From: Candidatus Marinacidobacterales bacterium
GTDB taxonomy: Bacteria > Acidobacteriota > Vicinamibacteria > Marinacidobacterales > DATDRI01
Length of the DNA: 64,000 nucleotides
Direction of reading: 5' to 3'
Assembly: GCA_965226495.1 (NCBI GenBank)
Contig: OZ245365.1
Span: 5,529,783-5,593,782 of the forward strand
Below, piece after piece: positions 1 through 64,000 of this stretch. Position numbers and translations under genes: made by a program. The notes under the pieces were generated by a model. That model searched no databases. It saw only the letters and a list, made by a program, of their open reading frames with translations, and was not told the DNA's origin. Each line of letters opens with the position of its first letter. Positions within the stretch are counted from its first letter, which is position 1.

Positions 1-811
1 AACTGCCCAAGCGAACCCGAGCCGAGGTGCCGCGCGGCAAGACGCGCGGAATGTTGTCGGTGAGGCCGCCGCCTGTAATGTGGGCCATCGCCTTGACCAA
101 CCGCTTTTCGAGAAGCGGCTCTAACAAAGGAAGGTAGCACCGGTGTGGCGCGAGGAGGAGATCGGCGACCGAAGCACCTAATTCTTCCACGACGCTATCT
201 GGACTCAACGCTTCCTGGTCGAAGAGAATCTTCCGGGCCAGTGAGTATCCGTTGGTATGGAGACCGGTGGAGCCGAGTCCAATCAGCACGTCGCCGGGCA
301 CGACACTCGACCCATCGATGATGTTCTCTCGCTCCACGACACCGACGATGGTCCCCGCCAGATCGTACTCGCCATCCTGATAGAACCCGGGCATCTCGGC
401 CGTCTCGCCGCCCAGGAGCGACACCCCAAACTCCTCACAAGCCCGAGCGATTCCGGAAACCACCGCCTCTGCCACGTCGGGCACGAGCTTCCCCATCGCC
501 AAGTAGTCGAGGAAGAAGAGAGGGTGGGCCCCCTGCACAAGAATGTCGTTGATACAGTGGGAGACGAGATCGTAACCCACCGTGTCGTGACGGCCGGAGG
601 AGAAAGCGACTTTCAGCTTCGTCCCGACTCCGTCCGCGCTGGCGACCAAGACCGGCTCGCGGTACTTGCTGGTGTCCAGACGGAAGAGCCCCCCGAAGCT
701 TCCGATGTCTCCAAGGGTTCCAGGGGTGAAGGTCTTACGAGCCAGCCGGCGGATCTTCTCCATGGTTTTGGCCGCCGCATCGATATCGACTCCCGCCGAG
801 GAATAGTCCAA
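1..811 (-). CDS. purM: Phosphoribosylformylglycinamidine cyclo-ligase (AIR synthetase); C-terminus runs off the window start
   Basis: Minus-strand translation from about 811 reads LLDYSSAGVDIDAAAKTMEKIRRLARKTFTPGTLGDIGSFGGLFRLDTSKYREPVLVASADGVGTKLKVAF...CINDILVQGAHPLFFLDYLAMGKL...GGETAEMPGFYQDGEYDLAGTIVGVVE. This is colinear with E. coli PurM (SYKDAGVDIDAG, GTDGVGTKL, GGETAEMPG). An in-frame stop at 824-826 bounds the N-terminus. The start is TTG at 811 or ATG at 763. It is absent from the ORF track because no stop falls inside the window. Confidence 0.88.
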   Translation of the reverse strand, partial: MDYSSAGVDIDAAAKTMEKIRRLARKTFTPGTLGDIGSFGGLFRLDTSKYREPVLVASADGVGTKLKVAFSSGRHDTVGYDLVSHCINDILVQGAHPLFFLDYLAMGKLVPDVAEAVVSGIARACEEFGVSLLGGETAEMPGFYQDGEYDLAGTIVGVVERENIIDGSSVVPGDVLIGLGSTGLHTNGYSLARKILFDQEALSPDSVVEELGASVADLLLAPHRCYLPLLEPLLEKRLVKAMAHITGGGLTDNIPRVLPRGTSARVRLGS

Positions 812-836
812 TAGTTGCTTACCTTACCCTCACGCC

Positions 837-918
837 GACCCTCTCCCCAAGGGAGAGGGAGAAGATCAATTGCCCTCACCCCATCCCTCTCCCAGAGGGA
901 GAGGGAGAATTTTCAGGG
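837..918 (+). repeat. Two tandem GC-rich stem-loops, CTCTCCC-caa-GGGAGAG (841-857) and CCCTCTCCC-aga-GGGAGAGGG (885-905); the second is followed by AGAATTTTC
   Basis: Read directly from the sequence. Both are perfect inverted repeats with 3-nt loops in the divergent purM/996 intergenic region. On the + strand the second looks like an intrinsic terminator/attenuator (hairpin then U-run). Confidence 0.5.
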
Positions 919-995
919 CATTATGTCACCTTGACTCATCCCAAGAGAAGCTATAGGCTTCGCCTCCGTAGGGGAGCTTCATGGAGGTTGAGAAA

Positions 996-1619
996 ATGTC
1001 GAAGAGATCAATTCTGCTGAGCATGGCAGTCGCCGGCTTGGCTCTTTCCACGTCACTATTGCTAGCCCAGGACGCGAAGTTCAATGCATTCGATGGCGAA
1101 TCCGAACGCGGTAGCACCAGCATCGCCTATTTCAGCCAACCCTCGGAGGACGAATTCAATGCGGAGGGAGGGTTTGTCATCACGTACGGTCGGCCCGAGT
1201 GGAAGGCCGAGTATGACGCTCAGTTCGATGAACTGACCAAAGGAAAGCGGTGGCGCTTCGGGAGCAATTCCTGGACGACCTTGGATACGAACATCCCGCT
1301 CAAGATTGCGGGAGCCAAAGTCGGCCCGGGTTACTACTACCTCGTCCTCGAGCGCGGCCAGGGTGACGACTGGTCGCTGGTAATTCTCGACCCCAAACCG
1401 CTGCAGAAGAAAAAGATGGCTGCCTCTGGGGCGGAGGAGACTTCCGGGGGCATCAACGCTCCGTTGAAAGCGAGCATGACTGCGGAACCTGCCACAAGGC
1501 TCACGGTAAACTTAACCAAGAATGAAAACGACCTAACGAAGGCGTCGTTGGATATTCAATGGGGCAAGCGCAAGCTCTCCGCTCCGATCGACGTGGGAGT
1601 CGAAGTCCCGAGCTCCTAG
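996..1619 (+). CDS. Secreted hypothetical protein, DUF2911-like (recalled from memory)
   Basis: ATG at 996 lies 8 nt after GGAGG. Signal peptide MSKRSILLSMAVAGLALSTSLLLAQD. Conserved-looking core GRPEWKAEYDAQFDEL...RWRFGSNSWTTLDT...GPGYYYLV. High GC3 coding bias. Confidence 0.65.
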   Translation: MSKRSILLSMAVAGLALSTSLLLAQDAKFNAFDGESERGSTSIAYFSQPSEDEFNAEGGFVITYGRPEWKAEYDAQFDELTKGKRWRFGSNSWTTLDTNIPLKIAGAKVGPGYYYLVLERGQGDDWSLVILDPKPLQKKKMAASGAEETSGGINAPLKASMTAEPATRLTVNLTKNENDLTKASLDIQWGKRKLSAPIDVGVEVPSS

Positions 1620-1643
1620 ATACCGCTGTCCCCAGAGTGGCGT

Positions 1644-1682
1644 AGCCGCCCGGGTAGAGCGGCTGCGCCCTTTCTTCTTTCC
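1644..1682. terminator. Candidate bidirectional intrinsic terminator between convergent genes
   Basis: AGCCGC-ccgggtaga-GCGGCT stem-loop (1644-1664) followed by a T-rich tract (ccctttcttctttcc). It lies between the stop of the + gene (1619) and the stop of the - gene (1682). Confidence 0.4.
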
Positions 1683-2131
1683 TAGCTCTTCTTTCTCACG
1701 ATACGATCCAGCGAAAAGCGGCCCGCCCCCATCAAAACCAAGGCAACAAAGATCAGAAAATAGAGGAGCGCCTTCTCTGGATCTCGCCAGCCCTCGATGG
1801 TCTCCTCCGATGCTTGGTAGAGGCCGAGCCAGACGAGTACGTGCAGCTGAAATTGGTGACGTAAGGTCCCAGCGATCAACATGGTGAAAGCGGAAAAGGA
1901 CGCTGCCCAGCGAGTAAAGAGTCCGAACGCGACGAGAAGACCGCCCGCGAATTCCGCGAGCGCCGCCGCCCAGGCGAACACACCGGGCAGTGGAAACCCC
2001 AACCGAGCAACCCCCTCGATGAAGCCAGCAGCGTCTCCCGAAACAAGGGCCGCGATCTTTCCCCAACCATGCGCCAAAGCAAGTCCGACACCGGCCAAAC
2101 GCAACACCAACAAAGCCACGTCTTTCGTCAT
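1682..2131 (-). CDS. DoxX-family membrane protein
   Basis: 149-aa ORF with four predicted TM helices and DoxX-like hydrophobic pattern (LLRLAGVGLALAHGWGKI...GGLLVAFGLFTRWAA). Confidence 0.7.
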   Translation of the reverse strand: MTKDVALLVLRLAGVGLALAHGWGKIAALVSGDAAGFIEGVARLGFPLPGVFAWAAALAEFAGGLLVAFGLFTRWAASFSAFTMLIAGTLRHQFQLHVLVWLGLYQASEETIEGWRDPEKALLYFLIFVALVLMGAGRFSLDRIVRKKS

Positions 2132-2159
2132 CGTTTATTCCATCTCCCTAACACACCGG

Positions 2160-5100
2160 TCACCTTTGTGATGGCTTGGTTATGACTTCTTGGTGAATCT
2201 CTTGAAGGCTTCTTGGATCGAATCGACCTTGTTTCAGTGCTTCGATACCGGCGACGGTCGCGTTGGCGCCGGTGAGAGTCGTGATGCAGAGGATGCCATG
2301 CTGTATGGCCGTCATGCGAATCGCTTCTTCGTCATAGAAAGACTTTCTTCCGAGGGGCGTATTCACTATCAGGTCGACCTTGCCGCTGATCAGATGATCG
2401 ACGATATGCGGACGTCCTTCGTTTACTTTGAACACTCGCTCGGCGGATAGCCCGTTGGACTCGAGAAACGCCGCCGTCCCACGGCTGGCCACGAGGCGGA
2501 ACCCCAGTCGCGATAATCGTCGCGCCACCGACACTAGGCCCGTCTTATCATTATTGTTTACGGAGAGGAAAGCGGTTCCAGACGTCGGCACCTTGTGGCC
2601 GGCCGCTATTTGCGCCTTCGCAAAGGCGCATCCGAAATCATAGGAGATACCCATGACCTCACCGGTCGACTTCATTTCGGGTCCGAGAAGGGTATCGACC
2701 CCGGGAAATTTCACGAAGGGAAACACTGGAACTTTGATGGAGACTTGCGGGACCGGGAGCTCTGGGGGTAGCCCCAGGGAAGCCACCGATTCACCCAACA
2801 TGACCCGAATCGCCGCCTCAACGAGGGAAACACCGGTCGCCTTGCTTACGAACGGAACGGTTCGAGACGCTCTCGGGTTGGCCTCGAGCACGTAGACTGT
2901 CCCATCTTTAATCGCGTACTGGACGTTGATGAGTCCCTTCACTTGGAGCGCTCGCGCTATCTCTCGCGTATAGTTTCGGATCGTGTCGAGATGCGCCGGC
3001 TCTACCAGATAGGGAGGTAGGACGCTCGAGCTATCCCCAGAATGAATCCCCGCTTCCTCGATATGCTCCATGATCCCGCCGATCACAACGTCCACCCCAT
3101 CGGACAAAGCGTCGACATCGACCTCGAACGCATCCTCCAGAAAGCGGTCGATGTAGACCGGATGAGAAGGTGAAGCCGCAACGGCATGGCTCATATATCC
3201 CCCGAGGTATTCACGGTCGTAAGCGATAGCCATCGCACGACCGCCCAACACGTAAGACGGGCGCACCAAGATGGGGTAGCCGATGGCCGACGCCGCCTCG
3301 AGGGCCTCCGCGATCGAGCTGGCCGTGGCGCTCTCGGGTTGTGGAATTCCTAGCTTGGCTAGGAGCGACGAAAACCGCTGGCGGTCCTCTGCGATGTCGA
3401 TGCTGTCCGGCGAAGTACCAAGGATGGATACTCCCGCAGCTTCCAGCGCACGCGACAGCTTGAGCGGCGTCTGTCCCCCCAATTGCACGATGGCCGCTTC
3501 GGGCCGTTCGGCGTCCACGATGTGAAGGACATCCTCCAAAGTGAGCGGCTCGAAGTAGAGTCGATCCGAGGTGTCGTAGTCCGTCGAGACCGTCTCCGGG
3601 TTGCAGTTGACCATGATGGACTCTATTCCTCGGTCCCGAAGCGCGTAAGCCGCCTGACAGCAACAGTAGTCGAACTCGATGCCTTGCCCGATTCGATTGG
3701 GGCCACTCCCCAAGATCACTAGCTTGCGCCGATCGCTCGGCTCCACTTCGCTCTCCGATTGGTATGTGGAGTAGAGGTACGGCGTGTGGGAAGCGAACTC
3801 CGCAGCGCAGGTGTCGACCCGCTTGAAAACCGGCACGATGTGCTGCCTTGTTCTCTCTTGTCGGATCGACTCCTCGCTGGTGTTGGTCAGAACTGAAATT
3901 TGTCGGTCTGAGAAACCACAGGCCTTCGCCTCGGCGAGAAGCCCATCGAAACCCTCCGAAACAAGCCGGTCCTTGAGCTCAACGATGATACGGAGCTGTT
4001 CTAGAAACCACGGGTCGACTTTGCTGAGTCGGTGAATCTCCTCAATCGAAAACCCTTGCGACAGAGCGCCAATCAACTGCGCCAGCCGATCCGGCGTCGG
4101 TACCGGAAGGAGTTGTCGGAGCTTGCTAGGATCCACCGGCTCGGCGTTCAAGACACTGGTCCCTTCGTCGTTCCGCTCGAGCGAACGGAGCGCCTTCAAT
4201 AGCGCCTCTCGAAAGTTGGACCCGAGGGCCATGACTTCCCCGACCGATTTCATTTGCGTCCCCAGCGTCGGGTCAGCCTTGGGAAATTTCTTGAAGTTCC
4301 ACCGTGGCATCTTGACCACCACGTAATCGATGGTGGGCTCGAAGCTTGCGGGAGTGGTGCGGGTGATGTCGTTCTCGATCTCGTCCAAACGATAGCCGAT
4401 CGCAACCTTCGCGGCGATCTTGGCGATCGGGAAGCCGGTCGCCTTGGAGGCCAAGGCCGAGCTGCGAGAGACACGCGGGTTCATCTCGATGATCACCATG
4501 CGCCCCGTCGAAGGCTCGACGGCGAACTGGATGTTGCTGCCCCCCGTCTCCACGCCAACCGCATCGATGACACGACGAGCTTGATCGCGCATCTGCTGGT
4601 ATTCCACATCGGTCAACGTTTGCGCTGGCGCAACAGTGATGGAGTCCCCGGTATGAACCCCCATCGGATCGAGGTTTTCGATCGAACAGATAACGGTAAA
4701 GTTCGAAGCGCCGTCCCGCATTACTTCGAGCTCGAACTCTTTCCAGCCCAACAGGGACTCTTCAATCAGTACACGCCCTACCGGCGAGAGGAAGAGCCCG
4801 CGTCGCATCAGCTCAATGAACTCGTCCAAGTTGTAAGCAATGCCTCCGCCCGCCCCACCCAAGGTGAAGGACGGCCGTATGATCGCGGGGTAACCTATCT
4901 CTTCGACGAGCGCGACGGCTTCTTCGACGCTCCCTGCATCACCGCTCTCCGGAACGTCGAGACCCGCCTCGGTCATCGCTTGCTTGAATAGTTGTCGATC
5001 TTCGGCGAGTTTCACCGCTTCGAGATTGGCACCGATGAGGCGGACACCGTAGCGATCGAGCACACCCGAATCGGCGAGCTCCACGGCAAGATTGAGTCCG

Positions 5101-5381
5101 GTCTGCCCACCGACGGTCGGAAGGAGCGCATCGGGCCGTTCCCGTTCGATGATGGGTTCGACAAACTTGCCGTTTAGAGGCTCGATATAGGTGCGGTCGG
5201 CGAGCCCCGGATCGGTCATGATCGTCGCCGGGTTCGAGTTCACGAGGATGACCCGAACCCCTTCGCTACGCAACACCTTCACTGCCTGCGTCCCCGCGTA
5301 GTCGAACTCGGCGGCTTGACCGATGACGATCGGGCCCGAGCCCACCACCAAAACGCTTCCGATACTCTTGTCTCGGGGCAT
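2160..5381 (-). CDS. carB: Carbamoyl-phosphate synthase large subunit
   Basis: 1073 aa. Two ATP-grasp halves, N-terminal [25 protein letters not shown], and an MGS-like C-terminus. Unambiguous CarB homology by eye. Confidence 0.97.
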
Positions 5382-5383
5382 AC

Positions 5384-6472
5384 TCAGCCTCTCCGATCCT
5401 CGAGCATCTTCAAGAAGTCTTCGAAAAGATAATGCGCGTCGTGTGGGCCTGGTGAAGCTTCGGGATGATATTGAACACTCATCGTCGGGGCGTTTTTGAG
5501 GCGAAAGCCCTCCAGTGTGCCGTCATTCAAGTTGAAGTGAGTGAGTTCCACAGAAAGACCCCGTAACGAATCCTCCTCCACGGCGAATCCGTGGTTTTGC
5601 GAAGTGATCTCCACCGCACCGTCGGAAGCCCGCTTCACCGGATGGTTCGCCCCGTGATGGCCGAACGGTAGCTTGAAGGTTTTGCCGCCGACCGCAAGGC
5701 CAAGCACTTGGTGTCCGAGGCAGATTCCGAAGACCGGTAAGCGTTCCACGAGCTCTTTGGCGGCTTCGACAGCGTACGTGAGCGGCTCCGGATCGCCGGG
5801 CCCGTTGGAGAAGAAGATGCCGTCGGGCTCGAGAGATAACGCGTCGCGTGCCGGGGTCTGGGCAGGTACGACCGTGGTGCGAATGCCGCAAGCGGCGAGA
5901 CTTCGGAGAATTCCTCGCTTCATCCCCAGATCGTAGGCCACCACGTGGAATCGTTCTTGCGCAGTAGCCGGCCAAAAATATGGCTCGCGGCAGGTCACAA
6001 CCTTCACTAAATCCGCGCCGATCATCTCCGGGATACTGCGAGCCTTCTCCGCATGCTCTCGGACAGGAGCCTCGGTCGTCGTCAGGACCGCACGCATCGC
6101 CCCCTTCGAGCGAATGTGCCGCGTCAGGGCGCGGGTATCGATACCGCAAATGGCAGGAATACCGTGTTCGGTCAGGTAACTCCCCAGCGTGCCCTCGGCA
6201 CGGTGATTGCTCGCCACCGGGGAAGGCTCACGTACAACGAGGGCTGAGACTTGCGGACGGTCGGACTCGACGTCCTCGGAATTGACCCCGTAGTTGCCTA
6301 TGTGCGGATAGGTAAGGGTGACGATCTGCCCGCAGTAGGAGGGATCGGTGAGGATTTCTTGATAACCAGTCAGTGCCGTATTGAAAACGATTTCGCCCGT
6401 AGCGTCACAGGCAGCACCAAAGGACCGACCCTCGAATGAGTGCCCATCCTCCAGTACTAAGTATGCTTTCAC
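5384..6472 (-). CDS. carA: Carbamoyl-phosphate synthase small subunit (glutamine amidotransferase)
   Basis: [20 protein letters not shown]... then a GATase domain. Stop is 2 nt upstream of the carB start. I prefer the GTG at 6472 (gives the conserved MKA-LVLEDG N-terminus). The track ORF extends to the ATG at 6559 with a non-conserved MAPARIANAP... extension. Confidence 0.9.
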
Positions 6473-6670
6473 CCTAAGAGAGACCCTGGGGATTCTAGAC
6501 CATCCTGGCCGAAATGCAAAAAGCAAAATGGGCGCATTCGCGATCCTGGCTGGCGCCAAAATGTGCCGTCGCCCTACCGACTTGGCCGGGCGCCCATTAG
6601 CCAGCGTGGTAACATGACTCCCGCGAGCGCGGCGAGACCAACATCTTCATCGCCGACTGGAGCCCTTGAG

Positions 6671-7783
6671 ATGACCCGCGAAGCGCCCGATGTCGTCATC
6701 ATAGGAGGCGGCGTCATCGGTTCGGCGATCGCGCTCCGCCTGGCCCAGGAAAAACTCCGCGTCACGGTACTGGATCAATCGGAGCCTGGCCGGAAGGCCT
6801 CAGGGGTCGCGGCGGGAATTCTGTCCACGCAAGCGGAGTCCAACGGCCCGACCCCCTTCTTCCAGCTCGCGCACGCGAGTCGAGCGCTCTATCCATCCTT
6901 TGCCGAAGAGCTCCGGGAAACGACGGGCATGGACGTGGAGCTTCGACTGGACGGCGTGGTCTCGGTGGCGGAGAACGAAACCGAGGACGAGGAACTTGCC
7001 GCTCGGTTCCAGTGGCAGAGCGGGGCAGGGCTCGCGGTGGAAAGACTGTCGGCCAAAGAGCTAACCCAGCTCGAACCGTCACTTCGCCCGGGCCTACGGG
7101 GAGGCATCTTTTTTCCGAACGACGGTCATGTCGTGGGTCCACGGGTTACCGAGGCCGTGATCCGAGCCGCCGCTAGCTCCGGCGTACGTTTCGAGTCCGG
7201 AAACCCTGCTCGGCGGATTCTGCACGAAAACGGTAGAGTGACCGGTGTGGAAACGGCGAACGGCTTCGTAGCCTGCGCCCAAGCCGTTAATGCCGCGGGG
7301 GCGTGGTCGGGTTTCGATTCGACGCTGCCGTTTGCGGTTCCGATTCGCCCTGCCCGGGGGGACATCGTGGCTCTCAGGGGACAGCCGGTACCGCGGCATG
7401 TGGTCTACTCACACGAACTTTATGTCGTGCCCCGACTCGACGGTCGTATCCTATTGGGAGCAACGATGGAGTTCGCCGGCTTCGATAGCACTGTCAAGGC
7501 AGCCGGTGTCCAGAAGCTCATGACGAGGTGCTTCGGGCTTCTTCCTTATCTAGAAGGTGCGGAGTTCGATTCCGCCTGGGCGGGACTTCGACCTTGCGCG
7601 CCCGACCAATTACCCATCCTCGGCACCACTCCCATCGAGGGACTCCACGTGGCGACCGGTCATTGCCGGAACGGCATTCTGTTAGCTCCCGTTACGGCTC
7701 GAATCGCGGCCGATATCATCGCCCATGGGACGTCGGAGCTCGACGTTTCTCCGTTTTCCGTCTCTCGATTCGAAAACGCGTGA
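6671..7783 (+). CDS. thiO: FAD-dependent glycine oxidase-like oxidoreductase (ThiO/DAO family)
   Basis: MTREAPDVVIIGGGVIGSAIALRLA (GxGxxG) and DAO-family features. Start chosen at ATG 6671; the alternative ATG 6614 and the track start 6563 add a non-conserved leader. Confidence 0.72.
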   Translation: MTREAPDVVIIGGGVIGSAIALRLAQEKLRVTVLDQSEPGRKASGVAAGILSTQAESNGPTPFFQLAHASRALYPSFAEELRETTGMDVELRLDGVVSVAENETEDEELAARFQWQSGAGLAVERLSAKELTQLEPSLRPGLRGGIFFPNDGHVVGPRVTEAVIRAAASSGVRFESGNPARRILHENGRVTGVETANGFVACAQAVNAAGAWSGFDSTLPFAVPIRPARGDIVALRGQPVPRHVVYSHELYVVPRLDGRILLGATMEFAGFDSTVKAAGVQKLMTRCFGLLPYLEGAEFDSAWAGLRPCAPDQLPILGTTPIEGLHVATGHCRNGILLAPVTARIAADIIAHGTSELDVSPFSVSRFENA

Positions 7784-8466
7784 GCTCTTTCTACCCACCT
7801 CTAGAACCGACTCCCGCAACACCCACAAGAATCGTCCGGGAAACTCACCTCTCGGGAAAACCGGCGGCCGCTAGTGGTTGGATCGCGCTGGCGAGTGTCG
7901 GCGCGCTGTTCTTGGTCTCCGCGATCTATTGGACGGATTTTCTCGGGCTCACTTCACAGCTCGCCGCAACGCCGGAAATGGTCTTCGACCGCAACGAGTA
8001 CTGGCGACTCCTCACCGCCATCGGCACGCATGCGAACTTTCAGCACTTGCTGAGTAATGCCCTCGTTTTCGGAATCTTGAGCTACCTGCTCTACGGCTAT
8101 TTTGGTCCCGTCGCTTATCCGGTGCTCGCAATAGCGGGAGGTGTCGCGGTCATGGCCGTGTCCTTGTCGACGTATCCACCGATGACGATCCTGGTGGGCG
8201 CTTCGGGAGTCACGTATCTGATGGCGGGTTTTTGGCTCACGCTGTATCTTTTCGTCGAGCGACGGTTTTCGCCTGTGAAAAGACTTCTGCGCTCGATAGG
8301 ATTCAGCCTCATCGTATTGATGCCAACGGTATTCGAGCCGACGGTGAGCTACCGCACGCACTTGTTCGGTTTTGCAGTCGGTATGGTGCTCGGGCTGGGT
8401 TATTTCCAGTTCAATAAGGTAAGCCTGCGACGTGCCGAGCGCGTCGAGGTCGATCTCGACGACTAG
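7780..8466 (+). CDS. Rhomboid-family intramembrane serine protease
   Basis: EYWRLLTAIGTHANFQHLLSNALVF, GASGVTYLMAG (GxSG catalytic Ser) and HLFGFAVG (catalytic His), with six TM helices. GTG start at 7780 overlaps the thiO stop (gcGTGAgc). The track N-terminal extension overlaps thiO in another frame and is Arg/Ser-rich. Confidence 0.7.
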   Translation: MSSFYPPLEPTPATPTRIVRETHLSGKPAAASGWIALASVGALFLVSAIYWTDFLGLTSQLAATPEMVFDRNEYWRLLTAIGTHANFQHLLSNALVFGILSYLLYGYFGPVAYPVLAIAGGVAVMAVSLSTYPPMTILVGASGVTYLMAGFWLTLYLFVERRFSPVKRLLRSIGFSLIVLMPTVFEPTVSYRTHLFGFAVGMVLGLGYFQFNKVSLRRAERVEVDLDD

Positions 8467-8506
8467 TAGAGCCGTCAGCTGTCCCGCAGCCGCTCGTCGG
8501 CGAAGG

Positions 8507-8535
8507 GACAAGCCGTGGGGGTGGGGCCCCGCGGC
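8507..8535. repeat. Copy 1 of the dispersed GC-rich motif cGTGGGGGTGGGGCCCCGCGgcac
   Basis: Near-identical to the reverse complement of 49813-49845 and similar to 49899-49930 and 60448-60470. It sits in a convergent intergenic region (rhomboid stop 8466, hypothetical stop 8540). Confidence 0.6.
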
Positions 8536-8539
8536 ACTA

Positions 8540-9160
8540 CTAGAAGTAGAACCGGAGCTCGTTCTCGCGGACGCTTCGTAACGAAGTGGACAGCTGCTCC
8601 AGCAGTGCCACCGCCTGGCTGCGATACATATCGATCCTCTCCATCCGTCGCTGATCCTTCGGGTCACCACTCTCGAGGTACGACTGGCGTAACTCAGCCA
8701 ACCGCCCCTCCGCTTCTTCCAAACTCAATGCAACGGAGATGAAGACCATGAGGTCGAGCTGACGTCGACTGAAGCCTCGACTCTGCCAAACCAGATCTTC
8801 GCGTAAGAGCGCTTGCTGTACCCGCAGGCTGCGTTCGGGATCGAACCCCTCGGCCACTTTCTGTAAGTATGCGGTCGCCGATCGAGTCAGCCGAGGCACG
8901 AGGCCATGCGCCTGCTCGAGAAAGGGACACGGGTCGACTTGGCTCGCCAAAGGTTCCTGAAGGCCGCACCGCCACGCCGTGGTCGGAAGATCCGGGGTAT
9001 CTTCGCTACCCGGACTCCCTGGGGTCGAAGTACCACGCGCTCGTACAGATGTAGGCACAATCCCACACCAGATGAAGGAGACTAAGGCCAGCATCGCCGC
9101 GCCCCTGGCTATGCCGGGGACAGCTAACCTTTTGTCTTTTAATGGGTTGACCTTCATCAC
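8540..9160 (-). CDS. Hypothetical protein with N-terminal signal/TM segment
   Basis: 206-aa ORF. Strong RBS (GAGGAGG) 8 nt before the ATG. Hydrophobic segment AAMLALVSFIWCGIV. No recognisable domain. Confidence 0.45.
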   Translation of the reverse strand: MMKVNPLKDKRLAVPGIARGAAMLALVSFIWCGIVPTSVRARGTSTPGSPGSEDTPDLPTTAWRCGLQEPLASQVDPCPFLEQAHGLVPRLTRSATAYLQKVAEGFDPERSLRVQQALLREDLVWQSRGFSRRQLDLMVFISVALSLEEAEGRLAELRQSYLESGDPKDQRRMERIDMYRSQAVALLEQLSTSLRSVRENELRFYF

Positions 9161-9312
9161 CCCACCTCCTCAGGTTGTGTCGGGAACGTCCTTGTACGTC
9201 TTTACTAATGTACATAGGCAAATTGGATGCCAGGAATGGGGGAAAATGAGCCGACGGGGGGACGTCCAAACTAGGGTTGTGCCAAGGGGTCGACGTGCGC
9301 AGGACGGCGGAC

Positions 9313-10125
9313 TTAGCTTCGACGAGTTCCCTCGCCGCCATAGGCAAGGGCCATGGCGCGCTCGGTCACCTTGGCGTAAAGACGCCCGAGGGCACCGCGG
9401 ATCTCCGGGTGTGCCTTCCAAAACGGAGGAACCCCAAGCCGTTTGAGAAGCGAGACAGACACTGCCGGAGGACCCACCGACACCGCGAAGGTCTTCAGCG
9501 AGTCACCGGCCTGCCAGAATTGGTCGATGGACTCACGTAGCGAAGGCGCGTTTTCGCGCACCCCGGTACGCCCCGAAGCTTCGGCGGCGCGGCGGCCGCG
9601 GAGTGCCTTGAGGATTTTCTCTCGATCCCGGCCGCGAAGACGGAAGAGCAAGAAAGGATCTTGATCCAATTGCTCTGCTAGAGCGTAGTGCACCGCCGCG
9701 ATGTGTTTGCATGGATTCGCGGCATCCGGGCAGGAGCACTCGGTCACCAGATCGCCCTGAGAAGTGGGGAACAAGGACAGTCCCGCGCTTTGAAATGCGT
9801 CCTCGATATTCTGTGGCATCTCGCCAGCAAGGAGCTTGGCGGCGAACAAAGCTTGAGAGGTAAGAGTTTCCAGGGCTTTTTCCCATTGGGCGCGGGTAAG
9901 TGATTTCACCCGGAACGTCACTCGATAGGGATCGTAGCGAGATCCTTGGATGTCTGCTTCGATTCGCCCGGGTTCGATCTCGAGCCGCAGCACACGACCG
10001 GAAGCCGCGTAGCGCCGCCCTCTCTCTAGTCGGTTGGCCAGGCCGAGAAGCTCGAGGACGGCGATCCAACGCTGTGCCCACCATCGCTCTGCGAAATCGT
10101 CTCGTGTCCTGTGCTCGGAAGTCAT
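9313..10125 (-). CDS. SWIM zinc-finger protein (SNF2-associated)
   Basis: CSCPDAANPCKHIAAVHYAL is the CxC...CxH SWIM signature. It lies immediately downstream of, and 12 nt from, the SNF2 helicase gene on the same strand. Confidence 0.8.
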   Translation of the reverse strand: MTSEHRTRDDFAERWWAQRWIAVLELLGLANRLERGRRYAASGRVLRLEIEPGRIEADIQGSRYDPYRVTFRVKSLTRAQWEKALETLTSQALFAAKLLAGEMPQNIEDAFQSAGLSLFPTSQGDLVTECSCPDAANPCKHIAAVHYALAEQLDQDPFLLFRLRGRDREKILKALRGRRAAEASGRTGVRENAPSLRESIDQFWQAGDSLKTFAVSVGPPAVSVSLLKRLGVPPFWKAHPEIRGALGRLYAKVTERAMALAYGGEGTRRS

Positions 10126-10137
10126 CGTCTCATCCCA

Positions 10138-13100
10138 CTAGTCTTGTACCGCGTCCCGCCGCAATGCGAAGAGCTCTTTGAGATCGCCCGTGGAAAGTTC
10201 GGTCAACCATCCCTCTCCGGCACGCACCACCAAATCTGCGAGATCCTTTTTTTGCTCGATGAGCTCGTCGATTTTCTCTTCCACGGTGCCGGCACATATG
10301 AATTTATGCACCGCAACCGATCGTGTCTGGCCGATTCGGAAAACGCGATCGGTCGCTTGGTTCTCGACGGCCGGGTTCCACCAGCGATCGAAATGAAACA
10401 CGTGACGCGCACGCGTCAGGTTCAAACCGAATCCGCCCGCCTTGAGTGAAAGCACGAAGACACTTGGTCCCGGCACTTCCTCTTGGAAACGGGTAATCAT
10501 TTCGTCCCGCTGGCGCACGGGAACCGCGCCATGAAGAAAGAGCACTTCGGTCGACAGCGCTTCGCGCAAATGCCGATGCAGCATACGACCCATCTCGGCG
10601 AACTGAGTAAAGATGAGGGCTCGATCGCCCTCGGCTAACACTTCTTCCAACATTTCGGTGATTCGGGTTAGTTTGCCGGAACGGCCATCGAGCTCGCTGT
10701 CGTCCCCAAGGTAATGAGTGGGATGGTTGCACACCTGTTTCAGCCGCGTGAGCGCAACGAGAACCTCGCCCTTGCGGCCCATGCCTTCGGAGTGGTCGAT
10801 GCGAGTCAGGCTCTCGCGCACTACGGCTTCGTAGAGTGTCGCCTGCTCTCGAGTCAGGCTGCAAAAAACCTTCATTTCGTTCTTGCGTGGAAGATCCTTG
10901 ATCACCGTGGGGTCGGTCTTCACGCGGCGCAGCACGAAAGGTTGCACGAGACGGCGGAGCTCTTCGGTAGCCTCTGGATCGCGGTACCTCTCGATGGGCA
11001 CCGCGAAACGTCGCTTGAACGAGAGATGAGAGCCCAGATACGAGGGGTTCAAAAACTCCATGATCGACCACAGCTCGGAAAGGCGATTCTCGACCGGTGT
11101 GCCGGTAAGAGCCACCCGGATCGGAGCGCCTAGACGCGTCACCGACTTGGTTTGCTTGGCGGCGGGGTTTTTGATGTTTTGTGCCTCGTCTAAGACCAGA
11201 CCATCCCACTGAACTGCCGAAAGACGTTTTAGATCGCGATGAACCAAGCTGTAGCTCGAGACCACCAAATCGTGTCGTGCCGCCTGTCGGACGAAGGCGT
11301 CTCCCTCACGGCGTCCCAATCCGTGGTGAATCAATACTCGCAATGCAGGTGCGAATCGCTCCGCCTCCTTCCTCCAGTTGCTCATCACCGAAGTGGGACA
11401 AATCAGAAGGAACGGGCGTTTCAGCTCGCCCGCTTGCCGGCGATGAAGGAGGAACGCAAGCATCTGAATGGTTTTTCCGAGTCCCATATCATCTGCCAGG
11501 CACGCCCCGAGGCCCCACTTTCCGAGAAAGGTGAGCCAGGAAAGACCGCTAACCTGATAGGGCCGAAGCTGACCCTGGAAGTCACCCGGCGGGTCGAGCA
11601 TTGGCAAAGACTCCATACCCCCGAGCCTCCCCAAAAGTGTTTCGACCCAACCATCCGCCTCCAATCCACGGACCGGCAAGCCGTCTTCGCCGCGGCCGAG
11701 TCCCAACTGCAGGACTTCTCGAAGCGACATCACCGCTCGCGCCGGTTGGGAGCCGATCACTTTTAGCGCTTCCGCGACGTGCTCCTCTTTGAGCTCTACC
11801 CACCGGCCGCGCAGGCGAACCAATGGCTGCTTGAGCGAGACGAGCTGAAGAAACTCTTCACGGTCTAAGCTCTCGTCACCGATGGCGACTTGCCAATCGA
11901 ACTCTACGAGAGCATCGAGACCGAGAGCCGAGTCGACCCTTCCGGGATCCTCGGGGGCCGCCACGTGAAGCTTCAATCCGAAACCCGCTTCCTGCTTTTC
12001 CCACCAGGACGGAACGAGAACGCCGAAACCACTTTCGCGTAAGAGAAAAGCTGACTCGCGAAGAAAAAGATAGGCTTCGTCCAAGTCCAAATCGCAATAC
12101 TCGGGCCTAGATTCCTTCAAGCTTTCTTCGATCGGTGGGAAAAGCGTCGAGGCGCGGCCGAGCGCTTCGAGGGCTCGTTCCTGCGGACGGTCCATCCGAC
12201 GTTGGAGATAACGCCAACTCTGTCCCGCATGTCTCCAAATTCGACCCACGGGAATGAGGAGACTCGGGTCATCGACGGCCTGCAGAAAAAACTGGAGCCT
12301 CCATCTTTCGCCGGCCCCGGCGCCTTCTCCTTCAGGTGGATCGAGTCGGAAAGCGATCCGAAAAGGCGCTTCGGTCTCGTCCTCCAAGGACCGGCGCCAA
12401 TCGGCCAGCTCGAGCTCCAACGAGCGTCTCTCGTTTCCAGTTGCGGAAAGCGCGCCCTGGGAATCCAATAGAGCCGCCGCGAAGTGAGCACCTTGGCTAT
12501 CGATGACACGAGGTCTCAGTCTCAGGCGCGAGGCAGCCTGACGCACGAAGACATCGACGGCGGTCGCCAGGAAATCGTTCAACAAGTCGTCGGGGTCGAC
12601 ACCTTTGCGATTGGCTTGAACGAAAGCGCGGCAAACCGGAGGCATCGCCGAGGCCAAACCTTCCACTCGCTCGTCCTCCTCATCCAGCAAAGGCTCCCAA
12701 AGAGCGCGGGCCCTGGAATTCGACCCGTCCACACCGGGTAAGAATCTCTGACGCGCGAGGAGCTCGAGCGCCATACGCGCCGCAGTAGCCCAAAAGCGCA
12801 CATCCTGCCCTAGCCGTACGCGTAACGGAGTTTGACTGAGCTCGTCAAAATGACCAGGCTCACTGGGGAGGCTCGCCAACCATCCGAGTGCGGTCATGGG
12901 CGCAAGCGATAGGCCCGGGATTCGCCATTTGGCCAAACGTTTCGCGGAAGAGATCTCGCGCTCGTCGACGATCAATTCTGGGGACGCCACCGGTTCCCCG
13001 TGAAGACTCGGCAGGAAAAAATCCGATTCGCCTCGTGAAAAGCTGGCTTGATAACCGTTTTCCCCGAATGCCGCGAAGATCTCCTCTTCGATCTGCCGGC

Positions 13101-13338
13101 GAGGCGAGTGAAACGGATGAAGGGGCGCGGCATCCGCCTTGGTGCGACCGCGAGGGGGCGCGGGAGAACCGGTTTCTCCCCAGAGGAAGAACCCTCCTCC
13201 TCCAGATGACGGAATCCATGTTCCGTGGGCGACAATCACGTGATTCGTCTCAAAAAGCCGAGGCGGCGCGTTCCGTCCAGGCGATCTTTCCAGTCTAGCA
13301 CGAGGCGGCCGAGCCCAAGCCTCCGAAACAAGTGCCAC
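10138..13338 (-). CDS. SNF2-family DEAD/DEAH-box helicase with long N-terminal SNF2-associated region
   Basis: LADDMGLGKTIQ (motif I), DEAQNIKN (motif II), LTGTPVENRLSELWSIMEFLNP and helicase-C motifs (GGFGLNLTRARHVFHFDRWWNPAVENQATDRVFRIGQ). A roughly 550-aa N-terminal non-catalytic region precedes them. Confidence 0.9.
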   Translation of the reverse strand: MALVSEAWARPPRARLERSPGRNAPPRLFETNHVIVAHGTWIPSSGGGGFFLWGETGSPAPPRGRTKADAAPLHPFHSPRRQIEEEIFAAFGENGYQASFSRGESDFFLPSLHGEPVASPELIVDEREISSAKRLAKWRIPGLSLAPMTALGWLASLPSEPGHFDELSQTPLRVRLGQDVRFWATAARMALELLARQRFLPGVDGSNSRARALWEPLLDEEDERVEGLASAMPPVCRAFVQANRKGVDPDDLLNDFLATAVDVFVRQAASRLRLRPRVIDSQGAHFAAALLDSQGALSATGNERRSLELELADWRRSLEDETEAPFRIAFRLDPPEGEGAGAGERWRLQFFLQAVDDPSLLIPVGRIWRHAGQSWRYLQRRMDRPQERALEALGRASTLFPPIEESLKESRPEYCDLDLDEAYLFLRESAFLLRESGFGVLVPSWWEKQEAGFGLKLHVAAPEDPGRVDSALGLDALVEFDWQVAIGDESLDREEFLQLVSLKQPLVRLRGRWVELKEEHVAEALKVIGSQPARAVMSLREVLQLGLGRGEDGLPVRGLEADGWVETLLGRLGGMESLPMLDPPGDFQGQLRPYQVSGLSWLTFLGKWGLGACLADDMGLGKTIQMLAFLLHRRQAGELKRPFLLICPTSVMSNWRKEAERFAPALRVLIHHGLGRREGDAFVRQAARHDLVVSSYSLVHRDLKRLSAVQWDGLVLDEAQNIKNPAAKQTKSVTRLGAPIRVALTGTPVENRLSELWSIMEFLNPSYLGSHLSFKRRFAVPIERYRDPEATEELRRLVQPFVLRRVKTDPTVIKDLPRKNEMKVFCSLTREQATLYEAVVRESLTRIDHSEGMGRKGEVLVALTRLKQVCNHPTHYLGDDSELDGRSGKLTRITEMLEEVLAEGDRALIFTQFAEMGRMLHRHLREALSTEVLFLHGAVPVRQRDEMITRFQEEVPGPSVFVLSLKAGGFGLNLTRARHVFHFDRWWNPAVENQATDRVFRIGQTRSVAVHKFICAGTVEEKIDELIEQKKDLADLVVRAGEGWLTELSTGDLKELFALRRDAVQD

Positions 13339-13406
13339 CCTTTTGGTGAGAACGACCGGATAACCTTCTAACTGTTTGATTCCTGAGGGTATTCAGGCAG
13401 GGAGGT

Positions 13407-13502
13407 TGGCGGAGAGGGTGGGATTCGAACCCACGTGCCCAGTTATTAACCGGACAAGACGCTTTCGAGGCGCCCCCGTTACGACCACTTCGGTACCTCT
13501 CC
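13407..13502 (-). tRNA. tRNA-Ser (anticodon CGA), class II with long variable arm, CCA encoded
   Basis: Reverse complement folds as a cloverleaf: GGAGAGG acceptor stem; D-arm CCG...CGG; anticodon stem GGCGC/GCGTC with loop CTCGAAA (U33, anticodon CGA, A37); long variable arm; T-arm GTGGG-TTCGAAT-CCCAC; CCTCTCC-G-CCA. Confidence 0.9.
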
Positions 13503-13566
13503 GCGCGAGTGCTCGCCGATTCGACGACGTTCCTTATCGGTACGATAGCTTCTCTGGAGCTTCCTC

Positions 13567-14085
13567 CTACACGCGATCCCGCCGGTAGCGGAAAAAGTCC
13601 TGCATCAGTTTTCGGCAGTCATGCTCGAGAACACCTGAAATAACTGCCAGCCGGTGAGGCACCCGGATGCTTTCTAGATCCACAATCGATTCCACGGCCC
13701 CAAACTTGGGCTCCTTCGCTCCGTAGACCAACGTGCTGACCCGCGCGTGAACGATGGCTCCGATACACATCAGGCACGGCTCCACCGTTACATAAAGCGT
13801 CAACCCCCGGAGTCGGTAATCCCCAAGCTCCTTTGCGGCGTGGCGAATCGCAACCAGCTCTGCGTGTGCGGTGGGGTCAACCGTGTGGATGGGCTGATTG
13901 AACCCGGTCGCAACAATCACCTCATCCTTAGTCAGGATGGCGCCAATCGGCACCTCTCCCAAGTGGAGTGCTTTGTGCGCCGCCTCCAGGGCGTGTCGCA
14001 TCAACTCTTCGTGGGTCCCGATTCCTAAGTCCTCAGCGACGACGTTTCGCCTCGCATCACGCCGCGCAAGCCACTCGTCGCACAC
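13567..14085 (-). CDS. tadA: tRNA-specific adenosine deaminase
   Basis: CMP/dCMP deaminase zinc motifs HAELVAIRHA and PCLMCIGAI. N-terminus ELMRHALEAAHKALHLGEVPIGA aligns with E. coli TadA. The exact start is uncertain (ATG 14085 or ATG 14001). Confidence 0.85.
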   Translation of the reverse strand: MCDEWLARRDARRNVVAEDLGIGTHEELMRHALEAAHKALHLGEVPIGAILTKDEVIVATGFNQPIHTVDPTAHAELVAIRHAAKELGDYRLRGLTLYVTVEPCLMCIGAIVHARVSTLVYGAKEPKFGAVESIVDLESIRVPHRLAVISGVLEHDCRKLMQDFFRYRRDRV

Positions 14086-14149
14086 ACATTATAATAGGAA
14101 CCGCCCGATTTCGCGCCCGATTGCCGCTTGAAATCCCAACTATCCGAAG

Positions 14150-14228
14150 TGCTAAAAATTTAGCAAATAAACTTGACGGGACCGCGGTCTCAGTGCTAGA
14201 TTTCCAGCATGATGCTGAAATATTAGCA
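14150..14228. promoter_or_regulatory. Three TGCT-N8-AGCA dyad sites (14150-14165, 14194-14209, 14213-14228) upstream of the blaI-like gene; putative repressor operators overlapping a TTGACG(14173)...TAGATT promoter
   Basis: TGCTAAAaaTTTAGCA is a perfect palindrome. TGCTagatttccAGCA and TGCTgaaatattAGCA share the same half-sites. They lie in the tadA/blaI divergent intergenic region; GAGGAGG RBS at 14241. Confidence 0.5.
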
Positions 14229-14256
14229 TGGCAGGAAGTCGAGGAGGCGAAACCAC

Positions 14257-14664
14257 GTGACCAAGAAACATTCGATGGGCGAAAAAGCGTATCTAAGCTT
14301 GAGCACTCGGGAACGGCAGATCATGGACTTGTTGTATCGCTTTGGCCAGTCTACCGCGGCCGAAGTGCAGGCCAACCTGCCCGATCCTCCGGGTTACTCG
14401 GCGGTGCGGGCAACGCTACGCATCCTGGAGGAAAAGGGACACGTTGGCCACGACCAGGACGGTCCGCGTTACGTCTTCACTCCTACCGTGGGGCAGGACA
14501 AGGCCAAGCGCTCTGCTATCCAACACCTTCTTCACACGTTCTTTAACGGATCGACCGAGCAGGCCGTCGCTACGCTCTTGGACGATTCCACCGCCGATCT
14601 CTCGTCCGAAGAGCTGAGCCGCCTCGCGAAGCTGATCGACAAGGCGCGCACGAAAGGAGCCTAG
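14257..14664 (+). CDS. BlaI/MecI/CopY-family transcriptional repressor
   Basis: Winged-helix N-terminus (LSTRERQIMDLLYRFGQSTAAEVQANL...SAVRATLRILEEKGHV) and C-terminal dimerisation helix. GTG start with RBS. 2-nt gap to the following M56 gene. Confidence 0.8.
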   Translation: MTKKHSMGEKAYLSLSTRERQIMDLLYRFGQSTAAEVQANLPDPPGYSAVRATLRILEEKGHVGHDQDGPRYVFTPTVGQDKAKRSAIQHLLHTFFNGSTEQAVATLLDDSTADLSSEELSRLAKLIDKARTKGA

Positions 14665-14666
14665 CC

Positions 14667-16775
14667 ATGTCTTGGACCCTCTTCACTGCGAACATTCTCG
14701 TCAAAGGATTTGTTGTCCTGGGAGTGGCTTCTCTGATGACCGTCGCACTGAGACAGGCCTCGGCGGCGACGCGGCACGTCGTTTGGGCGTTGGCGCTGAT
14801 CAGTCTTCTGGCCTTGCCTTTCTTGTCTTCGGCCTTGCCCACGTGGCAGCTGCCGCTGCCGGTAATGTTCTTGCCGGCTACGCCTTCACCCGACACCCTT
14901 GTTCCTGAACGCGGCGTCGTTGCTGCGGCCCCGACCACGACCGTTCGACCCAAACGCAACGTGTCGCCCTCTACTGAAACGCGGCCGTCCCCCTCCCAGC
15001 GTCCCGCACCGGCCGGTGATCGCACCGGCTCGACTCTGGCGACCATTGGTTGGCAAACCTGGGTCCTGGCGATCTGGCTCGCCGGATTGGCGCTATTCGC
15101 TTCGCGCATCCTCGTTGGCTTGGTTCGAAGCCGCCATGCCGTGCGCTCGGCGCATGCGATCAAAGATCCCTCGTGGAAGCTTCTGTGTGAAGAAATCGCA
15201 GATAAGTTTGGGATCTCGCAAAGGGTCAGGCTGCTAGAAAGCCCTCGTGCCTCATTGCCTGTGACTTGTGGGTTCTTTCGTTCCTCGGTGCTCCTACCGG
15301 AAAACGCCAACGAATGGACGGCGGAGCGGCGGCGGAGTGTGTTGCTTCATGAGATGGCTCACGTGAAGCGTCGAGACTGCCTCGTCCAGTTGTTCGCGCA
15401 ACTCACCTGTGCTGCACACTGGTGCAACCCGGCTGTTTGGTTCGCGGCAAGAGAGTTACGGCGCGAGAGCGAGCGAGCCTGCGACGATCTGGTCTTGCAC
15501 GCGGGTACCCGCCCTTCCGATTATGCGCACGACCTTCTCGACATGGCTCGGGTATTGACCATGACCCCGACTCCTACCCTGGCCGCGGTCACGCTCGCGC
15601 ACCGTTCAAGGCTCGAGGAGCGACTCCTGGCCATTCTGAATCCCAAGCTCCCGCGGCGAGCCCTGAGTCGCCTTTCCGTCTCGTTAGCCACGCTGGCAGT
15701 CGTTCTCTTCGTTCTCCCATTGGCGACGCTCGTGCCGTCTGCAAAGGCCAGAGAGACATTGCGACCCCACTCGCCGAACCCGCTACTACTCTTAGAAGAG
15801 AGTGCGTTGGAAAATAAAATGAGCGAACGGGTCCGTTTGCAGGGGCGGGAAACGGACGGAGGGATCCAAACGCTTTCCGAAGTGGAAACAAAGGAGCAGG
15901 ACGTGGACTCGGATCGCGACCGTCAGGTGAACGTTCGCGACGTCGATGACGATGGTGACGACGACGATGAGCGAGAGCGTGTGGACGAGCGCTTGTTGAT
16001 CCCGCTAATGGAAGCACTCTCCGATCCGGAACCGGCGGTTCGAGAGCAAGCGGCGGAGGTGCTTGGCGACCTCGAAGACGAAAGAGCGGTCGAGCCCCTC
16101 ATGGCAGCCGTCACCGATGAAAATGAGGACGTGCGAGCGCAGGTCATTTGGGCGCTCGGAAACATGGAAGATCCTCGAACCTTCGAAACCCTCCGTACCG
16201 CACTTCGCGATGAGAGCGAAGAAGTCCAGGAGAGCGCGATCTGGGCTCTTGGGCAACTCGAAGACCCACGGTCGATCGACGCCTTGACCGAAGCGCTCAA
16301 ATCTGCGAATCCCGACATCCGGGAGACGGCCGCCACCTCTCTTGGAAGGATCGAGGACCCTCGCGCGATCGGTGCATTGGAGAGCGTGATCCACGACGAA
16401 AGCTCCGACGTCCGAGAGCAGACCGTCTGGGCACTCGGCATGATCGAAGATCCCGGCTCGGTGCCGGCTTTGAAGGAGGCGCTCCAGGATGAGAATCCTG
16501 ACGTCCGTGAGCAGGCCGCTTGGGCGCTCGGCAAAACGGAAGATCCGAGCGCGCTCGATGCTCTCGCGACCGCAGTAAACGATGAGAGTCCCGATGTCCG
16601 TGAACAAGCCGTCTGGGCAATGGGCATGATCCAGGATGCCCGCTCGGTAGACGCCTTGATCGTTGCGCTCAAAGATCAAGAACCCGACATCCGCGAACAG
16701 GCCGCTTGGGCGCTCGGCATGATCCAGGATTCCCGCGCCGTCGACCCTCTGATCGCCGCCGTCACCGATTCCTAA
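14667..16775 (+). CDS. BlaR1-like M56 metalloprotease signal transducer fused to acidic linker plus about 9 HEAT (PBS-lyase type) repeats
   Basis: N-terminal TM helices; M56 motif SVLLHEMAHVKRRDCLVQL (HExxH); more TM segments; acidic stretch DVDDDGDDDDERERVDE; then about 31-aa repeats (DPxVRxQAAWALGxIxDxRAVxxLxxALKDE). It ends at TAA 16773-16775. Confidence 0.8.
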   Translation: MSWTLFTANILVKGFVVLGVASLMTVALRQASAATRHVVWALALISLLALPFLSSALPTWQLPLPVMFLPATPSPDTLVPERGVVAAAPTTTVRPKRNVSPSTETRPSPSQRPAPAGDRTGSTLATIGWQTWVLAIWLAGLALFASRILVGLVRSRHAVRSAHAIKDPSWKLLCEEIADKFGISQRVRLLESPRASLPVTCGFFRSSVLLPENANEWTAERRRSVLLHEMAHVKRRDCLVQLFAQLTCAAHWCNPAVWFAARELRRESERACDDLVLHAGTRPSDYAHDLLDMARVLTMTPTPTLAAVTLAHRSRLEERLLAILNPKLPRRALSRLSVSLATLAVVLFVLPLATLVPSAKARETLRPHSPNPLLLLEESALENKMSERVRLQGRETDGGIQTLSEVETKEQDVDSDRDRQVNVRDVDDDGDDDDERERVDERLLIPLMEALSDPEPAVREQAAEVLGDLEDERAVEPLMAAVTDENEDVRAQVIWALGNMEDPRTFETLRTALRDESEEVQESAIWALGQLEDPRSIDALTEALKSANPDIRETAATSLGRIEDPRAIGALESVIHDESSDVREQTVWALGMIEDPGSVPALKEALQDENPDVREQAAWALGKTEDPSALDALATAVNDESPDVREQAVWAMGMIQDARSVDALIVALKDQEPDIREQAAWALGMIQDSRAVDPLIAAVTDS

Positions 16776-16935
16776 AGCGACGTCCGGGCCGAGGTCGTTG
16801 GCGCCCTCGGAATGCTCCAGGACCGACGAGCCCTCGACACCTTGACGCAAGCCATCAAGGACGAAGACCCGGGACGTCCGCGCACAGGCACTTTGGGCGA
16901 TCTCCATGTTGGCTCGTGGATCGGACGACGAGTGA
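16776..16935 (+). pseudogene. Decayed continuation of the HEAT-repeat array after an in-frame stop, with an extra G causing a frameshift
   Basis: After the TAA the same frame continues SDVRAEVVGALGMLQDRRALDTLTQAIKDEDPG, a further HEAT unit. Removing one G in CCGGGACGTCCG restores ...KDEDPDVRAQALWAISMLARGSDDE* ending at TGA 16933-16935. Confidence 0.55.
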
Positions 16936-17004
16936 CGACCGCGCGGCATAGCGTCCTCTGAGACACCGGCCAGCCGCCATGCCGGAAGTCGGGGCCGATG
17001 AAGC

Positions 17005-18408
17005 ATGAAGACGGCGCTTTTTTTCCTCCTCTCGTCGACGCTCGTTGCTGCCGCTGAGCAACCGCGAGTCAGCGCCTACGAGCTCGACGTCTCTTTTTTC
17101 CCGGACACGAGGTCGATGGAAGGCCTCGCTCTGATTCGCTTCGAGCCTACCGATAGCGCTCCGCCCACACTCACGTTCTACCTCCACGGCGAGCTCTCGG
17201 TAGACGCGGTTCATCTCGGCGAGGACTCGCTCGAAATAGAGCAGGACCAGGTGTTCTACGACTTCGACTACTCCCTGGTCGCAACCAGAGTCCGACTCGA
17301 GCTCGAAGGAAAGAACCTGGACCAGGGCCTCTCGATAACCTATTCGGGATTTTTCAACCCGTCGCAAGCTCGGTCACGCACCGACTACATGCGCATCGAC
17401 TCGGACGGTGTCTTTCTACGAGCCTATGGATACTCCCTCTGGTTCCCGACCTTCTTGGAAGCGCAACGAGACTCTTACCCGGTCTCCTTTTCCAAGGTCA
17501 TGCTCCGAACGCCGCCCGATTTCGAATCCGTTTTCGTGGGCCGCAAGCTCACAGAGCGCCAAGAGGACGGCCAACGAGTGACCGAATGGATCGCGGAGGG
17601 GATCAACTTGATCGACGCCCAATGTACGGCTCAGCGGTACTCCGTCACCGCTCACGGCGGCTACTTTCTTTATCATCATGATGACCAAGTGTCGCGGGCC
17701 GCGACAGAGCGCATCCTGCTTTTCGCGAAACAGCTGAACGGCTTCTACCAGAACGTATATAAGAAGGATGCGGATGCTCCCCAGTTCCATATTATGGATA
17801 TGCCCCGCTATGGCGACATCTCGAGCGGCAACGTAGTCGGGATCAACCGCGAGTTGTGGGTCGAGCTCGATGAAACCTCTTACCCCGCGCGAGTCCTCGC
17901 TCACGAGCTGGTTCATCCCTTGGTGCATGTTGATACGAATCGTGCCGACCCCTTGGCGGCTTTGGCGGTCGAAGGATTCCCTGCGTACTTCCACCTTCCG
18001 ATCATGGCGGAGTTTTTGGGCGAGGACTACTACCGGACGCACCTAAAGCGGACCGAGACGCGCTATCTAGAGAAAAAATCCTCGGGAACCGATCGTCGCG
18101 GACATCCGTTGCCCCAAGAGAAACCGCTTCTCGATATCGAGGAGGACGAGATCGGTGCCTACAAAGATCCCTTTCTTCTATCGGACCGGGCGCTCTTGTT
18201 CTTCGATTACCTCCGAAGACAAATGGGCCACGATTTGTTCTTCGCCTTCATCCGGACCCTTTTTAACCGCGAAAAGCTAGACTTGGCGACCTTCGAAGCC
18301 ACCGTACTCGATTACCTGCCCGGGACAAAAGGAGAACTCGATCTGTGGCTCAGGACGACCGATTACCCCGAACAGCTTCGACTAGATCACGGGGAAAGGA
18401 CCAGATGA
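17005..18408 (+). CDS. Secreted zinc metallopeptidase, gluzincin (HExxH-X18-E; M1-like)
   Basis: Signal peptide MKTALFFLLSSTLVAAA. HELVHPLVHVDTNRADPLAALAVEGFPAY gives HExxH plus Glu 18 residues after the second His. Stop overlaps the next gene start (ATGA). Confidence 0.65.
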   Translation: MKTALFFLLSSTLVAAAEQPRVSAYELDVSFFPDTRSMEGLALIRFEPTDSAPPTLTFYLHGELSVDAVHLGEDSLEIEQDQVFYDFDYSLVATRVRLELEGKNLDQGLSITYSGFFNPSQARSRTDYMRIDSDGVFLRAYGYSLWFPTFLEAQRDSYPVSFSKVMLRTPPDFESVFVGRKLTERQEDGQRVTEWIAEGINLIDAQCTAQRYSVTAHGGYFLYHHDDQVSRAATERILLFAKQLNGFYQNVYKKDADAPQFHIMDMPRYGDISSGNVVGINRELWVELDETSYPARVLAHELVHPLVHVDTNRADPLAALAVEGFPAYFHLPIMAEFLGEDYYRTHLKRTETRYLEKKSSGTDRRGHPLPQEKPLLDIEEDEIGAYKDPFLLSDRALLFFDYLRRQMGHDLFFAFIRTLFNREKLDLATFEATVLDYLPGTKGELDLWLRTTDYPEQLRLDHGERTR

Positions 18409-20801
18409 TGCAGACGTTCTTCCAAGACATTCGGTTCGGCTGTCGATCGCTGTGGAAACAACCCACCTTCACTGCCGTTGCGGTGATCACCATCGCCTTG
18501 GGCATTGGTGGCAACACGGCCATGTTCAGCGTGGTGAACGCGGTACTCCTCAAACCTTTCTCCTTCCAGGATCCGGAACAACTCGTTCGTGTCGAGAGCC
18601 GCAACTCCTATCCCGATGTGGCCGACTGGATCCAACAGTCTCGGACGGGAGAGAACTTCGGTGGATACGCGACGTTTTTTCTCGACCTGACCCAAGGGGA
18701 CGAGCCGGAGCGCATACCGGGTTCGGCGGTCACCGGAAGCCTCTTTCCGCTACTGGGCGTCAACCCCGCCCTAGGCCGAACACTCGAGCCCGATGACGAC
18801 GTTCCCGGCGGGGCACGTGTCATCCTTCTGAGCGACGGCTTCTGGAAAAGGCATCTGGGTAGCGATCCCGAGATCGTCGGCAAGCCTCTTTCCTTTAATG
18901 GAGATCAATACACGGTGGTGGGGGTCATGCCGATGGGGTTCCAGCTGCCTCTCAATCGTTCCGAGACTTGGGTACCGACTCGGGTGGTGATGCGGGAAGC
19001 CTCCGCGGCACGCGGGGCACACATGTTTCAAGCGGTGGGCCGTCTCAAGACAGACGTGAGCCTCGAACAGGCGCAGGCCGATATGGACAATATCGCAGCT
19101 CGTCTCGAGGAGCTCTACCCTGAGGAGAACCTCGACCGCCGTTTCATTCTCGCTCCGCTACAGGAGTACGTTGCTCGTGGAGCGAGACCCACGCTGGTGA
19201 TCCTTCTCGGCGCGGTCGGTTTTGTCTTGCTCATCGCTTGCGCGAATGTCGCCAACTTGCTGCTGGCGCGAGGGGCGGCGAGACAGCGTGAGATCGCCTT
19301 GCGCGCTGCGCTGGGCGCCGGACGCGCGCGGCTTTTCCGCCAGCTACTGACAGAGAGCGTACTTCTCTCGCTCGCCGGCGGAGCGCTCGCCGCGCCCTTA
19401 GCGTTCGCCATCGTGCGCGTCGTCGTGGCGCTCGGCTCGGAGAGCATCCCTAGACTCGACGAGATCGCACTAGACGGACACGTCTTGGGCTTCGCACTCG
19501 GGCTCTCCGTCCTCACCGGGATCGTGTTCGGACTCATTCCCGCCGCCCACGCCACAGTACCGCGCCTCTTCGATGCACTCAGGGAGGGTGGTCGAGCCTC
19601 GGGTAGCGTTTTGCCCCGCAGATTCCGCAGCGGACTCGTCGTTTCCGAGATGGCGTTGGCAGTCGTGTTGTTGATCGGGGCCGGCCTCTTGCTACGGAGT
19701 TTCTATCAACTACAGAACGTCGAGCCCGGGTTCGACCACGAAAAACTCTTAACGATGGAATTTTCTCTTCCCGCCAGCACCTATCGTGAGATACCCAAAA
19801 GAATTCTCTTCTATCAACGGCTACTCGAAGAGCTCGGCACCCTTCCTGGTGTCGAATCTGCGGCGGCGACCACCGAACTGCCGTTGGGAAGCAACTTCGT
19901 CCCTCACAACTTTGTGGTCGAGGGTAAACCCATGGATCCAGGAACCGAGCCCGAGATCTATTATCGCGGCATCAGCCCGGGCTACTTGGATACGATGGGC
20001 ATTCCGCTCCTTAAGGGTCGCCGCTTCACCGATCAAGACCGAGAGGGGGCCCCGAGCGTCGGCATCATTAATGAGGCCCTCGCTCGACAACTCTTCCCTG
20101 ATGAGGATCCCATCGGGCAAAGGTTCCGATGGGCGCGGCGGTCGGTCCTCTACTGGATCACCATCGTGGGTGTGGCAGGTGACGTGAGGCCCTTCGGGTT
20201 GGATGTCGCCGAGCAAGCGGCCGTCTACATACCATTCACGCAGGAGCGGGATTGGTGGCGAACGTGGATGCACGTTGTGCTCAGAACGACTACCGAGCCC
20301 ATGAGCTTGGCGCCGGCGATCAAGAGTCGCGTCGCGGAACTCGCCAAGACCATCCCGGTCGCCAACATCCGAGGCATGGAAGATCTCATGGCCGACTCGC
20401 TCGCCCCGCGCCGGGCACGATTTTGGTTGCTCGGAGGTTTCGCCGCGATCGCTATGCTCCTGGCCGCGGTTGGAATCTATGGCGTCCTCTCGTTCATGGT
20501 CGTGCAACGCACCAGCGAAATCGGCGTCCGCATGGCCCTGGGGGCGCGCCGGGCCGACGTCTTGAGAATGGTCATTGGCGAAGGAATGCTCTTGGCGATC
20601 GTCGGGATCGCCCTGGGAGTATTGGGAGCACTAGCTTTGACTGGAGTCATGTCGAGCCTTCTTTATGAAGTAAACGCCGCCGACCCGCTGACCTTCGTCA
20701 TCATCGCCGCCCTACTGACCGGTGTGGCTCTCGCCGCGAGCTTCGTGCCCGCCTTCCGGGCCACCCGAGTCGATCCCCTCACCGCACTCCATTACGAGTA
20801 A
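18405..20801 (+). CDS. ADOP-family duplicated ABC permease (MacB-like periplasmic domain plus two FtsX modules)
   Basis: Starts [49 protein letters not shown], the characteristic ADOP N-terminus. Two 4-TM FtsX-like blocks. The 4-bp overlap with the peptidase gene implies translational coupling. Confidence 0.85.
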   Translation: [798 protein letters not shown]

Positions 20802-20815
20802 GCTTCCCTTCCTTA

Positions 20816-20844
20816 TTGACAGCTAGAGTTCTGCCCTCTATCAT
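20816..20844 (+). promoter_or_regulatory. Near-consensus sigma70-type promoter TTGACA-N17-TATCAT
   Basis: TTGACA at 20816-20821, a 17-nt spacer, TATCAT at 20839-20844. It is followed by an unusually AT-rich tract (aatcaaatacaaaattcaaaccttttcagaattt) and a roughly 130-nt leader before the RBS/ATG at 20976. Confidence 0.5.
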
Positions 20845-20975
20845 GTAATCAAATACAAAATTCAAACCTTTTCAGAATTTCCTGCGGCGCACTGCGTATC
20901 GTTCGATGGTGATTCCGCCCTATCTTCCAAGACGGCGCACCACCGAAGTCTCATCACAACTAGAAGAGGAGTCCT

Positions 20976-21176
20976 ATGAATCAAGCGCGTGCCATTTGGG
21001 CGATGTTGACCGTCGCAGCGACTTACCTTAGTGTCACCGGAGCCTTCACGCTCCTGGCTTTTGTCGGCCTCGTCCCCTGGACCGAGGCCAGCGAGGTCGT
21101 CGAGGCCTTCTCCGCCTTGTCGAGCCTCGGCGTAGGCGGGGTTATTGGGCTCTATTTGGGCTCCGGTCCCTCTTAG
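20976..21176 (+). CDS. Small hypothetical 2-TM membrane protein (66 aa)
   Basis: AGGAG RBS 7 nt upstream of the ATG. High GC3. Two hydrophobic helices (AIWAMLTVAATYLSVTGAFTLLAFVGLV ... ALSSLGVGGVIGLYLG). The 3' end overlaps a convergent ORF. Confidence 0.35.
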   Translation: MNQARAIWAMLTVAATYLSVTGAFTLLAFVGLVPWTEASEVVEAFSALSSLGVGGVIGLYLGSGPS

Positions 21177-21507
21177 CACCCACCAGTAGCGACACGACAA
21201 AACAAAGCAAGATGAATCCGATCGTGATGATCGGTGGGTAGATGAAGTACGCGACGCTGATGGCTAGAAGAACCGTCGTGTAGCCGGCGTCCATCCAGGT
21301 CAATGTTCGAAGGAACTCATGATCGTCGCCTCGCGCTCGGACCACAACCAGGCTCAGCGATCCTGCGAAGACCAGACTTGCCGCGAAGATCAAGCTGTAC
21401 CCCTGCAGGAAATCCATCATCGAGCGCTCGATGCCGCCGAAGTCAAAGCGGTAGGTGGTCATCAGCGCGAGGGAGTGTCTCCTCGGTCTCGTTAGCGGGC
21501 TCGGCAC
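21142..21507 (-). CDS. Hypothetical membrane protein
   Basis: 121-aa ORF (possibly starting at the internal ATG 21462) with three hydrophobic helices. No recognisable domain. Convergent 35-bp overlap with the small ORF, so at most one of the two may be real. Confidence 0.3.
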   Translation of the reverse strand: MPSPLTRPRRHSLALMTTYRFDFGGIERSMMDFLQGYSLIFAASLVFAGSLSLVVVRARGDDHEFLRTLTWMDAGYTTVLLAISVAYFIYPPIITIGFILLCFVVSLLVGAKRDRSPNRAQ

Positions 21508-21605
21508 TGCTGAAGTGGCCGATCATATGAAGCCCCGCGGTTCACCAGCATCGCGTAAGCCCCCAGCTTGAACCAGAATGTGCTTTTCTTCATGTCGTAG
21601 CCCGC

Positions 21606-22397
21606 CTATTGGATCAGGTGCGTCGGCAAGGGTTCGCCGGTCTCGAGTAATGTCTTCAGGCTGTTGAGAAGGATGGGCCAACCGCCCGAGGTCTCCTTGT
21701 AGGTCCGGGACTCCCCGTCGAAATCATCATGGGTTACAGTGAGCTTCACGAGGTCGGTATCCCCGAAGCGCTCGATCTCGTACGAGGCGCGGGAAGGCTT
21801 GTCTCCGGTTTGTGGGAAGGAGAAGGTGTGAACGAGTTTCCTTCCTGGGTCGACTTCGAGAACCTTTCCCGTGACCGCCGCTACCCGCTCTCCCTTTTCG
21901 TCGTTCATAAAGTAATTCAGGGGCGAACCGGGCTCTAGGTCGGTTTCGATATCGGTGCCATAAAAGTACTGACGCGTCCGTTCGGGATTAACGAGCGCAT
22001 CCCAGACCTTATCGGGTGTCGAGCGGATGTAGAGAACATAAACCTGCTGCAGCTTGGTTTGGGTGGTCACGGTGTCCTCCTTTTCGAGCTCATCTTTCAA
22101 CGCCGTCAGCCTGGAAGCCCAGCGGGCGCTGTACTGCGACATCCACCGGTCGGAGATGGCCTGGATGGGGATCGCGTTGAGATAGAGCTCCTTGGTCTTG
22201 CCGTTCCGGCGCCGCACGATAAGCCCTGCGTCCTCCAGGACACGAAGGTGTTTGAGGACGGCGTACCGGGTGAAAAAGAAGTGAGAAGCAAGCTCGGAGA
22301 CGGTCATCCCGGGCTGATCTTTCACTAGATCGAGCATTAGCCGGCGATTGGAGTCGGCAAGTGCCCTAAACGTGCGGTCATCTGACATTTCTTTCAT
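21606..22397 (-). CDS. ArsR-family HTH regulator fused to SRPBCC (AHSA1/activator-of-Hsp90-ATPase-like) domain
   Basis: N-terminal RALADSNRRLMLDLVKDQPGMTVSELASHFFFTRYAVLKHLRVLEDAGLIVRRRNGKTKELYL is an ArsR HTH. The C-terminal roughly 150 aa has the SRPBCC fold pattern. Confidence 0.72.
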   Translation of the reverse strand: MKEMSDDRTFRALADSNRRLMLDLVKDQPGMTVSELASHFFFTRYAVLKHLRVLEDAGLIVRRRNGKTKELYLNAIPIQAISDRWMSQYSARWASRLTALKDELEKEDTVTTQTKLQQVYVLYIRSTPDKVWDALVNPERTRQYFYGTDIETDLEPGSPLNYFMNDEKGERVAAVTGKVLEVDPGRKLVHTFSFPQTGDKPSRASYEIERFGDTDLVKLTVTHDDFDGESRTYKETSGGWPILLNSLKTLLETGEPLPTHLIQ

Positions 22398-22468
22398 GTG
22401 AACAATAAGTCACTTTAAATATCAACGATCAGCAATATAGGTTCATTAGGTGCCTTTGTCAATATACT

Positions 22469-22486
22469 AGTGACTATTTAGTCACT
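22469..22486. promoter_or_regulatory. Perfect palindrome AGTGACT-attt-AGTCACT in an AT-rich divergent promoter region; further AGTCACT half-site at 22408-22414
   Basis: Read from the sequence. Located 72-90 bp upstream of the ArsR-family gene start (22397) and upstream of the TonB-receptor gene. Candidate autoregulatory operator. Confidence 0.5.
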
Positions 22487-22789
22487 TATTTGTAGTGTAG
22501 CGCCATGACTAATCGGCAACACCCAGACGCCCTCGAGATAGACGCCTACGAAACTCCAGATCGGAGATCCAAATGGTCGGATTTCGACTCCCCTTCGTCA
22601 CCGTAAACCTATGAATTCAAGCCCTCGGGCTATTGGCTCGCTTGTTGCATTATTGCAGCCGGTGTGGTTTGACAGGTCGACATCATGAGACCTATGCTTC
22701 GTCTACCAATGTCATCCCGGTCCATCTGCAATGTTCTGGAGTGGCCGGCGATTGTGCCGAATCTTCGCTTGGCGCGATAAGGAGCATTA

Positions 22790-23560
22790 ATGTCTAGAAA
22801 ACTTCCTTTGATTGCTAGCTTTCTCGCATTGTTTTCCCTGAGCGTGCCGGTGATGGCCCAGCGCACCACCGGGAACATCGTTGGAGTCGTGTCCGACGAG
22901 ACCGGCGCGATTTTGCCGGGAGTGACAGTCACGATAGCTGGTCAATACCTCATGGCTTCTCAAACCGCGACGTCCACCGCGTCCGGACGCTACCGGTTTC
23001 CCAACTTGCCGCCCGGTCCCTACACACTGACCTTCAGCCTCACCGGGTTCGCTTCCTTAACTCGCAGCGACCTGCGGTTGGAAACCGGCGCGACTCTCGA
23101 AGTGAACGTTGTGCTCAAGTTGAGCCAGGTCGCCGAGTCGGTCACCGTGACCGGAGAACAACCGGTCGTCGACGTACGTTCCTCCGAAATAAGCACCAAC
23201 TACGATCGCGAATGGGTAGAGAATGCTCCGCTTCCACGCTTCACCTTCTTCGACCTCATCAACGCGGCCCCGGGCATCAGCCAGAACGACTCACAGGACT
23301 CCCGATCCACCGCACTCGGCTCGGGAACAGACGAGAACTCCTATATGCTGGACGGCACAGATTTCACGTCCCCTTTTACCGGGGCCGCCTGGCCCTGGCC
23401 CAACACCGATGCCATCGCCGAAGTGGAGGTGCTGTCCTTAGGAGCTCCCGCCGAGTACGGCAACCTCTCCGGCGCTGTCTTCAACATCACCACTCGCCAG
23501 GGAAGTAACGACTTCCACGGGGATGTGAATTACTACTACCAATCCGAGGGCTTGACGGCT
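22790..23560 (+). pseudogene. TonB-dependent receptor, 5' fragment (signal peptide plus CarboxypepD_reg-like and plug start), interrupted by an IS
   Basis: MSRKLPLIASFLALFSLSVPVMAQRTTGNIVGVVSDETGAILPGVTVTI...FHGDVNYYYQSEGLTA, then IS sequence begins. The track ORF tail after 23560 is IS-derived. Confidence 0.75.
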
Positions 23561-24598
23561 TGTGACTTCAAGTTTGAAGCGCACCATTCGTTAGTTCCCA
23601 TGGAAACGTTCCTCCGGTGTGCGGTAACCGAGCCTCTTGCGGGGCCGTGTGTTGAGCTTCTTTGCGATACCATCGCAGTGGCGTTGCGTGAGCGCTGCTT
23701 GGCTGGTGCGCTTCGGCAGGTATTGTCGTAGCAATCCATTGAAGTTCTCGTTGCTGCCTCTCTCCCATGAGTGATAGGGAGTTGCAAAGTAGAACTTGAC
23801 GCCGGTCGCTTCCTCGACGGATTCGTAGTCGTGGAACTCCGTGCCATTGTCCGCGGTGATGGTCTTGACCTGATCCGGCACCCGCCGGAGCAACATCTTC
23901 GTTCGCTGGCTAGTGCCGAACATGCTGCGGTCGGACAGTTTGCCGATCAGCGCATAGCCCGTCTTTCGTTCCACGAGCGTGGTGACGCAGTCCGGCGCGT
24001 CTTTTCCTACCACGGTGTCAATCTCCCAGTGGCCAACGGCACGGCGCTTGTCGATACAAGACGGCCGCTCGGAGATGTGACGCTTCCCGGCCAGGCGGCC
24101 TCGGCTGTCGTAGCTGTTGTGGCGCTTGCGTCTAAGTTTGGGCGAGCATCGAAGGTGGCGGTATAGATGTCCTCCGGCCTCCTTGTCCCGCCAAACGTGG
24201 GTGTAGATCGTCTCGTGGCTGATCGAGAGCTCGCCGTGAAGGCGCAGGTGGCCGGAGATCTGCTCTGGGCTCCAGTCGGCCTTAAGCTTCTTCTCCACCA
24301 GGGCAAAGTCGGCCTTTGTGAAGTACTGGTTCCGGCGAGACCGCGAGCGTCGTCCGTTCGTTCTCTCGATGGCCTTGCTCGGCCGGTAGCATCCATCACT
24401 AGGTGAGCTGTTCCTCCTGACCTCTCTCGAGATGGTGCTCCGGTGGCGCCCCAGGCGCCGCGCGATCTCGGCCGAGCAAAATCCCTCCCGTCGCAGCGCC
24501 GCGATGGTGTAGCGTTCTTCCGAGGTGATCTGGTAATAAGTCATTAGCGAGTCCCCATTCTTGGTTGTTTGAGGAATCGTGGCACATTCCAGGTCACC
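23561..24598 (-). mobile_element. IS30-family insertion sequence (about 1.04 kb) inserted into the TonB-dependent receptor gene
   Basis: Single DDE transposase ORF flanked by imperfect terminal inverted repeats (left tGTGACttcaag...; right ...ccaGGTCACc). The host ORF resumes in frame after it. Boundaries are approximate to a few bp. Confidence 0.78.
23591..24544 (-). CDS. IS30-family transposase
   Basis: 317 aa. N-terminal HTH (YQITSEERYTIAALRREGFCSAEIARRLGRHRSTISRE) and C-terminal DDE integrase core (GHWEIDTV...ITADNGTEF...SWERGSNENFNGLLRQYLPK) typical of IS30. Confidence 0.85.
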   Translation of the reverse strand: MTYYQITSEERYTIAALRREGFCSAEIARRLGRHRSTISREVRRNSSPSDGCYRPSKAIERTNGRRSRSRRNQYFTKADFALVEKKLKADWSPEQISGHLRLHGELSISHETIYTHVWRDKEAGGHLYRHLRCSPKLRRKRHNSYDSRGRLAGKRHISERPSCIDKRRAVGHWEIDTVVGKDAPDCVTTLVERKTGYALIGKLSDRSMFGTSQRTKMLLRRVPDQVKTITADNGTEFHDYESVEEATGVKFYFATPYHSWERGSNENFNGLLRQYLPKRTSQAALTQRHCDGIAKKLNTRPRKRLGYRTPEERFHGN

Positions 24599-26621
24599 TC
24601 ATCCGGGAGCTGTGTTGCACTTACTTTATGAATTCGCGGCTAGTAACACCACTCCGGCGCAGGACGACGGCTTCCCCTTCAACCGCGACTTTTACAACGA
24701 CTTCACGGCGCAGGTCGGTGGACCGATCATAAAGGACAGGCTCTGGTTTTTCGGCTCCTACCAGCACCAAGAGGACTCCAGTACCCAGCCCGGCGTCAAT
24801 CCGGACTTCCCGACCCTGACCGAGAGCGACCGGATGTTCGTCAAGGTCAATTATCAAATTAATGACAACCACCGGCTGCTCTTCGCTCTCCATAACGACT
24901 GGTACTTTCTGCCAGGCGAACAAAATGCCAACACCGCTCCCACCACTGTGGGTGTAGAGTCCGGAAACAACCCGTCACCCAATCTGACGTACACCGGAAT
25001 ATTCTCGGCAAACACTCTCGTCGAGGCCCGCTTCTCGGGTTTCTACGGCACCGACCACGGAGACCCCATAGTGGAGGGAGAGCCCCGAGTAAAACCTCGC
25101 TTCTACAATCTCGATACGGGTCAGATTACGGGAGGGGTCTACTACTGGTACGACAGCAACGTTTTCAAGACCGGCGTTTCCGGCAAAGTCTCTCACTACG
25201 CCGATCAGTTTCTCGGAGGAAGCCACGACTTCAAGTTCGGCGCTCAGTACAGCCGGGGCGGTGTGGACAACGGCGCCTACGGTGCCAACGACTTCATCTA
25301 CACGTACGAGTACTACGGCGAGCCCTATGCCTATGGATACTCCTACGATGCCTTTGGCTACGGCGGCATCGCAGAAACCATTGGTGTCTTTGTCGATGAC
25401 AGCTGGGCGGTCAACGACCGACTCACGCTCAACCTAGGTCTTAGGTACGATCACAAAGTCGCCTCGGTCCCCGAGCTTTCCGTCCCTGACGCGGCCGGGA
25501 ACCTTACGGGTGCAACCTTCCCCGCGAGGGATCTCTACACGTGGGACACTATCTCACCCAGGCTGGGCTTCAACTTGAGACTGACCACGGATGGAAAAAC
25601 AGCCCTGAAGGGACATTGGGGTCGCTACTACCGGGGCATCGTGACCGGCGAGTTTGTCTACGAGCTCGGGTTGACACCCGCCTCGACTTTTGCCGGGTCC
25701 TATGATCTAGCCACACAGCAGTTCACAAGCCTAGAAGAGTTCGAGTCCAGTTTGAACAAGGGCGTGGATCCGGACTACTCCAACCCATACACCGATCAGT
25801 TCATTATTGGTTTCGAGAGAGAGCTCACCACCAATTGGGGGTTCTCCGCCAACTATGTTCACAAGCGGGGGAGGAACAACGCCGCCTGGAGCGCCACCGG
25901 TGAGTACGAGGAGATCACCTATATCGACGACCAAGGCACAGATGCCACCGGCAATCCCATCACGGTCTTGGCTCTGGTGAGTGATCCAGGCGACCGCTTC
26001 TTTACCATCGGCAATGACGACCGGATGTCGACCGACGTGAACGCCGTCACCATCACGCTCAGGAAACGGATGTCCGACCGCTGGCAAATGACCAACTCCC
26101 TGGTCTTCATGAAGACTAGCGGACGACTGCCTTCTAGTATCGACTCCTTCGGTCGTCAGAACGCTTCTCTCGTTTTCAGCGACTTCGGACAAAATCCCAA
26201 CGACTTCATCAATACGGACGGACGACTCGTCAACGACCGACCGGTGGAGTTCAAGACCTCGCTCGTCTACGAGTTCCCCTTCAACCTCATGCTCGCGGCC
26301 GGTTGGAGGCTTCAGAGCGGGAAGCCATGGGCGAGGACGGTTCGGCCCGAGGGAACCGGGCTCGTCACCGAGATCTTGGCAGAGCAGATTGACGGTAGTC
26401 GCCGCGTTTCCACGTGGAACCTCCTCGATCTGAGAGCGCAATATGCCATCGAGCTTGGCGGCGGAACGAATGTCGCGTTTTTCGGCGACGTTTTCAATCT
26501 GTTCAACGAAGACGCCAACGAGGAGGTCTTGAGCACGCTCGGCACGTCGGAAAGCTTTGACTTTCCTAGCTTCTTCGTGCTTCCACGCCGTTTGATGCTT
26601 GGCGCGAAGTTCCGCTTTTAG
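24599..26621 (+). pseudogene. TonB-dependent receptor, 3' fragment (beta-barrel, ends ...AKFRF)
   Basis: ...LLYEFAASNTTPAQDDGFPFNRDFYNDFTAQVGGPIIKDRLWFFGSYQHQ... through to a C-terminal aromatic residue, typical of an outer-membrane barrel. Continues the 22790 ORF in frame once the IS is removed. Confidence 0.75.
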
Positions 26622-26655
26622 AAGAAACACGACCGCACGTCGAGCTTTGCTCCTA

Positions 26656-26680
26656 CAAGGCCCCGGGGCTTTTTTTCGCC
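26656..26680 (+). terminator. Intrinsic terminator after the TonB-receptor gene
   Basis: aaGGCCCCGGGGCtttttttc: a GC palindrome followed by a T7 run, 35 nt past the stop. Confidence 0.6.
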
Positions 26681-26710
26681 CGATGGAGTGGACGGGAATC
26701 TAAGCCCATA

Positions 26711-28306
26711 ATGTCCGTTGCCATGGGTTTTACACCGAGCACCGCCTGTCTCCTTTTGCTTTTGCACGCGCCCGGTGCTTTTCCGCAAACCGTGAAGAAG
26801 TCCTTGGCTCAATTGGAACGACAAGGATTCGAAGCGCTCGGTCAAGGAAGATACGATAGCGCCCTTGACGCATTCGAGTTGCTTCTTGTCGTGAACCCCG
26901 ACCGCGCCTCTGCCCATTACGGCAAAGGGCTCGCACTCACGGGCATGCTGAACTACTCGGCTGCCGTCGACTCCCTCGAGAATGCCGCTTCGCTCGATCC
27001 GAATCGTGCCGAGACCTGGCGACGACTCGTGACGCTCTATTCCCAGCTTCAGCGCGACGAGAAGGCGAAGCGCGCTTTTGAGAACGCTCGAAGACTCGCG
27101 CCGGTGCCGGATGAGGAAAGGCTAGGCCTGGCGCGCGCCTTGAGAAAGACGGGATGGCTTAAGGAAGCCCATGCTTTGCTCCGCGAGGCAGAGCCTCTCG
27201 GTGCGGAAGAATATTTCGAGCTTGGCCTCCTCGCACTGGAGGAAGACGACTCAGGCCGGGCGGAAGCGCACTTCGAGAAAGCGACCGCGGACCCGATACG
27301 CTCCGCAGCGGAGGCGGAATACCAGTACGGACGGACGCTCGAGACTCTGGGTAAGCCTGAGCCGGCGATCCAGCACTACCGTCGGGCGCTATCCAAGGAT
27401 CAGCGCCTTTTGAGCGCTCGCTTCCGATTGGGGACTCTCTTGCTGCGTACGGGCGATGCCGAGCAAGGTCGGGCTTTGCTGCGCGGGTACGAAGAGTTGC
27501 GTCAATGGGATCGGAGGGTAAATCTCTTGCTCTCCATGGTGACATCCGGAACACTCTCCGACACTGCAGAGCGAGAAAAGAAGCTCGAGCTCGTGAATCT
27601 ATTTCTTCAAGCCGGTGCCTTCGAAGACGCAGGCGCACTCATCCACTCGGCACTGGCCAAGGACTCGAACGACCCCGCATTTCTCGTTGCCCAAGCGGAG
27701 TGGCTCCTTTCGTCGGGACAGCCGGATAAGTCACGGGTGGTTCTGGACACCTTGGTCTCAGTATCCAGCCCTCTTCCAGATGCGCTCTGGCTTTCCGGTC
27801 GGCTCCACATTATTGAAGGTGAACCGAAGCAAGCGCTCGAATCCTTCCAACGGCTCATCGCGATCGATCCCGATCCACCCGCCGCCCTCTTGAAGGAGGT
27901 CGCCACCGCCTACGCCATGAGCGGGCAAAGCAGTCAAGCCGAGACCTATTTTCACAGGGCTATTCAGAAAGATCCGCTGCTGGCGGGAGCCCAGGCGGGG
28001 CTCGGCGCGCTTCTAGAGTCCACAGGACGCCTCGAGGAAGCGGAGCAGCGCTATCGCCGCGCCCTCGAGATCAATCCCGATCTTCTTTCCGCACAACAGC
28101 TACTTGCCGAGCTTCTTCTGCGAAGAGGCGATGCAGAAGATGCGGTGACGCTATTGCGAAGGAGTGTAACCACGAACCCCGCGAACGCACTGCTCCGTCG
28201 CAACCTCGCTCGCGCTCTCGAGAGGGTCGGGAACATCGCAGAAGGGGAGGCGGAGCTGGAAAAGGCTCGAGAGATCGAAGCGCGGAAAAGCCCGCGCACG
28301 AAATGA
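26711..28306 (+). CDS. Secreted tetratricopeptide-repeat protein
   Basis: Signal peptide, then at least 10 TPR-like 34-aa units (AHYGKGLALTGMLNYSAAVDSLENAASLDPNRAETW...). Confidence 0.8.
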   Translation: MSVAMGFTPSTACLLLLLHAPGAFPQTVKKSLAQLERQGFEALGQGRYDSALDAFELLLVVNPDRASAHYGKGLALTGMLNYSAAVDSLENAASLDPNRAETWRRLVTLYSQLQRDEKAKRAFENARRLAPVPDEERLGLARALRKTGWLKEAHALLREAEPLGAEEYFELGLLALEEDDSGRAEAHFEKATADPIRSAAEAEYQYGRTLETLGKPEPAIQHYRRALSKDQRLLSARFRLGTLLLRTGDAEQGRALLRGYEELRQWDRRVNLLLSMVTSGTLSDTAEREKKLELVNLFLQAGAFEDAGALIHSALAKDSNDPAFLVAQAEWLLSSGQPDKSRVVLDTLVSVSSPLPDALWLSGRLHIIEGEPKQALESFQRLIAIDPDPPAALLKEVATAYAMSGQSSQAETYFHRAIQKDPLLAGAQAGLGALLESTGRLEEAEQRYRRALEINPDLLSAQQLLAELLLRRGDAEDAVTLLRRSVTTNPANALLRRNLARALERVGNIAEGEAELEKAREIEARKSPRTK

Positions 28307-28435
28307 AGACCGCTGTCCTAGGACTGCGTTATTCTGACCGCTTGAGAAAGGGGGTCAAAGCCTCTGAGTTACGGAGACTTAGGAGGGAGTTAGCATGCTA
28401 CACGCGGATTTTCCAAGAATCGCAGCGAACTCCGA

Positions 28436-29773
28436 GTGACGAGCTACCACGCCCCGCTCGCTTGGCTTGGCGGCCCATCGCTGGCGAGCAACGTCCTTTT
28501 CAGTGTCGAACATGGGCAAGTCACCAACATCCGAGCGGCTGCGGACCCGACCGAGGCATCCCGACTCGGCGGCATCGTCCTCCCCGGCTTGGTAAGCGCG
28601 CATTCGCATGCTTTCCACCGCGCACTTCGTGGGAAGACGCATGGTGAAGGTGGCGATTTCTGGGCCTGGCGAAACAAGATGTACGCAATGGCCAATCGGC
28701 TCAACCCGACCACTTACCGCCGCCTTGCGACCGAGGTGTTCGGCGAGATGCTGCGAGCCGGGATCACAGCAGTCGGCGAATTTCACTACCTCCACCATCA
28801 GCCCGACGGCGCTCCGTATGCTGTAAGGCATGCAATGGAACACGCTATCGTGGGAGCCGCCCGCGACAGCGGTATCCGCCTCACGTTGATCGACACGCGC
28901 TACCTGTCCTCCGACATCGACGGATCGCCCCCGTTGCCCGAGCAACGGCGCTTCTCCGATGGGACCGTGAACGACTGGGCTACGCGAGTACGAGAACTCG
29001 CCGAATCACTCGACACGCCGACAGTTCGACTCGGTGTGGCCGCCCACAGCGTGCGAGCCGTGCCGGCACCAGATCTTCCGAACGTCGCGGCCCTCGCCGA
29101 CGAGCTCGACGCGCCGGTCCATGTCCACATATCGGAGCAGCGCGCCGAGAACGCCGCGTGTCGCGCCGCGCATGGCACCAGTCCCACAGCGCTCCTTCGC
29201 GACACCGGAGTGCTGAACCAGCGTGCGACGGCCGTGCACGCAACTCACTTGGAGGAAAGCAACATCGCAATCTATGGGTCTTCCGGAGCAGGCGTCTGCT
29301 TGTGCCCGACGACCGAACGCGAGCTCGGCGACGGGATCGGCCCGGCCATCGAATTGCGTGACGCAGGCGTACGACTCAGTCTCGGGAGCGACAGCAACGC
29401 GGTCGTCGATCTGTTCGAAGAGGCACGCGCCTTGGAGTTAAACGACCGGCTCCGTCTCGAACGACGCGGGATTCATGCACCCGAGCATCTGATGACGGCC
29501 GCAACAAGCGGCGGGATGCGCGCGTTGGGATGGGGCGACTGGCGGCCGCTCTCGGTCGGCGCTCCTGCCGACTTCATCGTGCTCGACCCGAACGCTGCGG
29601 AACTTGCCGGGTTCGAAACGGCCGACGGTGTCGGCGGGCTGCTGTTCGCGGCAACGCCGAGGGCCGTCTCGGACGTGGTGGTGGCCGGAGAACAGGTCAT
29701 ACGCAATGGTGAAAACGTGGGAGGACAATCTCCAACCGGTCTGGCTGCGGCAATCTTGGCGGTGTCGTCATGA
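28436..29773 (+). CDS. hutF: Formimidoylglutamate deiminase
   Basis: GTG start. YHAPLAWLGG...NVLFSVEHGQVTNI and SAHSHAFHRALRG match HutF (amidohydrolase superfamily, about 450 aa). Confidence 0.82.
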   Translation: MTSYHAPLAWLGGPSLASNVLFSVEHGQVTNIRAAADPTEASRLGGIVLPGLVSAHSHAFHRALRGKTHGEGGDFWAWRNKMYAMANRLNPTTYRRLATEVFGEMLRAGITAVGEFHYLHHQPDGAPYAVRHAMEHAIVGAARDSGIRLTLIDTRYLSSDIDGSPPLPEQRRFSDGTVNDWATRVRELAESLDTPTVRLGVAAHSVRAVPAPDLPNVAALADELDAPVHVHISEQRAENAACRAAHGTSPTALLRDTGVLNQRATAVHATHLEESNIAIYGSSGAGVCLCPTTERELGDGIGPAIELRDAGVRLSLGSDSNAVVDLFEEARALELNDRLRLERRGIHAPEHLMTAATSGGMRALGWGDWRPLSVGAPADFIVLDPNAAELAGFETADGVGGLLFAATPRAVSDVVVAGEQVIRNGENVGGQSPTGLAAAILAVSS

Positions 29774-31002
29774 CAATCTCCGTTGACACCGTGATCGTCG
29801 ACGGGATCGTTGCAACCTTGCAATCCGGATCGGCTGGATCGGAGCCATACGGGCTGCTCAGCGACGCCGTCATAGGGATCACCGATGGCCGCATCAGCTA
29901 TCTCGGTCCGGAGGTCGGTGCCGAAACCAAGCAGCGTTGGTCCGTCGGCGGCCGGTTGATCACACCCGCCCTCATCGACTGTCACACCCACCTCGTCTTC
30001 GGAGGCGAACGCATCACCGAGTTCGAGCGACGACTCGGTGGCACCACTTACGAAGAGATTGCGAGTGCCGGCGGCGGCATCCTTTCGACAGTCACAGCCA
30101 CCAGAGCCGCGTCGAACGACGAACTTTTTGATTCCGGCGCTCGCCGCCTCCGCTGGCTACTACAGAGCGGTGTCGGCACGGTGGAGATCAAGTCGGGCTA
30201 CGGGCTGAATGCCCACCATGAGCTACGCATGCTGCGGGTGGCCCGACGTCTCGGCGACGCGTTGCCGGTGCGGATCGTGACGTCGCTCCTCGCGGCTCAC
30301 GCCATCCCTCCCGAACATCGAGCAGACCCGGACCGTTACATCTCCGAGATCTGCGAAGACATGATCCCGGCGGCGGCGGAAGAGGGATTGGCCGATTCTG
30401 TGGATGCGTATGGCGAACGGATTGCATTTACACCGGCACAGGTCCGCCGGGTCTTCGACGCGGCGCGCGACGCCAATCTAGCAGTGCGATTGCACGCCGA
30501 CCAGTTGAGCGATTCGGGCGGTGCCGCTTTGGCGGCCGAGTATGGCGCGTTGTCCGCGGATCACCTCGAACACACCTCCGATGCAGGCGTTGACGCGTTG
30601 GCGACTGCGGGCACGGTCGCGGTACTGATCCCAGGAGCGTCCGCCTTCCTGAACGAGGAAGCACGCCCACCGATCGCAAAGATGCGTCGCGCCGGCGTGC
30701 GGATCGCGGTCTCAACCGATCTCAACCCCGGGACCGCTCCATTCGGTTCCCTCCAAGAAGCGATGGCATTGGCCAGCGCTCGCTTCCGGCTGACACCTGA
30801 GGAAACGCTGGCCGGGACCACTCGACATGCGGCGGCCGCTCTCGGTTTGGGCGACACCGGGGTTATCCAGCCCGGCATGCGTGCCGACCTCACGGTTTGG
30901 GACGTGAAGTCGCCGGCGGCTTTGTCGTACTGGTCCGGGGCACCACTCTGCGCGGAGGTATGGATCAACGGAATCATCCACTATGAAAGAGACGAACCAT
31001 GA
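29770..31002 (+). CDS. hutI: Imidazolonepropionase
   Basis: LIDCHTHLVFGGERITEFERRLGGTTYEEIASAGGGI is the HutI signature. 4-bp ATGA overlap with hutF. Confidence 0.9.
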   Translation: MTISVDTVIVDGIVATLQSGSAGSEPYGLLSDAVIGITDGRISYLGPEVGAETKQRWSVGGRLITPALIDCHTHLVFGGERITEFERRLGGTTYEEIASAGGGILSTVTATRAASNDELFDSGARRLRWLLQSGVGTVEIKSGYGLNAHHELRMLRVARRLGDALPVRIVTSLLAAHAIPPEHRADPDRYISEICEDMIPAAAEEGLADSVDAYGERIAFTPAQVRRVFDAARDANLAVRLHADQLSDSGGAALAAEYGALSADHLEHTSDAGVDALATAGTVAVLIPGASAFLNEEARPPIAKMRRAGVRIAVSTDLNPGTAPFGSLQEAMALASARFRLTPEETLAGTTRHAAAALGLGDTGVIQPGMRADLTVWDVKSPAALSYWSGAPLCAEVWINGIIHYERDEP

Positions 31003-31580
31003 TCCGCCCCATTCCACAGATCGGCGACCCCATCCTGCGAACCGCCGCCACCGCCGTTACCCTCGAAGAGCTCCGTGGCGAGGAGACGCAGCAACTCATC
31101 GACGACATGATCGAAACGATGCGCCATGCCGAAGGTGCCGGAATCGCCGCCCAGCAAGTCGGCGTCCCGGTAAGAATCTGCATCCTCAGTGTGGAGCGGA
31201 ACGAGCGGTATCCCTACAAGCCACCGCTTCCCCTCACCGTGCTCGTCAACCCGGTGCTCGAGGTTCTCGAGGACGTCACCTTTCTCAACAACGAAGGCTG
31301 CTTGAGCGTGCCGCTACGTGGCGATCTCCATCGTTTCATGACCGTACGCGTCCGCTCCTTGGATCGGCATGGGGAGAAGTTCGAACAGACCTATCGCGGT
31401 TTGAGTGCCGGCAGCGTGCAACACGAGCTCGATCATCTCGACGGGCACCTCATCGTCGACCGGATCCACGACCCCACTACGTTCTCGACTTGGGACAACT
31501 TCAAGATGTACGGGTATGACGACTACATCCGGCGGATCCAGCCCGTGATCGAAAAGACCGAACCGCGATCGGAGAAGTGA
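30999..31580 (+). CDS. def: Peptide deformylase-family metallohydrolase (paralog embedded in the hut operon)
   Basis: All three PDF motifs are present: GAGIAAQQVGV, EGCLSVP, QHELDHLDG. 193 aa. 4-bp ATGA overlap with hutI. No fmt gene adjacent. Confidence 0.85.
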   Translation: MIRPIPQIGDPILRTAATAVTLEELRGEETQQLIDDMIETMRHAEGAGIAAQQVGVPVRICILSVERNERYPYKPPLPLTVLVNPVLEVLEDVTFLNNEGCLSVPLRGDLHRFMTVRVRSLDRHGEKFEQTYRGLSAGSVQHELDHLDGHLIVDRIHDPTTFSTWDNFKMYGYDDYIRRIQPVIEKTEPRSEK

Positions 31581-31615
31581 TAACCGGCATCGCCTCGCCG
31601 GCACTTTACCTAGAC

Positions 31616-32147
31616 CTACTTGCGGGCGGTCTCGGTATCCTTCTCAGCTTTTTCAGGTGCAGGATTTTCGGGCTCCGGAGGTGGACTCCAGAAGTTCGGG
31701 CTGCCTCCGGCCTTTGCGGCATGCTCACCATGGTAGAGAGCGCAGTTGAAGACGATGCGGAAGGTGCCAAACGATTGGCCTCGCCATTGCGGTCGAAAGC
31801 CAAGCAGGACGACGTGACCCTTGCCGTGGCGAACATCCAAAGCGGCAGCGAAACCGTTGATGTGCTCCTCACCTAGCAAGTAGCCCGACAGAAGGGGAGA
31901 GCCCGCCTCGCCAGGCCACCATCGCAATGAGTGTGGGTATCGATGAATCCGGGAGCGACGACCAAACTCTCAGCATCAATGATCTGGGCGGCCGTTTTCC
32001 CGGCCAGCTCCCCTATCTCGACGATGGTGTCTCCCATGATGCCGACGTCGCCTCGAAACCCGGAATCTCCGGAACCATCAACGTTCCGTTCGTTCTGATG
32101 AGGATGTCAAAATCTTCACCAGCGCTGACACAACCGAACGAGATCAA
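31616..32147 (-). pseudogene. Remnant of an N-acyl-D-amino-acid deacylase-like amidohydrolase (frameshifted, internally deleted)
   Basis: Minus-strand frames read (M)CVSAGEDFDILIRTNGT then a shift, then [53 protein letters not shown], the classic amidohydrolase N-terminus. It is followed by a stop and an unrelated about 100-aa ORF. It is far too short for the roughly 480-aa family. Confidence 0.5.
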
Positions 32148-32267
32148 AATGAGAATTAAGCTGCGTTCGGGCATGGTTCCCCTCGTGGCCCGGAACTGTA
32201 CCGACGGAAACGTAGCCCGGCAAGAGTAGAGCGCCCTGAACCACCGTGGGGAGATTCCTTTCCGAGT

Positions 32268-33140
32268 GTGTTACGCTCGCGCGAAATGCCAGTCTACAAC
32301 GGCACCGGCATGCTCAAGAAGGTCTTGCTCTGTCCGTCCACCTATTACGAGCTGGTTCCAGTCGACGACTACGCGCGAACCGCGCTCGAACGAGGCGACA
32401 AGGTCGACCACGAGAAGGCCGAGGCACAGCACAACGAACTAGTTGATATCTACCGAGATGCAGGGGTTGACGTCTTTTGGACCGAGGAGCCCGACCCCAC
32501 CCGCCACTACGCAGTCAACGCGCGGGATTTCGCCGTCAACTCTCCTGAAGGGTTCGTCATCTGTCGCTTCAAGTATTCGGAGCGCCGAGGAGAAGAGATT
32601 CCCGGCGAAAAACAATTACGGAAATTGGGCTACAACATTTTCGGACACATCGAGCGCGGTTGTTGGGAAGGCGGTGACAATAAGTACATCGACGACAAGA
32701 ATCTCGCCACCGGAACAGGGGAGCGAAGCACCTGGCCCGGTATTCACAACGCACAAGAGATATTCGCCAAACAAGGCATCAAGGTGCATGGCATTCCCTT
32801 CCCACCGAAATGGACTCATCTTGATTGTCTTTTCGCTCCCGTCGCCCCGAAGCTGGCTTTGATCGTGAAATCCGAGGTCCCCGACTGGTTCGTGGGATTT
32901 CTCGAAGGCCGAGAATGCGAGCTGGTAGACATCCCCGTAGAAAAAGCCGAAGGAGAGGTCGCCCTCAACGTATTGTGTCTTGGCAAGGATCGAGTTATCT
33001 CTTTCAAAGACAACACGTATATCAATGACATCTTGAAAGGCCTGGGGCTAACTGTCTACGCACCAGATCTAAGCGAGTACACCGAGCGCGGTCAGGGACC
33101 GCATTGCCTGACCTGCGAGCTCGATCGAGATCGGGAATAG
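32268..33140 (+). CDS. Amidinotransferase-superfamily enzyme (DDAH/arginine-deiminase-like fold)
   Basis: CWEGGDNKYIDDKNLATGTGERS (EGGD...G.SERT motif) and C-terminal GQGPHCLTCEL (GG.HC catalytic Cys). About 290 aa fits DDAH-size enzymes. Start is GTG 32268 or ATG 32286. Confidence 0.6.
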   Translation: MLRSREMPVYNGTGMLKKVLLCPSTYYELVPVDDYARTALERGDKVDHEKAEAQHNELVDIYRDAGVDVFWTEEPDPTRHYAVNARDFAVNSPEGFVICRFKYSERRGEEIPGEKQLRKLGYNIFGHIERGCWEGGDNKYIDDKNLATGTGERSTWPGIHNAQEIFAKQGIKVHGIPFPPKWTHLDCLFAPVAPKLALIVKSEVPDWFVGFLEGRECELVDIPVEKAEGEVALNVLCLGKDRVISFKDNTYINDILKGLGLTVYAPDLSEYTERGQGPHCLTCELDRDRE

Positions 33141-33215
33141 GCATGCTCGTCAGCTCGGGTCGTATCAACAATATTTATTTTGAAAAAGCCCGCTAGTGAA
33201 CGGGTAGGAGATGCC

Positions 33216-33568
33216 ATGAAGATCACTCTATTTCGACGCCTGGCTCTAACCGTTTTGTTACGGGGTGATGGGCGGCAGCATGCAACCAACAAGGCCACGT
33301 CCAGGTGCTCCTCAACATGATCGAGTTCGGGATGAATGTGCAGGAGGCGGGTGAGGCACCACGGTTCCGGCACTTCACCGGTCCAAACGTCGGCTTCGAA
33401 TCGGGGATCGACATCGAAGTGCTGCAGGAGCTCATCCGAAAGGGTCATCGGCCCATGACGCGCATGGGAGTCTATGGCGGATACCAAGCCATCCGGATTG
33501 ATTGGGAAACCGGCGTCCTCATCGGAGGCTCCGATCCCCGCAAGGACGGGGCCGCCATGGGTTATTGA
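33216..33568 (+). pseudogene. ggt: gamma-Glutamyltranspeptidase remnant: signal-peptide-like start plus only the last about 90 aa of the small subunit
   Basis: 33305-33568 encodes (Q)VLLNMIEFGMNVQEAGEAPRFRHF...GGYQAIRIDWETGVLIGGSDPRKDGAAMGY*, which matches the GGT C-terminus (…LQMVVNSIDYGMNVAEATNAPRFHHQW...GASDPRSVDDLTAGY). 33216 encodes MKITLFRRLALTVLL in another frame. The N-terminal 400+ aa are missing. Confidence 0.7.
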
Positions 33569-33628
33569 GCTGAATCAGGGGAGGTGCAGTTCAACCGCAG
33601 TTTGTGTCGGGGCCGAGTCGAAGGAGAC

Positions 33629-35638
33629 CTATTTCTTCTCTTGCTTTTCACGTTTCCACGGTTCCCAGTCCATCCCCATGACATATTTCTGCATCCACCT
33701 GATCTCTTCATTGTCGCGGGTGCGCTGGTGTCTAGCTTCCTGGAAACGATGTGGCTCGCGCGGAAATCTCACATAACGCACCGGCGCCTTGCCGATGTCT
33801 TTGAGGGCGGTAAAGAACATCATGGCCTGGTTGGCGGTACTGACCAGATCGCGATCCCCGTGGAGTAGGATCGTTGGGGTCGTCACGTTCTTGACGTACC
33901 AGAGTGACGAAACCCGGCGCCACTCCTCCGGATTGATCCAGTGGGCTCCCCCAATATAGTGAAGCCTGAGGTCAAAGCTGTTCCCGGGTCCCGTCTCTGC
34001 CGTCCAACTTCCCACCATCGCCCCGAGCGACGCGGCCTTGAAACGGTTGGTCTGAGTAATAACCCAGCTCCCAAGAATTCCTCCCCAACTCCAGCCGCGC
34101 AGCGCCAGCCGCTCTGGATCGACGTTTCGCTCTGCAATCACATAGTCGACGCCGGTCATGAGATCCTCGTACTCGCCACCGCCCACGTCGCCCATTAGTG
34201 CAGTCAGAAGATCATCGCCATAGCTGTCGCTACCGCGGATGTTCGGCCCCAGGGAGGCGTACCCCAGGCCCCCGAAAATGTGGAACTCGGTCCGGAACCG
34301 GTTCCAATAGTGATCCTCGGGGCCGCCGTGGATGTGGAGGATGAGGGGAAGCTTGGTCCCGGCCCGATGGTCCCCGGGCAGATAGAACACCCCTTCGATC
34401 TCCATCCCATCCTTGCTCTTCCAGCGGATTATCTCCGCCTTCGCCATCAGAATCTCTTTTTCGATCCAGGGGTTGGCGTTCGTTAGACGCACTGGGTTGA
34501 GCTCATCCAACGAAGACGAATACAAATCGGTCGGAGTTTTGAAATCGTTGAGCGAGTAGACCATTCTCGATCGATCTTTCGAGAAATCGAGAGCGCGGAG
34601 GGTACCGCTGACGCTCGTGACGTCGGTGACACGGTTCGTCGCGACGTCGAGGCGCTGGAGATTGCTGTTCGTCCGGCGCGTCTCGTTGAACAGCAGGCTC
34701 TTGCTGTCCGGCGCCCAAGTAAGATTGGAGATCTCGCCTTGATTCTGACCTTGAAGTTTCTTCTTCTCTTTTGTTTCCGGATTCATCACCCAGATAAAAC
34801 CGTTGGTTAGTTCGTACTCGCCGTCGGAAGGGGCGTGGTAGGCAATGGTTTCGCCATCCGGAGACCAGATAACGCTGCTTTCGGGAGCGTTGTTATTGGT
34901 GAGGCGAACGATCTCAGGCTTCCCGGTATCGACGAGGTAGAGCTCCGACAAGTAGAAGTAATCATCGAGTTCCTGCCGCTCCGCCGCAAAGACTGCTCGC
35001 TCGCCGTCCGGCGAGATGTCGAACTCACTGATGACGAGCTCTTCGTCCGTGAGGCGGATCTCTTCCATGGAAGAAAGGTCGAGCGCCCAAAGGTTGCGCC
35101 AACTTCCTTCCTCTCGCCCATGCGGGCCCTCACGGACGAAGTATGCATCCTCCCCCTTGTCATGCTCCTTTTCCTTTTCCTCGCTCAGCGCCTCGTCGGC
35201 GGTGAAGAATATCCCACGCCCGTCCGGAGACCATTTGTAAGACTCGACACCGTTCTCATGATCGGTGAGTCTCGTGGCCTCGCCACCATCGGTTCTCATC
35301 CAAAAGACCTGGTCGTCGTCATCGATGGACCTAAAAAAAGAGAGATACTTCCCGTCCGGGGAGAACTGGAACGATTCGCCCCCCGCGTCCCCAATGAACT
35401 GAGTGGCATCCCCGCCTCCGGCGGGAATCATGTAGTATTTCTTCTTCCTCTCGTTCTCGTCCCAATCGAGCTCCGATTCAGAAAAGAAGACCCATTCGCC
35501 ATCCGGGGCCATGATCACGTCTGCGATGCGGATCATGTTCAGGGCGTCGTCGACAGTCATGGGACGGCGTGCCGAACCTTGTGCGAGAAGGCTCGAACCA
35601 ATGAACACACCAGTAACGATGCTGATGCTTACGCGCAT
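33629..35638 (-). CDS. S9-family serine peptidase (N-terminal beta-propeller plus prolyl-oligopeptidase/acylaminoacyl-peptidase catalytic domain)
   Basis: Signal peptide. WD40-like propeller repeats (FSPDGKYLSF, WSPDGRGIFF, WSPDGETIAY). Catalytic GWSWGGILGS (GxSxGG) with downstream Asp/His region (LLHGDRD...PHRF). Confidence 0.85.
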   Translation of the reverse strand: MRVSISIVTGVFIGSSLLAQGSARRPMTVDDALNMIRIADVIMAPDGEWVFFSESELDWDENERKKKYYMIPAGGGDATQFIGDAGGESFQFSPDGKYLSFFRSIDDDDQVFWMRTDGGEATRLTDHENGVESYKWSPDGRGIFFTADEALSEEKEKEHDKGEDAYFVREGPHGREEGSWRNLWALDLSSMEEIRLTDEELVISEFDISPDGERAVFAAERQELDDYFYLSELYLVDTGKPEIVRLTNNNAPESSVIWSPDGETIAYHAPSDGEYELTNGFIWVMNPETKEKKKLQGQNQGEISNLTWAPDSKSLLFNETRRTNSNLQRLDVATNRVTDVTSVSGTLRALDFSKDRSRMVYSLNDFKTPTDLYSSSLDELNPVRLTNANPWIEKEILMAKAEIIRWKSKDGMEIEGVFYLPGDHRAGTKLPLILHIHGGPEDHYWNRFRTEFHIFGGLGYASLGPNIRGSDSYGDDLLTALMGDVGGGEYEDLMTGVDYVIAERNVDPERLALRGWSWGGILGSWVITQTNRFKAASLGAMVGSWTAETGPGNSFDLRLHYIGGAHWINPEEWRRVSSLWYVKNVTTPTILLHGDRDLVSTANQAMMFFTALKDIGKAPVRYVRFPREPHRFQEARHQRTRDNEEIRWMQKYVMGMDWEPWKREKQEKK

Positions 35639-35639
35639 A

Positions 35640-36130
35640 ATTGAATCACGGAGCTATTCCAACCTTCCTCTGTGTTCTGGGCACCGCGGATGCCGACCTG
35701 CACCGCCCGCTTGGGATCGAGCAACCCCTCTTCGACAGCCCGTCGGAACGGCGCGGCGTGCACCTTACGGCAGAACTCCGCAATATCTTCGAGCGCTTCT
35801 TCCACGTTGTAACCATGTGTCAGAATGACGTCACCCCAAATCGGCCACGCGGCAAAGCTCGTAGGGATCGATCTTGCTGACGTGATGGATAGCGCGCATC
35901 AGGCTCGAGCTGTTTCGCATTTCGCAAGGGCCATGCCGTGCGCCGGTCCTATTGGTGACCGCGATGTCGAACGGCACACCAATCAAGCCGATGTCTACTT
36001 CAGAGGGATCACGAACGAGCGGGGCACGCATGAAGGTAGCGATGTCCGTGTAGCGCGGCGACAGCACGGGGTTATAGTCGTCGGCCACGAGCCGTGTCCG
36101 CTCCTTTGGCTTGTTCACGATATATAGCTT
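35640..36130 (-). pseudogene. Agmatinase/arginase-family (ureohydrolase) remnant: frameshift, about 50-aa internal deletion removing the Mn-binding motifs, and 3' truncation
   Basis: Frame 1 reads DIATFMRAPLVRDPSEVDIGLIGVPFDIAVTNRTGARHGPCEMRNSS...RVADLG*, the family N-terminus. After a +1 slip at TTGGGG it continues DLGDVILTHGYNVEEALEDIAEFCRKVHAAPFRRAVEEGLLDPKRAVQVGIRGAQNTEEGW...LCA*. This skips the GGDH/DAHxD region and ends where the S9 gene starts. Confidence 0.65.
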
Positions 36131-36170
36131 CCCCGTGCTCGTTGAACCCTCTTGGACAGTGCCCGGACCG

Positions 36171-38318
36171 ATGATGATAATGATAGCCGTGACGACAAGG
36201 CAAACCGCTGCTCGGTTGGCCGCCTGCACCTGCCTCTGGGTGACAGCGCTCTTTGCCACATCGTGCAATTGGCTCTCAGATGAGCCACCACCAGCGGCAC
36301 GGCACCTCGTCCTCGTCACCATCGACACGTTGCGCGCCGATCGTCTCGGGATCTACGGCAACAAGGACGTGGCCACACCACACATGGACCGGCTGGCGGA
36401 AGAAGGAGCGATGGCACCGGACGCAACGGTCCATGTGCCTCTGACTCGTCCCTCACACGCGTCCCTGTTTTCCGGTCTCCTGCCTTCAGAGCATGGTATC
36501 CGCGATAATGTCGCACCGAGCCTCGACCCCGACATCCCGTTGCTAGCCGAGGTCCTGAAGGCAGCGCGCTTTCGCACCGCCGCCTTCGTCTCTTCGGTCG
36601 TGCTCGAAGCGCAGTCCGGCCTCGACCGAGGCTTCGAACTCTACGGCGATGAGTTCGAAGAAGAAGACGGTGACGACGCGCGTTTCCTGAACACGGTCCA
36701 GAAACGTGGTGACCTCACGATGGACGACGCCCTGGCTTGGCTCGAGTCGAATAGCGCCGGCGACAGGCTCTTCGCGTGGATCCATCTTTACGATCCGCAC
36801 GACCCCTACGAACCTCCCGAGCCCTATGCCACTCAATACGCCGACCGACCCTACGACGGCGAGGTGGCGTGGTCCGATGAGCTGCTCGGTCGCCTCGACG
36901 AGAAACTAGAACTATTGGGTCTACGGGACGACACGCTCCTCATCGTGACATCTGATCACGGCGAAGGCTTGGGAGACCACGGGGAAACCCTTCACGGTTT
37001 CTTCCTCTACCAATCGACTCTCGCCGTGCCACTCCTCTTTCGTGGGCCCGGCGTGGTTCCCGGTCAGCGCCTGTCGGTGACCGCGCGAACTATCGATCTG
37101 TTTCCAACAATGCTCGACCTGCTGGGCTTGAACATTCCGCCGGAGATCCACGTCTCCGGACGTAGCCTGGCAGGTGCGCTGCGGGGAAGGGAAGACCTCG
37201 CCGAGGAATCGTCTTATGCCGAAACCTTGGTGCCGCTTCTCCATTTCGGATGGAGCGATCTCCGATCATTCCGCAAAGGTCGTTGGAAATACATCGAGGC
37301 ACCTCGCCCGGAGCTTTACGACTTGGAGAACGATCCGGGGGAGACGAAGAATCTGGTGAGATCGAAATCGTCCGCGGCCGACTCCCTCCGGTCCAGTCTC
37401 GCTCAAGTTCTCGAGGCGGAGCGCGCGACAGCAAAGTCCGACGTGAGCGATGTCCCTCGCGATCTTCTCGAGAAGCTGGGGGCGCTCGGTTACCTCGGTG
37501 CCGGCGCGTCGGCGACGGAATCCCCGGGAGCGGATCCCAAGGACAAGATCGAAGAGTTTCGTGTCGCGAACGCCTTGATCCGGGAAGGACTCACTCTCTT
37601 CCGCGAGAAGAAATTTTCTCAAAGCATCGAGCGGTTCGAGGAATTGCTCCGTCGACGAATCGAGAGTTTCGAAGTGCACTACTATCTTGGCCGTGGGCTT
37701 TTGGCCTCGAAACGATACTCGGAGGCGGCACCTCACTTCGAAAAGGCGATCGAGCTCCAACCGAGTTACGCAGCTGCCTACGAAGCGCTTGCCGAGTGCC
37801 GCGCCAGCAACGAGGATCTGGAAGGCGCGGTGGCGGCCCTGCAGGAGGGTCAGCGGGCCGTTCCCGGCGACGCCGGGCTGTTCAAACGCGAAGCGAGGGT
37901 TTGGCGATTGCTCAAGAACGGACAGGAGGCACGCCGCGCTTATGAAGCCGCCCTTCCGCTGGCACCCGATGACGCCCTCCTTCGCGTGCAGCTCGGGGAG
38001 CTTCTCCGCGATTTGGGTCACTTAGACGATTCGGTGCGGCGCCTGAAGGAAGCGATCGAGCTCGAGCCTGACCGGGCGTCCTTCTGGAACTCCCTCGGAA
38101 TGGTGCTGGGAGGAAGGGACCAACTCGACGAAGCCGAAAACGCCTTCCGGGAGGCATGGAAGCGGGACGAGTCCAACGCCCAGTACGCCTACAACCTCGG
38201 TTTGGCGCTTCTCCGTCTAGGACGCGCTGAGGAAGCTCGGGGTTTCTTCGAAACCACCCTTCAACTAGACCCGAAGTTCGAAGCCGCCCGCGTCCGTCTC
38301 GTCCAAATGGGCTCCTGA
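36171..38318 (+). CDS. Sulfatase-like (alkaline-phosphatase superfamily) domain fused to C-terminal TPR repeats; Thr in place of the formylglycine Cys/Ser
   Basis: LVLVTIDTLRADRLGIYGN, TPHMDRLAEEGA, then VPLTRPSHASLFSG aligned to the canonical C-T-P-S-R-A-S-L-L-T-G gives T-R-P-S-H (nucleophile Thr, Arg to His). The C-terminal about 280 aa are TPR units. Lipoprotein-like signal (…ALFATSC). Start ATG 36171; the track start is 36111. Confidence 0.72.
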   Translation: MMIMIAVTTRQTAARLAACTCLWVTALFATSCNWLSDEPPPAARHLVLVTIDTLRADRLGIYGNKDVATPHMDRLAEEGAMAPDATVHVPLTRPSHASLFSGLLPSEHGIRDNVAPSLDPDIPLLAEVLKAARFRTAAFVSSVVLEAQSGLDRGFELYGDEFEEEDGDDARFLNTVQKRGDLTMDDALAWLESNSAGDRLFAWIHLYDPHDPYEPPEPYATQYADRPYDGEVAWSDELLGRLDEKLELLGLRDDTLLIVTSDHGEGLGDHGETLHGFFLYQSTLAVPLLFRGPGVVPGQRLSVTARTIDLFPTMLDLLGLNIPPEIHVSGRSLAGALRGREDLAEESSYAETLVPLLHFGWSDLRSFRKGRWKYIEAPRPELYDLENDPGETKNLVRSKSSAADSLRSSLAQVLEAERATAKSDVSDVPRDLLEKLGALGYLGAGASATESPGADPKDKIEEFRVANALIREGLTLFREKKFSQSIERFEELLRRRIESFEVHYYLGRGLLASKRYSEAAPHFEKAIELQPSYAAAYEALAECRASNEDLEGAVAALQEGQRAVPGDAGLFKREARVWRLLKNGQEARRAYEAALPLAPDDALLRVQLGELLRDLGHLDDSVRRLKEAIELEPDRASFWNSLGMVLGGRDQLDEAENAFREAWKRDESNAQYAYNLGLALLRLGRAEEARGFFETTLQLDPKFEAARVRLVQMGS

Positions 38319-38325
38319 CCTCCGG

Positions 38326-39507
38326 TTAGGTCGCTGCCTCCAACGCCTGCGTCAAATCGGCAATGAGATCTTCCGTGTCTTCGATCCCCACCGAGTAACG
38401 GACGAGCCCTTCCGGAATCCCCAATGACTCGCGCTCTTGGGGCGTGAGCTCTACGTGACTCGTCGTCGCGGGAGGGCCGGCAATGGTCTCCACCGAGCCC
38501 AAGTGCGCGGCCAAGTGTGCGTATCGGAGCCGCGGTAAGAAACCTCGAACGCTTTCGAACCCTCCCTTCAATTTGAAGCTGACAATGCCACCGAAGCCCG
38601 TCATTTGTCGACGCGCAATCTCATGGTGAGGATCCGACTCGAGCCCAGGATAATAAACCTGATCGATGGTGGGATGTTTTTCGAGGAAGCGTGCGATTTC
38701 GAGAGCGCTGGCGTTTTGTTGGCGGATACGGAGGTGCAGCGTCTTCATTCCTCGGAGCAGTAAATAGGCGGCCATCGGATGAAGCGAGGGGCCGGTGATC
38801 TCTCGATAGTGTGATATCTGCTGGACGAGATCGTGCCTTCCACAGACCACACCTCCCAACGCGTCGGCGTGTCCACCCAGGAATTTCGTCGCACTGTGAA
38901 CGACCAGATCTGCGCCGAGCTCGAGAGGTCTCTGGTTCACTGGTGTTGCAAAGGTATTGTCGACAACAACGATGGCACCTGTTTCGTGAGCCGCTTTCGA
39001 AAGATGGGCGATATCGACCAACTTCAGAGTCGGGTTGGTCGGGGTCTCGAGGTATACGATCCGGCATCCCCGAGCGATGGCGGCTTCGATCGCTTCGGGA
39101 TCGGTGGTTTCACAAAGCGTCGCTTCCATCTTGACGCGCGGAAAAAACTCGAGGAATAGCTTACTCGTCCCACCATAGGTGTCTTTGGTGGAGACGACGC
39201 GGTCTCCCGAGGAAAGCAGGCCAAAAAACGTACTGGTGACGGCCGCCATGCCGGTGGAAAAGCTGGTCGCCGCCTCGGCGCCTTCGAGCGCGCGCACTTT
39301 TTCTTCGAAGACCTGGACGGTGGGATTCGACTGGCGGCCGTAGATGTGTCCCGACTCCTCGGACTTGGCAACGCGCAGCCATTCGTCCAGATCCGGATAG
39401 CCGAACGAAACGCTGTGGACAACGGGCACCTGGGTCGCGTGCTGCCACCCCTCGCCGCCTTCGCCCGCCCAAACGGCTTGCGTCCCTATCTTGGGTTTTT
39501 TTTCCAT
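38326..39507 (-). CDS. Cys/Met-metabolism PLP-dependent enzyme (cystathionine gamma-synthase/gamma-lyase family)
   Basis: Fold-type I PLP-enzyme pattern with ...VVHSATKFLGGHADALGGVV (PLP lysine in SATK) and conserved N-terminal GTQAVWAGE. Confidence 0.8.
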   Translation of the reverse strand: MEKKPKIGTQAVWAGEGGEGWQHATQVPVVHSVSFGYPDLDEWLRVAKSEESGHIYGRQSNPTVQVFEEKVRALEGAEAATSFSTGMAAVTSTFFGLLSSGDRVVSTKDTYGGTSKLFLEFFPRVKMEATLCETTDPEAIEAAIARGCRIVYLETPTNPTLKLVDIAHLSKAAHETGAIVVVDNTFATPVNQRPLELGADLVVHSATKFLGGHADALGGVVCGRHDLVQQISHYREITGPSLHPMAAYLLLRGMKTLHLRIRQQNASALEIARFLEKHPTIDQVYYPGLESDPHHEIARRQMTGFGGIVSFKLKGGFESVRGFLPRLRYAHLAAHLGSVETIAGPPATTSHVELTPQERESLGIPEGLVRYSVGIEDTEDLIADLTQALEAAT

Positions 39508-39541
39508 GCATGCCACCTATTCCTCTCCTAATTCCTCCGAG

Positions 39542-41239
39542 CTATCGGAAGGGGAACGTACCGACGACTCCTAACCCCTCGACCACGAGAGCCAGTTCAC
39601 CCGCCCGCAGTGGTCCCAACGTCTCCTCGCCGGCGCCTGGCCAATAGATACGCGCACTCGGAACCTCGGTCTTGGATCCCAGACCAATGTGTACCACGAG
39701 CTCGTTCTGGGATGCATAGCTCGAGCCGGCGCGGACCTCGGTCGTCATAGGCTCGTCTCCTCCAATGTCCAAGACCAGGCGAGCACCGACCGCGTTGCGG
39801 TTGGCGGCCCGTCCGATTAGCAAAAGACGAAGTGCGTTCCCTGACGATGTCTCGTTTGCAAGCAAGTCCGGCCGGTCACCCGAGTTGGCAAAGAGCAGGT
39901 CTAGATCGCCGTCTCCTTCGAGGTCAGCCACCGCTAGACCGCGGCTGACCTTCACCAGCTCGAAACCCGGGCCGACCTCCAGGACCTCGTTGAATCGACC
40001 ACTACCTCGATTCCAAAAGATTTGATTCCGCTGCGGGTAGGACGAACCCTCGGTCAATTCTGAGGTGTTATCCAGAACATGCCCGTTGGCCGCGACGATG
40101 TCGAGAAATCCATCATTATTCAAATCGGCGAAGGCGGTTCCGAACCCGAGAGAGCGGAGCGAAGGACGACCAACCCCTGCATAAGAAGACACATCGGTAA
40201 AGAAACCACCCTGGTCGTTTCGATACAGCGTGTTGAGCTCACCTTGGAAGTTCGTGACGACGAGATCGAGATCACCGTCCCGATCGTAATCACCTACATC
40301 AACACCCATTCCAGCGAGGGCTCGGCCATCCCCATCGTAGGCCACACCGGATTGGAGAGCCTCTTCCGTGAAGTATAACCCTCCGTGGTTTCGAAAGAGA
40401 AAATTGGGAACGGTGTCGTTGGCCACGTACAGATCGCTGAGACCGTCCCCGTCGTAGTCGAACGCCAGGACGCCGAGACCTTTCCCCGACGGTAGTGCGA
40501 TGCCCGCTTGCTGACTCACATCTTCGAACGTGCCGTCGCCTCGATTACGGAATAGAGCATCGGGCAACCCACGAAAAGCGTCGGGCAGGCAATAGGAGCG
40601 AAGAACCTTGCCTCCTTTACGCTGTGAACAATCGGGATTGTTGTCGAAGCCGAAGTCCAGGTAGTTCGACACATAGAGGTCCAAGTTGCCGTCGCCATCG
40701 AGATCGGACCAACTCGCACCGACACTCCAAAGGTGGCTGACGACACCGGCCCACTCCGCCACCTCGGCAAAACTCCCGTCGCCGTTGTTGCGGAAGAGTC
40801 GGTTGGGACCAAACTCCGTGACGTAGAGATCTACGTCACCGTCATTGTCGTAGTCACTCGCGGCGGCACCCATTCCATAGCCTGGGAAAGTCAATCCGGA
40901 AAAAGCTGTGACGTTCGAAAAACGTCCCTGGCCATCGTTCCGGTAAAGGGCACCGGTCACAGACTCTTCCCGTTGGAAGCCGGGAAGCATACCTCCGTTT
41001 ACCAAGTAGAGGTCCGGGTCGAGATCTCCGTCGTAGTCGAAGAAGACCACGCCGGCGCCCATCGTCTCGATCATGTACTTCTCCCCCGAGGCTCCGGTGA
41101 CGTGGGTGAAATCGATTCCCGCACGTGCAGTAATGTCGACGAATTGGAAGGTCGGGGGTTCCTGTGCGGGAGACAAAGACGGTAGGGCGATTACAATCGC
41201 GATGACCGGGACGTGAGAAAGACGCTCCACGCGCGGCAT
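39542..41239 (-). CDS. CRTAC1-like secreted protein (FG-GAP/VCBS repeats plus ASPIC/UnbV C-terminal domain)
   Basis: Signal peptide. Repeated FDYDGDGxxDLYV motifs (seven-bladed integrin-like propeller). C-terminal ...RNAVGARLVLDIGGDEPMTTEVRAGSSYASQNELVVHIGLG. Confidence 0.7.
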   Translation of the reverse strand: MPRVERLSHVPVIAIVIALPSLSPAQEPPTFQFVDITARAGIDFTHVTGASGEKYMIETMGAGVVFFDYDGDLDPDLYLVNGGMLPGFQREESVTGALYRNDGQGRFSNVTAFSGLTFPGYGMGAAASDYDNDGDVDLYVTEFGPNRLFRNNGDGSFAEVAEWAGVVSHLWSVGASWSDLDGDGNLDLYVSNYLDFGFDNNPDCSQRKGGKVLRSYCLPDAFRGLPDALFRNRGDGTFEDVSQQAGIALPSGKGLGVLAFDYDGDGLSDLYVANDTVPNFLFRNHGGLYFTEEALQSGVAYDGDGRALAGMGVDVGDYDRDGDLDLVVTNFQGELNTLYRNDQGGFFTDVSSYAGVGRPSLRSLGFGTAFADLNNDGFLDIVAANGHVLDNTSELTEGSSYPQRNQIFWNRGSGRFNEVLEVGPGFELVKVSRGLAVADLEGDGDLDLLFANSGDRPDLLANETSSGNALRLLLIGRAANRNAVGARLVLDIGGDEPMTTEVRAGSSYASQNELVVHIGLGSKTEVPSARIYWPGAGEETLGPLRAGELALVVEGLGVVGTFPFR

Positions 41240-41323
41240 TATAGCGGTAGTCGGCCGGAGTGGCCGGATCCTGACACCCGTCCTATACTACCGCCACCAT
41301 TCACCGGGAACCCGGGTTTCATC

Positions 41324-42109
41324 ATGAGCCACAAGAAACCACCTTCTGGAACGCAGGCAGTATTGCGTGCAATCGCGTTACTCAAAGCCTTCACCGGAGA
41401 CAAGCCGGAGATGGACCTTCCAGATCTCGCCGATCGGGTGGGCCTTACCAGGACGACGACACACCGCTTGTTGTCCGCTCTGGAAAGTGAGGACCTCGTT
41501 GCCAAGGATCCGTTGTCCCATGGTTACCGCTTGGGGCCGGCCGCGATCGCTCTAGGGTCTCGAGCGTTGCGCACGAACGACTTGCGTAAGATTGCCCGGC
41601 CGTACCTTGAATCGCTAGCCGCTCGCACTCGGGAAACGGCAACACTCGAAGTATTGGTAGATGGCTGGATGTTGATCCTCGATGAAGTGCTGGGGGCGCA
41701 TTTGGTCGGTACGACTCCTTCGGTCGGAACGTCCTGGGCCATCCATGCGACCTCCACCGGTAAGGTGTTGCTCGCACACCTGCCGGAAACCGATCGAAAG
41801 AAGCTCTTGAAGAAACCTCTTACTCGCTATACCCCGCGCACCATTACCGACTCGCGAGAGCTGCAAAAAGAATTCGATCAGGCGCGCCAGCGGGGTTACG
41901 CGATTGCTGCGGAAGAGCTCGAGGAGGGTTACGTGGCGGTGGGCGCGACCATCACCGGTCCACTCGGGAACCCAGTCGGAAGTCTGAGCGTCGGAGGTCC
42001 CAGTGTTCGTCTCAAGCGGAACCAGCTTTCCGATCTGGGAAAGCTCGTCACCGCAGCTGCCCGCCAGGTCTCGATACGTCTAGGCTACGAGACCACCGAC
42101 TTCAAGTGA
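41324..42109 (+). CDS. IclR-family transcriptional regulator
   Basis: N-terminal HTH (VLRAIALLKAFTGDKPEMDLPDLADRVGLTRTTTHRLLSALESEDLV) and C-terminal IclR effector-binding fold. Start chosen at ATG 41324. Confidence 0.8.
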   Translation: MSHKKPPSGTQAVLRAIALLKAFTGDKPEMDLPDLADRVGLTRTTTHRLLSALESEDLVAKDPLSHGYRLGPAAIALGSRALRTNDLRKIARPYLESLAARTRETATLEVLVDGWMLILDEVLGAHLVGTTPSVGTSWAIHATSTGKVLLAHLPETDRKKLLKKPLTRYTPRTITDSRELQKEFDQARQRGYAIAAEELEEGYVAVGATITGPLGNPVGSLSVGGPSVRLKRNQLSDLGKLVTAAARQVSIRLGYETTDFK

Positions 42110-42441
42110 GACCGCAACTCGAAACGAGGAGCAGACAGGTCCTCGCGGCCCTCGATGACCGCGACATCTTCATTGTTGGCGGCGACTCCGAACAACCGAG
42201 AGGGGAATTCCCCTCCGCCAATGCTCTTCTCGCCGCGATCCGGAACTCCAAGCATCAATTCGATGAGATCGAGATGGCTGCCTATCCGGAAGGCCATCCC
42301 TTCCTCAGTGACGCAGAGTTACTCGAAGCTCTTCACGAGAAACAACCCTTCGCCTCCTATATGAGCAATGGCGGAAGAAACTGCTGGCACGGCTCGAAAC
42401 CATGTTGGCTTGAGGGTAGGATAGACCGGCCAGGAATGTAA
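42106..42441 (+). pseudogene. Methylenetetrahydrofolate reductase (MetF) internal fragment, about 80 aa
   Basis: DIFIVGGDSEQPRGEFPSANALLAAIRNSKHQFDEIEMAAYPEGHPFLSDAELLEALHEKQ aligns with E. coli MetF residues about 110-190 (IVALRGDLPP...[28 protein letters not shown]). No FAD-binding N-terminus or C-terminus is present. Confidence 0.6.
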
Positions 42442-42461
42442 ACGGACGAGGAGAACTCGGC

Positions 42462-43694
42462 ATGGAGCTCTATGACTTGGGAGATCGCCCGGCGCTGGGA
42501 GAAGTTCCATCGAAGATGCACGCATTCACCGTACGGCAAGACCGTTTCGGAGAACCGCGCGATGCCTGGAAGCGAGAGGTCATCCCGACGCCCACGATCG
42601 GTGATCAAGAGGTTCTTGTCTACGTCATGGCGACAGGGATCAACTACAACAACGTCTGGGCCGCTCTTGGCAAACCCCTGGACGTGATCGCCGAGCGACA
42701 GAAGAAAGGCGAGCCGGAAGATTTTCACGCCGGCGGGAGCGACTGTTCGGGGATCGTCTGGAAAGTGGGTGAGAAGGTCACGAACGTCAAGCCGGGAGAC
42801 GAAGTCGTCGTCCATAGCGGTTGGTGGGAACCGGACGATCCGTGGGTCCTATCGGGCAAGGATCCCATGCTCGCGGAGAGCACGCGGATCTGGGGGTATC
42901 AGACCAACTACGGTAGCTATTGCCAATTCGCACGGGCGCAATCGCATCAATGCCAACCCAAGCCCAAACATCTGACCTGGGATGCAGCCGGGTGCTACAT
43001 GCTTTGCGCCTCCACCGCTTATCGAATGCTGATGGGTTGGTCCCCCAACGTCGTGGAGTCAGGAGACGTGGTACTGGTTTGGGGCGCAGCGGGTGGACTA
43101 GGAAGCATTGCCTTACAAATCGTCAAAGCCGCGGGAGGGCGGGCCGTCGCGGTCGTCTCCGACGATGCCAAGAAAGAGTTTTGCCTCGAGCACGGAGCGG
43201 TAGGGGTCATCAATCGCAAGAACTTCGACCACTGGGGAGCCATGCCGAACACGGCCAGCCCTGAGTACGGAGCGTGGGCGAAGGGTGCGCGGTCCTTCGG
43301 CAAAGCCTTATGGGAGGCCCTCGGCGAGAGGACGAATCCACGAATCGTTTTCGAGCATCCGGGTGAGGCGACGCTTCCGACTTCGATCTTCGTCGCCGCC
43401 ACCGGCGGCATGGTCGTTATATGCGCCGGGACCACCGGATACACCGCGACCATGGACCTTCGTTATCACTGGATGCGTCAAAAGCGATTTCAAGGAAGCC
43501 ACTTGTCCAATGACGAACAGGCGGCGGCCATCAATCAGCTCGTCATCGATGGCAAAGTTGACCCCTGCCTTTCGAAGACTTTGTCTTTCGACGAGATCGG
43601 TGAGGCTCATCAATTGATGCATGAGAACCGTCATCCGTACGGAAACATGGCCTGTCTGGTGAACGCGACGGAGCCCGGGCAAGGCGCATCGTAG
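42462..43694 (+). CDS. ccr: Crotonyl-CoA carboxylase/reductase-family enoyl reductase (MDR superfamily)
   Basis: [25 protein letters not shown] is the characteristic Ccr segment. NADPH-binding [19 protein letters not shown]. Confidence 0.72.
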
Positions 43695-43713
43695 ATCCCA
43701 ACCTTGTGAAGAT

Positions 43714-44229
43714 TTGAAGCTCGATAAAGCTCTCTTCGCACTCGTGCTAGCCCTGTGCGTCTTGGTCGGCGCACTGATGCTCGTTCCCGACCGGTCGGAC
43801 TACCACGGTATCACCCACCCGGACTTCCCGAGCTTGTTGCAAGGCGGCCCCGGCGCGGAGCGGCACGCGCGCGTCATGGGGCTCGGATGGGCCTTCGGTA
43901 CTCTTCAACTCGTATTCTTCGCCTGCCTCATCGCCTTCGGAGCTAAAAAGCAGCATGGCTTACGCGGTCTCGGGAAGCCGCTTCTCTTCGGCCTAGCCTT
44001 GAATACGGCCGTTTGGACACTCTGTGTTCTTACATACCGTGTTTATTTGACGGAGCCGACTCACATGCTCCTGCTGGGACTTCCGCTATCGACCGCGATC
44101 ATGGCCTACGGAATGTGGCTCGCCCCGACCATCTACACTTTTCTCTTCGTGTTCGGCTTCAAGCGTTGGTACCTCTCGGACCAAGATCTCGCAGCTTACG
44201 ATCGTCTTATGGAAAGCAAACAGCAATGA
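43714..44229 (+). CDS. Small membrane protein, DUF4212-like putative symporter small subunit (recalled from memory)
   Basis: 171 aa, four TM helices. Its stop overlaps the start of the adjacent Na+/solute symporter (ATGA), the usual arrangement for this small-subunit family. Confidence 0.5.
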   Translation: MKLDKALFALVLALCVLVGALMLVPDRSDYHGITHPDFPSLLQGGPGAERHARVMGLGWAFGTLQLVFFACLIAFGAKKQHGLRGLGKPLLFGLALNTAVWTLCVLTYRVYLTEPTHMLLLGLPLSTAIMAYGMWLAPTIYTFLFVFGFKRWYLSDQDLAAYDRLMESKQQ

Positions 44230-45719
44230 TGGAGTCACTGCGAAACCCGATCGTCCTCGGGAGCGTCGCCCTCTACATGGCTGTGTGCGTCGGCATGGGC
44301 ATCTGGGCACTCCAACGAACGAAGTCGACGCGCGACTTCTTCATGGCCGGTCGCAACCTCGGCATGCTCGTTACCGGGGTGGCTCTTTTCTCCAGCATGA
44401 TGAGTGGATTCGGTTTCGTGGGAGGCCCTGGCCTCGTGTACCTCATGGGGATGAGCTCGGTTTGGATGATCGCAACGGTGCCCGCCGGCTGGGCAGTCAC
44501 CGATTTTCTGGTCGCCAAACGTCTACGAGTATTTGCGGGCGTCTTCGACACCATCTCCCTCCCCGACGCGGTGGCGGCCCGATACGGCAGCGAGACAAGC
44601 CGCCTTCTTACTGCGGTTGCTCTCCTCTTGGGTGTCATGGGCTACCTGGCCACACAGATACTCGCCATGGCGATCGTGTTGCAAACGATCCTCCAAAACT
44701 CGCTCGGCGAGATCGGACTGGTGACCTGCGCGGCGATCGCCTGTACGGTCCTCGTTTTCTACAGTGTCACTGGTGGGATCATCGCATCCGTCTACACCGA
44801 TATCGTGCAGGGCACGGTGATGGTCGTGGCGGGTGTGCTCATTTTTTTCACTGCCATCTCTGTATTCGAAGGTGGCGGGAACGCGGCGACGACGATGATC
44901 ATGAACGATGATCCAGAGGCGATCGGTCCCTGGGGAACGCTGGGCATGATCGGCTGTCTCTCTTGGTTCTTCATGTTCACCGTGGGCAATGCCGGACAAC
45001 CTCACATCGTGACCAAAGGCATGATGATCCGGCGGCTCCAAGACTATCAATACATTCCGCTCATTTCCGTTTTCGGATACACCCTGACCGCACTACTTTG
45101 GGTCAGCATCGGACTCGTGATGCGAGCACTGGTCCTCCAGGGGGCTCACCCCGAGCTCGCTACGGCCGACGCCGCCGCACCGGAGTTTCTCCAACACTAC
45201 GCCCATCCGATCCTTGCTGGTTTGGTTTTCGCGGCGCTGTTTGCCGCCATCATGTCGACGGCGGACGTCTTCCTCAATATCGGGGCCGCCGCCGCCGTCC
45301 ACGACATCCCGCGGGCGATCCTCCGCCGTCCCCTCGCGAACGAGCTCTTCTGGGCTCGCGCGGGCACGATTGTCATCGCGGTCGTCGCTCTACTCTTCGC
45401 GATGTACTCCTACTATGAGAACGCTCGTTTTGTCGCGTTGCTGGGCGCTTTCGGATGGGGTACTTTCGGAGCGGCGCTGGTGCCGGTGGTCGCCATCGGG
45501 TTCAATTGGAAACGGGCTACACCTTTGGCGGCTAACGTCGCCATCGTATCGAGTCTGCTCGTGAACTTTGGTATCGAAGTCTTCGACGTCAGCATCCCTC
45601 ATAACATTCACGGCGGCACGATTTCGTTGCTGGTTTCCTTATTCCTGTTTTTCACAATCTCTTTTGCTTCGACCCCGCCGAAATTGAGTGCCGACGTCGA
45701 AGCTGCGATGGACATCTGA
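44226..45719 (+). CDS. Sodium:solute symporter (SSS family)
   Basis: Starts MMESLRNPIVLGSVALYMAVCVGMGIWALQRTKSTRDFFMAGRNLG, the SSS N-terminus, with about 13 TM helices. The track ORF start at 44013 is an out-of-context extension. Confidence 0.85.
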   Translation: MMESLRNPIVLGSVALYMAVCVGMGIWALQRTKSTRDFFMAGRNLGMLVTGVALFSSMMSGFGFVGGPGLVYLMGMSSVWMIATVPAGWAVTDFLVAKRLRVFAGVFDTISLPDAVAARYGSETSRLLTAVALLLGVMGYLATQILAMAIVLQTILQNSLGEIGLVTCAAIACTVLVFYSVTGGIIASVYTDIVQGTVMVVAGVLIFFTAISVFEGGGNAATTMIMNDDPEAIGPWGTLGMIGCLSWFFMFTVGNAGQPHIVTKGMMIRRLQDYQYIPLISVFGYTLTALLWVSIGLVMRALVLQGAHPELATADAAAPEFLQHYAHPILAGLVFAALFAAIMSTADVFLNIGAAAAVHDIPRAILRRPLANELFWARAGTIVIAVVALLFAMYSYYENARFVALLGAFGWGTFGAALVPVVAIGFNWKRATPLAANVAIVSSLLVNFGIEVFDVSIPHNIHGGTISLLVSLFLFFTISFASTPPKLSADVEAAMDI

Positions 45720-46994
45720 TGCCGACGAAACTCCTCAACTTCCTTTTGTTGATTCTCCTCGCGGTGCCGTCCTTCCCACAGGGGTTGCCTAGCGCAAAGC
45801 CCGAGGATGTCGGCATGTCGACGGCGCGACTGGAGCGCATCCGCCCGGTCATGCAGGCCTATGTCGATGAGGGAAAGGTGCCCGGCATGATCACCGCCGT
45901 GGCACGGCGGGGGAAGCTGGTCCATGTCGATCAGCTGGGAATGATGGACCTCGAGCCAGGGAAGAAGATGAGATCCGACACCATCTTCCGCATCTACTCC
46001 ATGACCAAGCCGGTTACCGCCGTGGCGATGATGATCCTCTATGAGGAGGGGCGGCATCGCTTGAACGAACCGGTCTCGAAGTACCTCCCCGAATTGCAGA
46101 ACTTGACGGTCTAGCTGGGGGGGGCTGGGCAAGAATCTGCGCACGGAGCCGGCGAGGCCGATGACGATCAAGCACCTCCTCCTTCACACCTCAGGTTTGA
46201 TCTATGGAGCCGATGAGCCCGGAGTCCCCCAACTCTACCGGGACGCCGAGATCTGGGAAGCGGTCAGCCTTGAGGACTTCGTCGACAAGCTTGCGGGGCT
46301 TCCGCTTCTCGCCCAACCGGGAACGGAGTGGAATTATGGCGTATCGACGGACGTTCTCGGTCGATTGGTAGAAGTCCTTTCCGGAGAACGTTTCGAAGAA
46401 TTCCTGGAAGAGCGCATTTTTCTGCCCCTCGGGATGGTGGACACGGCCTTCTACGTTCCGGACGAAAAGCTCGACCGCTTCGCAGCCAACTACCAAGCCA
46501 CACCAGAGGGTGGCTTGAAGCTCATCGACTCGCCCAAAAACAGCGAGTTCCGAAATCCGAATCCAGTGCCCTACGGCGGTCAAGGCCTGGTCTGCACCGT
46601 CGGCGACTTCGTACGTTTCGCCCAGATGCTCGCCAACGGTGGAGAGCTCGACGGGGTTCGGATCCTCGGACGCAAGACCGTAGACTTCATGATGCTCGAC
46701 CATTTGGGACCCGAGCTGGGGCCCGCGCCGCTCGGCGAGGCCGCGGGTTGGTACGGGATGAGCCCCGAAGGCTTGGGCTTCGGACTTGGCGGCTCCGTCG
46801 TGCGCAACGTCGCTCAGAACTCCTTGATCGGCTCGACCGGCGACTTTTCCTGGGGCGGGGTAGCGAGTACCTACTTCTGGATCGATCGGAGCGAAGCGCT
46901 CATCGCCGTGCAGTTCACCCAACTCATGCCCTCCGACAAGTATCCGATCCGTGCCGAGATGAAAATCCTCACCAATCAAGCCATCATCGACTGA
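45719..46994 (+). pseudogene. Beta-lactamase-family serine hydrolase interrupted by an in-frame TAG plus a frameshift at a G8 homopolymer (46117-46124)
   Basis: Part 1 (45719-46114) carries the signal peptide and SMTK (SxxK) motif and ends ...LPELQNLTV*. Part 2 continues in another frame: GGLGKNLRTEPARPMTIKHLLLHTSGL...WNYGVSTDVLG... Removing one G alone does not remove the TAG. The stop of the SSS gene overlaps the ATG (TGATG). Confidence 0.7.
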
Positions 46995-47012
46995 ACGCAA
47001 AAAGCGCAGAAT

Positions 47013-48152
47013 ATGACACAAGACGTTTTCGCTCCCCAACTGAGCATCGGACCTCGCGTCCGCAAGTCACCCTACTTCGACGCCACGTTGCGGTGGGGGG
47101 TCAAAGCCTTCACGATTTACAACCATATGTACATGCCGACCGTCTTTACCGATCCGGTGGACGAGTACTGGAAGCTCGTGAAGAACGTCACGTTATGGGA
47201 CGTGGCCTGCGAGCGACAGGTCGAGATCACCGGTCCCGACGCAGCCAGGTTCGTCCAGCTCTTGACACCGCGGAATCTCGCGAAATGCGCGGTAGGTCAG
47301 TGCAGGTACGTGATCTTCACGACAGAGGACGGCGGGATTCTGAACGACGCGGTCCTGCTACGCCTCGGCGAGAACCAGTTCTGGCTCTCCCCGGGGGACG
47401 GCGACGTGCTCCTATGGGCGCAAGGCGTCGCGGTGAACTCCGGGATGGACGTCACTATCGACGAGCCCGATGCGTCACCACTCCAGCTTCAAGGGCCGAA
47501 GGCGCCTCTGGTGGCCCAAGCCCTTTTCGGTGACCGGGCACTCGACCTCTCCTACTACCACTTACGGGAGACTGAGCTCGACGGGATTCCACTTGTCTTA
47601 TCTCGCACCGGCTGGAGCGGCGAGCTCGGCTACGAGCTCTTCTTGAGAGATCGCCGCCAGGGCGATGCCCTTTGGGAAAAAGTCATGACGGCAGGCAAAC
47701 CATACGGCATCGCCCCCATCGCGCCGAATCTCATTCGGAGCGTCGAGGGTGCCATCTTTTCTTACGTCTCCGACATCACGCGCGAAGACAATCCATTCAC
47801 CATCGGTTTCGATCGCATGGTCGATCTCGACCATGACTTCATCGGCCGCCAGGCGCTCACAAAGATCAAAGCAGATGGCGTCAAGCGCCGCTTGGTAGGT
47901 GTCGAGATCTCCGGCGATCCGTTACCCGGGAACGATCAATTCTGGTATGTAACGGTCGGCGGAAAGAGGGTCGGACGTGTGACTCGATGCGTTCACTCGC
48001 CTCGATTGAAGAAGAACATCGGCTTCGTCAACGTGCCGACCGAATATTCCGAAGCCGGTTCGAAGCTCACCATCGCCGTGCCTTCAGGCGACGCCGAGGC
48101 CACGGTGGTACCGACGCCGTTCGTCGCGTCTCAGAAGAAGATCCCACGGTAA
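47013..48152 (+). CDS. Aminomethyltransferase-family (GcvT-like) folate-binding protein
   Basis: GcvT fold pattern (…LWDVACERQVEITGPDAARFVQLLTPRNL..., GWSGELGYELF...). 379 aa. Confidence 0.72.
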   Translation: MTQDVFAPQLSIGPRVRKSPYFDATLRWGVKAFTIYNHMYMPTVFTDPVDEYWKLVKNVTLWDVACERQVEITGPDAARFVQLLTPRNLAKCAVGQCRYVIFTTEDGGILNDAVLLRLGENQFWLSPGDGDVLLWAQGVAVNSGMDVTIDEPDASPLQLQGPKAPLVAQALFGDRALDLSYYHLRETELDGIPLVLSRTGWSGELGYELFLRDRRQGDALWEKVMTAGKPYGIAPIAPNLIRSVEGAIFSYVSDITREDNPFTIGFDRMVDLDHDFIGRQALTKIKADGVKRRLVGVEISGDPLPGNDQFWYVTVGGKRVGRVTRCVHSPRLKKNIGFVNVPTEYSEAGSKLTIAVPSGDAEATVVPTPFVASQKKIPR

Positions 48153-48159
48153 CCCGCGC

Positions 48160-49776
48160 TCATTTACCGTCCGCGAACTGCTCTCTGAGCTTCGTTTTCA
48201 AGAATTTTCCTGTCGATGTACGGGGGATCGCTTCCACGAACTCGTAGGCATCGGGGATCCACCACTTGGCGAATTTGGGCGCGAGAAAAGCGCGGAGCTC
48301 TTCGGCCGTGGCCTTCGCTCCTTCTTTGAGAACCACAACGGCGAGAGGGCGTTCTTGCCATTTGGGATCGGGGATCGCGATGACCGCCGCCTCCTGAACC
48401 GCTTGGTGACCCATGAGCGCTCCCTCAAGATCCACGGAGCTGATCCACTCGCCCCCCGATTTGATAAGGTCCTTCGTGCGATCGGTGATCTTGACGTAGC
48501 CTTCGGGATCGATCGTCGCTACGTCTCCCGTACAGAACCACCCGTCTTCGGTCCATCGGTCTCGCTCGGACACCTTGAAGTAGCTTGACGCGACCCAGGG
48601 TCCGCGAACCTGAATTTCTCCCATCGTCTTTCCGTCCCACGGAACTTCACCGTCTTCGGAGACGGCGCGCAGATCCACCAGCGGAGAAGGTATACCTTGC
48701 TTCGCGCGGTAGGCGTATCGCTCGTCCTCTGAGAGATCCCTCATGCTGGCCTTTACCTTGCTCAACGTCCCCAGGGGTGTCGTCTCGGTCATGCCCCACG
48801 CCTGGATGACCTCGATACCGTGACGATCGAACGCTCGGATCAATGTTTCTGGGACGGCGGATCCTCCGACCAAGGCCCGCATTCCTGGAGAGAGGGTCCA
48901 ACGGTCCGGAGTCTTATCCAGCTCTTGCACCATCCCGAGCCAGATGGTGGGAACGCCCGCGGTGACCGTGACCTTCTCTTTTTCGTATAGATCCAGGAGA
49001 CTTGGTGGGTCCAAGTGCGGACCGGGGAACACCAGCTTACAACCGACGAGAGTCACGGTGAATGGAAGCCCCCAGCAATTGACGTGGAACATCGGCACCA
49101 CCGGCAAGACGACGTCCCGCTGGGAAAGTCCCATCATGTCTTCGAGTGCACAGGCAAAGGAATGCAGCACGAGAGCGCGATGGGAGTACACGACGCCCTT
49201 GGGACGGCCCGTGGTGCCGGAGGTGTAGCAGAGGCCGGCCGCATCGTTCTCCTCGATCTCCGGTTCCTCGAAATCTCCAGTGGCACGATCCAGTAGCTTT
49301 TCGTAGCTTTCACAACCTTCGGGGATCGCGTCCTCCGAATGAGAGACCACGAAGATACGCTTGAATTTAACGCGGTCGGCGAACTTCTCGAAGAGTGGCA
49401 GCAAGACATCATCGACGATCAGGAACCGATCTTCGGCGTGCTCGACGATGTAGACCAAGTCGTCGGGGTGAAGGCGGAGATTCAGCGTGTGGACGACCCC
49501 ACCGGCAGCCGGAATCCCAAAGTAGGCCTCCAGGTGTGCGTGATGATTCCACATGAACGTCGCCACGCGGTCGCCGCGATTGAGACCCGCTTTGAGCAAC
49601 CCCTCGCTCAGAGCTCGAGACCGGCGTTCGATGTCCGCATACGTGTGCCGCCGGAGCGACTTGTCGGGTTCCTGCGAAACGATCTCGACTCGAGCGAAGA
49701 GCTTCGCAGCCCGCCGGAGGAGGTGGGTCAACGTGAGAGGGTAGTTCATCATGTTCCCTTGCATGCATCCCTCCAT
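48160..49776 (-). CDS. AMP-dependent acyl-CoA synthetase (fatty-acid--CoA ligase family)
   Basis: LCYTSGTTGRPKGVVYSHR (AMP-binding motif I), and Gly-rich/DxxR/K motifs further on. Probable start MMNYPLTL (about 49752). Confidence 0.85.
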   Translation of the reverse strand: MEGCMQGNMMNYPLTLTHLLRRAAKLFARVEIVSQEPDKSLRRHTYADIERRSRALSEGLLKAGLNRGDRVATFMWNHHAHLEAYFGIPAAGGVVHTLNLRLHPDDLVYIVEHAEDRFLIVDDVLLPLFEKFADRVKFKRIFVVSHSEDAIPEGCESYEKLLDRATGDFEEPEIEENDAAGLCYTSGTTGRPKGVVYSHRALVLHSFACALEDMMGLSQRDVVLPVVPMFHVNCWGLPFTVTLVGCKLVFPGPHLDPPSLLDLYEKEKVTVTAGVPTIWLGMVQELDKTPDRWTLSPGMRALVGGSAVPETLIRAFDRHGIEVIQAWGMTETTPLGTLSKVKASMRDLSEDERYAYRAKQGIPSPLVDLRAVSEDGEVPWDGKTMGEIQVRGPWVASSYFKVSERDRWTEDGWFCTGDVATIDPEGYVKITDRTKDLIKSGGEWISSVDLEGALMGHQAVQEAAVIAIPDPKWQERPLAVVVLKEGAKATAEELRAFLAPKFAKWWIPDAYEFVEAIPRTSTGKFLKTKLREQFADGK

Positions 49777-49812
49777 CGGTGAATCAGTGCGCGCTCACTC
49801 TTCCATTCGTGG

Positions 49813-49930
49813 CGCGGGGCCCCACCCCCACGCCTCTCGCTTCGCTGGCGCTGCGCTCGGGCTGAGGGCTCCGCTCGGGCCGGGCTCGCTCCTTCATCAA
49901 CGCGGCGGGGCCCCACCCCGGCCGCCGTCG
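49813..49930. repeat. Two tandem divergent copies (49813-49851 and 49899-49940) of the GGCGAAGCGA...GTGGGGGTGGGGCCCCGCG motif, in reverse orientation
   Basis: + strand GCGCGGGGCCCCACCCCCACGCCTCTCGCTTCGCTGGCG and GCGGCGGGGCCCCACCCCGGCCGCCGTCGCTTCGCCGGCA. The reverse complement of copy 1 is nearly identical to 8507-8535. Lies between the MFS stop and the acyl-CoA synthetase start. Confidence 0.6.
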
Positions 49931-49975
49931 CTTCGCCGGCAAGCGGCTTCGCGACAGCTGACGGCTCCTCGCAGA

Positions 49976-50008
49976 GGGTGCAGTGAATCCGTAGGCACCC
50001 TCTGGTGA
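49976..50008. other. Perfect 10-bp inverted repeat CAGAGGGTGC-N13-GCACCCTCTG
   Basis: Read from the sequence. 47 nt downstream of the MFS stop on the minus strand. Not followed by a U-run in either orientation. Confidence 0.5.
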
Positions 50009-50054
50009 CTCAATGGTGCTTCTACTACTACTTTGACTTGCTGGCAAGTCGACA

Positions 50055-51336
50055 TCACCGGTCTTGAAACGTTTCGTCGGAGCGGATCCCGAGCCAGAGA
50101 AGAGCGGCGATCCAACTCACCACAGCGGCGCTTCCCAAGGCGAAAGACCAGCCGAACCAACTAACCAGCAAAGGGACCAAGGGTGTACAGATGACGCCAC
50201 CCAAGTTGGTCCACATGTTCATCACTCCGCTTGCCGAGCCCGCATGGCGCCCCGAGACGTCCACGATGGACGACCAGTAGGCGCCCTCGGTGAGCTCACC
50301 GAATCCGAAACACGACGAAAGCGCGAGGACCGCGTGCCCGGTATTGGCACCGATCACGAGTGTAATGCCGGATAGCGTCATCCCGATGAGGCCCACCCAC
50401 CTTCTACCCCAACGTCGTCCGATGCGAATCGACAAGCGGTCGGTAATGTGTCCCCCGACCGGCGCCGCGATCCCGCCCACGATGAAGGGCATGCTCGCGA
50501 AGAAACCGCTTTCCAGTATCGTGAACCCTCGCACGTCGATCAGATACAAGAAAACCAGAATACGAAATATAGAAGACGTAGCCGTAGCAGAAGTAGCTTA
50601 TCGAAAGGAGGAAAACGTTCTTGTTCCTGAACAATAGCCACGGATTCGCTGCGGTGGGCGTCGAAACGGTGGTTTCTTCTCCACCTTGGGAAATGATCGC
50701 TAGCTCTCCGCGCGTCACGGCGCGGTGATCCTCCGGTCGCTCGGTGGCGTACCAGCGGTACAACACGGCGATCAAGAAGGCGAAACCGGCGGCCACGTAG
50801 AACGCGTTACGCCACCCTACTGTCACCATCAACGACGAAATCACGGGCGGCGTAAAGGCGGAACCGATCGATAGCCCGCCGATCAAAAGAGCGAGCGGGA
50901 AAGCTCGCCCGTTCGAAGGAAACCAGTTTGCTACCGCCCGGGCCGCTACCGGATAAGTGGGTGCTTCCACGACGACCCCCAGGAGGAAGCGCAACACGAG
51001 CAAAGAAACTAGCGCGGCGAACCCGCCGGGAACGAGCAGACCGGGAACCAACCCGCTCAAGACGGTGAAGATTCCCCAGAAGAAGGCCGCTCCCCATAGA
51101 ACCCGCCACGCCCCGAAACGGTCCCCAATCCAACCGGCCGGAATCTGGCAGATGGTATAGCCGATCATGAAGCTGCTGAAGACCCAACCCATCTGCTGTT
51201 CAGACAGGTCGAGCTCGGGCATCATGAACGCCGAGGCAACGGAGATGTTCATCCGCTGCAGATAGCTGACGAAGCTAAACCCGACCAAGAGGGCCAGGAT
51301 CTTCCACCGAACTCTGGAAGCCCTGGAAGGGGACAT
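50055..51336 (-). pseudogene. MFS transporter with an apparent +1 frameshift around 50575 (or sequencing error)
   Basis: N-half ORF (51336-50404) has TM1-6 and ends ...YFCYGYVFYI then nonsense. C-half ORF (50549-50055) resumes ...IFRILVFLYLIDVRGFTILESGFFASMPF... in the +1 frame (TTG/ATA region). Together they make one 12-TM MFS. Confidence 0.65.
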
Positions 51337-51376
51337 TGTGGAGGATAGGCGGCGGGAAGACGGTCGATCCGTCTTG

Positions 51377-52000
51377 CTACGGACCGACCCATTCGACGTG
51401 TGCGTACTCGCCGCTCTTGCCGGACAGGTCCCAGTTCCGCCCCCAGTCGCGAAAGCGGCTCTTGGTCCCGGTGCACACGACGACGTCCGGAGACATCCAG
51501 TAGCTCGTGTTCTTTATCTCGGTGACGCCTAGGCCACCGGCTCCGACGATGGGCTCGATTAAGCCGTCGATCGTCTTCGGGATGGTCACTTGCCATCCTC
51601 TGCCCTTTTTCTCGAAGCTGATGGGCACTTGCTTGCTGCCGAGAAAGTTGGCGATCATGATCCGGAACCAACCGACCGGGCCACCAGCCTGACCGGAAAG
51701 GATGTCGGTCATGGCCTTGGCGGCGGCGGGACTCGCCTGGTCGTCGATGTAGAGAGCGAAGGTCCAGCCACCTTCGGCGAGAGGACCGGGCACCTCCATC
51801 AGCACCGCCGCCTTCAGGCCGTCCAGCTTCTCGTCACCCGCATGCCCCTTGTGGATGTTGAGCCCCCACCAAGTCTGACAAACACCGTGGCTGGGCTTCG
51901 CCTTACCGAGGGAAACAACGCAGGGACAAAAAACCTCGCAGTTGCAACTGAGTGCCAGCTCTCCTTTGATCTTCCAAGGTGCCACTTCTTCCTTCTTCAC
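51377..52000 (-). CDS. DUF1326-like protein (CNCxxxCPC N-terminal motif; recalled from memory)
   Basis: ELALSCNCEVFCPCVVSLGKAKPSHGVCQTW. 207 aa, soluble. 28 bp downstream of the DUF2182-like membrane-protein gene. Confidence 0.6.
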   Translation of the reverse strand: MKKEEVAPWKIKGELALSCNCEVFCPCVVSLGKAKPSHGVCQTWWGLNIHKGHAGDEKLDGLKAAVLMEVPGPLAEGGWTFALYIDDQASPAAAKAMTDILSGQAGGPVGWFRIMIANFLGSKQVPISFEKKGRGWQVTIPKTIDGLIEPIVGAGGLGVTEIKNTSYWMSPDVVVCTGTKSRFRDWGRNWDLSGKSGEYAHVEWVGP

Positions 52001-52028
52001 GTTCGTTCCTTTCGCCGTTACGTTGTCG

Positions 52029-52844
52029 CTAGTTCATCAGGCCCAACCTCAACAAGTACAGCCCCCAAACTACGAACAACACGCCCGCCCCGCGTCCGAT
52101 CTGGTGCCCCGATGGGGCCAGTTTCTCAACCAGAACCAAGCCAGCGATCGCCGCCAGCCATAGAAGGTTCATGACCCCGGCGACGAACATCAGAGCCATC
52201 AACGCCCAGCAGCAACCTACGCAGAACGCCCCATGCTCGAGCCCCATCACCAGTGCCCCCGACCTACCAGGCCGCCAAGACGTCATGAAGAAGGCGAGAG
52301 GAGACCGACAGTGAGTCAGACATGCGTTCTTCAGTCGACTCCATTGAAAGAGGCCGGCCACCACCAAGACGAGTCCGCCGAAGATCACATTGGTGCTCAC
52401 GCCCGCCGCCGAAACGAGTGCCGCATGGTGAAGGCCCCATTGAGCCACCGCGCCAAGCGCGCTGAAACCGGTCCACACGACGATGTAGCCGAGCAAGAAC
52501 GCCGCCGTGGGGGAGAAGGGTTCACGATCGGGATCTGTTTGTTGTTTCCGGTTGATCTTCGCAAAAGTCAAAATCATCTGAGAGGCCGAAGGAACCATCA
52601 TCGCGATCATCATGACCGTCCACATCACGAACAGAAACAGGAAGTCCCGGACGCTCCACGCCTCGATGTGCGGATGGGTGATGCTCGTGCCAACAAATGT
52701 ATGCGCGGGGTTTGTCGCCAGGTAGGCAGTGTAGGTCCAGGCGAGGAGCGACACACCGATGAGGCCACTCATCACGACCGCGCGGTCGCGACTCAATACC
52801 GACTCCAGGGCGGTAACTCCTTCATGCGTATGATGCGTCACCAT
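52029..52844 (-). CDS. DUF2182-like integral membrane protein (predicted metal-binding; recalled from memory)
   Basis: Six TM helices, His/Cys-containing loops (HAFCVGCCWALMALMFVAGVMN, THCRSP). Paired with the DUF1326-like gene. Confidence 0.6.
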   Translation of the reverse strand: MVTHHTHEGVTALESVLSRDRAVVMSGLIGVSLLAWTYTAYLATNPAHTFVGTSITHPHIEAWSVRDFLFLFVMWTVMMIAMMVPSASQMILTFAKINRKQQTDPDREPFSPTAAFLLGYIVVWTGFSALGAVAQWGLHHAALVSAAGVSTNVIFGGLVLVVAGLFQWSRLKNACLTHCRSPLAFFMTSWRPGRSGALVMGLEHGAFCVGCCWALMALMFVAGVMNLLWLAAIAGLVLVEKLAPSGHQIGRGAGVLFVVWGLYLLRLGLMN

Positions 52845-52900
52845 TTGCTTTTCGATGAGTACTCTTTCCCAGTTTGTGTGTCAACTTGCAGGCTAAGTGA

Positions 52901-54192
52901 CTAATCGCCGTCTTTCTCGAAACGGGACAGCGAAAAGAATGGGTCGGGGGTCCGCTTTTCTAGCACGAGCTCGGCAACCTGTTCGCCAACCGCGGGGCCG
53001 TGTTTAAACCCGTGTCCGGAGCCTCCACCAACCAGCCACACGTTCTCTAAACGTGGATGGCGATCGAGTATGAAGTGTGAGTCGGGACTGTTCTCGTACT
53101 GACACACGCGCGCCTCGAGAAGGGGAGCCCCCTTGAGGCCGGGGAATCGGAACTCGACATAGTCACGTGCCGCCGATAGTGCGGTCGGCGAGTAGGTTCT
53201 TTCACCGTCAGTAGGATCGAACGGCTCGCCTCGACCATCGTCTGCGATTTTGAATCCCCGCCACTCGCTTCCTGGAATGCCATAGAAGAGACGCTCGCCG
53301 TTATCGATCCATACCGGAAGGGTGTGGCCCGAGTAGCGAGAGTCTCCAGGCGGCGTGCCAAAGTAAAAGATTTCCTGTCGCGTCGGGCGGATGCGATCTC
53401 CTAGGACATCGGGGAAAAGCCTGCCGAGCCAAGGACCGCAGGCGAAAACGAACTGGTCGCCGGAAACGAGGGACCCATCCGGGAGCAGGACCCCTCCCAA
53501 CTTTCCGTTCTCATCGGGTCTCGGTTTAGCCGCACTCTGAAGGTACTGACCTCCTTCGGCGAGGAAGCCTTCGAGAACAGCGGCGCAAGCCCGACGCGCC
53601 AGCAAGTAGCCCGCGTCTTGTTCCTGGATCGCCCAACGGACGCCCTCGAAATGGATCTGGGGAAACCGTCGTCGCGCCTCTGCCACATCGAGCTCCTCGA
53701 ACCGGAGTCCGACGTCGCGCAATATGGGTAGAGATGCTTTTTCGTAGCCGTCGTTCTCCCCAACCATCCATAAGGCGCCGGTCGGTCGGTAAAGCGGACG
53801 GTTCCAGAGTTTCTCGTTCTCTTTCCAGAGCGCGAGCGAACGGGCCACCATCTCGGCGTAGATCCGATCCGGACCGTAGGTTCCCCGAATGACCCGCGAC
53901 TCGCCCCCCGAGCTTGCCCGGGAGTTCCCGGTCCCCAGGTGTCGAGGAGAGTCACCTTGGCACCGCTCCTCGAGAGATGAAGCGCAGTCCAACCCCCGAA
54001 GGCTCCGGCGCCTACCACAACCACTCGCGGTCCTTGGCGCGTCGCGACCTTAGCCGGCTTCCCCTGCGAGCCGAATCCCGGAATCATTGCCACTGCGGCA
54101 CTCGCCTTCAAAAGCGAGCGGCGTGAAACGCCGCCTTCCTTTCGGCTAGGACCACCCCCCTTTTTCGCCATCAGACCTCCTCGGTCCCGCAA
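52901..54192 (-). pseudogene. Sarcosine-oxidase-like FAD oxidoreductase (DAO family) with twin-arginine signal; 1-nt deletion frameshift near 53940 (or sequencing error)
   Basis: Upstream ORF has SRRSLLKASAAVAMIPGFG (a Tat motif) and RVVVVGAGAFGGWTALHLSRSGAKVTLLDTWGPG. Downstream ORF continues NSRASSGGESRVIRGTYGPDRIY... through a C-terminal HGFKHGP. The junction sits in the CCGGGAACTCCCGGG run. Confidence 0.65.
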
Positions 54193-54246
54193 AGCCTCTG
54201 CACGGTTGAACTTGTCGTCCAGCCCCCCGCCGCGAGGCCTAACGGT

Positions 54247-54267
54247 TTGACCATAATATGGTAAAAT
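54247..54267. promoter_or_regulatory. Palindrome ACCATA-a-TATGGT (54252-54264, overlapping a TTGACC hexamer at 54247-54252) with a second ATATGGT 17 bp downstream, immediately upstream of the Rieske oxygenase gene
   Basis: Read from the sequence. Sits in the divergent region between the FAD-oxidoreductase and Rieske genes. TAAAAT at 54262-54267. Confidence 0.4.
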
Positions 54268-54277
54268 CCATCACGAT

Positions 54278-55420
54278 ATGGTCAAGACCCGTGCTCCGGT
54301 TGTGGGCTCACTCGGCGCCAAGGGGACGCGCCGGCCATTCGAGCAAGCCTCTCCGCTTCCAGGCGATTTCTTCCATTCTTCAGAGGTCCTTTCCGCAGAG
54401 CTCGACCGAATCTTCGCAAGAACGTGGATCGTCGTCGGCCGCGAGGAAGACATTTCCGAGCCCGGGAGCTATTTCACTCGTGAGATCGGTAAGGAGTCCA
54501 TCGTATTGCTCCGTGGTACCGGCGGTGAACCCAGAGCGTTCTTCAACGTCTGCCGCCACCGAGGTGCCAAGCTCTTAGAGAGCTGTGACGGAGCCAAGCT
54601 CAAGAAGATCCAATGCCCTTATCATGCCTGGACCTACGATCTCGACGGGCGACTCGCCGCCGCTCCGCTCATGGAGTCGACGCCCGGCTTCTCGAGGGAG
54701 GATTATCCACTAGTTCCTGTAAGGGTCGAAACATGGGAAGGTTTCCTTTTCGTGAACTTGGATGACGATGTTGAGCCTCTCGAGCCGCAACTCGCAGGCT
54801 TCCCCAACGTCTCGCGCTTCCAGCTTCCCAACCTGCGCCGGGGCGGGCGCGTCGCCTACGATGTGGCCGCCAACTGGAAGCTCATCGGCGAGAACTACAA
54901 CGAGTGCTACCACTGCGCTCTCGTTCATCCTCAACTTCATCGCATCAGCCACTATCAAAGTGGCGGGAGAATAGAATCGGGGATGAATTTCACCGGAGGT
55001 CCCATGACCCTCAACGAGGGGTTTACGACCATGACCATGAGCGGGAGGAGCACACGCCCTCCCATTCCTGATCTCGTTCCAGAGGATCATCGGACCGTTC
55101 ACTATTTCCACCTCTACCCAGGCTTTCTGCTCAGCCTCCATCCTGACTACGTCTTGACGCACACCGTTTGGCCGGTCGACACATCCCACAGCCGCGTGAT
55201 TTGTGAATGGCTCTTTACGCAAGATGCCATGGCCCGGGAAGACTTCGACCCCAGCGATGCTATTGAGTTTTGGGACGTCACCAACCGGCAAGACTGGGAA
55301 CTTTGCGAGATCGCTCAGAAAGGAGTCCGATCTCGAGGCTACCGGCCCGGCCGCTATCAAGCGGGCGAGAGCTCGGTCCACGCCTTCGACAACTGGTGCC
55401 TCGATCAACTGGAGAGCTAA
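54278..55420 (+). CDS. Rieske [2Fe-2S] non-haem-iron oxygenase alpha subunit (GbcA/CntA/VanA-like demethylase/monooxygenase family)
   Basis: CRHRGAKLLESCDGAKLKKIQCPYHAWTY (CxH-X17-CxxH) and the catalytic NYNECYHCALVHPQLH (Fe ligands). 380 aa. Confidence 0.8.
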   Translation: MVKTRAPVVGSLGAKGTRRPFEQASPLPGDFFHSSEVLSAELDRIFARTWIVVGREEDISEPGSYFTREIGKESIVLLRGTGGEPRAFFNVCRHRGAKLLESCDGAKLKKIQCPYHAWTYDLDGRLAAAPLMESTPGFSREDYPLVPVRVETWEGFLFVNLDDDVEPLEPQLAGFPNVSRFQLPNLRRGGRVAYDVAANWKLIGENYNECYHCALVHPQLHRISHYQSGGRIESGMNFTGGPMTLNEGFTTMTMSGRSTRPPIPDLVPEDHRTVHYFHLYPGFLLSLHPDYVLTHTVWPVDTSHSRVICEWLFTQDAMAREDFDPSDAIEFWDVTNRQDWELCEIAQKGVRSRGYRPGRYQAGESSVHAFDNWCLDQLES

Positions 55421-55576
55421 CTAACCGACCGCTCTCGGTGCTGGCATCGAAGCTCCTACCTGTGGTACTCAACTCCGCCGGGGGCGATCGTTCAGAGGTC
55501 AGCCACGATCGTGCCCACGCGCTTAAATCGTAATCATCCAAACCCACTGTGCTGCTAGCCGAGGAGATCCAAACCC

Positions 55577-57253
55577 ATGCCCAAGTCTGCCATCCCTCCC
55601 GACATAGAGATCGCGCAATCGGCCAAGATCCGACCCATCGTGGACGTAGCCTCTGAGCTAGGACTGGCGCCCGAAGACATCGAACCTTACGGCCACTACA
55701 AGGCCAAGGTGCGTCTCGAGGTGTTGGATCGAGCCAAGAAGAAAGCTCGTTTGGTCTTGGTGACCGCTACCAGCCCCACTACAGCGGGGGAGGGGAAAAC
55801 CACCATGACCGTCGGGCTGGCTCAAGCGCTCAGGCGGCTGGGTCACAAGGCGGCGCCGTGCATCCGTGAGCCGAGTCTCGGTCCGCTCTTTGGTATGAAG
55901 GGCGGGGCGGCAGGAGGCGGTTACTCTCAAGTCATCCCGATGGAAGACATCAATCTGCATTTCACCGGTGACTTTCATGCCATTACTTCTGCGCACATGC
56001 TCCTTTCCGCCACCATCGACAACCATCTTCACCAAGGGAACACACTGGGACTGGACCCCCGCCGGATCCCATGGACTCGATGCTTGGACATGAACGACCG
56101 AGCCCTGAGACAGGTCGTGGTTGGGTTGGGCGGCCCGACCGGAGGTGTTCCACGGCAAGAAGAGTATGTCATCACCGCCGCGAGCGAGATCATGGCGATC
56201 CTTTGTTTGTCGACGGACCTTGCCGATCTAGAAAAGAGGCTCGGGAACATCCTCGTGGGCTACAACCAGGAGCGAAAGCCGGTCCGGGCGCGCGAGCTCG
56301 AGGTCCAAGGCGCGATGACGATCCTTCTCAAAGATGCCTTGAAGCCCAACCTGGTACAAACGCTCGAAGGAGGACCCGCCTTTATTCACGGCGGACCCTT
56401 CGGGAATATCGCGCATGGATGTAACTCTATCCTGGGAACTCGAATGGCCATGGCTTTGTCCGACATCGTCGTCACCGAGGCCGGTTTCGGAAGTGATCTG
56501 GGAGCCGAGAAGTTCTGCGATATCAAGTGTCGCGCGGCGGGTCTCACTCCCGACGCTGCGGTCATCGTGACTACGGTAAGAGCACTCAGGTACAACGGTG
56601 GTCAACCGAAGGGTGAGACCGGGGAGAATTCAAAAGCGCTCGAGGCTGGCTTCGCCAACTTGGATAAGCATATCGAAAACGTCGCTACGTTCGGCTTGCC
56701 TGCTATCGTCGCGGTGAATCGCTTCCCCACGGACACCGACGCCGAAATTGAACAAGTGATTACCCACTGCGAGAAGGTCGGCGCCGCCGCGGCAGATGCC
56801 GATATCTTCTCGAGAGGGGGAGAAGGGGGAGAAGCCTTGGCCGAGGCGGTGGTCGAGGTGCTGGAAACTAAGAAGTCCGAATTCCGGTTCGCCTACGAAG
56901 TCGACGAGCCGATCAAAGACAAGGTCCACGCGGTGGCCACCAAGATGTACGGTGCCGACGGTGTCGACTACACCGCCAAAGCGGAGAAAGCGATCGCCGC
57001 TTTAGAGCGAAACAGTCTTTCCAATCTTCCCGTCTGTATCGCCAAGACGCAGTATTCACTCAGCGACGAGCCGACCAGGCTCGGGCGCCCACGAGGTTTC
57101 CGGATCCAAGTGCAAGACGTGATCGCCTCCGCCGGAGCAGGATTCCTAGTCGTGTTGGCAGGGTCGGTGATGAGAATGCCGGGGCTTCCTCGCGTTCCGG
57201 CCGCTACTCAGATGCACATCGGCCCCGATGGAAAAACGGTGGGACTCTCGTAA
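55577..57253 (+). CDS. fhs: Formate--tetrahydrofolate ligase
   Basis: TPTTAGEGKTTMTVGLAQAL (the PxGEGKxT signature). 558 aa. Colinear with FTHFS. Confidence 0.95.
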   Translation: MPKSAIPPDIEIAQSAKIRPIVDVASELGLAPEDIEPYGHYKAKVRLEVLDRAKKKARLVLVTATSPTTAGEGKTTMTVGLAQALRRLGHKAAPCIREPSLGPLFGMKGGAAGGGYSQVIPMEDINLHFTGDFHAITSAHMLLSATIDNHLHQGNTLGLDPRRIPWTRCLDMNDRALRQVVVGLGGPTGGVPRQEEYVITAASEIMAILCLSTDLADLEKRLGNILVGYNQERKPVRARELEVQGAMTILLKDALKPNLVQTLEGGPAFIHGGPFGNIAHGCNSILGTRMAMALSDIVVTEAGFGSDLGAEKFCDIKCRAAGLTPDAAVIVTTVRALRYNGGQPKGETGENSKALEAGFANLDKHIENVATFGLPAIVAVNRFPTDTDAEIEQVITHCEKVGAAAADADIFSRGGEGGEALAEAVVEVLETKKSEFRFAYEVDEPIKDKVHAVATKMYGADGVDYTAKAEKAIAALERNSLSNLPVCIAKTQYSLSDEPTRLGRPRGFRIQVQDVIASAGAGFLVVLAGSVMRMPGLPRVPAATQMHIGPDGKTVGLS

Positions 57254-57279
57254 GAATGAAAGTAGCCTGGGGTCCCGTA

Positions 57280-58488
57280 TCACACACTAGGTCTCTTCAG
57301 AACGCTCCGCTTTCTTTCCGGATCGAAAAAGGGAAGCGGTGCGACTTTGGCAGCCACACGCTTGCGCGCGTACTCAATGGTCATCTCGAGTTCGACGCGC
57401 GTGCCCGGCTTAGCGTGCTCGGACCTGACGCTCGCAAGCGCGATGAACTTCTTCAGAAGCTTTGACCAACAGCTACTGGTTGCCCGACCGACCTGCCGAT
57501 CGTCGACGTAAACGGGAACCGGTTCCCGCGAAGCAACGTTCGACAGTTGCGGGAGCAAACCCACTTCCTCGTGGAGCTTCTCTAGCTCCTCCCACTTGAT
57601 TTCAAGCCCCACGAAGGCGTATGTCGAGCCCTTCTCCTTCTCTTTCTCGAGCGCCTCGCGACCGATGAAGTAGGGCTTGTTGAAATTCACCGCCCATCCC
57701 AGTCCTATTTCGTAAGGAGAAGACTTTTGCGACTCGATGAGAGCCTTCTCGGCGCTAATGAAGTCCACCTCGATGAGCGGATACCCGGCTTCGATGCGAG
57801 CCAGATCCAACGCAAGCATGCCGGCCGGAGTGATACCCCGACCCTTCCCGGCTTCCATCAAGAGATCCCATACCTGCTCGGCGTGATCCCGCGAAACCCA
57901 AACCTCGTACCCCAAATCGCCCGTGAAGCCGGTTCGGCTTACCCAGGTTGGAATGTTTCCCAAATTGGTGCGCGTGATCCAGAAGTACTTTAGATCGGAC
58001 AAATCGGAGCTCGAGAGCTCCATTAAGATCTCTCGCGAGCGCGGCCCTTGAAGAGCGAGCGCGCCCACTTGCTCGGAGAGATCTTCTATCTCCACTTCCA
58101 TTCCTTCGGCGTTCAGCTCGAACCACCGAAGCGTGGGGTCGGCAGCGGTGGCTCGAAAGGTGGTCTCGCCGAGACGCTGAAACGTGCCGTCTTGGATGAC
58201 TTTGCCTTCTCGATCACACCAAGGCACATAAAGGACCTGCCCTACTTTAGCCTTCGCCGCGTTCCTCGTGACGACACGGTTGACAAGCTTTGCCGCATCC
58301 CGGCCACGGATTTCGTATTTGAAGAGCGGAGAGACATCGATGAGGCCCGCGCCGTTCCGCATTGCGTGGTACTCCGGGTCATGAAAATCGTCGTAAGAGC
58401 TGGGAGCGAAGTACCCGGACCAATGACGCCAGTTCATACTGGTGCAGAGCACGGAAGTCCGAGAATGAAAGGGCGTTCCTACGGCCAT
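57280..58488 (-). CDS. Aminomethyltransferase-family (GcvT-like) protein
   Basis: GcvT-family fold (…YHAMRNGAGLIDVSPLFKYEIRGRDAAKLVNRVVT...GFTGDLGYEVWV...). 402 aa. Convergent with fhs. Confidence 0.78.
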   Translation of the reverse strand: MAVGTPFHSRTSVLCTSMNWRHWSGYFAPSSYDDFHDPEYHAMRNGAGLIDVSPLFKYEIRGRDAAKLVNRVVTRNAAKAKVGQVLYVPWCDREGKVIQDGTFQRLGETTFRATAADPTLRWFELNAEGMEVEIEDLSEQVGALALQGPRSREILMELSSSDLSDLKYFWITRTNLGNIPTWVSRTGFTGDLGYEVWVSRDHAEQVWDLLMEAGKGRGITPAGMLALDLARIEAGYPLIEVDFISAEKALIESQKSSPYEIGLGWAVNFNKPYFIGREALEKEKEKGSTYAFVGLEIKWEELEKLHEEVGLLPQLSNVASREPVPVYVDDRQVGRATSSCWSKLLKKFIALASVRSEHAKPGTRVELEMTIEYARKRVAAKVAPLPFFDPERKRSVLKRPSV

Positions 58489-58659
58489 GATGCCCTGGCT
58501 TGGAAGGTGGTCATAGAAAACTCCTCGTGGTCGGCAGTCTAGGTAGCCGCTTTTTTCGCGTCAACTCTACTACCTTATTACTATTGCCCATGCTATTCTC
58601 TTGGACCGCGTACCACAATGCAACCAGCGGTTCCATAATGTGGTTCGGATCGACCGGGT

Positions 58660-60246
58660 ATGGCAAAAAGCTACGACGTCATCGTCATCGGTGCGGGACA
58701 CAACGGCTTGGTGCACGCGGCCTATCTCGCAAAAGCCGGCAAGAAAGTTCTGGTGTTGGAACGTCGGCATCTCGTCGGCGGCGCCACCGTCACCGAGGAG
58801 ATCTACCCCGGTTTCAAGTACTCGGTTTGCTCCTACGTCGTGAGCCTTCTCCGACCGGAAATCATCGAAGACCTGGACCTTGCTAGCCACGGACTTCAGC
58901 TTCTTTCTCTCGACGGCACCTTCACTCCTCTTCCTAACGGCGACTACCTCGCCCGTTGGGGTGATCATGATAAGACGCGCCAAGAGCTGATCCGTCACTC
59001 CCGAAAGGACGCCGAGGCTTACGACCAGTTCGGAACGTTGATGTACCACCTTTCGCGGGCAGTTCGGTCCATGCTTTCCACGGTGCCTCCCGATCCCACC
59101 TCTTTCAAACCGTCCGATCTCGCCGGACTTGCACGAATCGGACATCAATTTCACGGCCTGGGAGAGGAGCGTCTCTACGATCTCACCAAGCTCATGACGA
59201 TGAGCTCCGTCGATTTCCTCGACGAATGGTTCGAGTACGAGCCGTTGAAGGCGACTATGGCTGCGAGCGGTATCATCGGTACGTTTCTCGGTCCCCGCTC
59301 GCCGGGAACGGCCTACGTCCTCCTCCATCACTACATGGGGGAGATCGACGGTGTCTTTCGTTCTTGGGGATTTCCGCGGGGGGGCATGGGTTCGGTCGCC
59401 GAGTCCATCGCTTCGTCGGCGAGAAGCCTCGGCGCTGAAGTTCGCACCGAAGCTCCCATCGCTCGTCTCCTCGTCAAGAATGGCAAGGCAGAAGGCGTGG
59501 TGCTCGAAAGCGGTGAGGAGATCCGTGCGCGAGCCGTCGCCTCGAGCCTGGATCCCAAGCGGACCTTCTTGAAACTGATCGAACCGAGCGATCTTGACTC
59601 CGATTTCGCGGAATCCGTACGTCGCTTCAAGATTCGTGGCTCTTCTGGAAAAGTGAACCTGGCGCTCGACGAGCTTCCCAACTTCACCTGTTTGCCTGGC
59701 GACGGCCCGCATCTCCGCGGATCGATCTCCATCAGTCCGAGCATCGACTACTTAGAGGAAGCCTACGACGACGCCAAGTACGGAGATTTTTCGAGAAAAC
59801 CGTACATGGACATCCTCATTCCCTCTGTAATCGATCCATCGATGGCCCCACCGGGAAAGCATGTGATGTCGATCTTCGTGCAATACGCCCCCTACCATTT
59901 GAAGGAAGGTACTTGGGAGGAAAAACGCGAAGCGTTCGGTGACGCCGTCGTGAATACGCTCAGTGAGTACGCGCCTAATCTAAAGAACTCCATTCTTCAT
60001 CGACAAGTGCTCACGCCTTGGGATCTCGAGCAGAAGATCGGGCTCACCGAAGGGAATATCTTTCATGGCGAGTTGACTATGGATCAACTCTTTTTCCTCC
60101 GACCCGTCCCCGGTTGGGCGAAGTATCGCACCCCTATTCGCAACTTCTATCTCTGCGGATCGGGAGCTCACCCAGGTGGGGGCGTGATGGGCTCACCGGG
60201 TAAGCTCGCCGCCCAAGAATTGCTAAAGGATTGGGAAAGCCTGTAG
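58660..60246 (+). CDS. FAD-dependent oxidoreductase, phytoene-desaturase (CrtI) family, paralog 1
   Basis: MAKSYDVIVIGAGHNGLVHAAYLAKAGKKVLVLERRHLVGGATVTEE (Rossmann GxGxxG) and the CrtI-family C-terminus ...GSGAHPGGGVMGSPG. Confidence 0.8.
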   Translation: MAKSYDVIVIGAGHNGLVHAAYLAKAGKKVLVLERRHLVGGATVTEEIYPGFKYSVCSYVVSLLRPEIIEDLDLASHGLQLLSLDGTFTPLPNGDYLARWGDHDKTRQELIRHSRKDAEAYDQFGTLMYHLSRAVRSMLSTVPPDPTSFKPSDLAGLARIGHQFHGLGEERLYDLTKLMTMSSVDFLDEWFEYEPLKATMAASGIIGTFLGPRSPGTAYVLLHHYMGEIDGVFRSWGFPRGGMGSVAESIASSARSLGAEVRTEAPIARLLVKNGKAEGVVLESGEEIRARAVASSLDPKRTFLKLIEPSDLDSDFAESVRRFKIRGSSGKVNLALDELPNFTCLPGDGPHLRGSISISPSIDYLEEAYDDAKYGDFSRKPYMDILIPSVIDPSMAPPGKHVMSIFVQYAPYHLKEGTWEEKREAFGDAVVNTLSEYAPNLKNSILHRQVLTPWDLEQKIGLTEGNIFHGELTMDQLFFLRPVPGWAKYRTPIRNFYLCGSGAHPGGGVMGSPGKLAAQELLKDWESL

Positions 60247-60447
60247 CAACTATGTGTGTTGATCGCCCCAGGGTCCCAGTGAACTACCGTCCCCGCCGGA
60301 GGGCAACGTGGCCAAGACGGCCCGGCAGGGCCGCCGGCCGGGAGGAATTGACTCATGAATTACACGGTCAAGGGAACCGGCCGGGTTTTTCGCCCGAGCG
60401 AAGCCTTGAAACGATGTCGTAGTCGCGAAGTCGACGGAGCATCAAGG

Positions 60448-60470
60448 CTTGGGGGTGGGGCCCCACTCGC
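60448..60470. repeat. Copy 4 of the GTGGGGGTGGGGCCCC motif (cttGGGGGTGGGGCCCCactcgc), preceded by gcgaagtcgacgg
   Basis: Shares the palindromic core GTGGGGCCCCAC and the upstream GCGAAG..CGACGG flank with the other three copies. Confidence 0.55.
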
Positions 60471-60500
60471 ATTAATCAAAGATTGGGAAGGCCTGTAGCC

Positions 60501-62108
60501 GTGAGCACGAACCACGATGTCATTATTATCGGCGCAGGACACAACGGCCTCGTCACCGCGGCCTACCTAGCCAAGGCCGGCAAGAAGGTCCTGGTCCTCG
60601 AGCGACGAGACATTGTCGGCGGTTCGGTGGTCACCGAGAAGTTCGCGCCCGGCTTCAAGGCCTCCCCGACGACGGACCTGTGTGGTCTTCTTCTTCCCCA
60701 GGTTGTCCGTGAGTTGGATCTAAAGAGTCACGGTCTCGAGCTTCTTCCCGTGAACCCCGCAGTTTTTCTACCTCTTGAAGACGGTAGTCATCTCACGATC
60801 TGGCGCGAACGAGAGAAGACGCTCCGCGAGATCGAGCGTCACTCGTCTGCCGATGCGAAGGCGTATCCGCGTTTCGCCAAGCTCGTTCAGAGCCTCACGT
60901 CGTTCATGCGACCCCAGCTTTCGCGCCCCGCGCCGAAACCCGGCAGCGGGAGCCCAGGTGACCTCTTGGAGTTATTGAGGCTCGGATGGGGTATGCGAAG
61001 TCTGGGTGCCAACGACATGCATCAACTTCTCCGCGTCCTGCCGATGTCGGTAGCGGACTGGGTCAATGAGTGGTTCGAAGGAGATGGCTTGAAGGCAGCG
61101 TTGGTAGCACGCGGCATCGGCGGCGTGTTTCTGAGCCCCCGAGACGCGGGCAGCGCCGCCGTCTTCCTCTACCACCATCTGGGACGACCGGATTGGCCTC
61201 TCGTGTCTTGGGGATTTCCTCGTGGCGGCATGGGCGGCGTGACCCAGGCGCTTGCAAGGGCTGCTAAAGCGGCGGGCGTCGAGGTTCGCACCGGCACCTC
61301 TGTCGCCCACGTCATCTTGAAGAACGGTCGAGCCACCGGCGTCGCCCTCGATAACGGAGATGAGCTCACGTCTAGACTCGTCGTTTCCAATGCCGATCCG
61401 CACACCACGTTCCTGAAACTCGTCGAGCCCCATGAGCTCGAAACCGAGTTCATCGGTCGTGTCAAGGCCATTCGTTACCGAGGCGTCGTCGCCAAGATCA
61501 ACATGGCCGTTTCCGAGCTCCCTAATTTCTCTTGTCTTCCGGGCAAGGAGCCTGCCGCTCATCATCAAGGCCTGATCCAGATCGGAGCCGAGATCGATTA
61601 CTTGGAGCGCGCTTTCGACGACGCGAAGTACGGTCGCTTCTCGTCCAAGCCCTTCCTTCAGGCAACGATACCGTCATTGACTGATCCCAATCTAGCCCCT
61701 TCCGGACAGCACGTCGTGTCGGTTCTCATGCAGTACGCTCCCTACCATCTCCGTGAAGGGACCTGGGACAATCGAAGAGAAGAGCTAGGTGACGTGGTGG
61801 TCGACACACTGAACGCGTACGCTCCGAACTTGAGGCAATCGATTCTCCATCGTGAGGTACTGACGCCGCTGGACTTCGAAACAAGGTTTGGATTGACAGA
61901 AGGTAATCTCCATCAAGGAGATCTCGCTCTCGACCAATTTCTTTTCATGAGGCCGGTGCCCGGCTGGGCACGCTACCGGACTCCCGTTCCCAACCTCTAC
62001 CTCTGCGGTGCTGCAACTCACCCCGGCGGTGGCGTCAGCGGTGCCCCCGGCTACAATGCTAGCCGTCAGATCTTGAAAGACTGGGGAACGATCGAAGCGA
62101 ACCGCTGA
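60501..62108 (+). CDS. FAD-dependent oxidoreductase, CrtI family, paralog 2 (tandem duplicate)
   Basis: VSTNHDVIIIGAGHNGLVTAAYLAKAGKKVLVLERRDIVGGSVVTEK. Roughly 55-60% identical by eye to paralog 1 along its full length. GTG 60501 is preferred over the track TTG 60483. Confidence 0.8.
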   Translation: MSTNHDVIIIGAGHNGLVTAAYLAKAGKKVLVLERRDIVGGSVVTEKFAPGFKASPTTDLCGLLLPQVVRELDLKSHGLELLPVNPAVFLPLEDGSHLTIWREREKTLREIERHSSADAKAYPRFAKLVQSLTSFMRPQLSRPAPKPGSGSPGDLLELLRLGWGMRSLGANDMHQLLRVLPMSVADWVNEWFEGDGLKAALVARGIGGVFLSPRDAGSAAVFLYHHLGRPDWPLVSWGFPRGGMGGVTQALARAAKAAGVEVRTGTSVAHVILKNGRATGVALDNGDELTSRLVVSNADPHTTFLKLVEPHELETEFIGRVKAIRYRGVVAKINMAVSELPNFSCLPGKEPAAHHQGLIQIGAEIDYLERAFDDAKYGRFSSKPFLQATIPSLTDPNLAPSGQHVVSVLMQYAPYHLREGTWDNRREELGDVVVDTLNAYAPNLRQSILHREVLTPLDFETRFGLTEGNLHQGDLALDQFLFMRPVPGWARYRTPVPNLYLCGAATHPGGGVSGAPGYNASRQILKDWGTIEANR

Positions 62109-62118
62109 GGTCCTGAAC

Positions 62119-62830
62119 ATGCGTAAGCTTCTACTCGCCTTTCTCTTTCGGCGATGGTCGCGTACGCTCAGGAATACGATTCGAGCCTTCCTACTCCCGA
62201 GTCGGTGCTTGGATCTCGGCTCGGTGCCCAGGTCACCGACCACGCCGGCATGGAGCGGTACCTGGCCGCGCTCGCCCAAGCCTCACCGCGTATCGTCTAC
62301 GGCGCCTACGGATCGGATTACGAAAACCGAGAGCTTCGCTACCTCGTCGTCTCGAGCGAAGAGAACATAGGACGCCTGGACGACATCAAATCTGCGAACA
62401 ACCGCCTGACCGACCCCAGAACACTTTCCGTCGGAGATGCTTCGTCTCTCATCGAGAAGACACCGGTAACGGTGTGGCTCAACTGCAGCACGGATGGAAA
62501 CGAGACCGCAGGTTTGGAATCGGCGCTCATGATGGCCTACTACCTCGCATCGGCGACGGACATCGAGACGAAGAACCTGCTCGAAGGGGCGGTGGTCGTT
62601 CTCACTCCCCTCATGAACCCGAGCTCCCGCGGGCCCCACCGGTAATCCCGATGCACAATCCTCCGTGGGGCATCCTGACCAACAATAACCATTACCTCGT
62701 CGACCTCAATCGAGAATCGATCCGGGCAACACAGAAAGAATCGGCAGCGCTCCGCGACTTTTACTACGAATGGAACCCGATGGTCTTCATCGACCTCCAC
62801 GGGCTCCTCCATGGGTCGTCGACCGCCTTC
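62119..62830 (+). pseudogene. M14-family carboxypeptidase remnant (signal-peptide frameshift, internal frameshift near 62640, truncated after the IDLHG region)
   Basis: MRKLLLAFLF(shift)AMVAYAQEYDSS...GMERYLAALAQASPRIVYGAYGSDYENRELRYLVV...VWLNCSTDGNETAGLESALMMAYYLAS...VVLTPLMNP then (shift) ...HYLVDLNRE...WNPMVFIDLHG. This matches the M14 order (W.D...H..EW, NPDG, DLNRN, His196). It ends abruptly and abuts S9 sequence. Confidence 0.5.
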
Positions 62831-64000
62831 AATTCAAGCAAGACTACATCGGCTACCTGGATCGTCGCCGTACGCATCTCTACGTTTTGAACGTCGACAC
62901 CGGAAAGCAAACGCAGCTTACCTTCGGCGACTACGACGACTCGCAGCCTGCCTGGTCGCCCGACGGCCAGCGGATCGCGTTTGTGAGCAACCGCACCGAA
63001 GAACCCGACATCAACTACAACACCGACATATGGGTCGTGGATGTCGACCGCCCGGCCGAGCCTGCCAAGCCTGCTAAAGAAGGCAAGCTCACCCAGATCA
63101 CAACCAACCCCGGACCCGATCGCTCGCCGGCTTGGAGCCCCGATGGCCAGTCCATCTATTTTCTTCTCGAGGATAGTGGCGAATTGAACCTGGCGAGCAT
63201 TTCGGCCGGTGGAGGTTCGGTGGCGCGTATCGTCCAATGACCTCGCGTCGTCAACACGTACTCTCTAGGGGCGAGGCGGGGCAGTCGTCGCGCTCGTCAG
63301 CGAGACTCATTTCACACCAGAGGTGTTCACACTCAAGGACGGGAAACTCGAGCAGATCACCCACGCCAACCGCGACCTTTTGGCCGAAGTTCGCCTTGGC
63401 GAAACCGAGAACATCCACTTCAAGAGCAAAGACGGTACCCACATCGAGGGCTTTATTACCAAACCTCCCGACTTTCAGCAGGGCACGCGTTATCCCACAC
63501 TTCTTCGCATCCACGGGGGGCCGATTTCGCAATACGATTTTGGATTCAGTTTCGACGCACAGCTCTTCGCGGCCAACGGCTATGTCGTGGTCCGAACCAA
63601 TCCGCGAGGGATCCTCGGGCTATGGTCAGACCTTCTCGCTCGGAATCTGGCAGAGCTGGGGGGAGAAAGATTCTGAGGATGTGCTAGCAGGTGTTGACTA
63701 CGCGATCGAGCAGGGCTACGCCGATCCTGAACGGCTCGGTGTCGGGGGTTGGTCGTACGGCGGCATTCTGACCAACCACGTCATTACCCGAACCGATCGG
63801 TGCAAGACGGCGATCACCGGAGCCAGCGAGACCCTTTACATCGTCAACTACGGGCACGACATTTATCAGCGGTGGTGGGAGCGCGAGCTAGGACTTCCTT
63901 GAAAGAACCGGGAACTGTGGGAGAAGATGTCTCCGTTCAACAACGTCGAGAAAATCGTCACCCCCACCCTCATCATGGGCGGCGAGAAGGACTGGAACGT
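62770..64000 (+). pseudogene. S9-family peptidase paralog, 5'-truncated, with at least 3 frameshifts; runs off the window end
   Basis: Frame a: ...YVLNVDTGKQTQLTFGDYDDSQPAWSPDGQRIAFVSNR...SPAWSPDGQSIYF...IVQ*. Frame b: ETHFTPEVFTLKDGKLEQITHANRDL...LLRIHGGPISQYDFGFSFDAQLFAANGYVVVRTNPRG. Frame c: SSGYGQTFSLGIWQSWGEKDSEDVLAGVDYAIEQGYADPERLGVGGWSYGGILTNHVI...ELGLP*. Then KNRELWEKMSPFNNVEKIVTPTLIMGGEKD. Same architecture as the intact S9 at 33629-35638. Confidence 0.6.

Follow-up and report, generated by a model that had tools for sequence, protein, structure and literature searches.

A structured, modular, multi-copy family of intergenic hairpin elements in Acidobacteriota and its resemblance to REP/BIME repeats

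The described systems that come closest to the element considered here are small structured repeats that populate the spaces between bacterial genes. The REP and BIME elements of Escherichia coli, together with the REPIN-RAYT systems, have at their centre an imperfect, GC-rich hairpin of about 25 nucleotides, are extragenic yet transcribed, are often found only a few nucleotides from a stop codon, are built as mosaics of hairpins and short modules, reach high copy numbers, and combine turnover between relatives with conservation at the level of the family. In E. coli, REPs are known to stabilise mRNAs and to lie close to stop codons. The ERIC/IRU and Correia (NEMIS) elements are structured repeats of about 100-150 nt in transcribed intergenic regions, which are co-transcribed, fold in the mRNA, show insertion polymorphism and exert orientation-dependent effects on mRNA processing or stability. 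PATEs, which are derived from IS200/IS605 elements, are asymmetric with respect to the top strand, carry hairpins in direct orientation, lack a regular target duplication and leave precise empty sites compatible with peel-and-paste transposition. Finally, around 600 copies of non-canonical REP-like "atypical secondary structures" have been described for the class 3 TnpA(Y1) of Solibacter usitatus, in work covering Acidobacteria and Planctomycetes, where what accompanies class 3 Y1 is a hairpin that has CnGA at its 5' foot and flanks the Y1 gene (PMC6006769).

The element described here belongs to a structured, modular and widespread multi-copy family, the members of which are oriented mostly in the sense direction beside stop and start codons, including inside operons, and share an invariant hairpin apex. 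How does it compare with these systems? It works like REP/BIME elements, a likeness that an earlier note on this DNA had proposed and that holds in so far as the copies are scattered between genes, form hairpins, are modular, occur several times over in many genomes and are present or absent among close relatives. The likeness fails in several of the features by which REPs are recognised. The GTAG/GTGG (or CGTC) foot of REP and REPIN hairpins is missing, save in one subfamily (CALFMR01/DASZOV01, GTAG); the foot of the main hairpin, H2, differs instead by subfamily (ACAG, GAG, GTTATC and others, with AAG, GAG or GG in the copies studied in detail), and the N of GCC-N-TCAGC is not a conserved G. 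The copies stand in direct tandems, as opposed to the inverted or alternating pairs of REPINs and BIMEs; each unit has two to three different hairpins over 75-120 nt, with the same 13-nt apex across many species and two phyla; and the 1.3 Mb examined yielded no RAYT gene. ERIC/IRU and Correia elements are palindromes, long and imperfect, that end in inverted repeats, have TA target duplications and insert either way round; they differ in this from the present elements, which are asymmetric, lack terminal inverted repeats and lie mostly in sense orientation. The properties of PATEs listed above are all shared, but no conserved target tetra- or pentanucleotide could be defined and no IS turned up whose ends would mark it as the parent. 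The class 3 TnpA(Y1) hairpins are alike in being REP-like, abundant, without GTAG and from the same phylum, and they suggest that Acidobacteria have a Y1 enzyme with the capacity to mobilise hairpins of this kind. That work concerns Solibacter and the present family Vicinamibacteria, with, by comparison with the published description, no CnGA evident directly at the foot of H2, and with no Y1 gene in the 1.3 Mb.

The window, by which is meant the whole stretch of 64,000 nucleotides that was analysed, has a G+C content of 59%, and its closest labelled relatives are Vicinamibacteria and Candidatus Marinacidobacterales. Vicinamibacteria are among the most abundant of soil bacteria, and to our knowledge almost nothing is known of their non-coding DNA. 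The earlier note had described a dispersed repeat of roughly 35 bp in four intergenic copies, and both the number and the location are borne out. The 13-nt core GGGGTGGGGCCCC occurs exactly at the four places given in Table 1 and nowhere else in the window, against a chance expectation of 0.24, and none of 100 dinucleotide-preserving shuffles reaches four. A pattern search of the window with two mismatches allowed adds no convincing copy, and a covariance model drawn from 56 related copies, run over the whole window with its filters off, returns exactly these four (E = 3e-18, 9e-18, 2e-11 and 7e-6), the runner-up (E = 0.055) lying within coding sequence. All four are between genes and in the contexts that had been noted, with copy A in a convergent gap, copies B and C between same-strand genes and copy D between tandem CrtI-like genes. 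The length of 35 bp has to be given up: repeat detection and alignment extend the similarity among the window copies to about 80 nt, and the unit is really some 75-120 nt long, the 35-bp repeat being the tip of a longer modular structure. Neither of the findings named beforehand as speaking against a genuine family was made, as the frequency of the motif exceeds expectation and the similarity runs well beyond the G/C runs to include covarying stems. Two details apply to some copies only. The 12-bp perfect palindrome GTGGGGCCCCAC is found in copy D, whereas copies A, B and C carry GTGGGGCCCCGC, so that the palindromic part common to all four is GGGGCCCC; and the GCGAAG flank is found in copies A, B and C, whereas copy D has GACGGAG.

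Table 1. Coordinates of the element copies, their modules and their neighbours in the window.
Feature	Position	Strand	Description
Copy A, complete unit	8467..8539	+	covariance model 85 bits; fills the entire 73-nt spacer
Neighbours of copy A			rhomboid-protease gene (stop 8464-8466) and convergent gene 8540-9160(-)
Copy A, H1	8481..8509	+	GTCCC-GCA-[GCCG CTCGT CGGC]-GAA-GGGAC; minimum-energy fold
Copy A, H2	8512..8535	+	9-bp stem GCCGUGGGG / CCCCGCGGC, 6-nt G-rich loop; core 8518-8530
Tail and end module after copy B	49777..49801	-	GAATGGAAGAGTGAGCGCGCACTGATTCACCG; abuts ribosome-binding site/start of acyl-CoA ligase gene
Copy B	49802..49883	-	shortened H1; H2 49811-49834 (core 49816-49828); 55 bits
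Copy C	49893..49971	-	AGCCGTCAGCTGTC, H1, H2 (49902-49925; core 49907-49919), start of tail; 83 bits
Copy C, H0	49972..50005 (approximate)	-	AGAGGGTGC..loop..GCACCCTCT; matches the H0 module TAGC-AGGSYGC..GCRSCCT-GCGCGAGG of metagenomic copies
Neighbours of copies B and C		-	MFS-transporter gene and acyl-CoA-ligase gene, both minus strand
Left direct duplication (about 23 nt) flanking D insertion	60225..60247	+	end of gene 1 including its TAG stop
Mosaic insertion between two CrtI-like genes	60248..60477	+	second repeated module at 60319-60350 (also in L173), then copy D
Copy D	60389..60479	+	AGTCGCGAAGTCGACGGAGC-type subfamily, distinct from A-C; core 60452-60464; 32 bits
Right copy of duplication	60478..60499	+	restores native sequence before true GTG start of gene 2 (60501)

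Read from 5' to 3', and as assembled from copies in public data, the unit follows the plan (H0)-AGCCNTCAGCTGTC-H1-linker-H2-purine-rich tail. H0 is an optional hairpin seen in the subfamily of the window, the consensus of which is given with copy C in Table 1. H1 consists of an outer stem, GTCSC/GSGAC, around an internal loop rich in G and A and, within it, a small hairpin that is often of the GCGAAGC type, and several of the inner hairpins have GNRA-type loops. H2 is a hairpin of 24-28 nt with a stem of 9-10 bp, made up of a variable lower stem of 5 bp followed by gGGG/CCCC and a 6-nt loop, G-U-GGGG, such that its top reads gGGGG-U-GGGG-CCCC without variation and the 13-nt core is the apex of the hairpin. 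In the subfamily of the window the tail is CAYTRATGAAAGAGCGAG. The predicted fold of copy A (-39.3 kcal/mol) matches the unit plan exactly, and its H2 is the feature that had originally been flagged. Copies B and C form a direct tandem, with B 91 nt downstream of C, and the end module that follows copy B is also found 3' of a copy in L171. Copy D, which has relatives of its own kind in L126, L171 and L176, has a decayed lower stem in H2 and a long alternative hairpin upstream.

That these hairpins are maintained as structures is seen in the pattern of substitution. Across the two hairpins, 96% of the cells in the 56-copy alignment are standard pairs, the outer stem of H1 and its first inner pairs covary, and compensatory changes on both sides are present at 8 of the 16 pairs, values that none of 500 column shuffles reached; when the partners are slid by 1-3 columns, pairing falls to 34-47%. 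The arms of the lower stem of H2 take dozens of different sequences, even inside one genome, and the 5-bp complementarity holds in 75 of 145 copies, as opposed to 10 of 145 when a 5' arm is set against the 3' arm taken from a different copy. The apex behaves in the opposite manner, with the exact 13-mer in 31 of the 38 Vicinamibacterales-subfamily units that were found by their 5' module alone; the other seven are cut off in or near the loop or have a one-base indel, and point substitutions number zero. Conservation of GCGAAG and the core among the scanned loci is in part imposed by the search patterns; this does not apply to the covarying stems, the remaining modules or the count of 31 in 38. 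At the level of a single copy, copy A and its counterpart in L177 are 97% identical, against 85-87% for the flanking coding DNA and 67-72% at third codon positions. The lower stem also shows an excess of G-U over A-C pairs (24 versus 6, p = 0.0014). A further helix that would close the unit, between 5' TCAGC and the 3' CTGAT tail, was dropped, being of 4 bp only and without covariation on inspection.

The position of the copies relative to genes is equally constrained. They are lodged in very short spacers, some of them in essential operons, close behind stop codons and shortly ahead of start codons. Among units that bear H0, the upstream stop codon lies no more than 22 nt from H0 in 14 of 16, and in 5-6 of these 14 it overlaps the TAG of the element itself (TAGCAGG), while in the Vicinamibacterales subfamily downstream start codons are most frequent 15-17 nt past the core. 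Copies precede rpsJ, rpsC, rplP, rplL, accC and pheT, with copies in the accB-accC and pheS-pheT gaps. Genes on both sides are co-oriented with the element in 49 cases and both opposed to it in 10 (p = 3e-7), counts that come from heuristic gene calls and in which orthologous loci of different species are entered separately. This bias, together with the excess of G-U pairs, indicates that the strand carrying GGGGTGGGGCCCC is the strand that matters; on their own, the two asymmetries cannot separate a role in RNA from one in top-strand single-stranded DNA. Within the window all four copies are sense to the upstream gene, are divided 2:2 between the strands and lie in a uniformly negative GC skew, an arrangement that, for four copies only, favours a link to transcription over one to the direction of replication; in the 8-kb loci, local GC skew is confounded by gene strand. 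Motif and terminator scans show neither a sigma-70-type promoter motif nor a hairpin with U-tract terminator at the copies. When the ORFs within 2.5 kb of copies were clustered, no recurrent neighbouring protein family or transposase emerged, the commonest family being present at six loci among the 117 listed, and the element is therefore not the leader of a particular gene. K-turn, G-quadruplex and recoding-signal readings, the last for a hairpin after UAG, were weighed by eye as possibilities; the neighbouring genes are diverse and double stop codons occur.

The fate of individual copies was followed in orthologous loci of relatives, reached through the flanking proteins, and all three window loci are polymorphic, with orthologous spacers that have a copy and others that do not. 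At the locus of B and C, the synteny of the MFS and ligase genes is kept in L175 (ligase 80% identical) around a 73-nt spacer without the element, L174 (a 93% relative) has H0 and a C-like copy with no B, and L178 has one B-like copy directly before the ribosome-binding site, compared with C plus B in the window. At the D locus the CrtI-like genes are 4-6 nt apart in five of five relatives (74-88% identity), as opposed to 254 nt in the window. For copy A, L184 (87%) has an empty site with a 2-nt spacer, TAG-CC-CTAG, L176 (86%) a variant element with another combination of modules and without H2, and L177 (82%) a near-identical copy. The same is observed in the S10/str ribosomal operons of Vicinamibacterales, where the presence of a copy in a given spacer varies between species: the fusA-rpsJ, rplV-rpsC, rpsC-rplP and rplB-rpsS spacers hold a unit, whether full, half or degenerate, in some and measure 2-9 nt in others. 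Since empty sites exist, in the form of 2-6-nt or 73-nt spacers, copies are both gained and lost, and they are gained, lost and remodelled between genomes of 74-93% protein identity.

Beyond these relatives, a scan of one genome per species with the pattern GCGAAG, 9-14 nt and core gave at least 117 loci. Among the matches listed, 80 have Acidobacteriota labels (mostly Vicinamibacterales), 19 are from Myxococcota (Kofleriaceae, Polyangiales and Labilithrix) and 13 are unclassified, while a few that fall within genes from other phyla are probably due to chance. The richest single MAG accounts for at least 10 loci, a metagenome scan for the subfamily of the window adds 55 further loci, and a scan of viral contigs gives no match. 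In the Polyangia form found in Myxococcota, the CCCC of the 13-mer finds its partner in a GGGG further downstream, forming a hairpin that covaries, and beyond it comes a second hairpin, GGGG...CCCC; this form folds differently and is therefore a relative and not the same unit. In DNA of relatives chosen by gene and not by repeat there are three copies in 62 kb, to be set beside four in the 64 kb of the window. With a copy about every 16-20 kb of the sequences examined, the family appears to be a major part of the intergenic space of Vicinamibacteria, with copies even between ribosomal-protein genes that abut in related species.

The manner in which units are multiplied and broken bears on how they may spread. 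Neighbouring copies form direct tandems with periods of 51-120 nt at 12 or more loci, as opposed to three inverted pairs, and in L022 a row of seven left-half units in tandem leads into a single full one. Units are frequently incomplete, with the break inside the loop of H2, where left halves end in ...GGGGGTGG and right halves begin with (G)TGGGGCCCC, which explains 22 of the 38 GGGGCCCC sites that are without a full core; half-units broken at this place point to cleavage or recombination there. Terminal inverted repeats are lacking, in that the two ends of the unit lack complementarity, with a constant 5' end and a variable H2 3' arm. Flanking direct repeats, measured as the longest common substring, are no longer than in controls, and the length of duplication is uneven, at 3 nt or less for copy A and about 23 nt for copy D. 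A long target-site duplication was for this reason rejected as a general feature, with the flanks at control level and the 23 nt of copy D a single case. Taken together, the arrays, the half-units that break in the loop, the lack of terminal inverted repeats and the flanks at control level point to a strand-specific process that recognises sequence and structure and acts at the hairpin apex, and a DDE transposon of the cut-and-paste kind does not fit them; the instability of palindromes in general, combined with unequal recombination, could account for these features as well. No Y1 or RAYT gene was found among the ORFs of the 1.3 Mb examined (phmmer with an approximate E. coli RayT query and an HUH...Y regular expression), a negative of little weight, as genes of this kind are as a rule single-copy. 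Nor was any other transposase found in the 1.3 Mb. A TnpB-encoding IS that adjoins the A locus in L177 was considered as a source and set aside, as its ends are unrelated in sequence to the element.

The reading that we consider probable is that the family consists of REP/BIME-like, mobile or duplicative, multi-hairpin intergenic mosaic elements of Acidobacteriota, of Vicinamibacteria-like hosts, with a differently folded relative in Polyangia. At the level of DNA, units would be copied by a trans-acting enzyme specific for sequence and structure, for which an HUH/Y1 (RAYT-like) single-stranded DNA enzyme is the most plausible candidate and our best guess, and which would have the invariant H2 apex of the top strand as its recognition site. 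At the level of RNA, the elements would be co-transcribed with the flanking genes as stable hairpins that are not terminators and that may be tolerated or mildly useful. Possible effects include barriers to 3' exonucleases, processing sites and the uncoupling of neighbouring cistrons, and by analogy with described systems a hairpin that stabilises mRNA is the favoured possibility.

What else might produce such a distribution? Copies at the same position in the operons of several species, and the strong conservation of whole sequences, could instead reflect a function for the host. In its full form this is the proposal that the element is a host cis-acting RNA, a site for an RNA-binding protein or a processing signal that tunes translation or mRNA stability, spread mainly by selection. 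Such a role would sit well with the sense orientation, the peak at 15-17 nt between core and start, the copies before rpsJ, rpsC, rplP, rplL, accC and pheT, the invariance of the apex and unpaired nucleotides beside covarying stems, the GNRA-type loops of several inner hairpins, and the one copy that is 97% conserved when flanking third codon positions are at about 70%. It remains unlikely, though it deserves to be kept in view, as the neighbouring genes are unrelated, the spacers of close relatives are empty with no visible replacement, tandem arrays, half-units and degenerate copies are common, the D insertion has split genes that are 4-6 nt apart in every relative examined, and no Rfam family matches. 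Judged as a gene-specific regulatory RNA, of the riboswitch or ribosomal-protein leader kind, the element accompanies no single gene family and its presence differs between orthologous loci. A related and rather more doubtful idea gives the apex, GGGGG-T-GGGG-CCCC, a meaning of its own, as the recognition and cleavage site of an uncharacterised enzyme that is specific for single strands and common to Vicinamibacteria-like Acidobacteriota and Polyangia, or as an ancient protein-binding RNA motif that crosses the two phyla. In the enzymatic form, copies of the units would be inserted into the non-template strand where it is displaced in heavily transcribed operons, which would jointly explain the sense orientation, apparently independent of replication, and the enrichment in ribosomal-protein and housekeeping operons, along with the absent target duplications, the half-units broken in the loop and the direct tandem arrays. 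In the protein-binding form, the apex would organise the processing of operon mRNA.

Conserved terminator motifs are reported in other GC-rich bacteria, and H2 is very stable, GC-rich and placed right after stop codons, with copy A between convergent genes, so that a non-canonical intrinsic terminator or attenuator of conserved sequence might be entertained. It is nevertheless improbable, given that the hairpin lacks a trailing U-tract whichever strand is read, that terminator scanning is blank at the copies, that copies lie inside the S10/str operons, accB-accC and pheS-pheT, and that relatives with spacers of 2 nt or 4-6 nt manage without the element. The earlier suggestion of a MITE relic, that is, a non-autonomous derivative or remnant of a DDE transposon, is more improbable still. 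The copies are indeed small, multiple, intergenic and polymorphic for insertion, and the D insertion is surrounded by a direct duplication; but the lack of terminal inverted repeats, with a constant 5' end and an H2 3' arm that varies independently, flanking repeats no longer than in controls, a duplication that ranges from 3 nt or less (A) to about 23 nt (D), and a strand asymmetry unexpected for an element with inverted termini all stand against it. As for a compositional accident, the G/C runs of a window with 59% G+C are the one thing that would invite it, and it can be put aside with near certainty in view of a count beyond all shuffles, a similarity of about 80 nt with covarying stems, and hundreds of related copies elsewhere.

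The REP/BIME-like family is apparently undescribed, as the earlier note had supposed, being without a match in Rfam 15 or in the searchable literature. At gathering score, Rfam 15 reports only a tRNA in the window and no family for the element, and searches of the literature by exact sequence and by keyword returned nothing specific to it. In E-value mode, Rfam 15 gives weak C/D-box snoRNA and sRNA matches far below their thresholds; those to C/D-box snoRNAs were judged to be chance, arising from the UGAUGA...CUGA-like tails.

The interest of the REP/BIME-like family lies in part in its presence in essential operons, which makes it a tractable case of how selfish hairpin elements are tolerated there, and an enzyme that recognises the apex, if identified, could define a new REP-like system outside the Proteobacteria. 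In practical terms the unit is a defined marker, easy to search for, that can serve for strain typing and for the detection of assembly breaks. It is also a likely cause of gene calls that are over-extended or mis-started, for instance that of the second CrtI-like gene, called from 60483 when the true start is at 60501; the homologue P0230 is six residues shorter than the ORF listed for this gene.

One consequence of the mosaic insertion at the copy D locus, which separates the two CrtI-like genes, is that gene starts come to be called too far upstream. ORF 60483-62108, as listed, begins at a TTG that lies within the duplicated end of gene 1, while homologues and the empty sites (orthologous spacers without the element) show that gene 2 truly starts at the GTG at 60501 (both codons lie in 60483-60503). 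Around copy A it is the gene ends that are concerned, where both flanking convergent genes terminate in a double in-frame TAG TAG (8464-8469 and 8537-8542), the second TAG of each being supplied by the ends of the copy (TAG...CTA).

The mosaic insertion also includes, upstream of copy D, a GC-rich repeated module, GGCCCGGMGGGCCGCCGGCCGGGAGGAATTG (60319-60350), which is found again in the metagenomic locus L173 (about 5235-5275), adjoining a core element. A tandem arrangement is seen in L022, another of the compared public loci, where seven "left-half" units follow one another with a period of ~90 nt (about 2330-2880, + coordinates). Each comprises the 5' module plus GGTCGTGGGG and is divergent in sequence thereafter, and the array closes with one full unit that has a start codon just downstream.

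What is the nature of the purine-rich unit tails (CACUGAUGA...CUGA; 49855-49903, minus strand)? They give weak, sub-threshold matches (E = 0.05-0.9) to Rfam models of archaeal and eukaryotic C/D-box snoRNA. These matches are probably due to chance, with the alternative being that the tails may hold a k-turn-like motif.

In Vicinamibacterales MAGs, heptamer or octamer tandem repeats are often found directly upstream of elements, within the same intergenic spacer. They resemble the short tandem heptanucleotide (STRR) repeats that are known from cyanobacteria.

Tandem repeats beside elements in the compared loci, and other features of the window
Feature	Locus or window position	Strand	Context
(GGGATTA)n	L037, L055, L062, L064		
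(CAGAAGC)n	L019		
(GTCGACA)n	L081		
(GGCAGGTA)n	L044		
(GAAGTTA-like)n	L034		
Tandem 40-nt hairpin repeat	824-909		Spacer between ORFs 257-814 and 981-1619
tRNA-Ser(CGA) gene	13407-13502	-	

A second hairpin repeat in the window, unrelated to the element, consists of two tandem 40-nt copies of the form CCCTCACSCCRWCCCTCTCCC-loop-GGGAGAGGGAGAA. It is present as a single copy in the orthologous spacer of L177 (2455-2475), a locus of the 7.07-Mb relative, and was not found in any other locus examined.

The MFS transporter of the window (50055-51336, minus strand) is split by the gene calls into 310 and 108 aa, which suggests a frameshift or pseudogene, and the gene is entirely missing from the corresponding position in L178 of the 7.07-Mb relative. 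In L177 an IS605-type TnpB gene (OrfB_IS605/Cas12f-like; 8073-9242, minus strand) lies between carA and the rhomboid locus, next to a DAO gene that appears truncated; no TnpB insertion is present at the corresponding place in the window, and the ends of the TnpB-encoding IS proved unrelated to the element on comparison. Finally, ORF 14667-16775, whose L177 homologue has HEAT-repeat domains, carries three in-frame coding repeats of 93 nt at its end (16404-16775).

Follow-up and report, generated by a model that had tools for sequence, protein, structure and literature searches.

Predicted TGCTA-N6-TAGCA operators at the promoter of a non-canonical blaI-blaR1 pair in Candidatus Marinacidobacterales

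Repressors of the BlaI/MecI/CopY family are proteins of around 120-140 residues, with an N-terminal winged-helix DNA-binding domain and a C-terminal helical dimerisation domain. Canonical BlaI and MecI are inactivated by cleavage at Asn101-Phe102, within the dimerisation domain. In Bacillus licheniformis, BlaI dimers bind cooperatively to three operators (OP1-OP3), in its own promoter region and at the neighbouring gene. CopY recognises the cop box (TACAnnTGTA) and carries a C-terminal CxCx4CxC (or CxC) metal site. The bla intergenic region of S. aureus, which we took from a plasmid record (L195), has two dyads, ATTACAGTTGTAAT and ATTACAATTGTAAT, at a distance of 31 bp in the interval from which blaZ and blaR1-blaI diverge; they read ATTACA(G/A)TTGTAAT, i.e. 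ATTACA-NN-TGTAAT. TACA/TGTA is regarded as the conserved operator sequence of BlaI/MecI (review, PMC10226514). Two repressors of C. thermocellum, BlaI_0696 and BlaI_1845, bind the dyad GTCTAT-N5-ATAGAC in DAP-seq and EMSA; they autoregulate via two adjacent dyads taking four protomers and have very small regulons (PMC8457756). Non-canonical BlaIR pairs include CenIR in C. difficile (PMC13492132) and PvmSR in P. aeruginosa (bioRxiv 10.64898/2026.08.03.742534), and such pairs reportedly make up most of the family (PMC13492132). The terms operator, palindrome and inverted repeat are absent from both the CenIR paper (PMC13492132) and the PvmSR preprint.

We analysed a non-canonical pair in a 64-kb stretch of DNA from a Candidatus Marinacidobacterales bacterium, the whole of which is called the window hereafter (Table 1). 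An initial annotation had placed three TGCT-N8-AGCA 16-mers upstream of a blaI-like gene, and all three (named O1, O2 and O3) are present exactly there. The first is, as had been claimed, a perfect inverted repeat, with 7+7 bp around a 2-nt centre. The blaI-like gene encodes a full-length Penicillinase_R protein (PF03965, profile positions 1-114 of 115) and is followed by a gene for an M56 protease of the BlaR1 type. The latter starts 3 nt past the blaI stop, so the two genes are probably co-transcribed.

Table 1. Predicted regulatory elements and genes of the locus, in positions of the window.
Feature	Position	Strand	Remarks
O1 (distal operator dyad, predicted)	14150-14165	none	TGCTAAAAATTTAGCA; matrix score 26.8 bits
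O2 (operator dyad, predicted)	14194-14209	none	TGCTAGATTTCCAGCA; matrix score 22.8 bits
O3 (operator dyad, predicted)	14213-14228	none	TGCTGAAATATTAGCA; matrix score 24.3 bits
-35 hexamer TTGACG	14173-14178	+	part of the sole sigma-70-like site in 13950-14350
Extended -10 inside O2	TG 14194-95, TAGATT 14197-14202	+	promoter search
Shine-Dalgarno-like GAGGAGG	14241-14247	+	9 nt before the GTG at 14257; kept in L001 and L002
BlaI/MecI-family repressor gene	14257-14664	+	135 aa, GTG start; PF03965 E=1.3e-26
BlaR1-like M56 membrane metalloprotease gene	14667-16775	+	Peptidase_M56 E=5.5e-35; HEAT_2 E=1.2e-64
TadA-like deaminase gene	13567-14085	-	divergent from blaI; shares the intergenic region

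A search with the repressor found 2,491 homologues. A single-sequence phmmer search against the PDB returned nothing at E<=0.01, and a profile of 24 sequences (the repressor and 23 homologues) matched the structures of MecI (1okr, E=1.3e-10, residues 3-122), BlaI (1sd4, E=3.4e-8) and M. tuberculosis BlaI (2g9w, E=7.5e-5). The matches to MecI and BlaI extend over the entire length of these structures, and the recognition helix (...GYSAVRATLRILEEKG) aligns with MecI K43-L52 in the profile alignment. The translation has no cysteine and hence no CxCx4CxC metal site, which shows that the repressor is not a CopY. Among ORFs of 80 aa or more, neither the window nor the compared loci have a second blaI paralogue (E<=1e-5). 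The M56 protein has an intact HExxH motif (reading HEMAH in the translation), and its C-terminal third (250 aa) consists of HEAT repeats in place of a penicillin-binding domain. A Pfam search found no transpeptidase or beta-lactamase domain in this protein, and no bla or mecA-like gene adjoins the pair.

Directly downstream of the gene for the TadA-like tRNA deaminase lies a tRNA-Ser(CGA) gene (13407-13502, -), and beyond it a 1066-aa ORF (10138-13338, -) in which SNF2-type helicase motifs (DEAQNIKN, LTGTPVENRLSELW) can be recognised by eye. On the other side, 3' of blaR1, a 467-aa ORF (17005-18408, +) has a HELVH motif and no Pfam match, and it is overlapped by a gene for an ADOP/MacB-type permease (MacB_PCD + FtsX; 18345-20801, +). 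Neither a terminator nor a promoter was found between blaR1 and the next gene (16700-17100).

The three dyads bracket and overlap the only sigma-70-like promoter found in the region searched. This agrees with the initial annotation, which had described a plausible TTGACG/TAGATT promoter at these sites, except that its 17-nt spacer has to be corrected to 18 nt. The GAGGAGG ribosome-binding site that it had proposed downstream of the dyads is also present. O1 ends 7 bp before the -35 and lies 44 bp from O2, centre to centre; O2 and O3 are separated by 3 nt (19 bp centre to centre). The TGCT of O2 supplies the TG of the extended -10 (TGn), i.e. the left half of this dyad (TGCTAGATT) doubles as a promoter element, and promoter function could therefore account for part of its conservation. 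O3 falls at about +3 to +20 of the transcript, taking the inferred transcription start. Judged from the sequence, the dyads overlap the promoter of their own operon, at -10/+1 and upstream of the -35, as is typical of the family. We estimate at roughly 85% the probability that the BlaI-family repressor from the next gene downstream uses O1-O3 as operators, through which it would repress its own promoter. This autoregulatory reading, already proposed in the initial annotation, is supported at the level of sequence comparison by conservation, by the reverse association of the motif with blaI (70 of 120 loci) and by covariation with the recognition helix.

The motif, which has the consensus TGCTA-N6-TAGCA with an A/T-rich centre, is far more frequent in the window than expected by chance; a random frequency was one of the outcomes by which the initial annotation would have been refuted. 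The window has five matches to TGCTN8AGCA where 0.62 are expected, and none of 100 shuffles reached five. Three of the five are O1-O3; in the two others (at 24376 and 31863) the spacers are rich in GC, and the matrix described below scores them low or not at all. Base composition in the intergenic region is shifted towards AT (46-51% GC, with 47% over its 171 bp), so a shuffle was confined to these 171 bp. A single match appeared in 0.23% of the mononucleotide shuffles (200,000 in all) and in 0.24% of the 50,000 that preserved dinucleotides; none of the 250,000 yielded two or three. We also scanned the window with a weight matrix trained solely on sites from other genomes (L003-L023). The next-best position after the three dyads, at 22813, scored 12.1 bits (shuffle maxima 8.4-18.0), and no further target in the window stood above background. 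Within these 64 kb, the repressor's own promoter is thus its sole predicted target.

We then compared the upstream regions of repressor homologues across genomes (74 loci). The closest genomes are Candidatus Marinacidobacterales MAGs, with 93% and 91% protein identity. The window and loci L001 and L002 share 90% identity over the entire intergenic region, and conservation within this clade is therefore uninformative; substitutions in the dyads are confined to the spacers, and TGCT and AGCA are unchanged. Among the homologues with at least 50% identity, 16 of 23 have an exact TGCT-N8-AGCA within 250 bp upstream, against none of the 51 homologues below 46%. Taking all loci together, the upstream DNA (18 kb) contains 28 sites, and the 393 kb outside it contain 19. 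A 17th case is L004, where tandem dyads follow a TTGACA about 1.1 kb upstream, at the head of an operon composed of a HEAT gene, blaI and blaR1. In related loci, dyads with T-rich spacers occupy the promoter position of O2, and they are regularly followed, at 3-4 nt, by a second dyad whose spacer is A-rich. The loci come from MAGs labelled as Acidobacteriota, Gemmatimonadota, Planctomycetota, Rhodothermales and Actinomycetes, labels that should be taken with caution. Hence, the motif is kept upstream of related blaI-like genes in MAGs labelled as several phyla, and a lack of such conservation would have refuted the initial annotation. As a side observation, the HEAT module occurs as a separate gene behind tandem operators in L004 (1849-2968, ahead of blaI-blaR1) and in L176 (3-608, alone), and in the window it is instead fused to the C-terminus of the M56 protease.

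The converse search was blind to proteins: we scanned metagenomes for the DNA pattern TGCT-N8-AGCA-N3/4-TGCT-N8-AGCA. It retrieved 120 loci, and in 70 of them a BlaI-family domain starts at most 200 bp downstream. A BlaI-like gene is found anywhere in the 683 kb of these loci in only 72 of them. The 50 loci that are not beside blaI comprise tandem direct repeats, contig ends and about a dozen sites that look genuine. We rejected six loci as operators (L092, L094, L112, L114, L142 and L164), whose 19-20-bp tandem direct repeats fit the pattern by their period alone; these arrays (for example L164, 8267-8636) are unrelated to blaI. Contig ends cut off L103, L133 and L149, and in L133 the blaI gene itself is truncated. 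The dozen or so convincing sites away from blaI include some ahead of genes for an ADOP/MacB-type permease (L190), HEAT-repeat proteins (L176, L004), a GNAT, a 360-aa lipoprotein (L135, L143), and TPR and CBM9/DUF5916 proteins. In L190, the permease gene (1353-3887) is directly preceded by TTGACA, 12 nt and TGCTGGAAATTTAGCA-tca-TGCTGAAATTTTAGCA, a layout which suggests that BlaI-type operators can control permeases of this type. In the unrelated contigs L135 (7327-8427) and L143 (118-1218), tandem dyads overlap the start of homologous 360-aa ORFs that lack a Pfam match and carry a lipoprotein-like signal (LLTGCA); a clear -35 was not seen at these dyads.

The 70 loci beside blaI have a common order: TTGAC(A), 14 nt, dyad 1, 3-4 nt, dyad 2. 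A TTGACA-like hexamer (5 or 6 of 6 positions) lies 12-15 nt 5' of dyad 1 in 50 of the 70, and at exactly 14 nt in 42. The spacer of dyad 1 is T-rich (TGCTAnTTTnnTAGCA), with a TGnTAnnTT usable as an extended -10, and that of dyad 2 is A-rich. The two dyads are therefore mirror images that together make up a palindrome of about 35 bp, which fits two dimers (four protomers), by analogy with the BlaI proteins of C. thermocellum (PMC8457756). O2 and O3 follow this plan, but the gap from the -35 to dyad 1 is 15 nt in the window, hence the 18-nt promoter spacer.

The distal dyad is much rarer. It is present in the window, L001, L002, L008 (with one mismatch), L016 and L111, always 41-44 bp upstream of dyad 1 and with 7-8 bp to the -35, and in just one of 65 metagenome loci. 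O1 is thus, as far as sequence comparison goes, a clade-specific addition. Its position raises the question of which gene it serves. The intergenic region is common to the divergent tadA-like gene, and classical bla operators sit between divergent genes, so that O1 might mainly control tadA and the region be bidirectional, like blaZ/blaR1 in S. aureus. We regard this as unlikely. A minus-strand promoter was not detected near O1, a housekeeping tRNA deaminase is an improbable target, and the distances to dyad 1 and to the -35 are fixed even in the unrelated L008, L016 and L111. The constant phase of the distal dyad, near four helical turns, is an argument for a role at the blaI promoter and against one at the divergent gene.

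The sequence of the dyads varies with the recognition helix of the adjacent protein. Helices with YSAVRA pair with TGCT dyads. The YTAIRT proteins of Rhizomicrobium (L018, L020, L021) have TGCCAATTTTTTGGCA at the same promoter position, of the form TGCCAA-N4-TTGGCA. Two loci whose helix reads STVRT (L019, L022) have TGTTA...TAACA (TGTTA-N6-TAACA), and L011, with SAVRT, has TGCTA...TAACA. We note that in these six loci with variant dyads (L018, L020, L021, L019, L022 and L011) the residue that follows the invariant Arg of the helix has changed from Ala to Thr. Linker and promoter register vary as well. In the metagenomes, the linker measures 4 nt in each of the 12 loci whose helix reads YSTVRAQLRVLEEKG. 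In ten loci with the helix YSAVRAML[VA][KR]LE[ATH]KG (L077, L086, L087, L122, L137, L145, L150, L159, L170 and L186), dyad 1 is TGCT[AG]C-N4-GTAGCA, in most cases TGCTACG..CGTAGCA, and the -35 TTGAC(A/G) abuts it directly; the -10 must therefore lie in the linker and dyad 2, a 14-bp shift of register relative to the main group. The more distant Gemmatimonadota homologues (L024-L064, 36-45% identity) have a related but different dyad, CTACTA-N6-TAGTAG, within 160 bp upstream of blaI, and ACTA-N6-TAGT is found in 32 of these 41 loci. Their first dyad is fused to the -35 as TAGTTGACA, and a further copy maps close to the -10 and transcription start. Such covariation of helix and operator would be hard to explain unless the adjacent protein reads the sites.

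These patterns bear on whether the dyads are bound by another transcription factor, e.g. a global regulator encoded elsewhere. The pairing of protein and sites is drawn entirely from comparative evidence, and tandem dyads are also found ahead of the ADOP permease, HEAT-repeat, GNAT and lipoprotein genes. These extra targets are nevertheless compatible with the same repressors having a small regulon. The motif goes with a single BlaI subfamily (17 of 23 close homologues, none of 51 distant ones), the majority of the blind matches adjoin blaI, and the operator variants track the helix of the neighbouring repressor across MAGs labelled as several phyla. We thus consider a different regulator very improbable. 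Slightly less credible still is that the conserved bases are promoter elements only, with an extended -10 (TGnTAnnnT) in O2 and the A/T-rich O1 as an UP element. O2's left half is indeed such a -10, the sequence of dyad 1 in related loci, 17 nt past the -35, is TGCTAnTTT, and O1 lies where an UP element would (about -45 to -60). However, promoter function leaves the invariant right half-site AGCA unexplained, and dyad 2/O3 is as conserved although it lies downstream of the -10. One subgroup has its dyads shifted by 14 bp relative to the -35, the Gemmatimonadota homologues fuse a dyad to it, and both dyad sequence and linker length co-vary with the helix. Finally, O3 lies in the inferred 5' leader and could form a 7-bp hairpin, but we give almost no weight to hairpins in an RNA leader or to chance AT-rich palindromes, since the fold of the leader does not surpass that of shuffled sequences (z = -0.79), O1 and O2 are located at or 5' of the transcription start, the intergenic region has no Rfam match, TGCT/AGCA are conserved where a hairpin would show compensatory changes without such conservation, and the window counts, matrix scan and intergenic shuffles rule out chance.

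If O1-O3 are operators of the adjacent repressor, regulation could proceed as follows. Each 16-bp dyad would bind one dimer, with O2 covering the extended -10 and O3 the region from about +3 to +20. Together, O2 and O3 would act as the larger 35-bp palindrome and take four protomers, which would exclude RNA polymerase or block open-complex formation and escape. A third dimer at O1, on the same face of the DNA (about four helical turns from O2), would clamp the -35, probably cooperatively. The blaI-blaR1(HEAT) operon would thereby be under negative autoregulation. Following the model of BlaR1/MecR1, the HEAT-repeat region may sense a signal other than a beta-lactam and activate the M56 zinc protease, which would cleave or otherwise inactivate the repressor and so de-repress the operon. 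The proteolytic step is proposed by analogy only, because the staphylococcal Asn-Phe cleavage site aligns with Leu-Leu in this clade (MecI 'LNF' versus 'ALL' in the profile alignment).

The mechanism itself, a BlaI-family repressor that autoregulates via dyad operators, is textbook, and the window has no categorically new element. What is distinct is the non-classical recognition sequence and the extra distal operator, and the consensus recurs in soil and marine bacteria with several phylum labels. In a limited literature search, with the M. tuberculosis BlaI motif outside the comparison, we found no description of TGCTA-N6-TAGCA, and 'undescribed' is to be read as provisional. We tentatively propose, at somewhat less than even odds, that this sequence, arranged as TTGACA, 14 nt, dyad, 3-4 nt and dyad, is the undescribed operator-promoter cassette of a very large non-canonical BlaI-BlaR1 clade. 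By MAG labels, this clade may span Acidobacteriota, Gemmatimonadota, Planctomycetota, Rhodothermales and Actinomycetes; its sister clades would have the variants TGCCA, TGTTA and TACTA. If so, the co-varying helix, half-site, linker and promoter register would insulate the many paralogous pairs of a genome from each other, and the same operators would bring additional genes into the regulon, such as those for ADOP/MacB-type permeases and HEAT-repeat proteins. A sequence code would then be available to assign promoters to their BlaI paralogues in soil and marine bacteria that have not been cultured. In practice, our analysis provides an operator consensus and a promoter architecture for a large and experimentally untouched group of non-beta-lactam BlaI-BlaR1 systems (Acidobacteriota, Gemmatimonadota and relatives). 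The motif and its covariation with the helix allow regulon prediction straight from MAGs, and they supply precise DNA probes for EMSA or DAP-seq, with ADOP permeases and HEAT-repeat proteins as candidate outputs.

The comparison with S. aureus BlaI/MecI reveals both shared and divergent traits. Both systems have a Penicillinase_R repressor with an M56 partner gene, dyads of 14-16 bp in multiple copies at the regulator's own promoter, and TA at positions 4-5 and 12-13 of the in-register 16-mer. They differ in the flanking triplet (TGC here, ATT in S. aureus), in the centre (A/T-rich here, CAnnTG in S. aureus), in the distances between dyads (19 bp and 44 bp here, 31 bp there) and in gene order (blaI then blaR1 here, the reverse there). 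The putative sensor is a HEAT-repeat region here and, in S. aureus as in canonical BlaR1/MecR1 systems, a C-terminal extracellular penicillin-binding (transpeptidase-like) domain. A beta-lactamase or PBP2a target is absent here, and the Asn-Phe cleavage site is likewise not conserved. The operators of B. licheniformis equal O1-O3 in number and differ in their TACA/TGTA sequence, and the system has a beta-lactamase target gene and a true penicillin receptor as sensor. CopY shares the winged-helix family and dyad binding, but it differs in its operator, and the repressor studied here lacks cysteine and a copA-type target. The initial annotation had described the dyads as BlaI/MecI/CopY operators: the family holds, the classical consensus does not, since the sites follow TGCTA-N6-TAGCA and the TACA..TGTA core is absent from all three. 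TACAnnTGTA marks the staphylococcal/CopY subgroup and not the whole family, because the C. thermocellum members use GTCTAT-N5-ATAGAC (PMC8457756). The latter resemble the system described here in being non-staphylococcal repressors with their own, paired dyads; they differ in half-site, in spacing and in their Gram-positive thermophile host, and have no described third distal operator. There is a parallel in gene content with CenIR, PvmSR and the BlaIR pairs of M. tuberculosis and M. abscessus, which also combine a BlaI-like repressor with an M56 protease lacking a transpeptidase-like beta-lactam sensor, and from which the HEAT-repeat C-terminal region sets the present pair apart as a different putative sensor.

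Follow-up and report, generated by a model that had tools for sequence, protein, structure and literature searches.

Within the 64,000-nucleotide stretch of DNA analysed here (the window), a single gene of 916 codons for an outer-membrane receptor of the TonB-dependent type has almost certainly been hit by a probably active insertion sequence (IS) of the IS30 family, an element of 1,078 bp with a 317-aa DDE transposase and imperfect 26-bp terminal repeats. The anatomy of the locus, the ends of the element, the flanking duplication, the empty site, the identity of copies and the polymorphism of the insertion are all direct observations. Three called open reading frames (313, 317 and 668/680 aa) reduce to one broken receptor gene and one IS. 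An insertion of this kind is, by itself, a routine event. This element has exact ends and can be deposited as a new IS30-family member, and the receptor gene that it interrupts is a candidate for having been lost in parallel within a marine lineage of uncultured Acidobacteriota.

A receptor gene in two parts

The interrupted halves are one gene, into which a single IS30-family element has been inserted behind codon 257. The 5' part (22790..23560, plus strand; codons 1-257) is an open reading frame with a signal-peptide-like N-terminus, MSRKLPLIASFLALFSLSVPVMA|Q, recognized by direct reading of the sequence. It carries a CarboxypepD_reg domain (77 bits, Pfam) and a weak match to Plug (PF07715, residues 151-225) that, at 20.5-22.8 bits, stays below the cut-off of 23.9; precomputed Plug hits are present in several close homologues. 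Receptor sequence is left after …YYYQSEGLTA, the final residue of which, A257, is the gct at 23558-23560. The 3' part (24642..26621, plus strand) holds codons 258-916 and the stop codon at 26619-26621. It encodes a β-barrel, identified by homologue alignment and by OMP_b-brl_4 (PF25183, cut-off 30), the score of which rises from 131 bits with the fragment to 153.9 bits with the restored receptor. The protein ends in …AKFRF, with an aromatic last residue. An open reading frame with a CarboxypepD_reg N-terminus beginning at 22790, a break after …YYYQSEGLTA and a barrel ending in FRF had all been called correctly in the original prediction, which had the frame resuming directly after a GGTCACC sequence. 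In fact it picks up at 24642, past a second GCT, and the first 21 codons of the 680-aa open reading frame that starts at 24579 consist of IS sequence and the duplicated GCT. Neither half in the window has an additional stop or frameshift.

Members of a group of CarboxypepD_reg TonB-dependent receptors from Acidobacteriota (Vicinamibacteria) share the architecture of the restored protein: CarboxypepD_reg, a weak Plug match, OMP_b-brl_4 and a C-terminal phenylalanine. These homologues (913-941 aa) are 51-60% identical to it over 96-100% of the length and, unlike the copy in the window, are uninterrupted. Comparison with them, which had been proposed as a check, gives an alignment of the restored 916-aa receptor that is free of gaps over the junction, where invariant residues L255, T256, N259 and T260 bracket the break. 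Both halves are also contiguous in three assemblies. Some of the homologues carry the NCBI name 'TonB-dependent receptor', and the general barrel profile TonB_dep_Rec_b-barrel (PF00593) gives the restored receptor 23.8 bits, below its cut-off of 27; the 'TonB-dependent' label used here is derived from weak domain matches and the names of homologues. No solved structure related to the receptor was detectable by a sequence-based search. Upstream, a consensus scan finds a candidate sigma-70-like promoter (TTGACA-18-TATGCT, 22669..22698, plus strand; 10/12 matches), a type of site that is no more numerous in this region than in shuffled sequence.

The signal peptide, the N-terminal domain and the plug region (codons 1-257) now lie on one side of the insertion and the barrel (codons 258-916) on the other. 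Codons 1-257 run on into 56 IS-encoded codons and then a stop, and the barrel part is left without a signal peptide. With its halves separated in this way the receptor presumably cannot be made, and its loss of function is inferred from this topology. The 313-aa and 668-aa products are best annotated as pseudogene fragments.

Limits, duplication and age of the element

The element occupies 23561..24638 and is read on the minus strand. Ten copies elsewhere (L082-L091) are 100% identical to it over exactly this interval and unrelated beyond, and homology to more distant relatives (65-88% nucleotide identity) stops at the same two points. The left end, TGTGACTTCAAG… at 23561, agrees with the terminus first proposed. 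The right end was set at 24638 (…TGAATTCGCG) by aligning the ten identical copies and more than 12 copies with about 96% identity. This moves the right boundary outward: the sequence originally taken as the right repeat, ccaGGTCACc (about 24589-24598, with GGTCACC at about 24592-24598), is ruled out. The sequence common to all copies continues for another 40 bases, as far as 24638, and the proposed repeat therefore lies 40 bp inside an element of 1,078 bp rather than at the edge of one of about 1.04 kb.

The terminal inverted repeats are IRR, at the 3' end of the transposase gene (23561..23586, minus-strand element; plus-strand sequence TGTGACTTCAAGTTTGAAGCGCACCA), and IRL, at its 5' end (24613..24638; minus-strand sequence CGCGAATTCATAAAGTAAGTGCAACA). 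They match at 15/26 positions (P ~2e-4 for a random 26-mer from the window), and the blocks GAnTTCA and GAAsyGCAAC within them are conserved in diverged relatives. The repeats are so imperfect that an ungapped repeat finder missed them, and they were defined by copy alignment. The same procedure, recommended at the outset, yields a 3-bp target-site duplication, GCT. Its first copy is codon A257 (23558..23560), as established from empty-site alleles, and its second lies at 24639..24641, as established from both the copy alignment and the empty site. Three-base duplications surround nine of the ten identical copies listed, or 8/9 distinct sites when L086 and L088 are counted as the one site that they represent. 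The empty site, with a single GCT, is present in each of the assemblies L093, L094 and L095 (…GACGGCTAGTAAC…, also given as …ACGGCTAGTAAC… or …CTTGACGGCTAGTAACACC…); an exact match to it was not found in JGI metagenomes.

The IS is a multi-copy repeat, and mis-joins are common at repeats. An assembly artefact, or a juxtaposition of remnants from different receptor genes, might therefore produce a similar arrangement. Such an origin deserves almost no credence. The flanks carry a perfect 3-bp duplication, and removal of the IS and one GCT restores the exact sequence of three other assemblies. The insertion is carried by four independent assemblies (ctg123690, ctg257099l, a 6.3-Mb contig and a Logan contig whose sequence stops 28 bp inside the IS). 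Both halves are collinear with single intact homologues. The homologue alignment and the empty-site assemblies together refute the artefact and the two-paralog origin alike.

Insertion of a mobile element into one gene is thus the reading retained, and it is a recent event. The insertion is polymorphic, being present in some assemblies and absent from others with flanks at least 99.9% identical. This presence/absence pattern among sister assemblies indicates that the element moved recently and is probably active, as do its intact open reading frame and its sequence identity to at least ten other copies (100% at the nucleotide level over 1,078 bp). One of these ten is on the contig of the window copy, at a distance of about 50 kb, and is the only second copy seen there; blastn and tblastn find no second copy within the window. 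Recent inactivation of the receptor by a possibly active IS, as originally suggested, is supported by the identical copies and the polymorphic insertion. An old, fixed and inactive relic would be in keeping with the copies of about 96% identity and the truncated copies that exist in related genomes. It would also be in keeping with the failure to find an IRR-N(0-10)-IRL junction, as expected of a circle or tandem dimer, in 104 loci, although such junctions are not readily caught in assembled contigs. A relic is very improbable, however, given the perfectly conserved copies, the intact reading frame and catalytic residues, and the polymorphism between near-identical genomes.

Copy-out/paste-in transposition and a short target duplication have been described for IS30 (PMC9333248). 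By analogy, the element in the window may follow this route, via a circle in which its two ends are joined. A staggered attack on target positions 3 bp apart, followed by repair, would then generate the GCT duplication.

Family membership and target preference

The transposase gene (23591..24544, minus strand, running from 24544 to 23591) is intact and encodes 317 aa. The predicted IS30-type DDE enzyme is recovered by the NCBIfam profile NF033563 (transpos_IS30), whose cut-off is 80, with 290.7 bits, and profile positions 1-267 of 267 are covered. Residues 4-45 match the Pfam helix-turn-helix domain HTH_38 (57.3 bits), HTH_23 is found with 33.8 bits, and the rve match (31.5 bits) falls slightly under its cut-off of 32.6. 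The putative catalytic triad is D176-(55)-D232-(33)-E266, conserved in 21/22, 22/22 and 22/22 relatives, respectively, and these spacings match the family pattern D-(54-61)-D-(33)-E (PMC2516522). The element consists of a single 954-bp open reading frame in 1,078 bp. IS30-family elements are generally about 1-1.25 kb in size, have imperfect terminal repeats of 20-30 bp and duplicate 2-3 bp of their target. On the profile match, the helix-turn-helix, the DDE spacing, the single reading frame with imperfect repeats and the short duplication, the element is classified as a new member of the known IS30 family, with ISVa6 and ISVvu6 as its closest named relatives. The transposases of these two elements from Vibrio and Photobacterium, which belong to a different phylum from the host of the window element, are the nearest named ones in a plasmid collection (54-55% amino acid identity over the full length). 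This falls far short of the level that ISfinder practice requires for treating two elements as one IS. At the DNA level, ISVa6-like elements share about 80% identity with the window element over one 90-bp stretch, and nothing beyond this stretch was found among phages and plasmids.

The type element, IS30 of Escherichia coli, resembles the window element in having one long open reading frame that encodes an N-terminal helix-turn-helix and a DDE motif with 33 residues between the second D and the E. Both also have terminal repeats that are imperfect and about 26 bp long, duplicate a few bases of the target and show a marked target preference. The duplication is 3 bp in the window and 2 bp for IS30 (PMC9333248). 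Natural hot spots of IS30 are nearly palindromic, whereas the conserved motif of the window element is on the IRL side only. The 'typical' family members IS1655 (Neisseria meningitidis), ISLxc3 and ISLxx5 (Leifsonia) have repeats in which the first three bases are not complementary and an inner …TTGCAACA block is present (PMC2516522). The window element resembles them in both respects, with CGC versus TGT as its first three repeat bases and GTGCAACA / GCGCACCA as its inner block, but the nucleotide sequences are unrelated. The window element has a conserved target, in contrast to ISLxc3, for which none was detected (PMC2516522).

The target motif adjoins IRL at 24642..24664 (minus strand), which corresponds to positions -4 to -26 in the orientation of the transposase. 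A consensus of 32 independent target sites reads GTCCGCT.CAA....TTGTTAGGC.., and the element inserts beside a one-sided motif, …TTGTTAGG-NNN. The TGTT of the motif (-10..-7), once reverse-complemented, falls in receptor codons AAC ACC (24645-24648). Relatives in several phyla share the motif. It is conceivable that this subgroup of IS30 elements inserts in one orientation directed by the one-sided motif GTCCGCT-N-CAA-N4-TTGTTAGG-NNN, conserved across phyla, which would be a testable property of the corresponding transposases. Targeting of sequences that mimic the element's own ends was considered as an explanation of the motif. Neither IRR nor reverse-complemented IRL rises above background at any offset on the 32-site weight matrix (best score -7.2; null mean -17.4, sd 7.1). 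The motif therefore does not score as a copy of the ends, and IS30-style targeting of inverted repeats is not supported. The window's own site scores 2.8 when left out of the matrix, which places it among the best 0.25% of positions in the window. Since 311 positions in about 63 kb of the window score equal to or above it, the motif is ruled out as the reason why the receptor in particular was hit.

Alternative lesions at the receptor locus

Sister assemblies are 99.9-100% identical to the window and collinear with it over 1-51239, yet several carry different lesions in the receptor gene. L093 and L094 have, at 22951..22958, an insertion that is absent from the window: an element of the IS256 family (Transposase_mut, 261 bits), about 1.39 kb long and with an 8-bp duplication, CATGGCTT. 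On this IS256 allele the neighbouring TPR gene has an Arg-to-Ser change at a conserved site and a frameshift. In L097 (ERZ28669063), a 4.98-kb deletion absent from the window (21143..26122, with a junction that lacks microhomology) takes out the gene for an ArsR/AHSA1 regulator together with the greater part of the receptor gene. Assembly comparison also reveals a 72-bp deletion (24976..25047) in L104 (ERZ21829562); this deletion is on the same IS30 allele and is likewise absent from the window. An insert near 25712 in L095 was rejected as a firm independent event. It is IS256-like and 88% identical, contains many indels, lacks one of its ends and is in part intermingled with receptor-like sequence. 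Its appearance is that of mixed reads collapsed into one consensus. An intact allele of this receptor was not found in the collections searched, including one of 15 billion proteins, and its 90% protein cluster consists only of fragments (668, 862, 538 and 516 aa). Outside the receptor locus (receptor, regulator and TPR gene), pairwise comparison over about 100 kb finds one structural difference, an integrase island at a tRNA gene. About 50 neighbouring genes are undisrupted except for the TPR-gene frameshift in the same assemblies.

These lesions can be read in two ways. The gene may be dispensable, the IS30 insertion being a neutral hit under relaxed selection in a genome that accumulates IS elements and pseudogenes, and this has about an even chance of being correct. 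Related contigs are crowded with several IS families (IS30, IS256, IS481 and IS630-like), already broken alleles have acquired secondary lesions, and the target motif is common enough that a hit in the receptor needs no special explanation. Neutrality fits less easily with at least three independent first hits in one 2.75-kb gene while some 50 neighbours remain nearly undisrupted. This exceeds what the background rate in the comparison would produce: a rough estimate, based on one structural difference per approximately 100 kb, gives about 0.02 expected hits per lineage.

TonB-dependent receptors are classic entry points for phages and colicins. Loss of this receptor might accordingly be advantageous, for example if a phage or toxin enters through it, in which case the IS30 hit would be one of several selected knock-outs. 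Parallel selected loss, with the receptor independently knocked out at least three times (IS30, IS256-family element and 4.98-kb deletion) in otherwise nearly 100% identical populations of one marine Acidobacteriota lineage, is put forward tentatively, as a possibility with somewhat less than even prospects. It would explain why near-identical assemblies carry different lesions, to which the noisy insert in L095 may add another, why the intact allele is absent from the collections searched, and why the rest of the compared region has a single structural difference. However, qualitatively the same picture is expected if a dispensable gene decays neutrally in a genome rich in IS elements. Lesions that followed inactivation, such as the 72-bp deletion on the IS30 allele and the TPR changes on the IS256 allele, reflect decay and not selection. 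Some of the assemblies may share one sample, and the L095 allele comes from a low-quality consensus. If selection was indeed responsible, parallel receptor loss, perhaps in escape from a phage or toxin, would be readable from metagenome assemblies of an uncultured organism. With its presence/absence polymorphism and alternative lesions, the receptor locus is a ready marker for strain tracking.

An IS30-family element and its limits

A gene for a TonB-dependent-type outer-membrane receptor is split in the window by a new, unnamed member of the IS30 family. The 5' ORF starts at 22790 on the plus strand; its product has an N-terminus resembling a signal peptide, a CarboxypepD_reg domain (77 bits) and a weak match to Plug. 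Receptor sequence runs to …YYYQSEGLTA, in which A257 is the gct at 23558-23560, and 56 foreign codons then lead to a stop at 23731. The beta-barrel ORF (OMP_b-brl_4, 131 bits) ends on the same strand at 26621 with …AKFRF. Between the two lies a 317-aa transposase ORF on the minus strand (24544..23591), which scores 290.7 bits with the NCBIfam model transpos_IS30 (cut-off 80) and carries an N-terminal HTH_38 domain. The original prediction of a receptor interrupted after …YYYQSEGLTA by an IS30-type element is correct, and the finding is an ordinary one, although the right boundary has to be moved.

Exact matches to the transposase occur on 69 contigs. Among the matches listed, ten places representing nine distinct sites were compared with the window as DNA, and all ten copies are 100% identical to it over exactly 23561-24638 and unrelated outside. 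Because identity stops exactly at these two positions, the element is 1,078 bp long rather than the roughly 1.04 kb proposed from the sequence alone, and the GGTCACC taken to be its right repeat (about 24592-24598) is internal, the true end being 24638. Read in transposase orientation, the element begins with CGCGAATTCATAAAGTAAGTGCAACA and ends with …TGGTGCGCTTCAAACTTGAAGTCACA. Its terminal inverted repeats, IRL (24613-24638) and IRR (23561-23586), agree at 15 of their 26 positions, a score that a random 26-mer from the window equals with a probability of about 2e-4. The end blocks GAnTTCA and GAAsyGCAAC are also present in diverged relatives.

The catalytic residues are kept in 21 (D176), 22 (D232) and 22 (E266) of 22 relatives. 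The three are separated by 55 and 33 residues, in keeping with the D-(54-61)-D-(33)-E motif of the IS30 family (PMC2516522). Like the 'typical' family members IS1655 and ISLxc3, the element combines this size with a single ORF, a 3-bp duplication and imperfect repeats whose first three bases are non-complementary. Of the named elements in the plasmid collection, ISVa6 and ISVvu6 come closest, with 54-55% amino acid identity. In a scan restricted to one genome for each species, many copies with about 96% nucleotide identity were found in three genomes of 'Candidatus Marinacidobacterales', an order of the Acidobacteriota (class Vicinamibacteria), and relatives with 65-88% identity in several phyla.

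Target duplication, age and predicted consequence

The window copy is flanked on both sides by GCT (23558-60 and 24639-41), and of the ten identical copies, nine have matching 3-bp duplications. The empty site is seen in three sister assemblies located via the neighboring regulator gene (L093, L094 and L095), which read …TACTACCAATCCGAGGGCTTGACGGCTAGTAACACCACTCC… with a single GCT, exactly the window minus the IS and one GCT. Both the ends and the duplication can therefore be defined. Restored, the gene encodes 916 aa and is 54-60% identical to intact homologues of 913-941 aa, without a gap over the junction, which is bracketed by invariant L255 and T256 on one side and N259 and T260 on the other. 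Because the empty-site assemblies and this gap-free alignment agree, the halves belong to one gene, as originally proposed, and not to different paralogs.

At four loci (L004, L010, L090 and L106) the 3-bp flanks of the IS copies do not match, which points to recombination between copies or to rearrangements next to them. Four loci (L089, L001, L003 and L006) share one flank, in which the IS30 copy has a Transposase_mut gene on one side and an rve_3 fragment on the other. This arrangement, an insertion nested in another mobile element, is found in several genomes. Two of the nested copies, L001 and L006, lie on a single contig in opposite orientations, with about 25 kb between them.

The 6.3-Mb contig of the window, ctg123690 and ctg257099l all carry the insertion, as does a Logan contig that breaks off after the first 28 bp of the IS. 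L093, L094 and L095, with flanks 99.9-100% identical to the window, lack it. The window copy has the same sequence as at least ten others, and neither receptor half has acquired an extra stop or frameshift. This combination of copy identity, presence/absence polymorphism and otherwise undamaged halves supports the proposal that the insertion is recent and the element possibly active. No second copy is found within the window, and an identical one (L091) follows just beyond the window's end, about 50 kb from the receptor locus on one ENA contig.

By analogy with IS30 (PMC9333248), the element would move by a copy-out/paste-in route via a joined-ends form, and attack on the target at points 3 bp apart, followed by repair, would produce the GCT duplication. 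No joined-end junction is seen in the 104 assembled loci collected. Codons 1-257 are now fused with 56 IS codons, and codons 258-916 are left without promoter, start or signal peptide; a 680-aa ORF from 24579 has its start within the IS. With its halves separated in this way, the receptor presumably cannot be assembled, judging from the topology of the locus.

Other lesions in the same gene

Two observations, the occurrence of other lesions in this gene and a one-sided target motif, deserve read-level attention. No intact allele is present in the protein collection, in which the C-terminal fragment itself is the sole match above 60% identity and its 90% cluster holds only fragments (668, 862, 538 and 516 aa). 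L093 and L094 carry an IS256-family element at 22951-22958 with the 8-bp duplication CATGGCTT and a 416-aa transposase (Transposase_mut, 261 bits). The same allele has a G-to-T change at 25445, which replaces the Arg of the conserved LGLRYD by Ser, and a frameshifting 4-bp deletion (27327-27330) in the downstream TPR gene (26711-28306), both compatible with decay across the whole locus. In ERZ28669063 (L097), a 4,980-bp deletion with a blunt junction (21143-26122) removes the regulator gene and most of the receptor gene. ERZ21829562 (L104) combines the IS30 insertion with a 72-bp deletion (24976-25047). A truncated, error-ridden IS256-like insert near 25712 in L095 is discounted as unreliable.

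Elsewhere, the assemblies with other lesions keep the order of the window, at 99.99-100% identity, over 1-15381, 15607-22789, 26622-34306 and 29542-51239. The 2.75-kb gene has taken three firm independent first hits, in assemblies that may share samples, against near-identical, collinear surroundings. This contrast suggests either that loss of the receptor has been selected or that an IS-rich genome can dispense with the gene.

The neighbor of the receptor gene, divergently oriented on the minus strand at 21606-22397, joins an ArsR/MarR-type HTH to an AHSA1/SRPBCC domain and may encode a ligand-sensing regulator of the receptor. Every allele other than the 4.98-kb deletion retains it intact. 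Apart from the lesions at the receptor locus, the compared stretches show a single structural difference, an integrase island at tRNA-Ser(CGA) (13407-13502, minus strand). ERZ25071132 (L101, 915-1976) matches the window exactly as far as 13419, within the tRNA 3' end, beyond which it enters a tyrosine-integrase gene; its sequence past this point belongs to an integrated island absent from the window. An ENA contig of the same locus (L092) has two 1-bp indels relative to the window, at 17253 and 20050, which cause that assembly's MacB/FtsX-type gene to be called in two pieces (592 + 200 aa versus 797 aa elsewhere) and are probably consensus errors.

A one-sided target motif

At 17 independent sites of the close family, the IRL side carries cCGtcCGC-N10-TGTTagg-NNN and the other side has no motif. 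TGTT occupies -10..-7 in 12 of these 17 sites, compared with a background of 0.2% (P about 5e-29), and the motif is common to 15 relatives from other phyla. In the window it lies in the IRL-side flank (24642-24664, minus strand), where TGTT is complementary to the conserved receptor codons N259-T260. It must therefore be target sequence rather than part of the element, and it does not score as a copy of the element's own ends. Because 311 window positions score as well as the insertion site or better, the motif gives no account of why the receptor gene was hit. The consensus of 32 sites is GTCCGCT.CAA....TTGTTAGGC.., and this IS30 subgroup inserts in one orientation adjoining the motif. In the IRL-side flanks of L001-L091, GTCCGCT.CAA....TTGTTAGG stands directly before the 3-bp duplication; it recurs at 32 independent sites from several phyla and bears no resemblance to the ends of the element.

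Follow-up and report, generated by a model that had tools for sequence, protein, structure and literature searches.

We found that the 64,000-nucleotide stretch of DNA analyzed here (the window) carries a peptide deformylase (PDF)-fold protein, Def, encoded directly behind two genes of histidine catabolism, and our comparisons suggest that its subfamily is the N-formyl-L-glutamate hydrolase of the HutF branch. According to this reading, to which we assign a probability of about 0.6, the subfamily has its home in Actinomycetota and the window holds the middle genes of such an operon after transfer. The most likely candidate activity of Def is to split N-formyl-L-glutamate into formate and L-glutamate (EC 3.5.1.68), and we infer both this substrate and the roles of individual residues from sequence comparison. 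The initial annotation had proposed that a PDF paralog was recruited here in place of HutG, and comparative genomics strongly supports that candidate function.

The three genes lie on the plus strand. The first, hutF (28436..29773; 445 aa, GTG start), encodes formimidoylglutamate deiminase, which converts N-formimino-L-glutamate to N-formyl-L-glutamate and NH3; it scores 580.9 bits against NF006681 (cutoff 362) and 461.8 against TIGR02022 (cutoff 413). The co-oriented hutI (29770..31002; 410 aa) encodes imidazolonepropionase and scores 427.9 bits against TIGR01224 (cutoff 298), which puts both genes above equivalog cutoffs. At the junction, read from the sequence, the hutI start lies over the hutF stop in an ATGA overlap (GTCGTCATGACAATC, 29770-29773). 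A second ATGA overlap (GAACCATGATCCGC, 30999-31002), read in the same manner, joins hutI to the def paralog (30999..31580; 193 aa), a PF01327 member of the RGL[ST]AGT-QHE subfamily of PDFs and a candidate N-formyl-L-glutamate deformylase gene. The initial annotation had described both ATGA overlaps and a complete PDF-family gene; the ORFs fall exactly at the coordinates it gave, and the junction sequence and profile scores bear it out. Upstream, a 129-bp spacer (28307..28435, plus strand) between a TPR gene and hutF is the sole possible promoter site for the three-gene unit. Nothing recognizable was found in it on reading the sequence, a sigma-70-type scan of 28200-32300 gave one weak minus-strand match compared with 0.7 in shuffled sequences, which is about chance, and around the cluster, scans for promoters and terminators likewise did no better than chance. 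Downstream, decayed DNA (31581..32267) fills the slot occupied by hutH in the donor-type operon; on its minus strand, an ORF of 103 aa (31616-31927) is what is left of the C-terminal end of a longer gene. In the locus with a 95% identical def variant (L101), the gene 3′ of def spans 250 aa or more; its nucleotide homology to the window (94.9%) ends at window position 31909, and just residues 157-250 are kept.

We searched six-frame ORFs of the window by phmmer and hmmsearch, with positive controls that worked, and found no second PDF, fmt, FGase-type HutG, or M20 amidase. What had been noted for the immediate locus, namely that an FGase-family HutG is lacking and fmt is not adjacent, consequently holds for the entire 64 kb. 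Neither hutH, hutU, nor hutC was present in the window, nor were remnants of them. The sole arginase-family sequence in the window is a two-piece pseudogene (35647-36121) beside an S9 peptidase gene. We considered this fragment as a decayed formiminoglutamase-type hutG and rejected it, since in relatives the ortholog is intact and proves to be an agmatinase (190 bits against TIGR01230, cutoff 174) that falls below the formiminoglutamase model TIGR01227 (131 bits, cutoff 229).

Def matches PDF models alone and has no homology to the FGase family (TIGR02017/PF05013). It scores 141.4 bits against PF01327 (cutoff 22.8) and 139.1 against NF001159 (cutoff 125), along with a marginal 107.5 against TIGR00079, barely over the cutoff of 103.95. 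When its AF2 model (pLDDT 94, pTM 0.90) was compared with the PDB by Foldseek, LiPDF (1sv2) matched with a TM-score of 0.95 and an rmsd of 1.2 Å, and the best 50 matches were all PDFs. The motifs pointed out in the initial annotation (GAGIAAQQVGV, EGCLSVP, and QHELDHLDG) are all present, spanning G46-A-G-I-A-A-Q-Q53, E99-G-C-L-S103, and Q141-H-E-L-D-H146, with the catalytic residues Q53, E99-G-C-L-S103, H142, E143, and H146 intact. In an alignment of 58 hut-linked, 22 Myxococcota, and 67 canonical PDF sequences, the PDF motif positions were 100% conserved in all three sets.

The same alignment showed that A47, N98, R133, G138, and S139 of the window Def differ from canonical PDFs. The S1′ pocket of PDFs, formed by positions EcI44, E88, L125, C129, H132, and their equivalents, is suited to the Met side chain (PMC5071857). 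When these published positions were mapped onto Def by alignment, E99, L135, and H142 were retained and Thr/Ser139 replaced Val/Ile/Cys; Ala47 replaced Ile/Val, yet Ala is also found in 31% of canonical PDFs. Position 98 is Asn in 94% of hut-linked sequences and aromatic in 95% of non-hut Myxococcota and 78% of canonical PDFs. Arg133 occurs in 91% of hut-linked sequences, and Gly138 and Thr139 stand where canonical PDFs have Arg/Val/Ile. The 22 Myxococcota subfamily members share Gly138, Thr139, and Tyr73-Lys74, yet show no hut linkage, so the subfamily-wide pocket changes alone are not diagnostic. Phylogeny and pocket positions, both of which had been put forward as checks on the recruitment idea, place Def in a distinct PDF subfamily with altered pocket positions, of which Asn98 is confined to the hut-linked members. 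The NERYP insert and the RG following EGCLSVP were also considered as clade-specific features and rejected, as genuine PDFs such as LiPDF have both.

To describe the genomic setting of the subfamily, we used 80 species-representative loci (GTDB) that carry it and defined linkage as hut genes within 10 kb. Linkage was found at 56 of the 80 loci, all of which the record name or the position in the tree assigns to Actinomycetota, and only two of the 58 Actinomycetota-type loci of the GTDB set were without it; hut linkage was also seen at four additional loci (L008, L098, L099, and L100). With H, U, F, I, and C for the hut genes and d for def, the gene orders were HUdFI (23 loci), H′UdFI with hutH on the opposite strand (11), UdFI (6), Fd (3), HUFId (2), CUFIdH/UFIdH (2), and others. 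For instance, def may follow hutH-hutU and precede hutF-hutI, may stand between hutI and hutH in hutU-hutF-hutI-def-hutH, or may accompany hutF alone, and this bare hutF-def pair, found in three loci, corresponds to exactly both steps of the HutF branch. Same-strand hut genes lie on both sides of def in 38 loci, with a median gap of ∼26 bp. The four nearest non-identical homologs examined (73, 70, 69, and 67% identity) are all arranged as hutI-def-hutH or hutU-hutF-hutI-def-hutH, and the genes there overlap at their stop and start codons. Donor-type operons with hutH, hutU, and a regulator are found at L008, L012, L016, L098, and L099, and GntR/UTRA or IclR regulators adjoin hut-def operons. 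The synteny in relatives, also raised initially as a check, is conserved through rearrangement.

All hut-def operons searched lacked an FGase- or M20-type candidate. At E ≤ 0.01, searches of the window and of 90 loci detected neither an FGase (TIGR02017-type) nor an M20 amidase; positive controls were recovered (623 bits for the FGase phmmer control). Similarly, fmt was absent from the window and from ∼1.5 Mb of related loci, and a second def was absent from the window and the fetched loci, each of which covers at most 20 kb of its genome. A collection of plasmids, which includes some mislabeled chromosomes, contained no member of the Def clade (best match, 45% identical), and clustering of the neighbors of Def loci yielded no further recurrent family. 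In five loci, hutU and def are separated by a gene of ∼265 aa, which was considered as an FGase and rejected, as it encodes a PhyH dioxygenase (PF05721, 85 bits).

The host of the window is an Acidobacteriota, with a CarB 74% identical to that of Vicinamibacteria and an S9 peptidase whose matches are named Acidobacteriota. In our tree, the window Def nests within an Acidimicrobiia subclade. The window HutF is 58-61% identical to HutF of Acidimicrobiia-type hutU-hutF-hutI-def-hutH operons and only 44-53% identical to HutF of hutU-def-hutF-hutI operons. Neither hutF nor def is present in three close relatives of the host, whose S9 peptidases are 79-81% identical to its own; in the same place, L095 and L096 have hutH-FTCD-hutU, and the third (L094) has hutI only, an ortholog 87% identical to the window hutI with a dN/dS of 0.12. 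The canonical PDF of Vicinamibacteria, the class of the host, is found in an infA-PDZ protease-def-thyX context. The region of the window is variable and differs between strains, with a GGT stub, the agmatinase pseudogene, and IS elements, and the hutF-hutI-def cluster is identical in at least three assemblies. Composition was too weak to use as a test for transfer (GC3 of 0.72-0.77 in the cluster versus ∼0.64-0.76 in other window genes). Judged by gene content and tree position, the window cluster is a truncated, apparently horizontally acquired Acidimicrobiia-type operon without hutU and hutH and does not represent the setting to which the system is native, and we infer that the transfer was into Acidobacteriota. 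The window provides a clear case of FTCD-type and HutF-Def-type hut modules swapping at one Acidobacteriota site.

In the mechanism that we propose, the 193-aa Def would be a metal-dependent amidohydrolase of PDF fold recruited into the HutF branch, where it would do the job of the unrelated FGase-type HutG of Proteobacteria. A metal site of Cys101, His142, and His146, together with Glu143 and Gln53, would hydrolyze the formamide just as they do in PDF. The altered S1′ region is predicted to accommodate a glutamate side chain and a free α-carboxylate and not a Met-peptide, with Ala47, Asn98, Leu135, Gly138, and Thr/Ser139 presumably replacing bulky hydrophobic or aromatic pocket residues, and basic Arg133 and Lys74, the latter on the mobile CD loop, may contribute. 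The system would be native to Actinomycetota (Acidimicrobiia and Thermoleophilia), and the window would represent three genes from the middle of an Acidimicrobiia-type hutU-hutF-hutI-def-hutH operon that were taken up by an Acidobacteriota lineage and now sit in a decaying, IS-rich variable region.

One alternative is that Def is a housekeeping PDF whose place in a hut operon has a historical or regulatory cause and that deformylates nascent proteins, with no relation to N-formylglutamate. Its scores over PDF thresholds, the presence of every catalytic motif, a fold indistinguishable from that of genuine PDFs, and a long C-terminal helix like that of type-1 PDFs are all consistent with such a role, as is the fact that no second def was seen within the at most 20 kb covered per genome; moreover, def is not beside fmt in many Actinomycetota. 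However, hut linkage persists across at least five gene orders, which is unexpected for a chance location, and an essential gene in a repressor-controlled catabolic operon, with GntR/UTRA or IclR regulators adjacent, would be unusual. The aromatic residue before EGCLS is changed to Asn in the hut-linked group only, and def moved together with hutF-hutI into an acidobacterial host of a class that already possesses the canonical infA-def-thyX PDF. Since close relatives do without this def, the window Def is not essential in the host lineage; that absence, the nesting within Acidimicrobiia, and the canonical PDF of the host's class argue against its being the sole, essential def. We therefore regard a housekeeping role as very unlikely. 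An auxiliary deformylase that is co-regulated with amino-acid catabolism and acts on another or broader range of substrates, such as free N-formyl-amino acids, nutrient formyl-peptides, or another formylated intermediate, also seems unlikely to us. Some subclade members do lie away from hut, beside formate dehydrogenase and formate-THF ligase (L005 and L006) or a SoxB-like oxidase (L019 and L028), and because they adjoin such non-hut genes they suggest a general formate-yielding catabolic role; the Myxococcota members without a hut link and the PhyH dioxygenase gene that separates hutU from def at five loci point the same way. Against such breadth stand the linkage of nearly all Actinomycetota-type loci and the two-gene hutF-def modules. 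The genes around def give rise to no N-formyl compound other than the product of HutF, and the loci searched contain no other candidate for the N-formylglutamate step.

Whatever the native function in Actinomycetota, the window hutF-hutI-def could be a non-functional or decaying operon remnant without a present role in host histidine catabolism, which we hold to be possible if somewhat doubtful. The missing hutU, hutH, and hutC, of which not even remnants persist, fit decay, as do the truncated gene stub 3′ of def and the GGT stub, agmatinase pseudogene, and IS elements nearby. In relative L094, hutF and def are already gone, and related acidobacterial genomes use the FTCD route. Within the host lineage def has a dN/dS of ∼0.6, and the window copy may be under relaxed constraint, but this estimate comes from only 15 substitutions and is not decisive, whereas hutI is under purifying selection (dN/dS 0.12). 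In addition, the three ORFs are intact, their overlaps are retained, and at least three assemblies carry them in identical form; hutH and hutU could be elsewhere in the 5-6 Mb genome.

We favor recruitment of Def into the HutF branch over these alternatives. The last step of this branch in Actinomycetota has no validated enzyme and is a documented pathway hole (PMC3223725), and our literature search found no paper proposing a PDF for N-formylglutamate deformylation. The fuller claim, that this PDF-fold subfamily is a true N-formyl-L-glutamate deformylase, the missing last HutF-branch enzyme of Acidimicrobiia and Thermoleophilia, and the first PDF with a small-molecule catabolic substrate, having crossed phyla with hutF-hutI, has in our estimate slightly better than even odds. 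If true, it would fill a documented gap in the textbook histidine pathway and would mean that the PDF scaffold, usually seen as dedicated to co-translational processing, was recruited to catabolize a free N-formyl amino acid. Annotation pipelines call these genes peptide deformylase because NCBIfam offers generic PDF models only. This generic naming would inflate def counts, which feed arguments on PDF inhibitors and resistance, and would give abundant Actinomycetota from soil, the sea, and sponges the appearance of an incomplete hut pathway. Asn98, Arg133, and Gly138-Thr139 plus hut context could serve as a re-annotation rule.

Among known systems, Def is closest to type-1 PDFs with an enlarged CD loop (LiPDF 1sv2/1y6h, Arabidopsis PDF1A 1zxz, and those of Burkholderia and Xanthomonas), with which it shares its fold, motifs, and metal ligands (Foldseek TM 0.93-0.95, rmsd 1.0-1.4 Å, 40-43% identity) as well as the NxRYP insert that forms the mobile CD loop and Arg107 after EGCLSVP. 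These nearest solved relatives, LiPDF for instance, are genuine peptide deformylases, which counts against a new function. Def differs from them in having Asn and not Trp/Tyr/Phe at position 98, Gly-Thr/Ser and not Arg/Val/Ile-Val/Ile at 138-139, Leu and not Phe/Trp at 135, and Arg133 where they have an acidic or small residue, and its subfamily is set apart by invariant Tyr73-Lys74 in the CD loop and Thr164-Trp165. The context differs as well, in that the subfamily occurs in a catabolic hut operon with no fmt nearby, whereas PDFs have a translation-related neighborhood.

Pa5091 of Pseudomonas is an example of an FGase-family HutG. HutG enzymes (FGase, TIGR02017, PF05013), such as that encoded by a Klebsiella plasmid hutG (L093), share with Def the proposed reaction and the partnership with hutF and hutI, but not sequence or fold; Def would thus be an analogue by non-orthologous displacement, not a family member. 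In Nonomuraea, an M20 amidase (NF006770, 595 bits) abuts hutF in the order hutU-...-M20-hutF-hutI, the slot that Def takes in hutU-def-hutF-hutI; it has an unrelated fold and was never found alongside Def in the loci examined. A Streptomyces avermitilis M20 candidate for an alternative N-formylglutamate deformylase was reported to be inactive when tested (PMC3223725, Table 3), and on this negative assay we dropped the Nonomuraea amidase as a validated third analogue and retain it as a positional parallel only. The FTCD (glutamate formiminotransferase) route starts from the same intermediate, N-formiminoglutamate, and occupies the same chromosomal site in L095 and L096, but it transfers the group to tetrahydrofolate without passing through N-formylglutamate and needs no deformylase.

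The three ORFs of the cluster lie exactly where the initial annotation had placed them. In the window, hutF (28436-29773) scored 580.9 bits against NF006681 (cutoff 362) and 461.8 against TIGR02022 (cutoff 413), hutI (29770-31002) scored 427.9 against TIGR01224 (cutoff 298), and def, the 193-aa PDF-family gene (30999-31580), scored 141 bits against PF01327, 139.1 against NF001159 (cutoff 125) and 107.5 against TIGR00079 (cutoff 103.95). Only generic PDF models of NCBIfam matched the Def protein. The ATGA overlaps described at the hutF/hutI and hutI/def junctions were both seen in the raw sequence. A Pfam inventory of large ORFs and targeted searches of six-frame ORFs, whose positive controls were positive, detected no hutG (FGase or formiminoglutamase type) and no fmt in the window; hutH, hutU, hutC, an M20 amidase and a second PDF were not found either. 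The sole arginase-family sequence of the window is an agmatinase pseudogene in two pieces (35647-36121, minus strand), 90% and 47% identical to the gene of host relatives. Its ortholog is intact (327-394 aa; TIGR01230 190 bits, cutoff 174) beside the S9 peptidase gene in four relatives, L094-L097.

An identical Def protein is encoded on contigs as long as 6.3 Mb, with strains differing in their flanks by IS insertions. All other homologs are at most 73% identical, and those with names are Acidimicrobiia or Actinomycetota. The nearest examined (73, 70, 69 and 67% identity) all lie within (hutC)-hutU-hutF-hutI-def-hutH operons with overlapping stop and start codons, flanked by the actinobacterial marker domains MDMPI_N, F420H2_quin_red and BTAD. 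With the clade alignment as query, scanning a single genome for each GTDB species returned at least 80 Def loci, a sample rather than a census, in which hut genes were sought by tblastn with HutF, HutI, HutU, HutH and HutC probes. Among the matches listed, 56 of 80 loci had hut genes within 10 kb of def, extending to relatives the synteny noted in the window. Among these, the order hutH-hutU-def-hutF-hutI was found in 23 loci and its variant with hutH inverted in 11, followed by hutU-def-hutF-hutI (6 loci), bare hutF-def (3), hutH-hutU-hutF-hutI-def (2) and hutC/hutU-hutF-hutI-def-hutH (2), the remainder being fragments on short contigs. Same-strand hut genes flank def on both sides in 38 of the loci listed, with a median gap of ∼26 bp, and by record name or tree position all 56 listed hut-linked loci are Actinomycetota (Acidimicrobiia, Thermoleophilia/Solirubrobacterales). 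Since the linkage is kept through many rearrangements and a bare hutF-def module exists, the pattern is a classic signature of functional coupling, and we put the probability that this PDF subfamily is coupled to the HutF branch at roughly 85%.

Which enzyme acts on the HutF product was also approached from the neighboring genes. Clustering of all neighboring ORFs yielded no recurrent family besides HutH, HutU, HutI, HutF and Def, the minor recurrent neighbors being IclR or GntR regulators and a PhyH dioxygenase. In five hut operons the gene of the latter (PF05721, 85 bits) separates hutU from def or immediately precedes def (L020, L039, L041, L056 and L086, e.g. L086 9201-9998). Two probes, a canonical FGase HutG encoded on a Klebsiella plasmid (TIGR02017, 380 bits) and an M20 amidase whose gene abuts hutF on a Nonomuraea chromosome (NF006770, 595 bits), found no match at E≤0.01 in 90 loci and the window. 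With no such match and no other recurrent family, these operons offer a single candidate for hydrolysing the HutF product, the PDF paralog. The Nonomuraea gerenzanensis hut operon (L092 3533-10462) comprises hutU, an RpiR-like ORF, an SDR, the M20 'allantoate amidohydrolase', hutF and hutI; its M20 protein also matches the ErtE (N-carbamyl-L-glutamate amidohydrolase) model below cutoff. PLSDB wrongly files this record, a chromosome of 11.85 Mb, as a plasmid.

Searched exhaustively, a set of 1.84 billion representatives yielded 20,773 PDFs, of which just 44 reached E≤1e-30. Motif 3 sets the subfamily apart, reading RGL[ST]AGT[FYV]QHE where canonical neighbors have [ED]GF.AR..QHE. A third unusual PDF group (P0210, P0212, P0225, P0227, P0261, P0264 and P0281; EGHAAGTLQHE) has the Ala-Gly-Thr feature in common with the Def subfamily but is otherwise distinct, several members being fused to longer proteins. 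When 58 hut-linked, 22 Myxococcota and 67 canonical sequences were compared, all catalytic residues were invariant. Changes throughout the subfamily are Tyr73-Lys74 in the CD loop, Leu135 (canonical Phe), Gly138 (canonical Arg/Val/Ile), Thr139 (canonical Val/Ile) and Thr164-Trp165. Two others are specific to the hut-linked group: Arg133 (91%) and Asn98 (94%), which immediately precedes EGCLS and is replaced by Tyr/Phe in 95% of Myxococcota and by Trp/Tyr/Phe in 78% of canonical PDFs. Def positions 47, 99, 135, 139 and 142 are the equivalents of published S1' pocket residues (PMC5071857). With roles assigned by alignment, the formamide-hydrolysing machinery appears intact, and the side-chain pocket would carry smaller, more polar residues with extra basic groups nearby, as accepting a glutamate with a free carboxylate would need.

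Indirect evidence speaks against the hut-linked Def being merely the essential def: close relatives differ in whether they carry the gene, it is xenologous in its Acidobacteriota host, and the canonical PDF of the host's class has the motif AEGFFARVLQHE, is 41% identical and lies in an infA-PDZ protease-def-thyX context. The native Actinomycetota def, moreover, is located between catabolic genes and beside hut regulators. The earlier proposal that the activity of Def is specifically that of an N-formyl-L-glutamate deformylase is judged probable. Of the 24 unlinked loci among the matches listed, 22 are from Myxococcota, which carry def alone amid housekeeping genes (e.g. nuoA/nuoC, dnaK, purA); this branch is a main caveat to these judgements. 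The other two, from Acidimicrobiales, adjoin a SoxB-like oxidase. A further unlinked Acidimicrobiia Def (63% identical, same subclade; L005/L006 1497-10615, GCA_002418265.1 and GCA_027494075.1) is oriented divergently to a cluster for formate dehydrogenase (molybdopterin subunit, 51-kDa subunit, Fer2_4, FdhD) with formate-THF ligase nearby, a context that connects the subfamily with formate handling away from hut operons.

The host is Acidobacteriota by CarB (74% to Vicinamibacteria) and the flanking S9 peptidase (named matches Acidobacteriota), and the outer-membrane receptor genes of the window are consistent with this. In the tree, Def nests in the Acidimicrobiia subclade with the order hutU-hutF-hutI-def-hutH. 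Identity to that operon type is 58-61% for HutF and 64-68% for HutI, versus 44-53% and 35-41%, respectively, to the hutU-def-hutF-hutI type. The window cluster is a transferred fragment holding only the middle three genes of the operon; six-frame ORF searches of the window found not even traces of hutU, hutH or hutC. Around it lie a gene stub 3' of def (31616-31927, minus strand; the C-terminal ∼100 residues of a gene that is intact in L101, where it spans at least 250 aa, homology breaking at 31909), a gamma-glutamyltranspeptidase stub (33305-33568, plus strand; the last 83 residues, PF01019 positions 430-512), the agmatinase pseudogene and IS elements. Purifying selection acts on hutI (dN/dS 0.12); the def value of ∼0.6 comes from 5 synonymous and 10 non-synonymous substitutions, too few to judge. 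The truncated copy may or may not still function in histidine catabolism.

Between the def-proximal debris and the transpeptidase stub sits an amidinotransferase/DDAH-like gene (32286-33140; PF19420, PF02274), far under every NCBIfam equivalog cutoff. An IS30-family transposase gene (23591-24544, minus strand) interrupts a CarboxypepD_reg/OMP beta-barrel receptor gene (22790-23731 and 24579-26621) that is intact in strain L002 (862 aa, preceded by a Transposase_mut element) and absent altogether from strain L001. Positions 46000-62200 form a C1/methylated-amine type neighborhood with two GCV_T aminomethyltransferases (47013-48152, 57280-58488), a DAO oxidoreductase (52901-53992), a Rieske ring-hydroxylating oxygenase alpha subunit (54278-55420), formate-THF ligase (55577-57253) and an amine oxidase (60483-62108).

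Close host relatives (S9 peptidase 79-81% identical) vary at the hut site. hutH-FTCD-hutU converges on the S9 gene in L095 (12030-17616), which also has a UTRA/hutC-like gene, and in L096 (17122-21995), while L094 keeps only the hutI ortholog (87% identical), directly 3' of a TPR gene. At this one site in the chromosome, modules that dispose of formiminoglutamate in alternative ways substitute for one another.

The pathway hole at the N-formylglutamate step is documented and unfilled; an M20 candidate from Streptomyces is reported to have shown no activity (PMC3223725). Full-text searches on formylglutamate, PDF and histidine utilization turned up no publication that assigns the step to a PDF. 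The AlphaFold model of Def (pLDDT 94) superposes on genuine PDFs with a TM of 0.95 and an rmsd of ∼1.1 Å, the best match being LiPDF from Leptospira interrogans, and by sequence Def groups with PDFs having an enlarged, mobile CD loop. What we propose is a new substrate and role for a known fold and known chemistry, reached by non-orthologous displacement of HutG.
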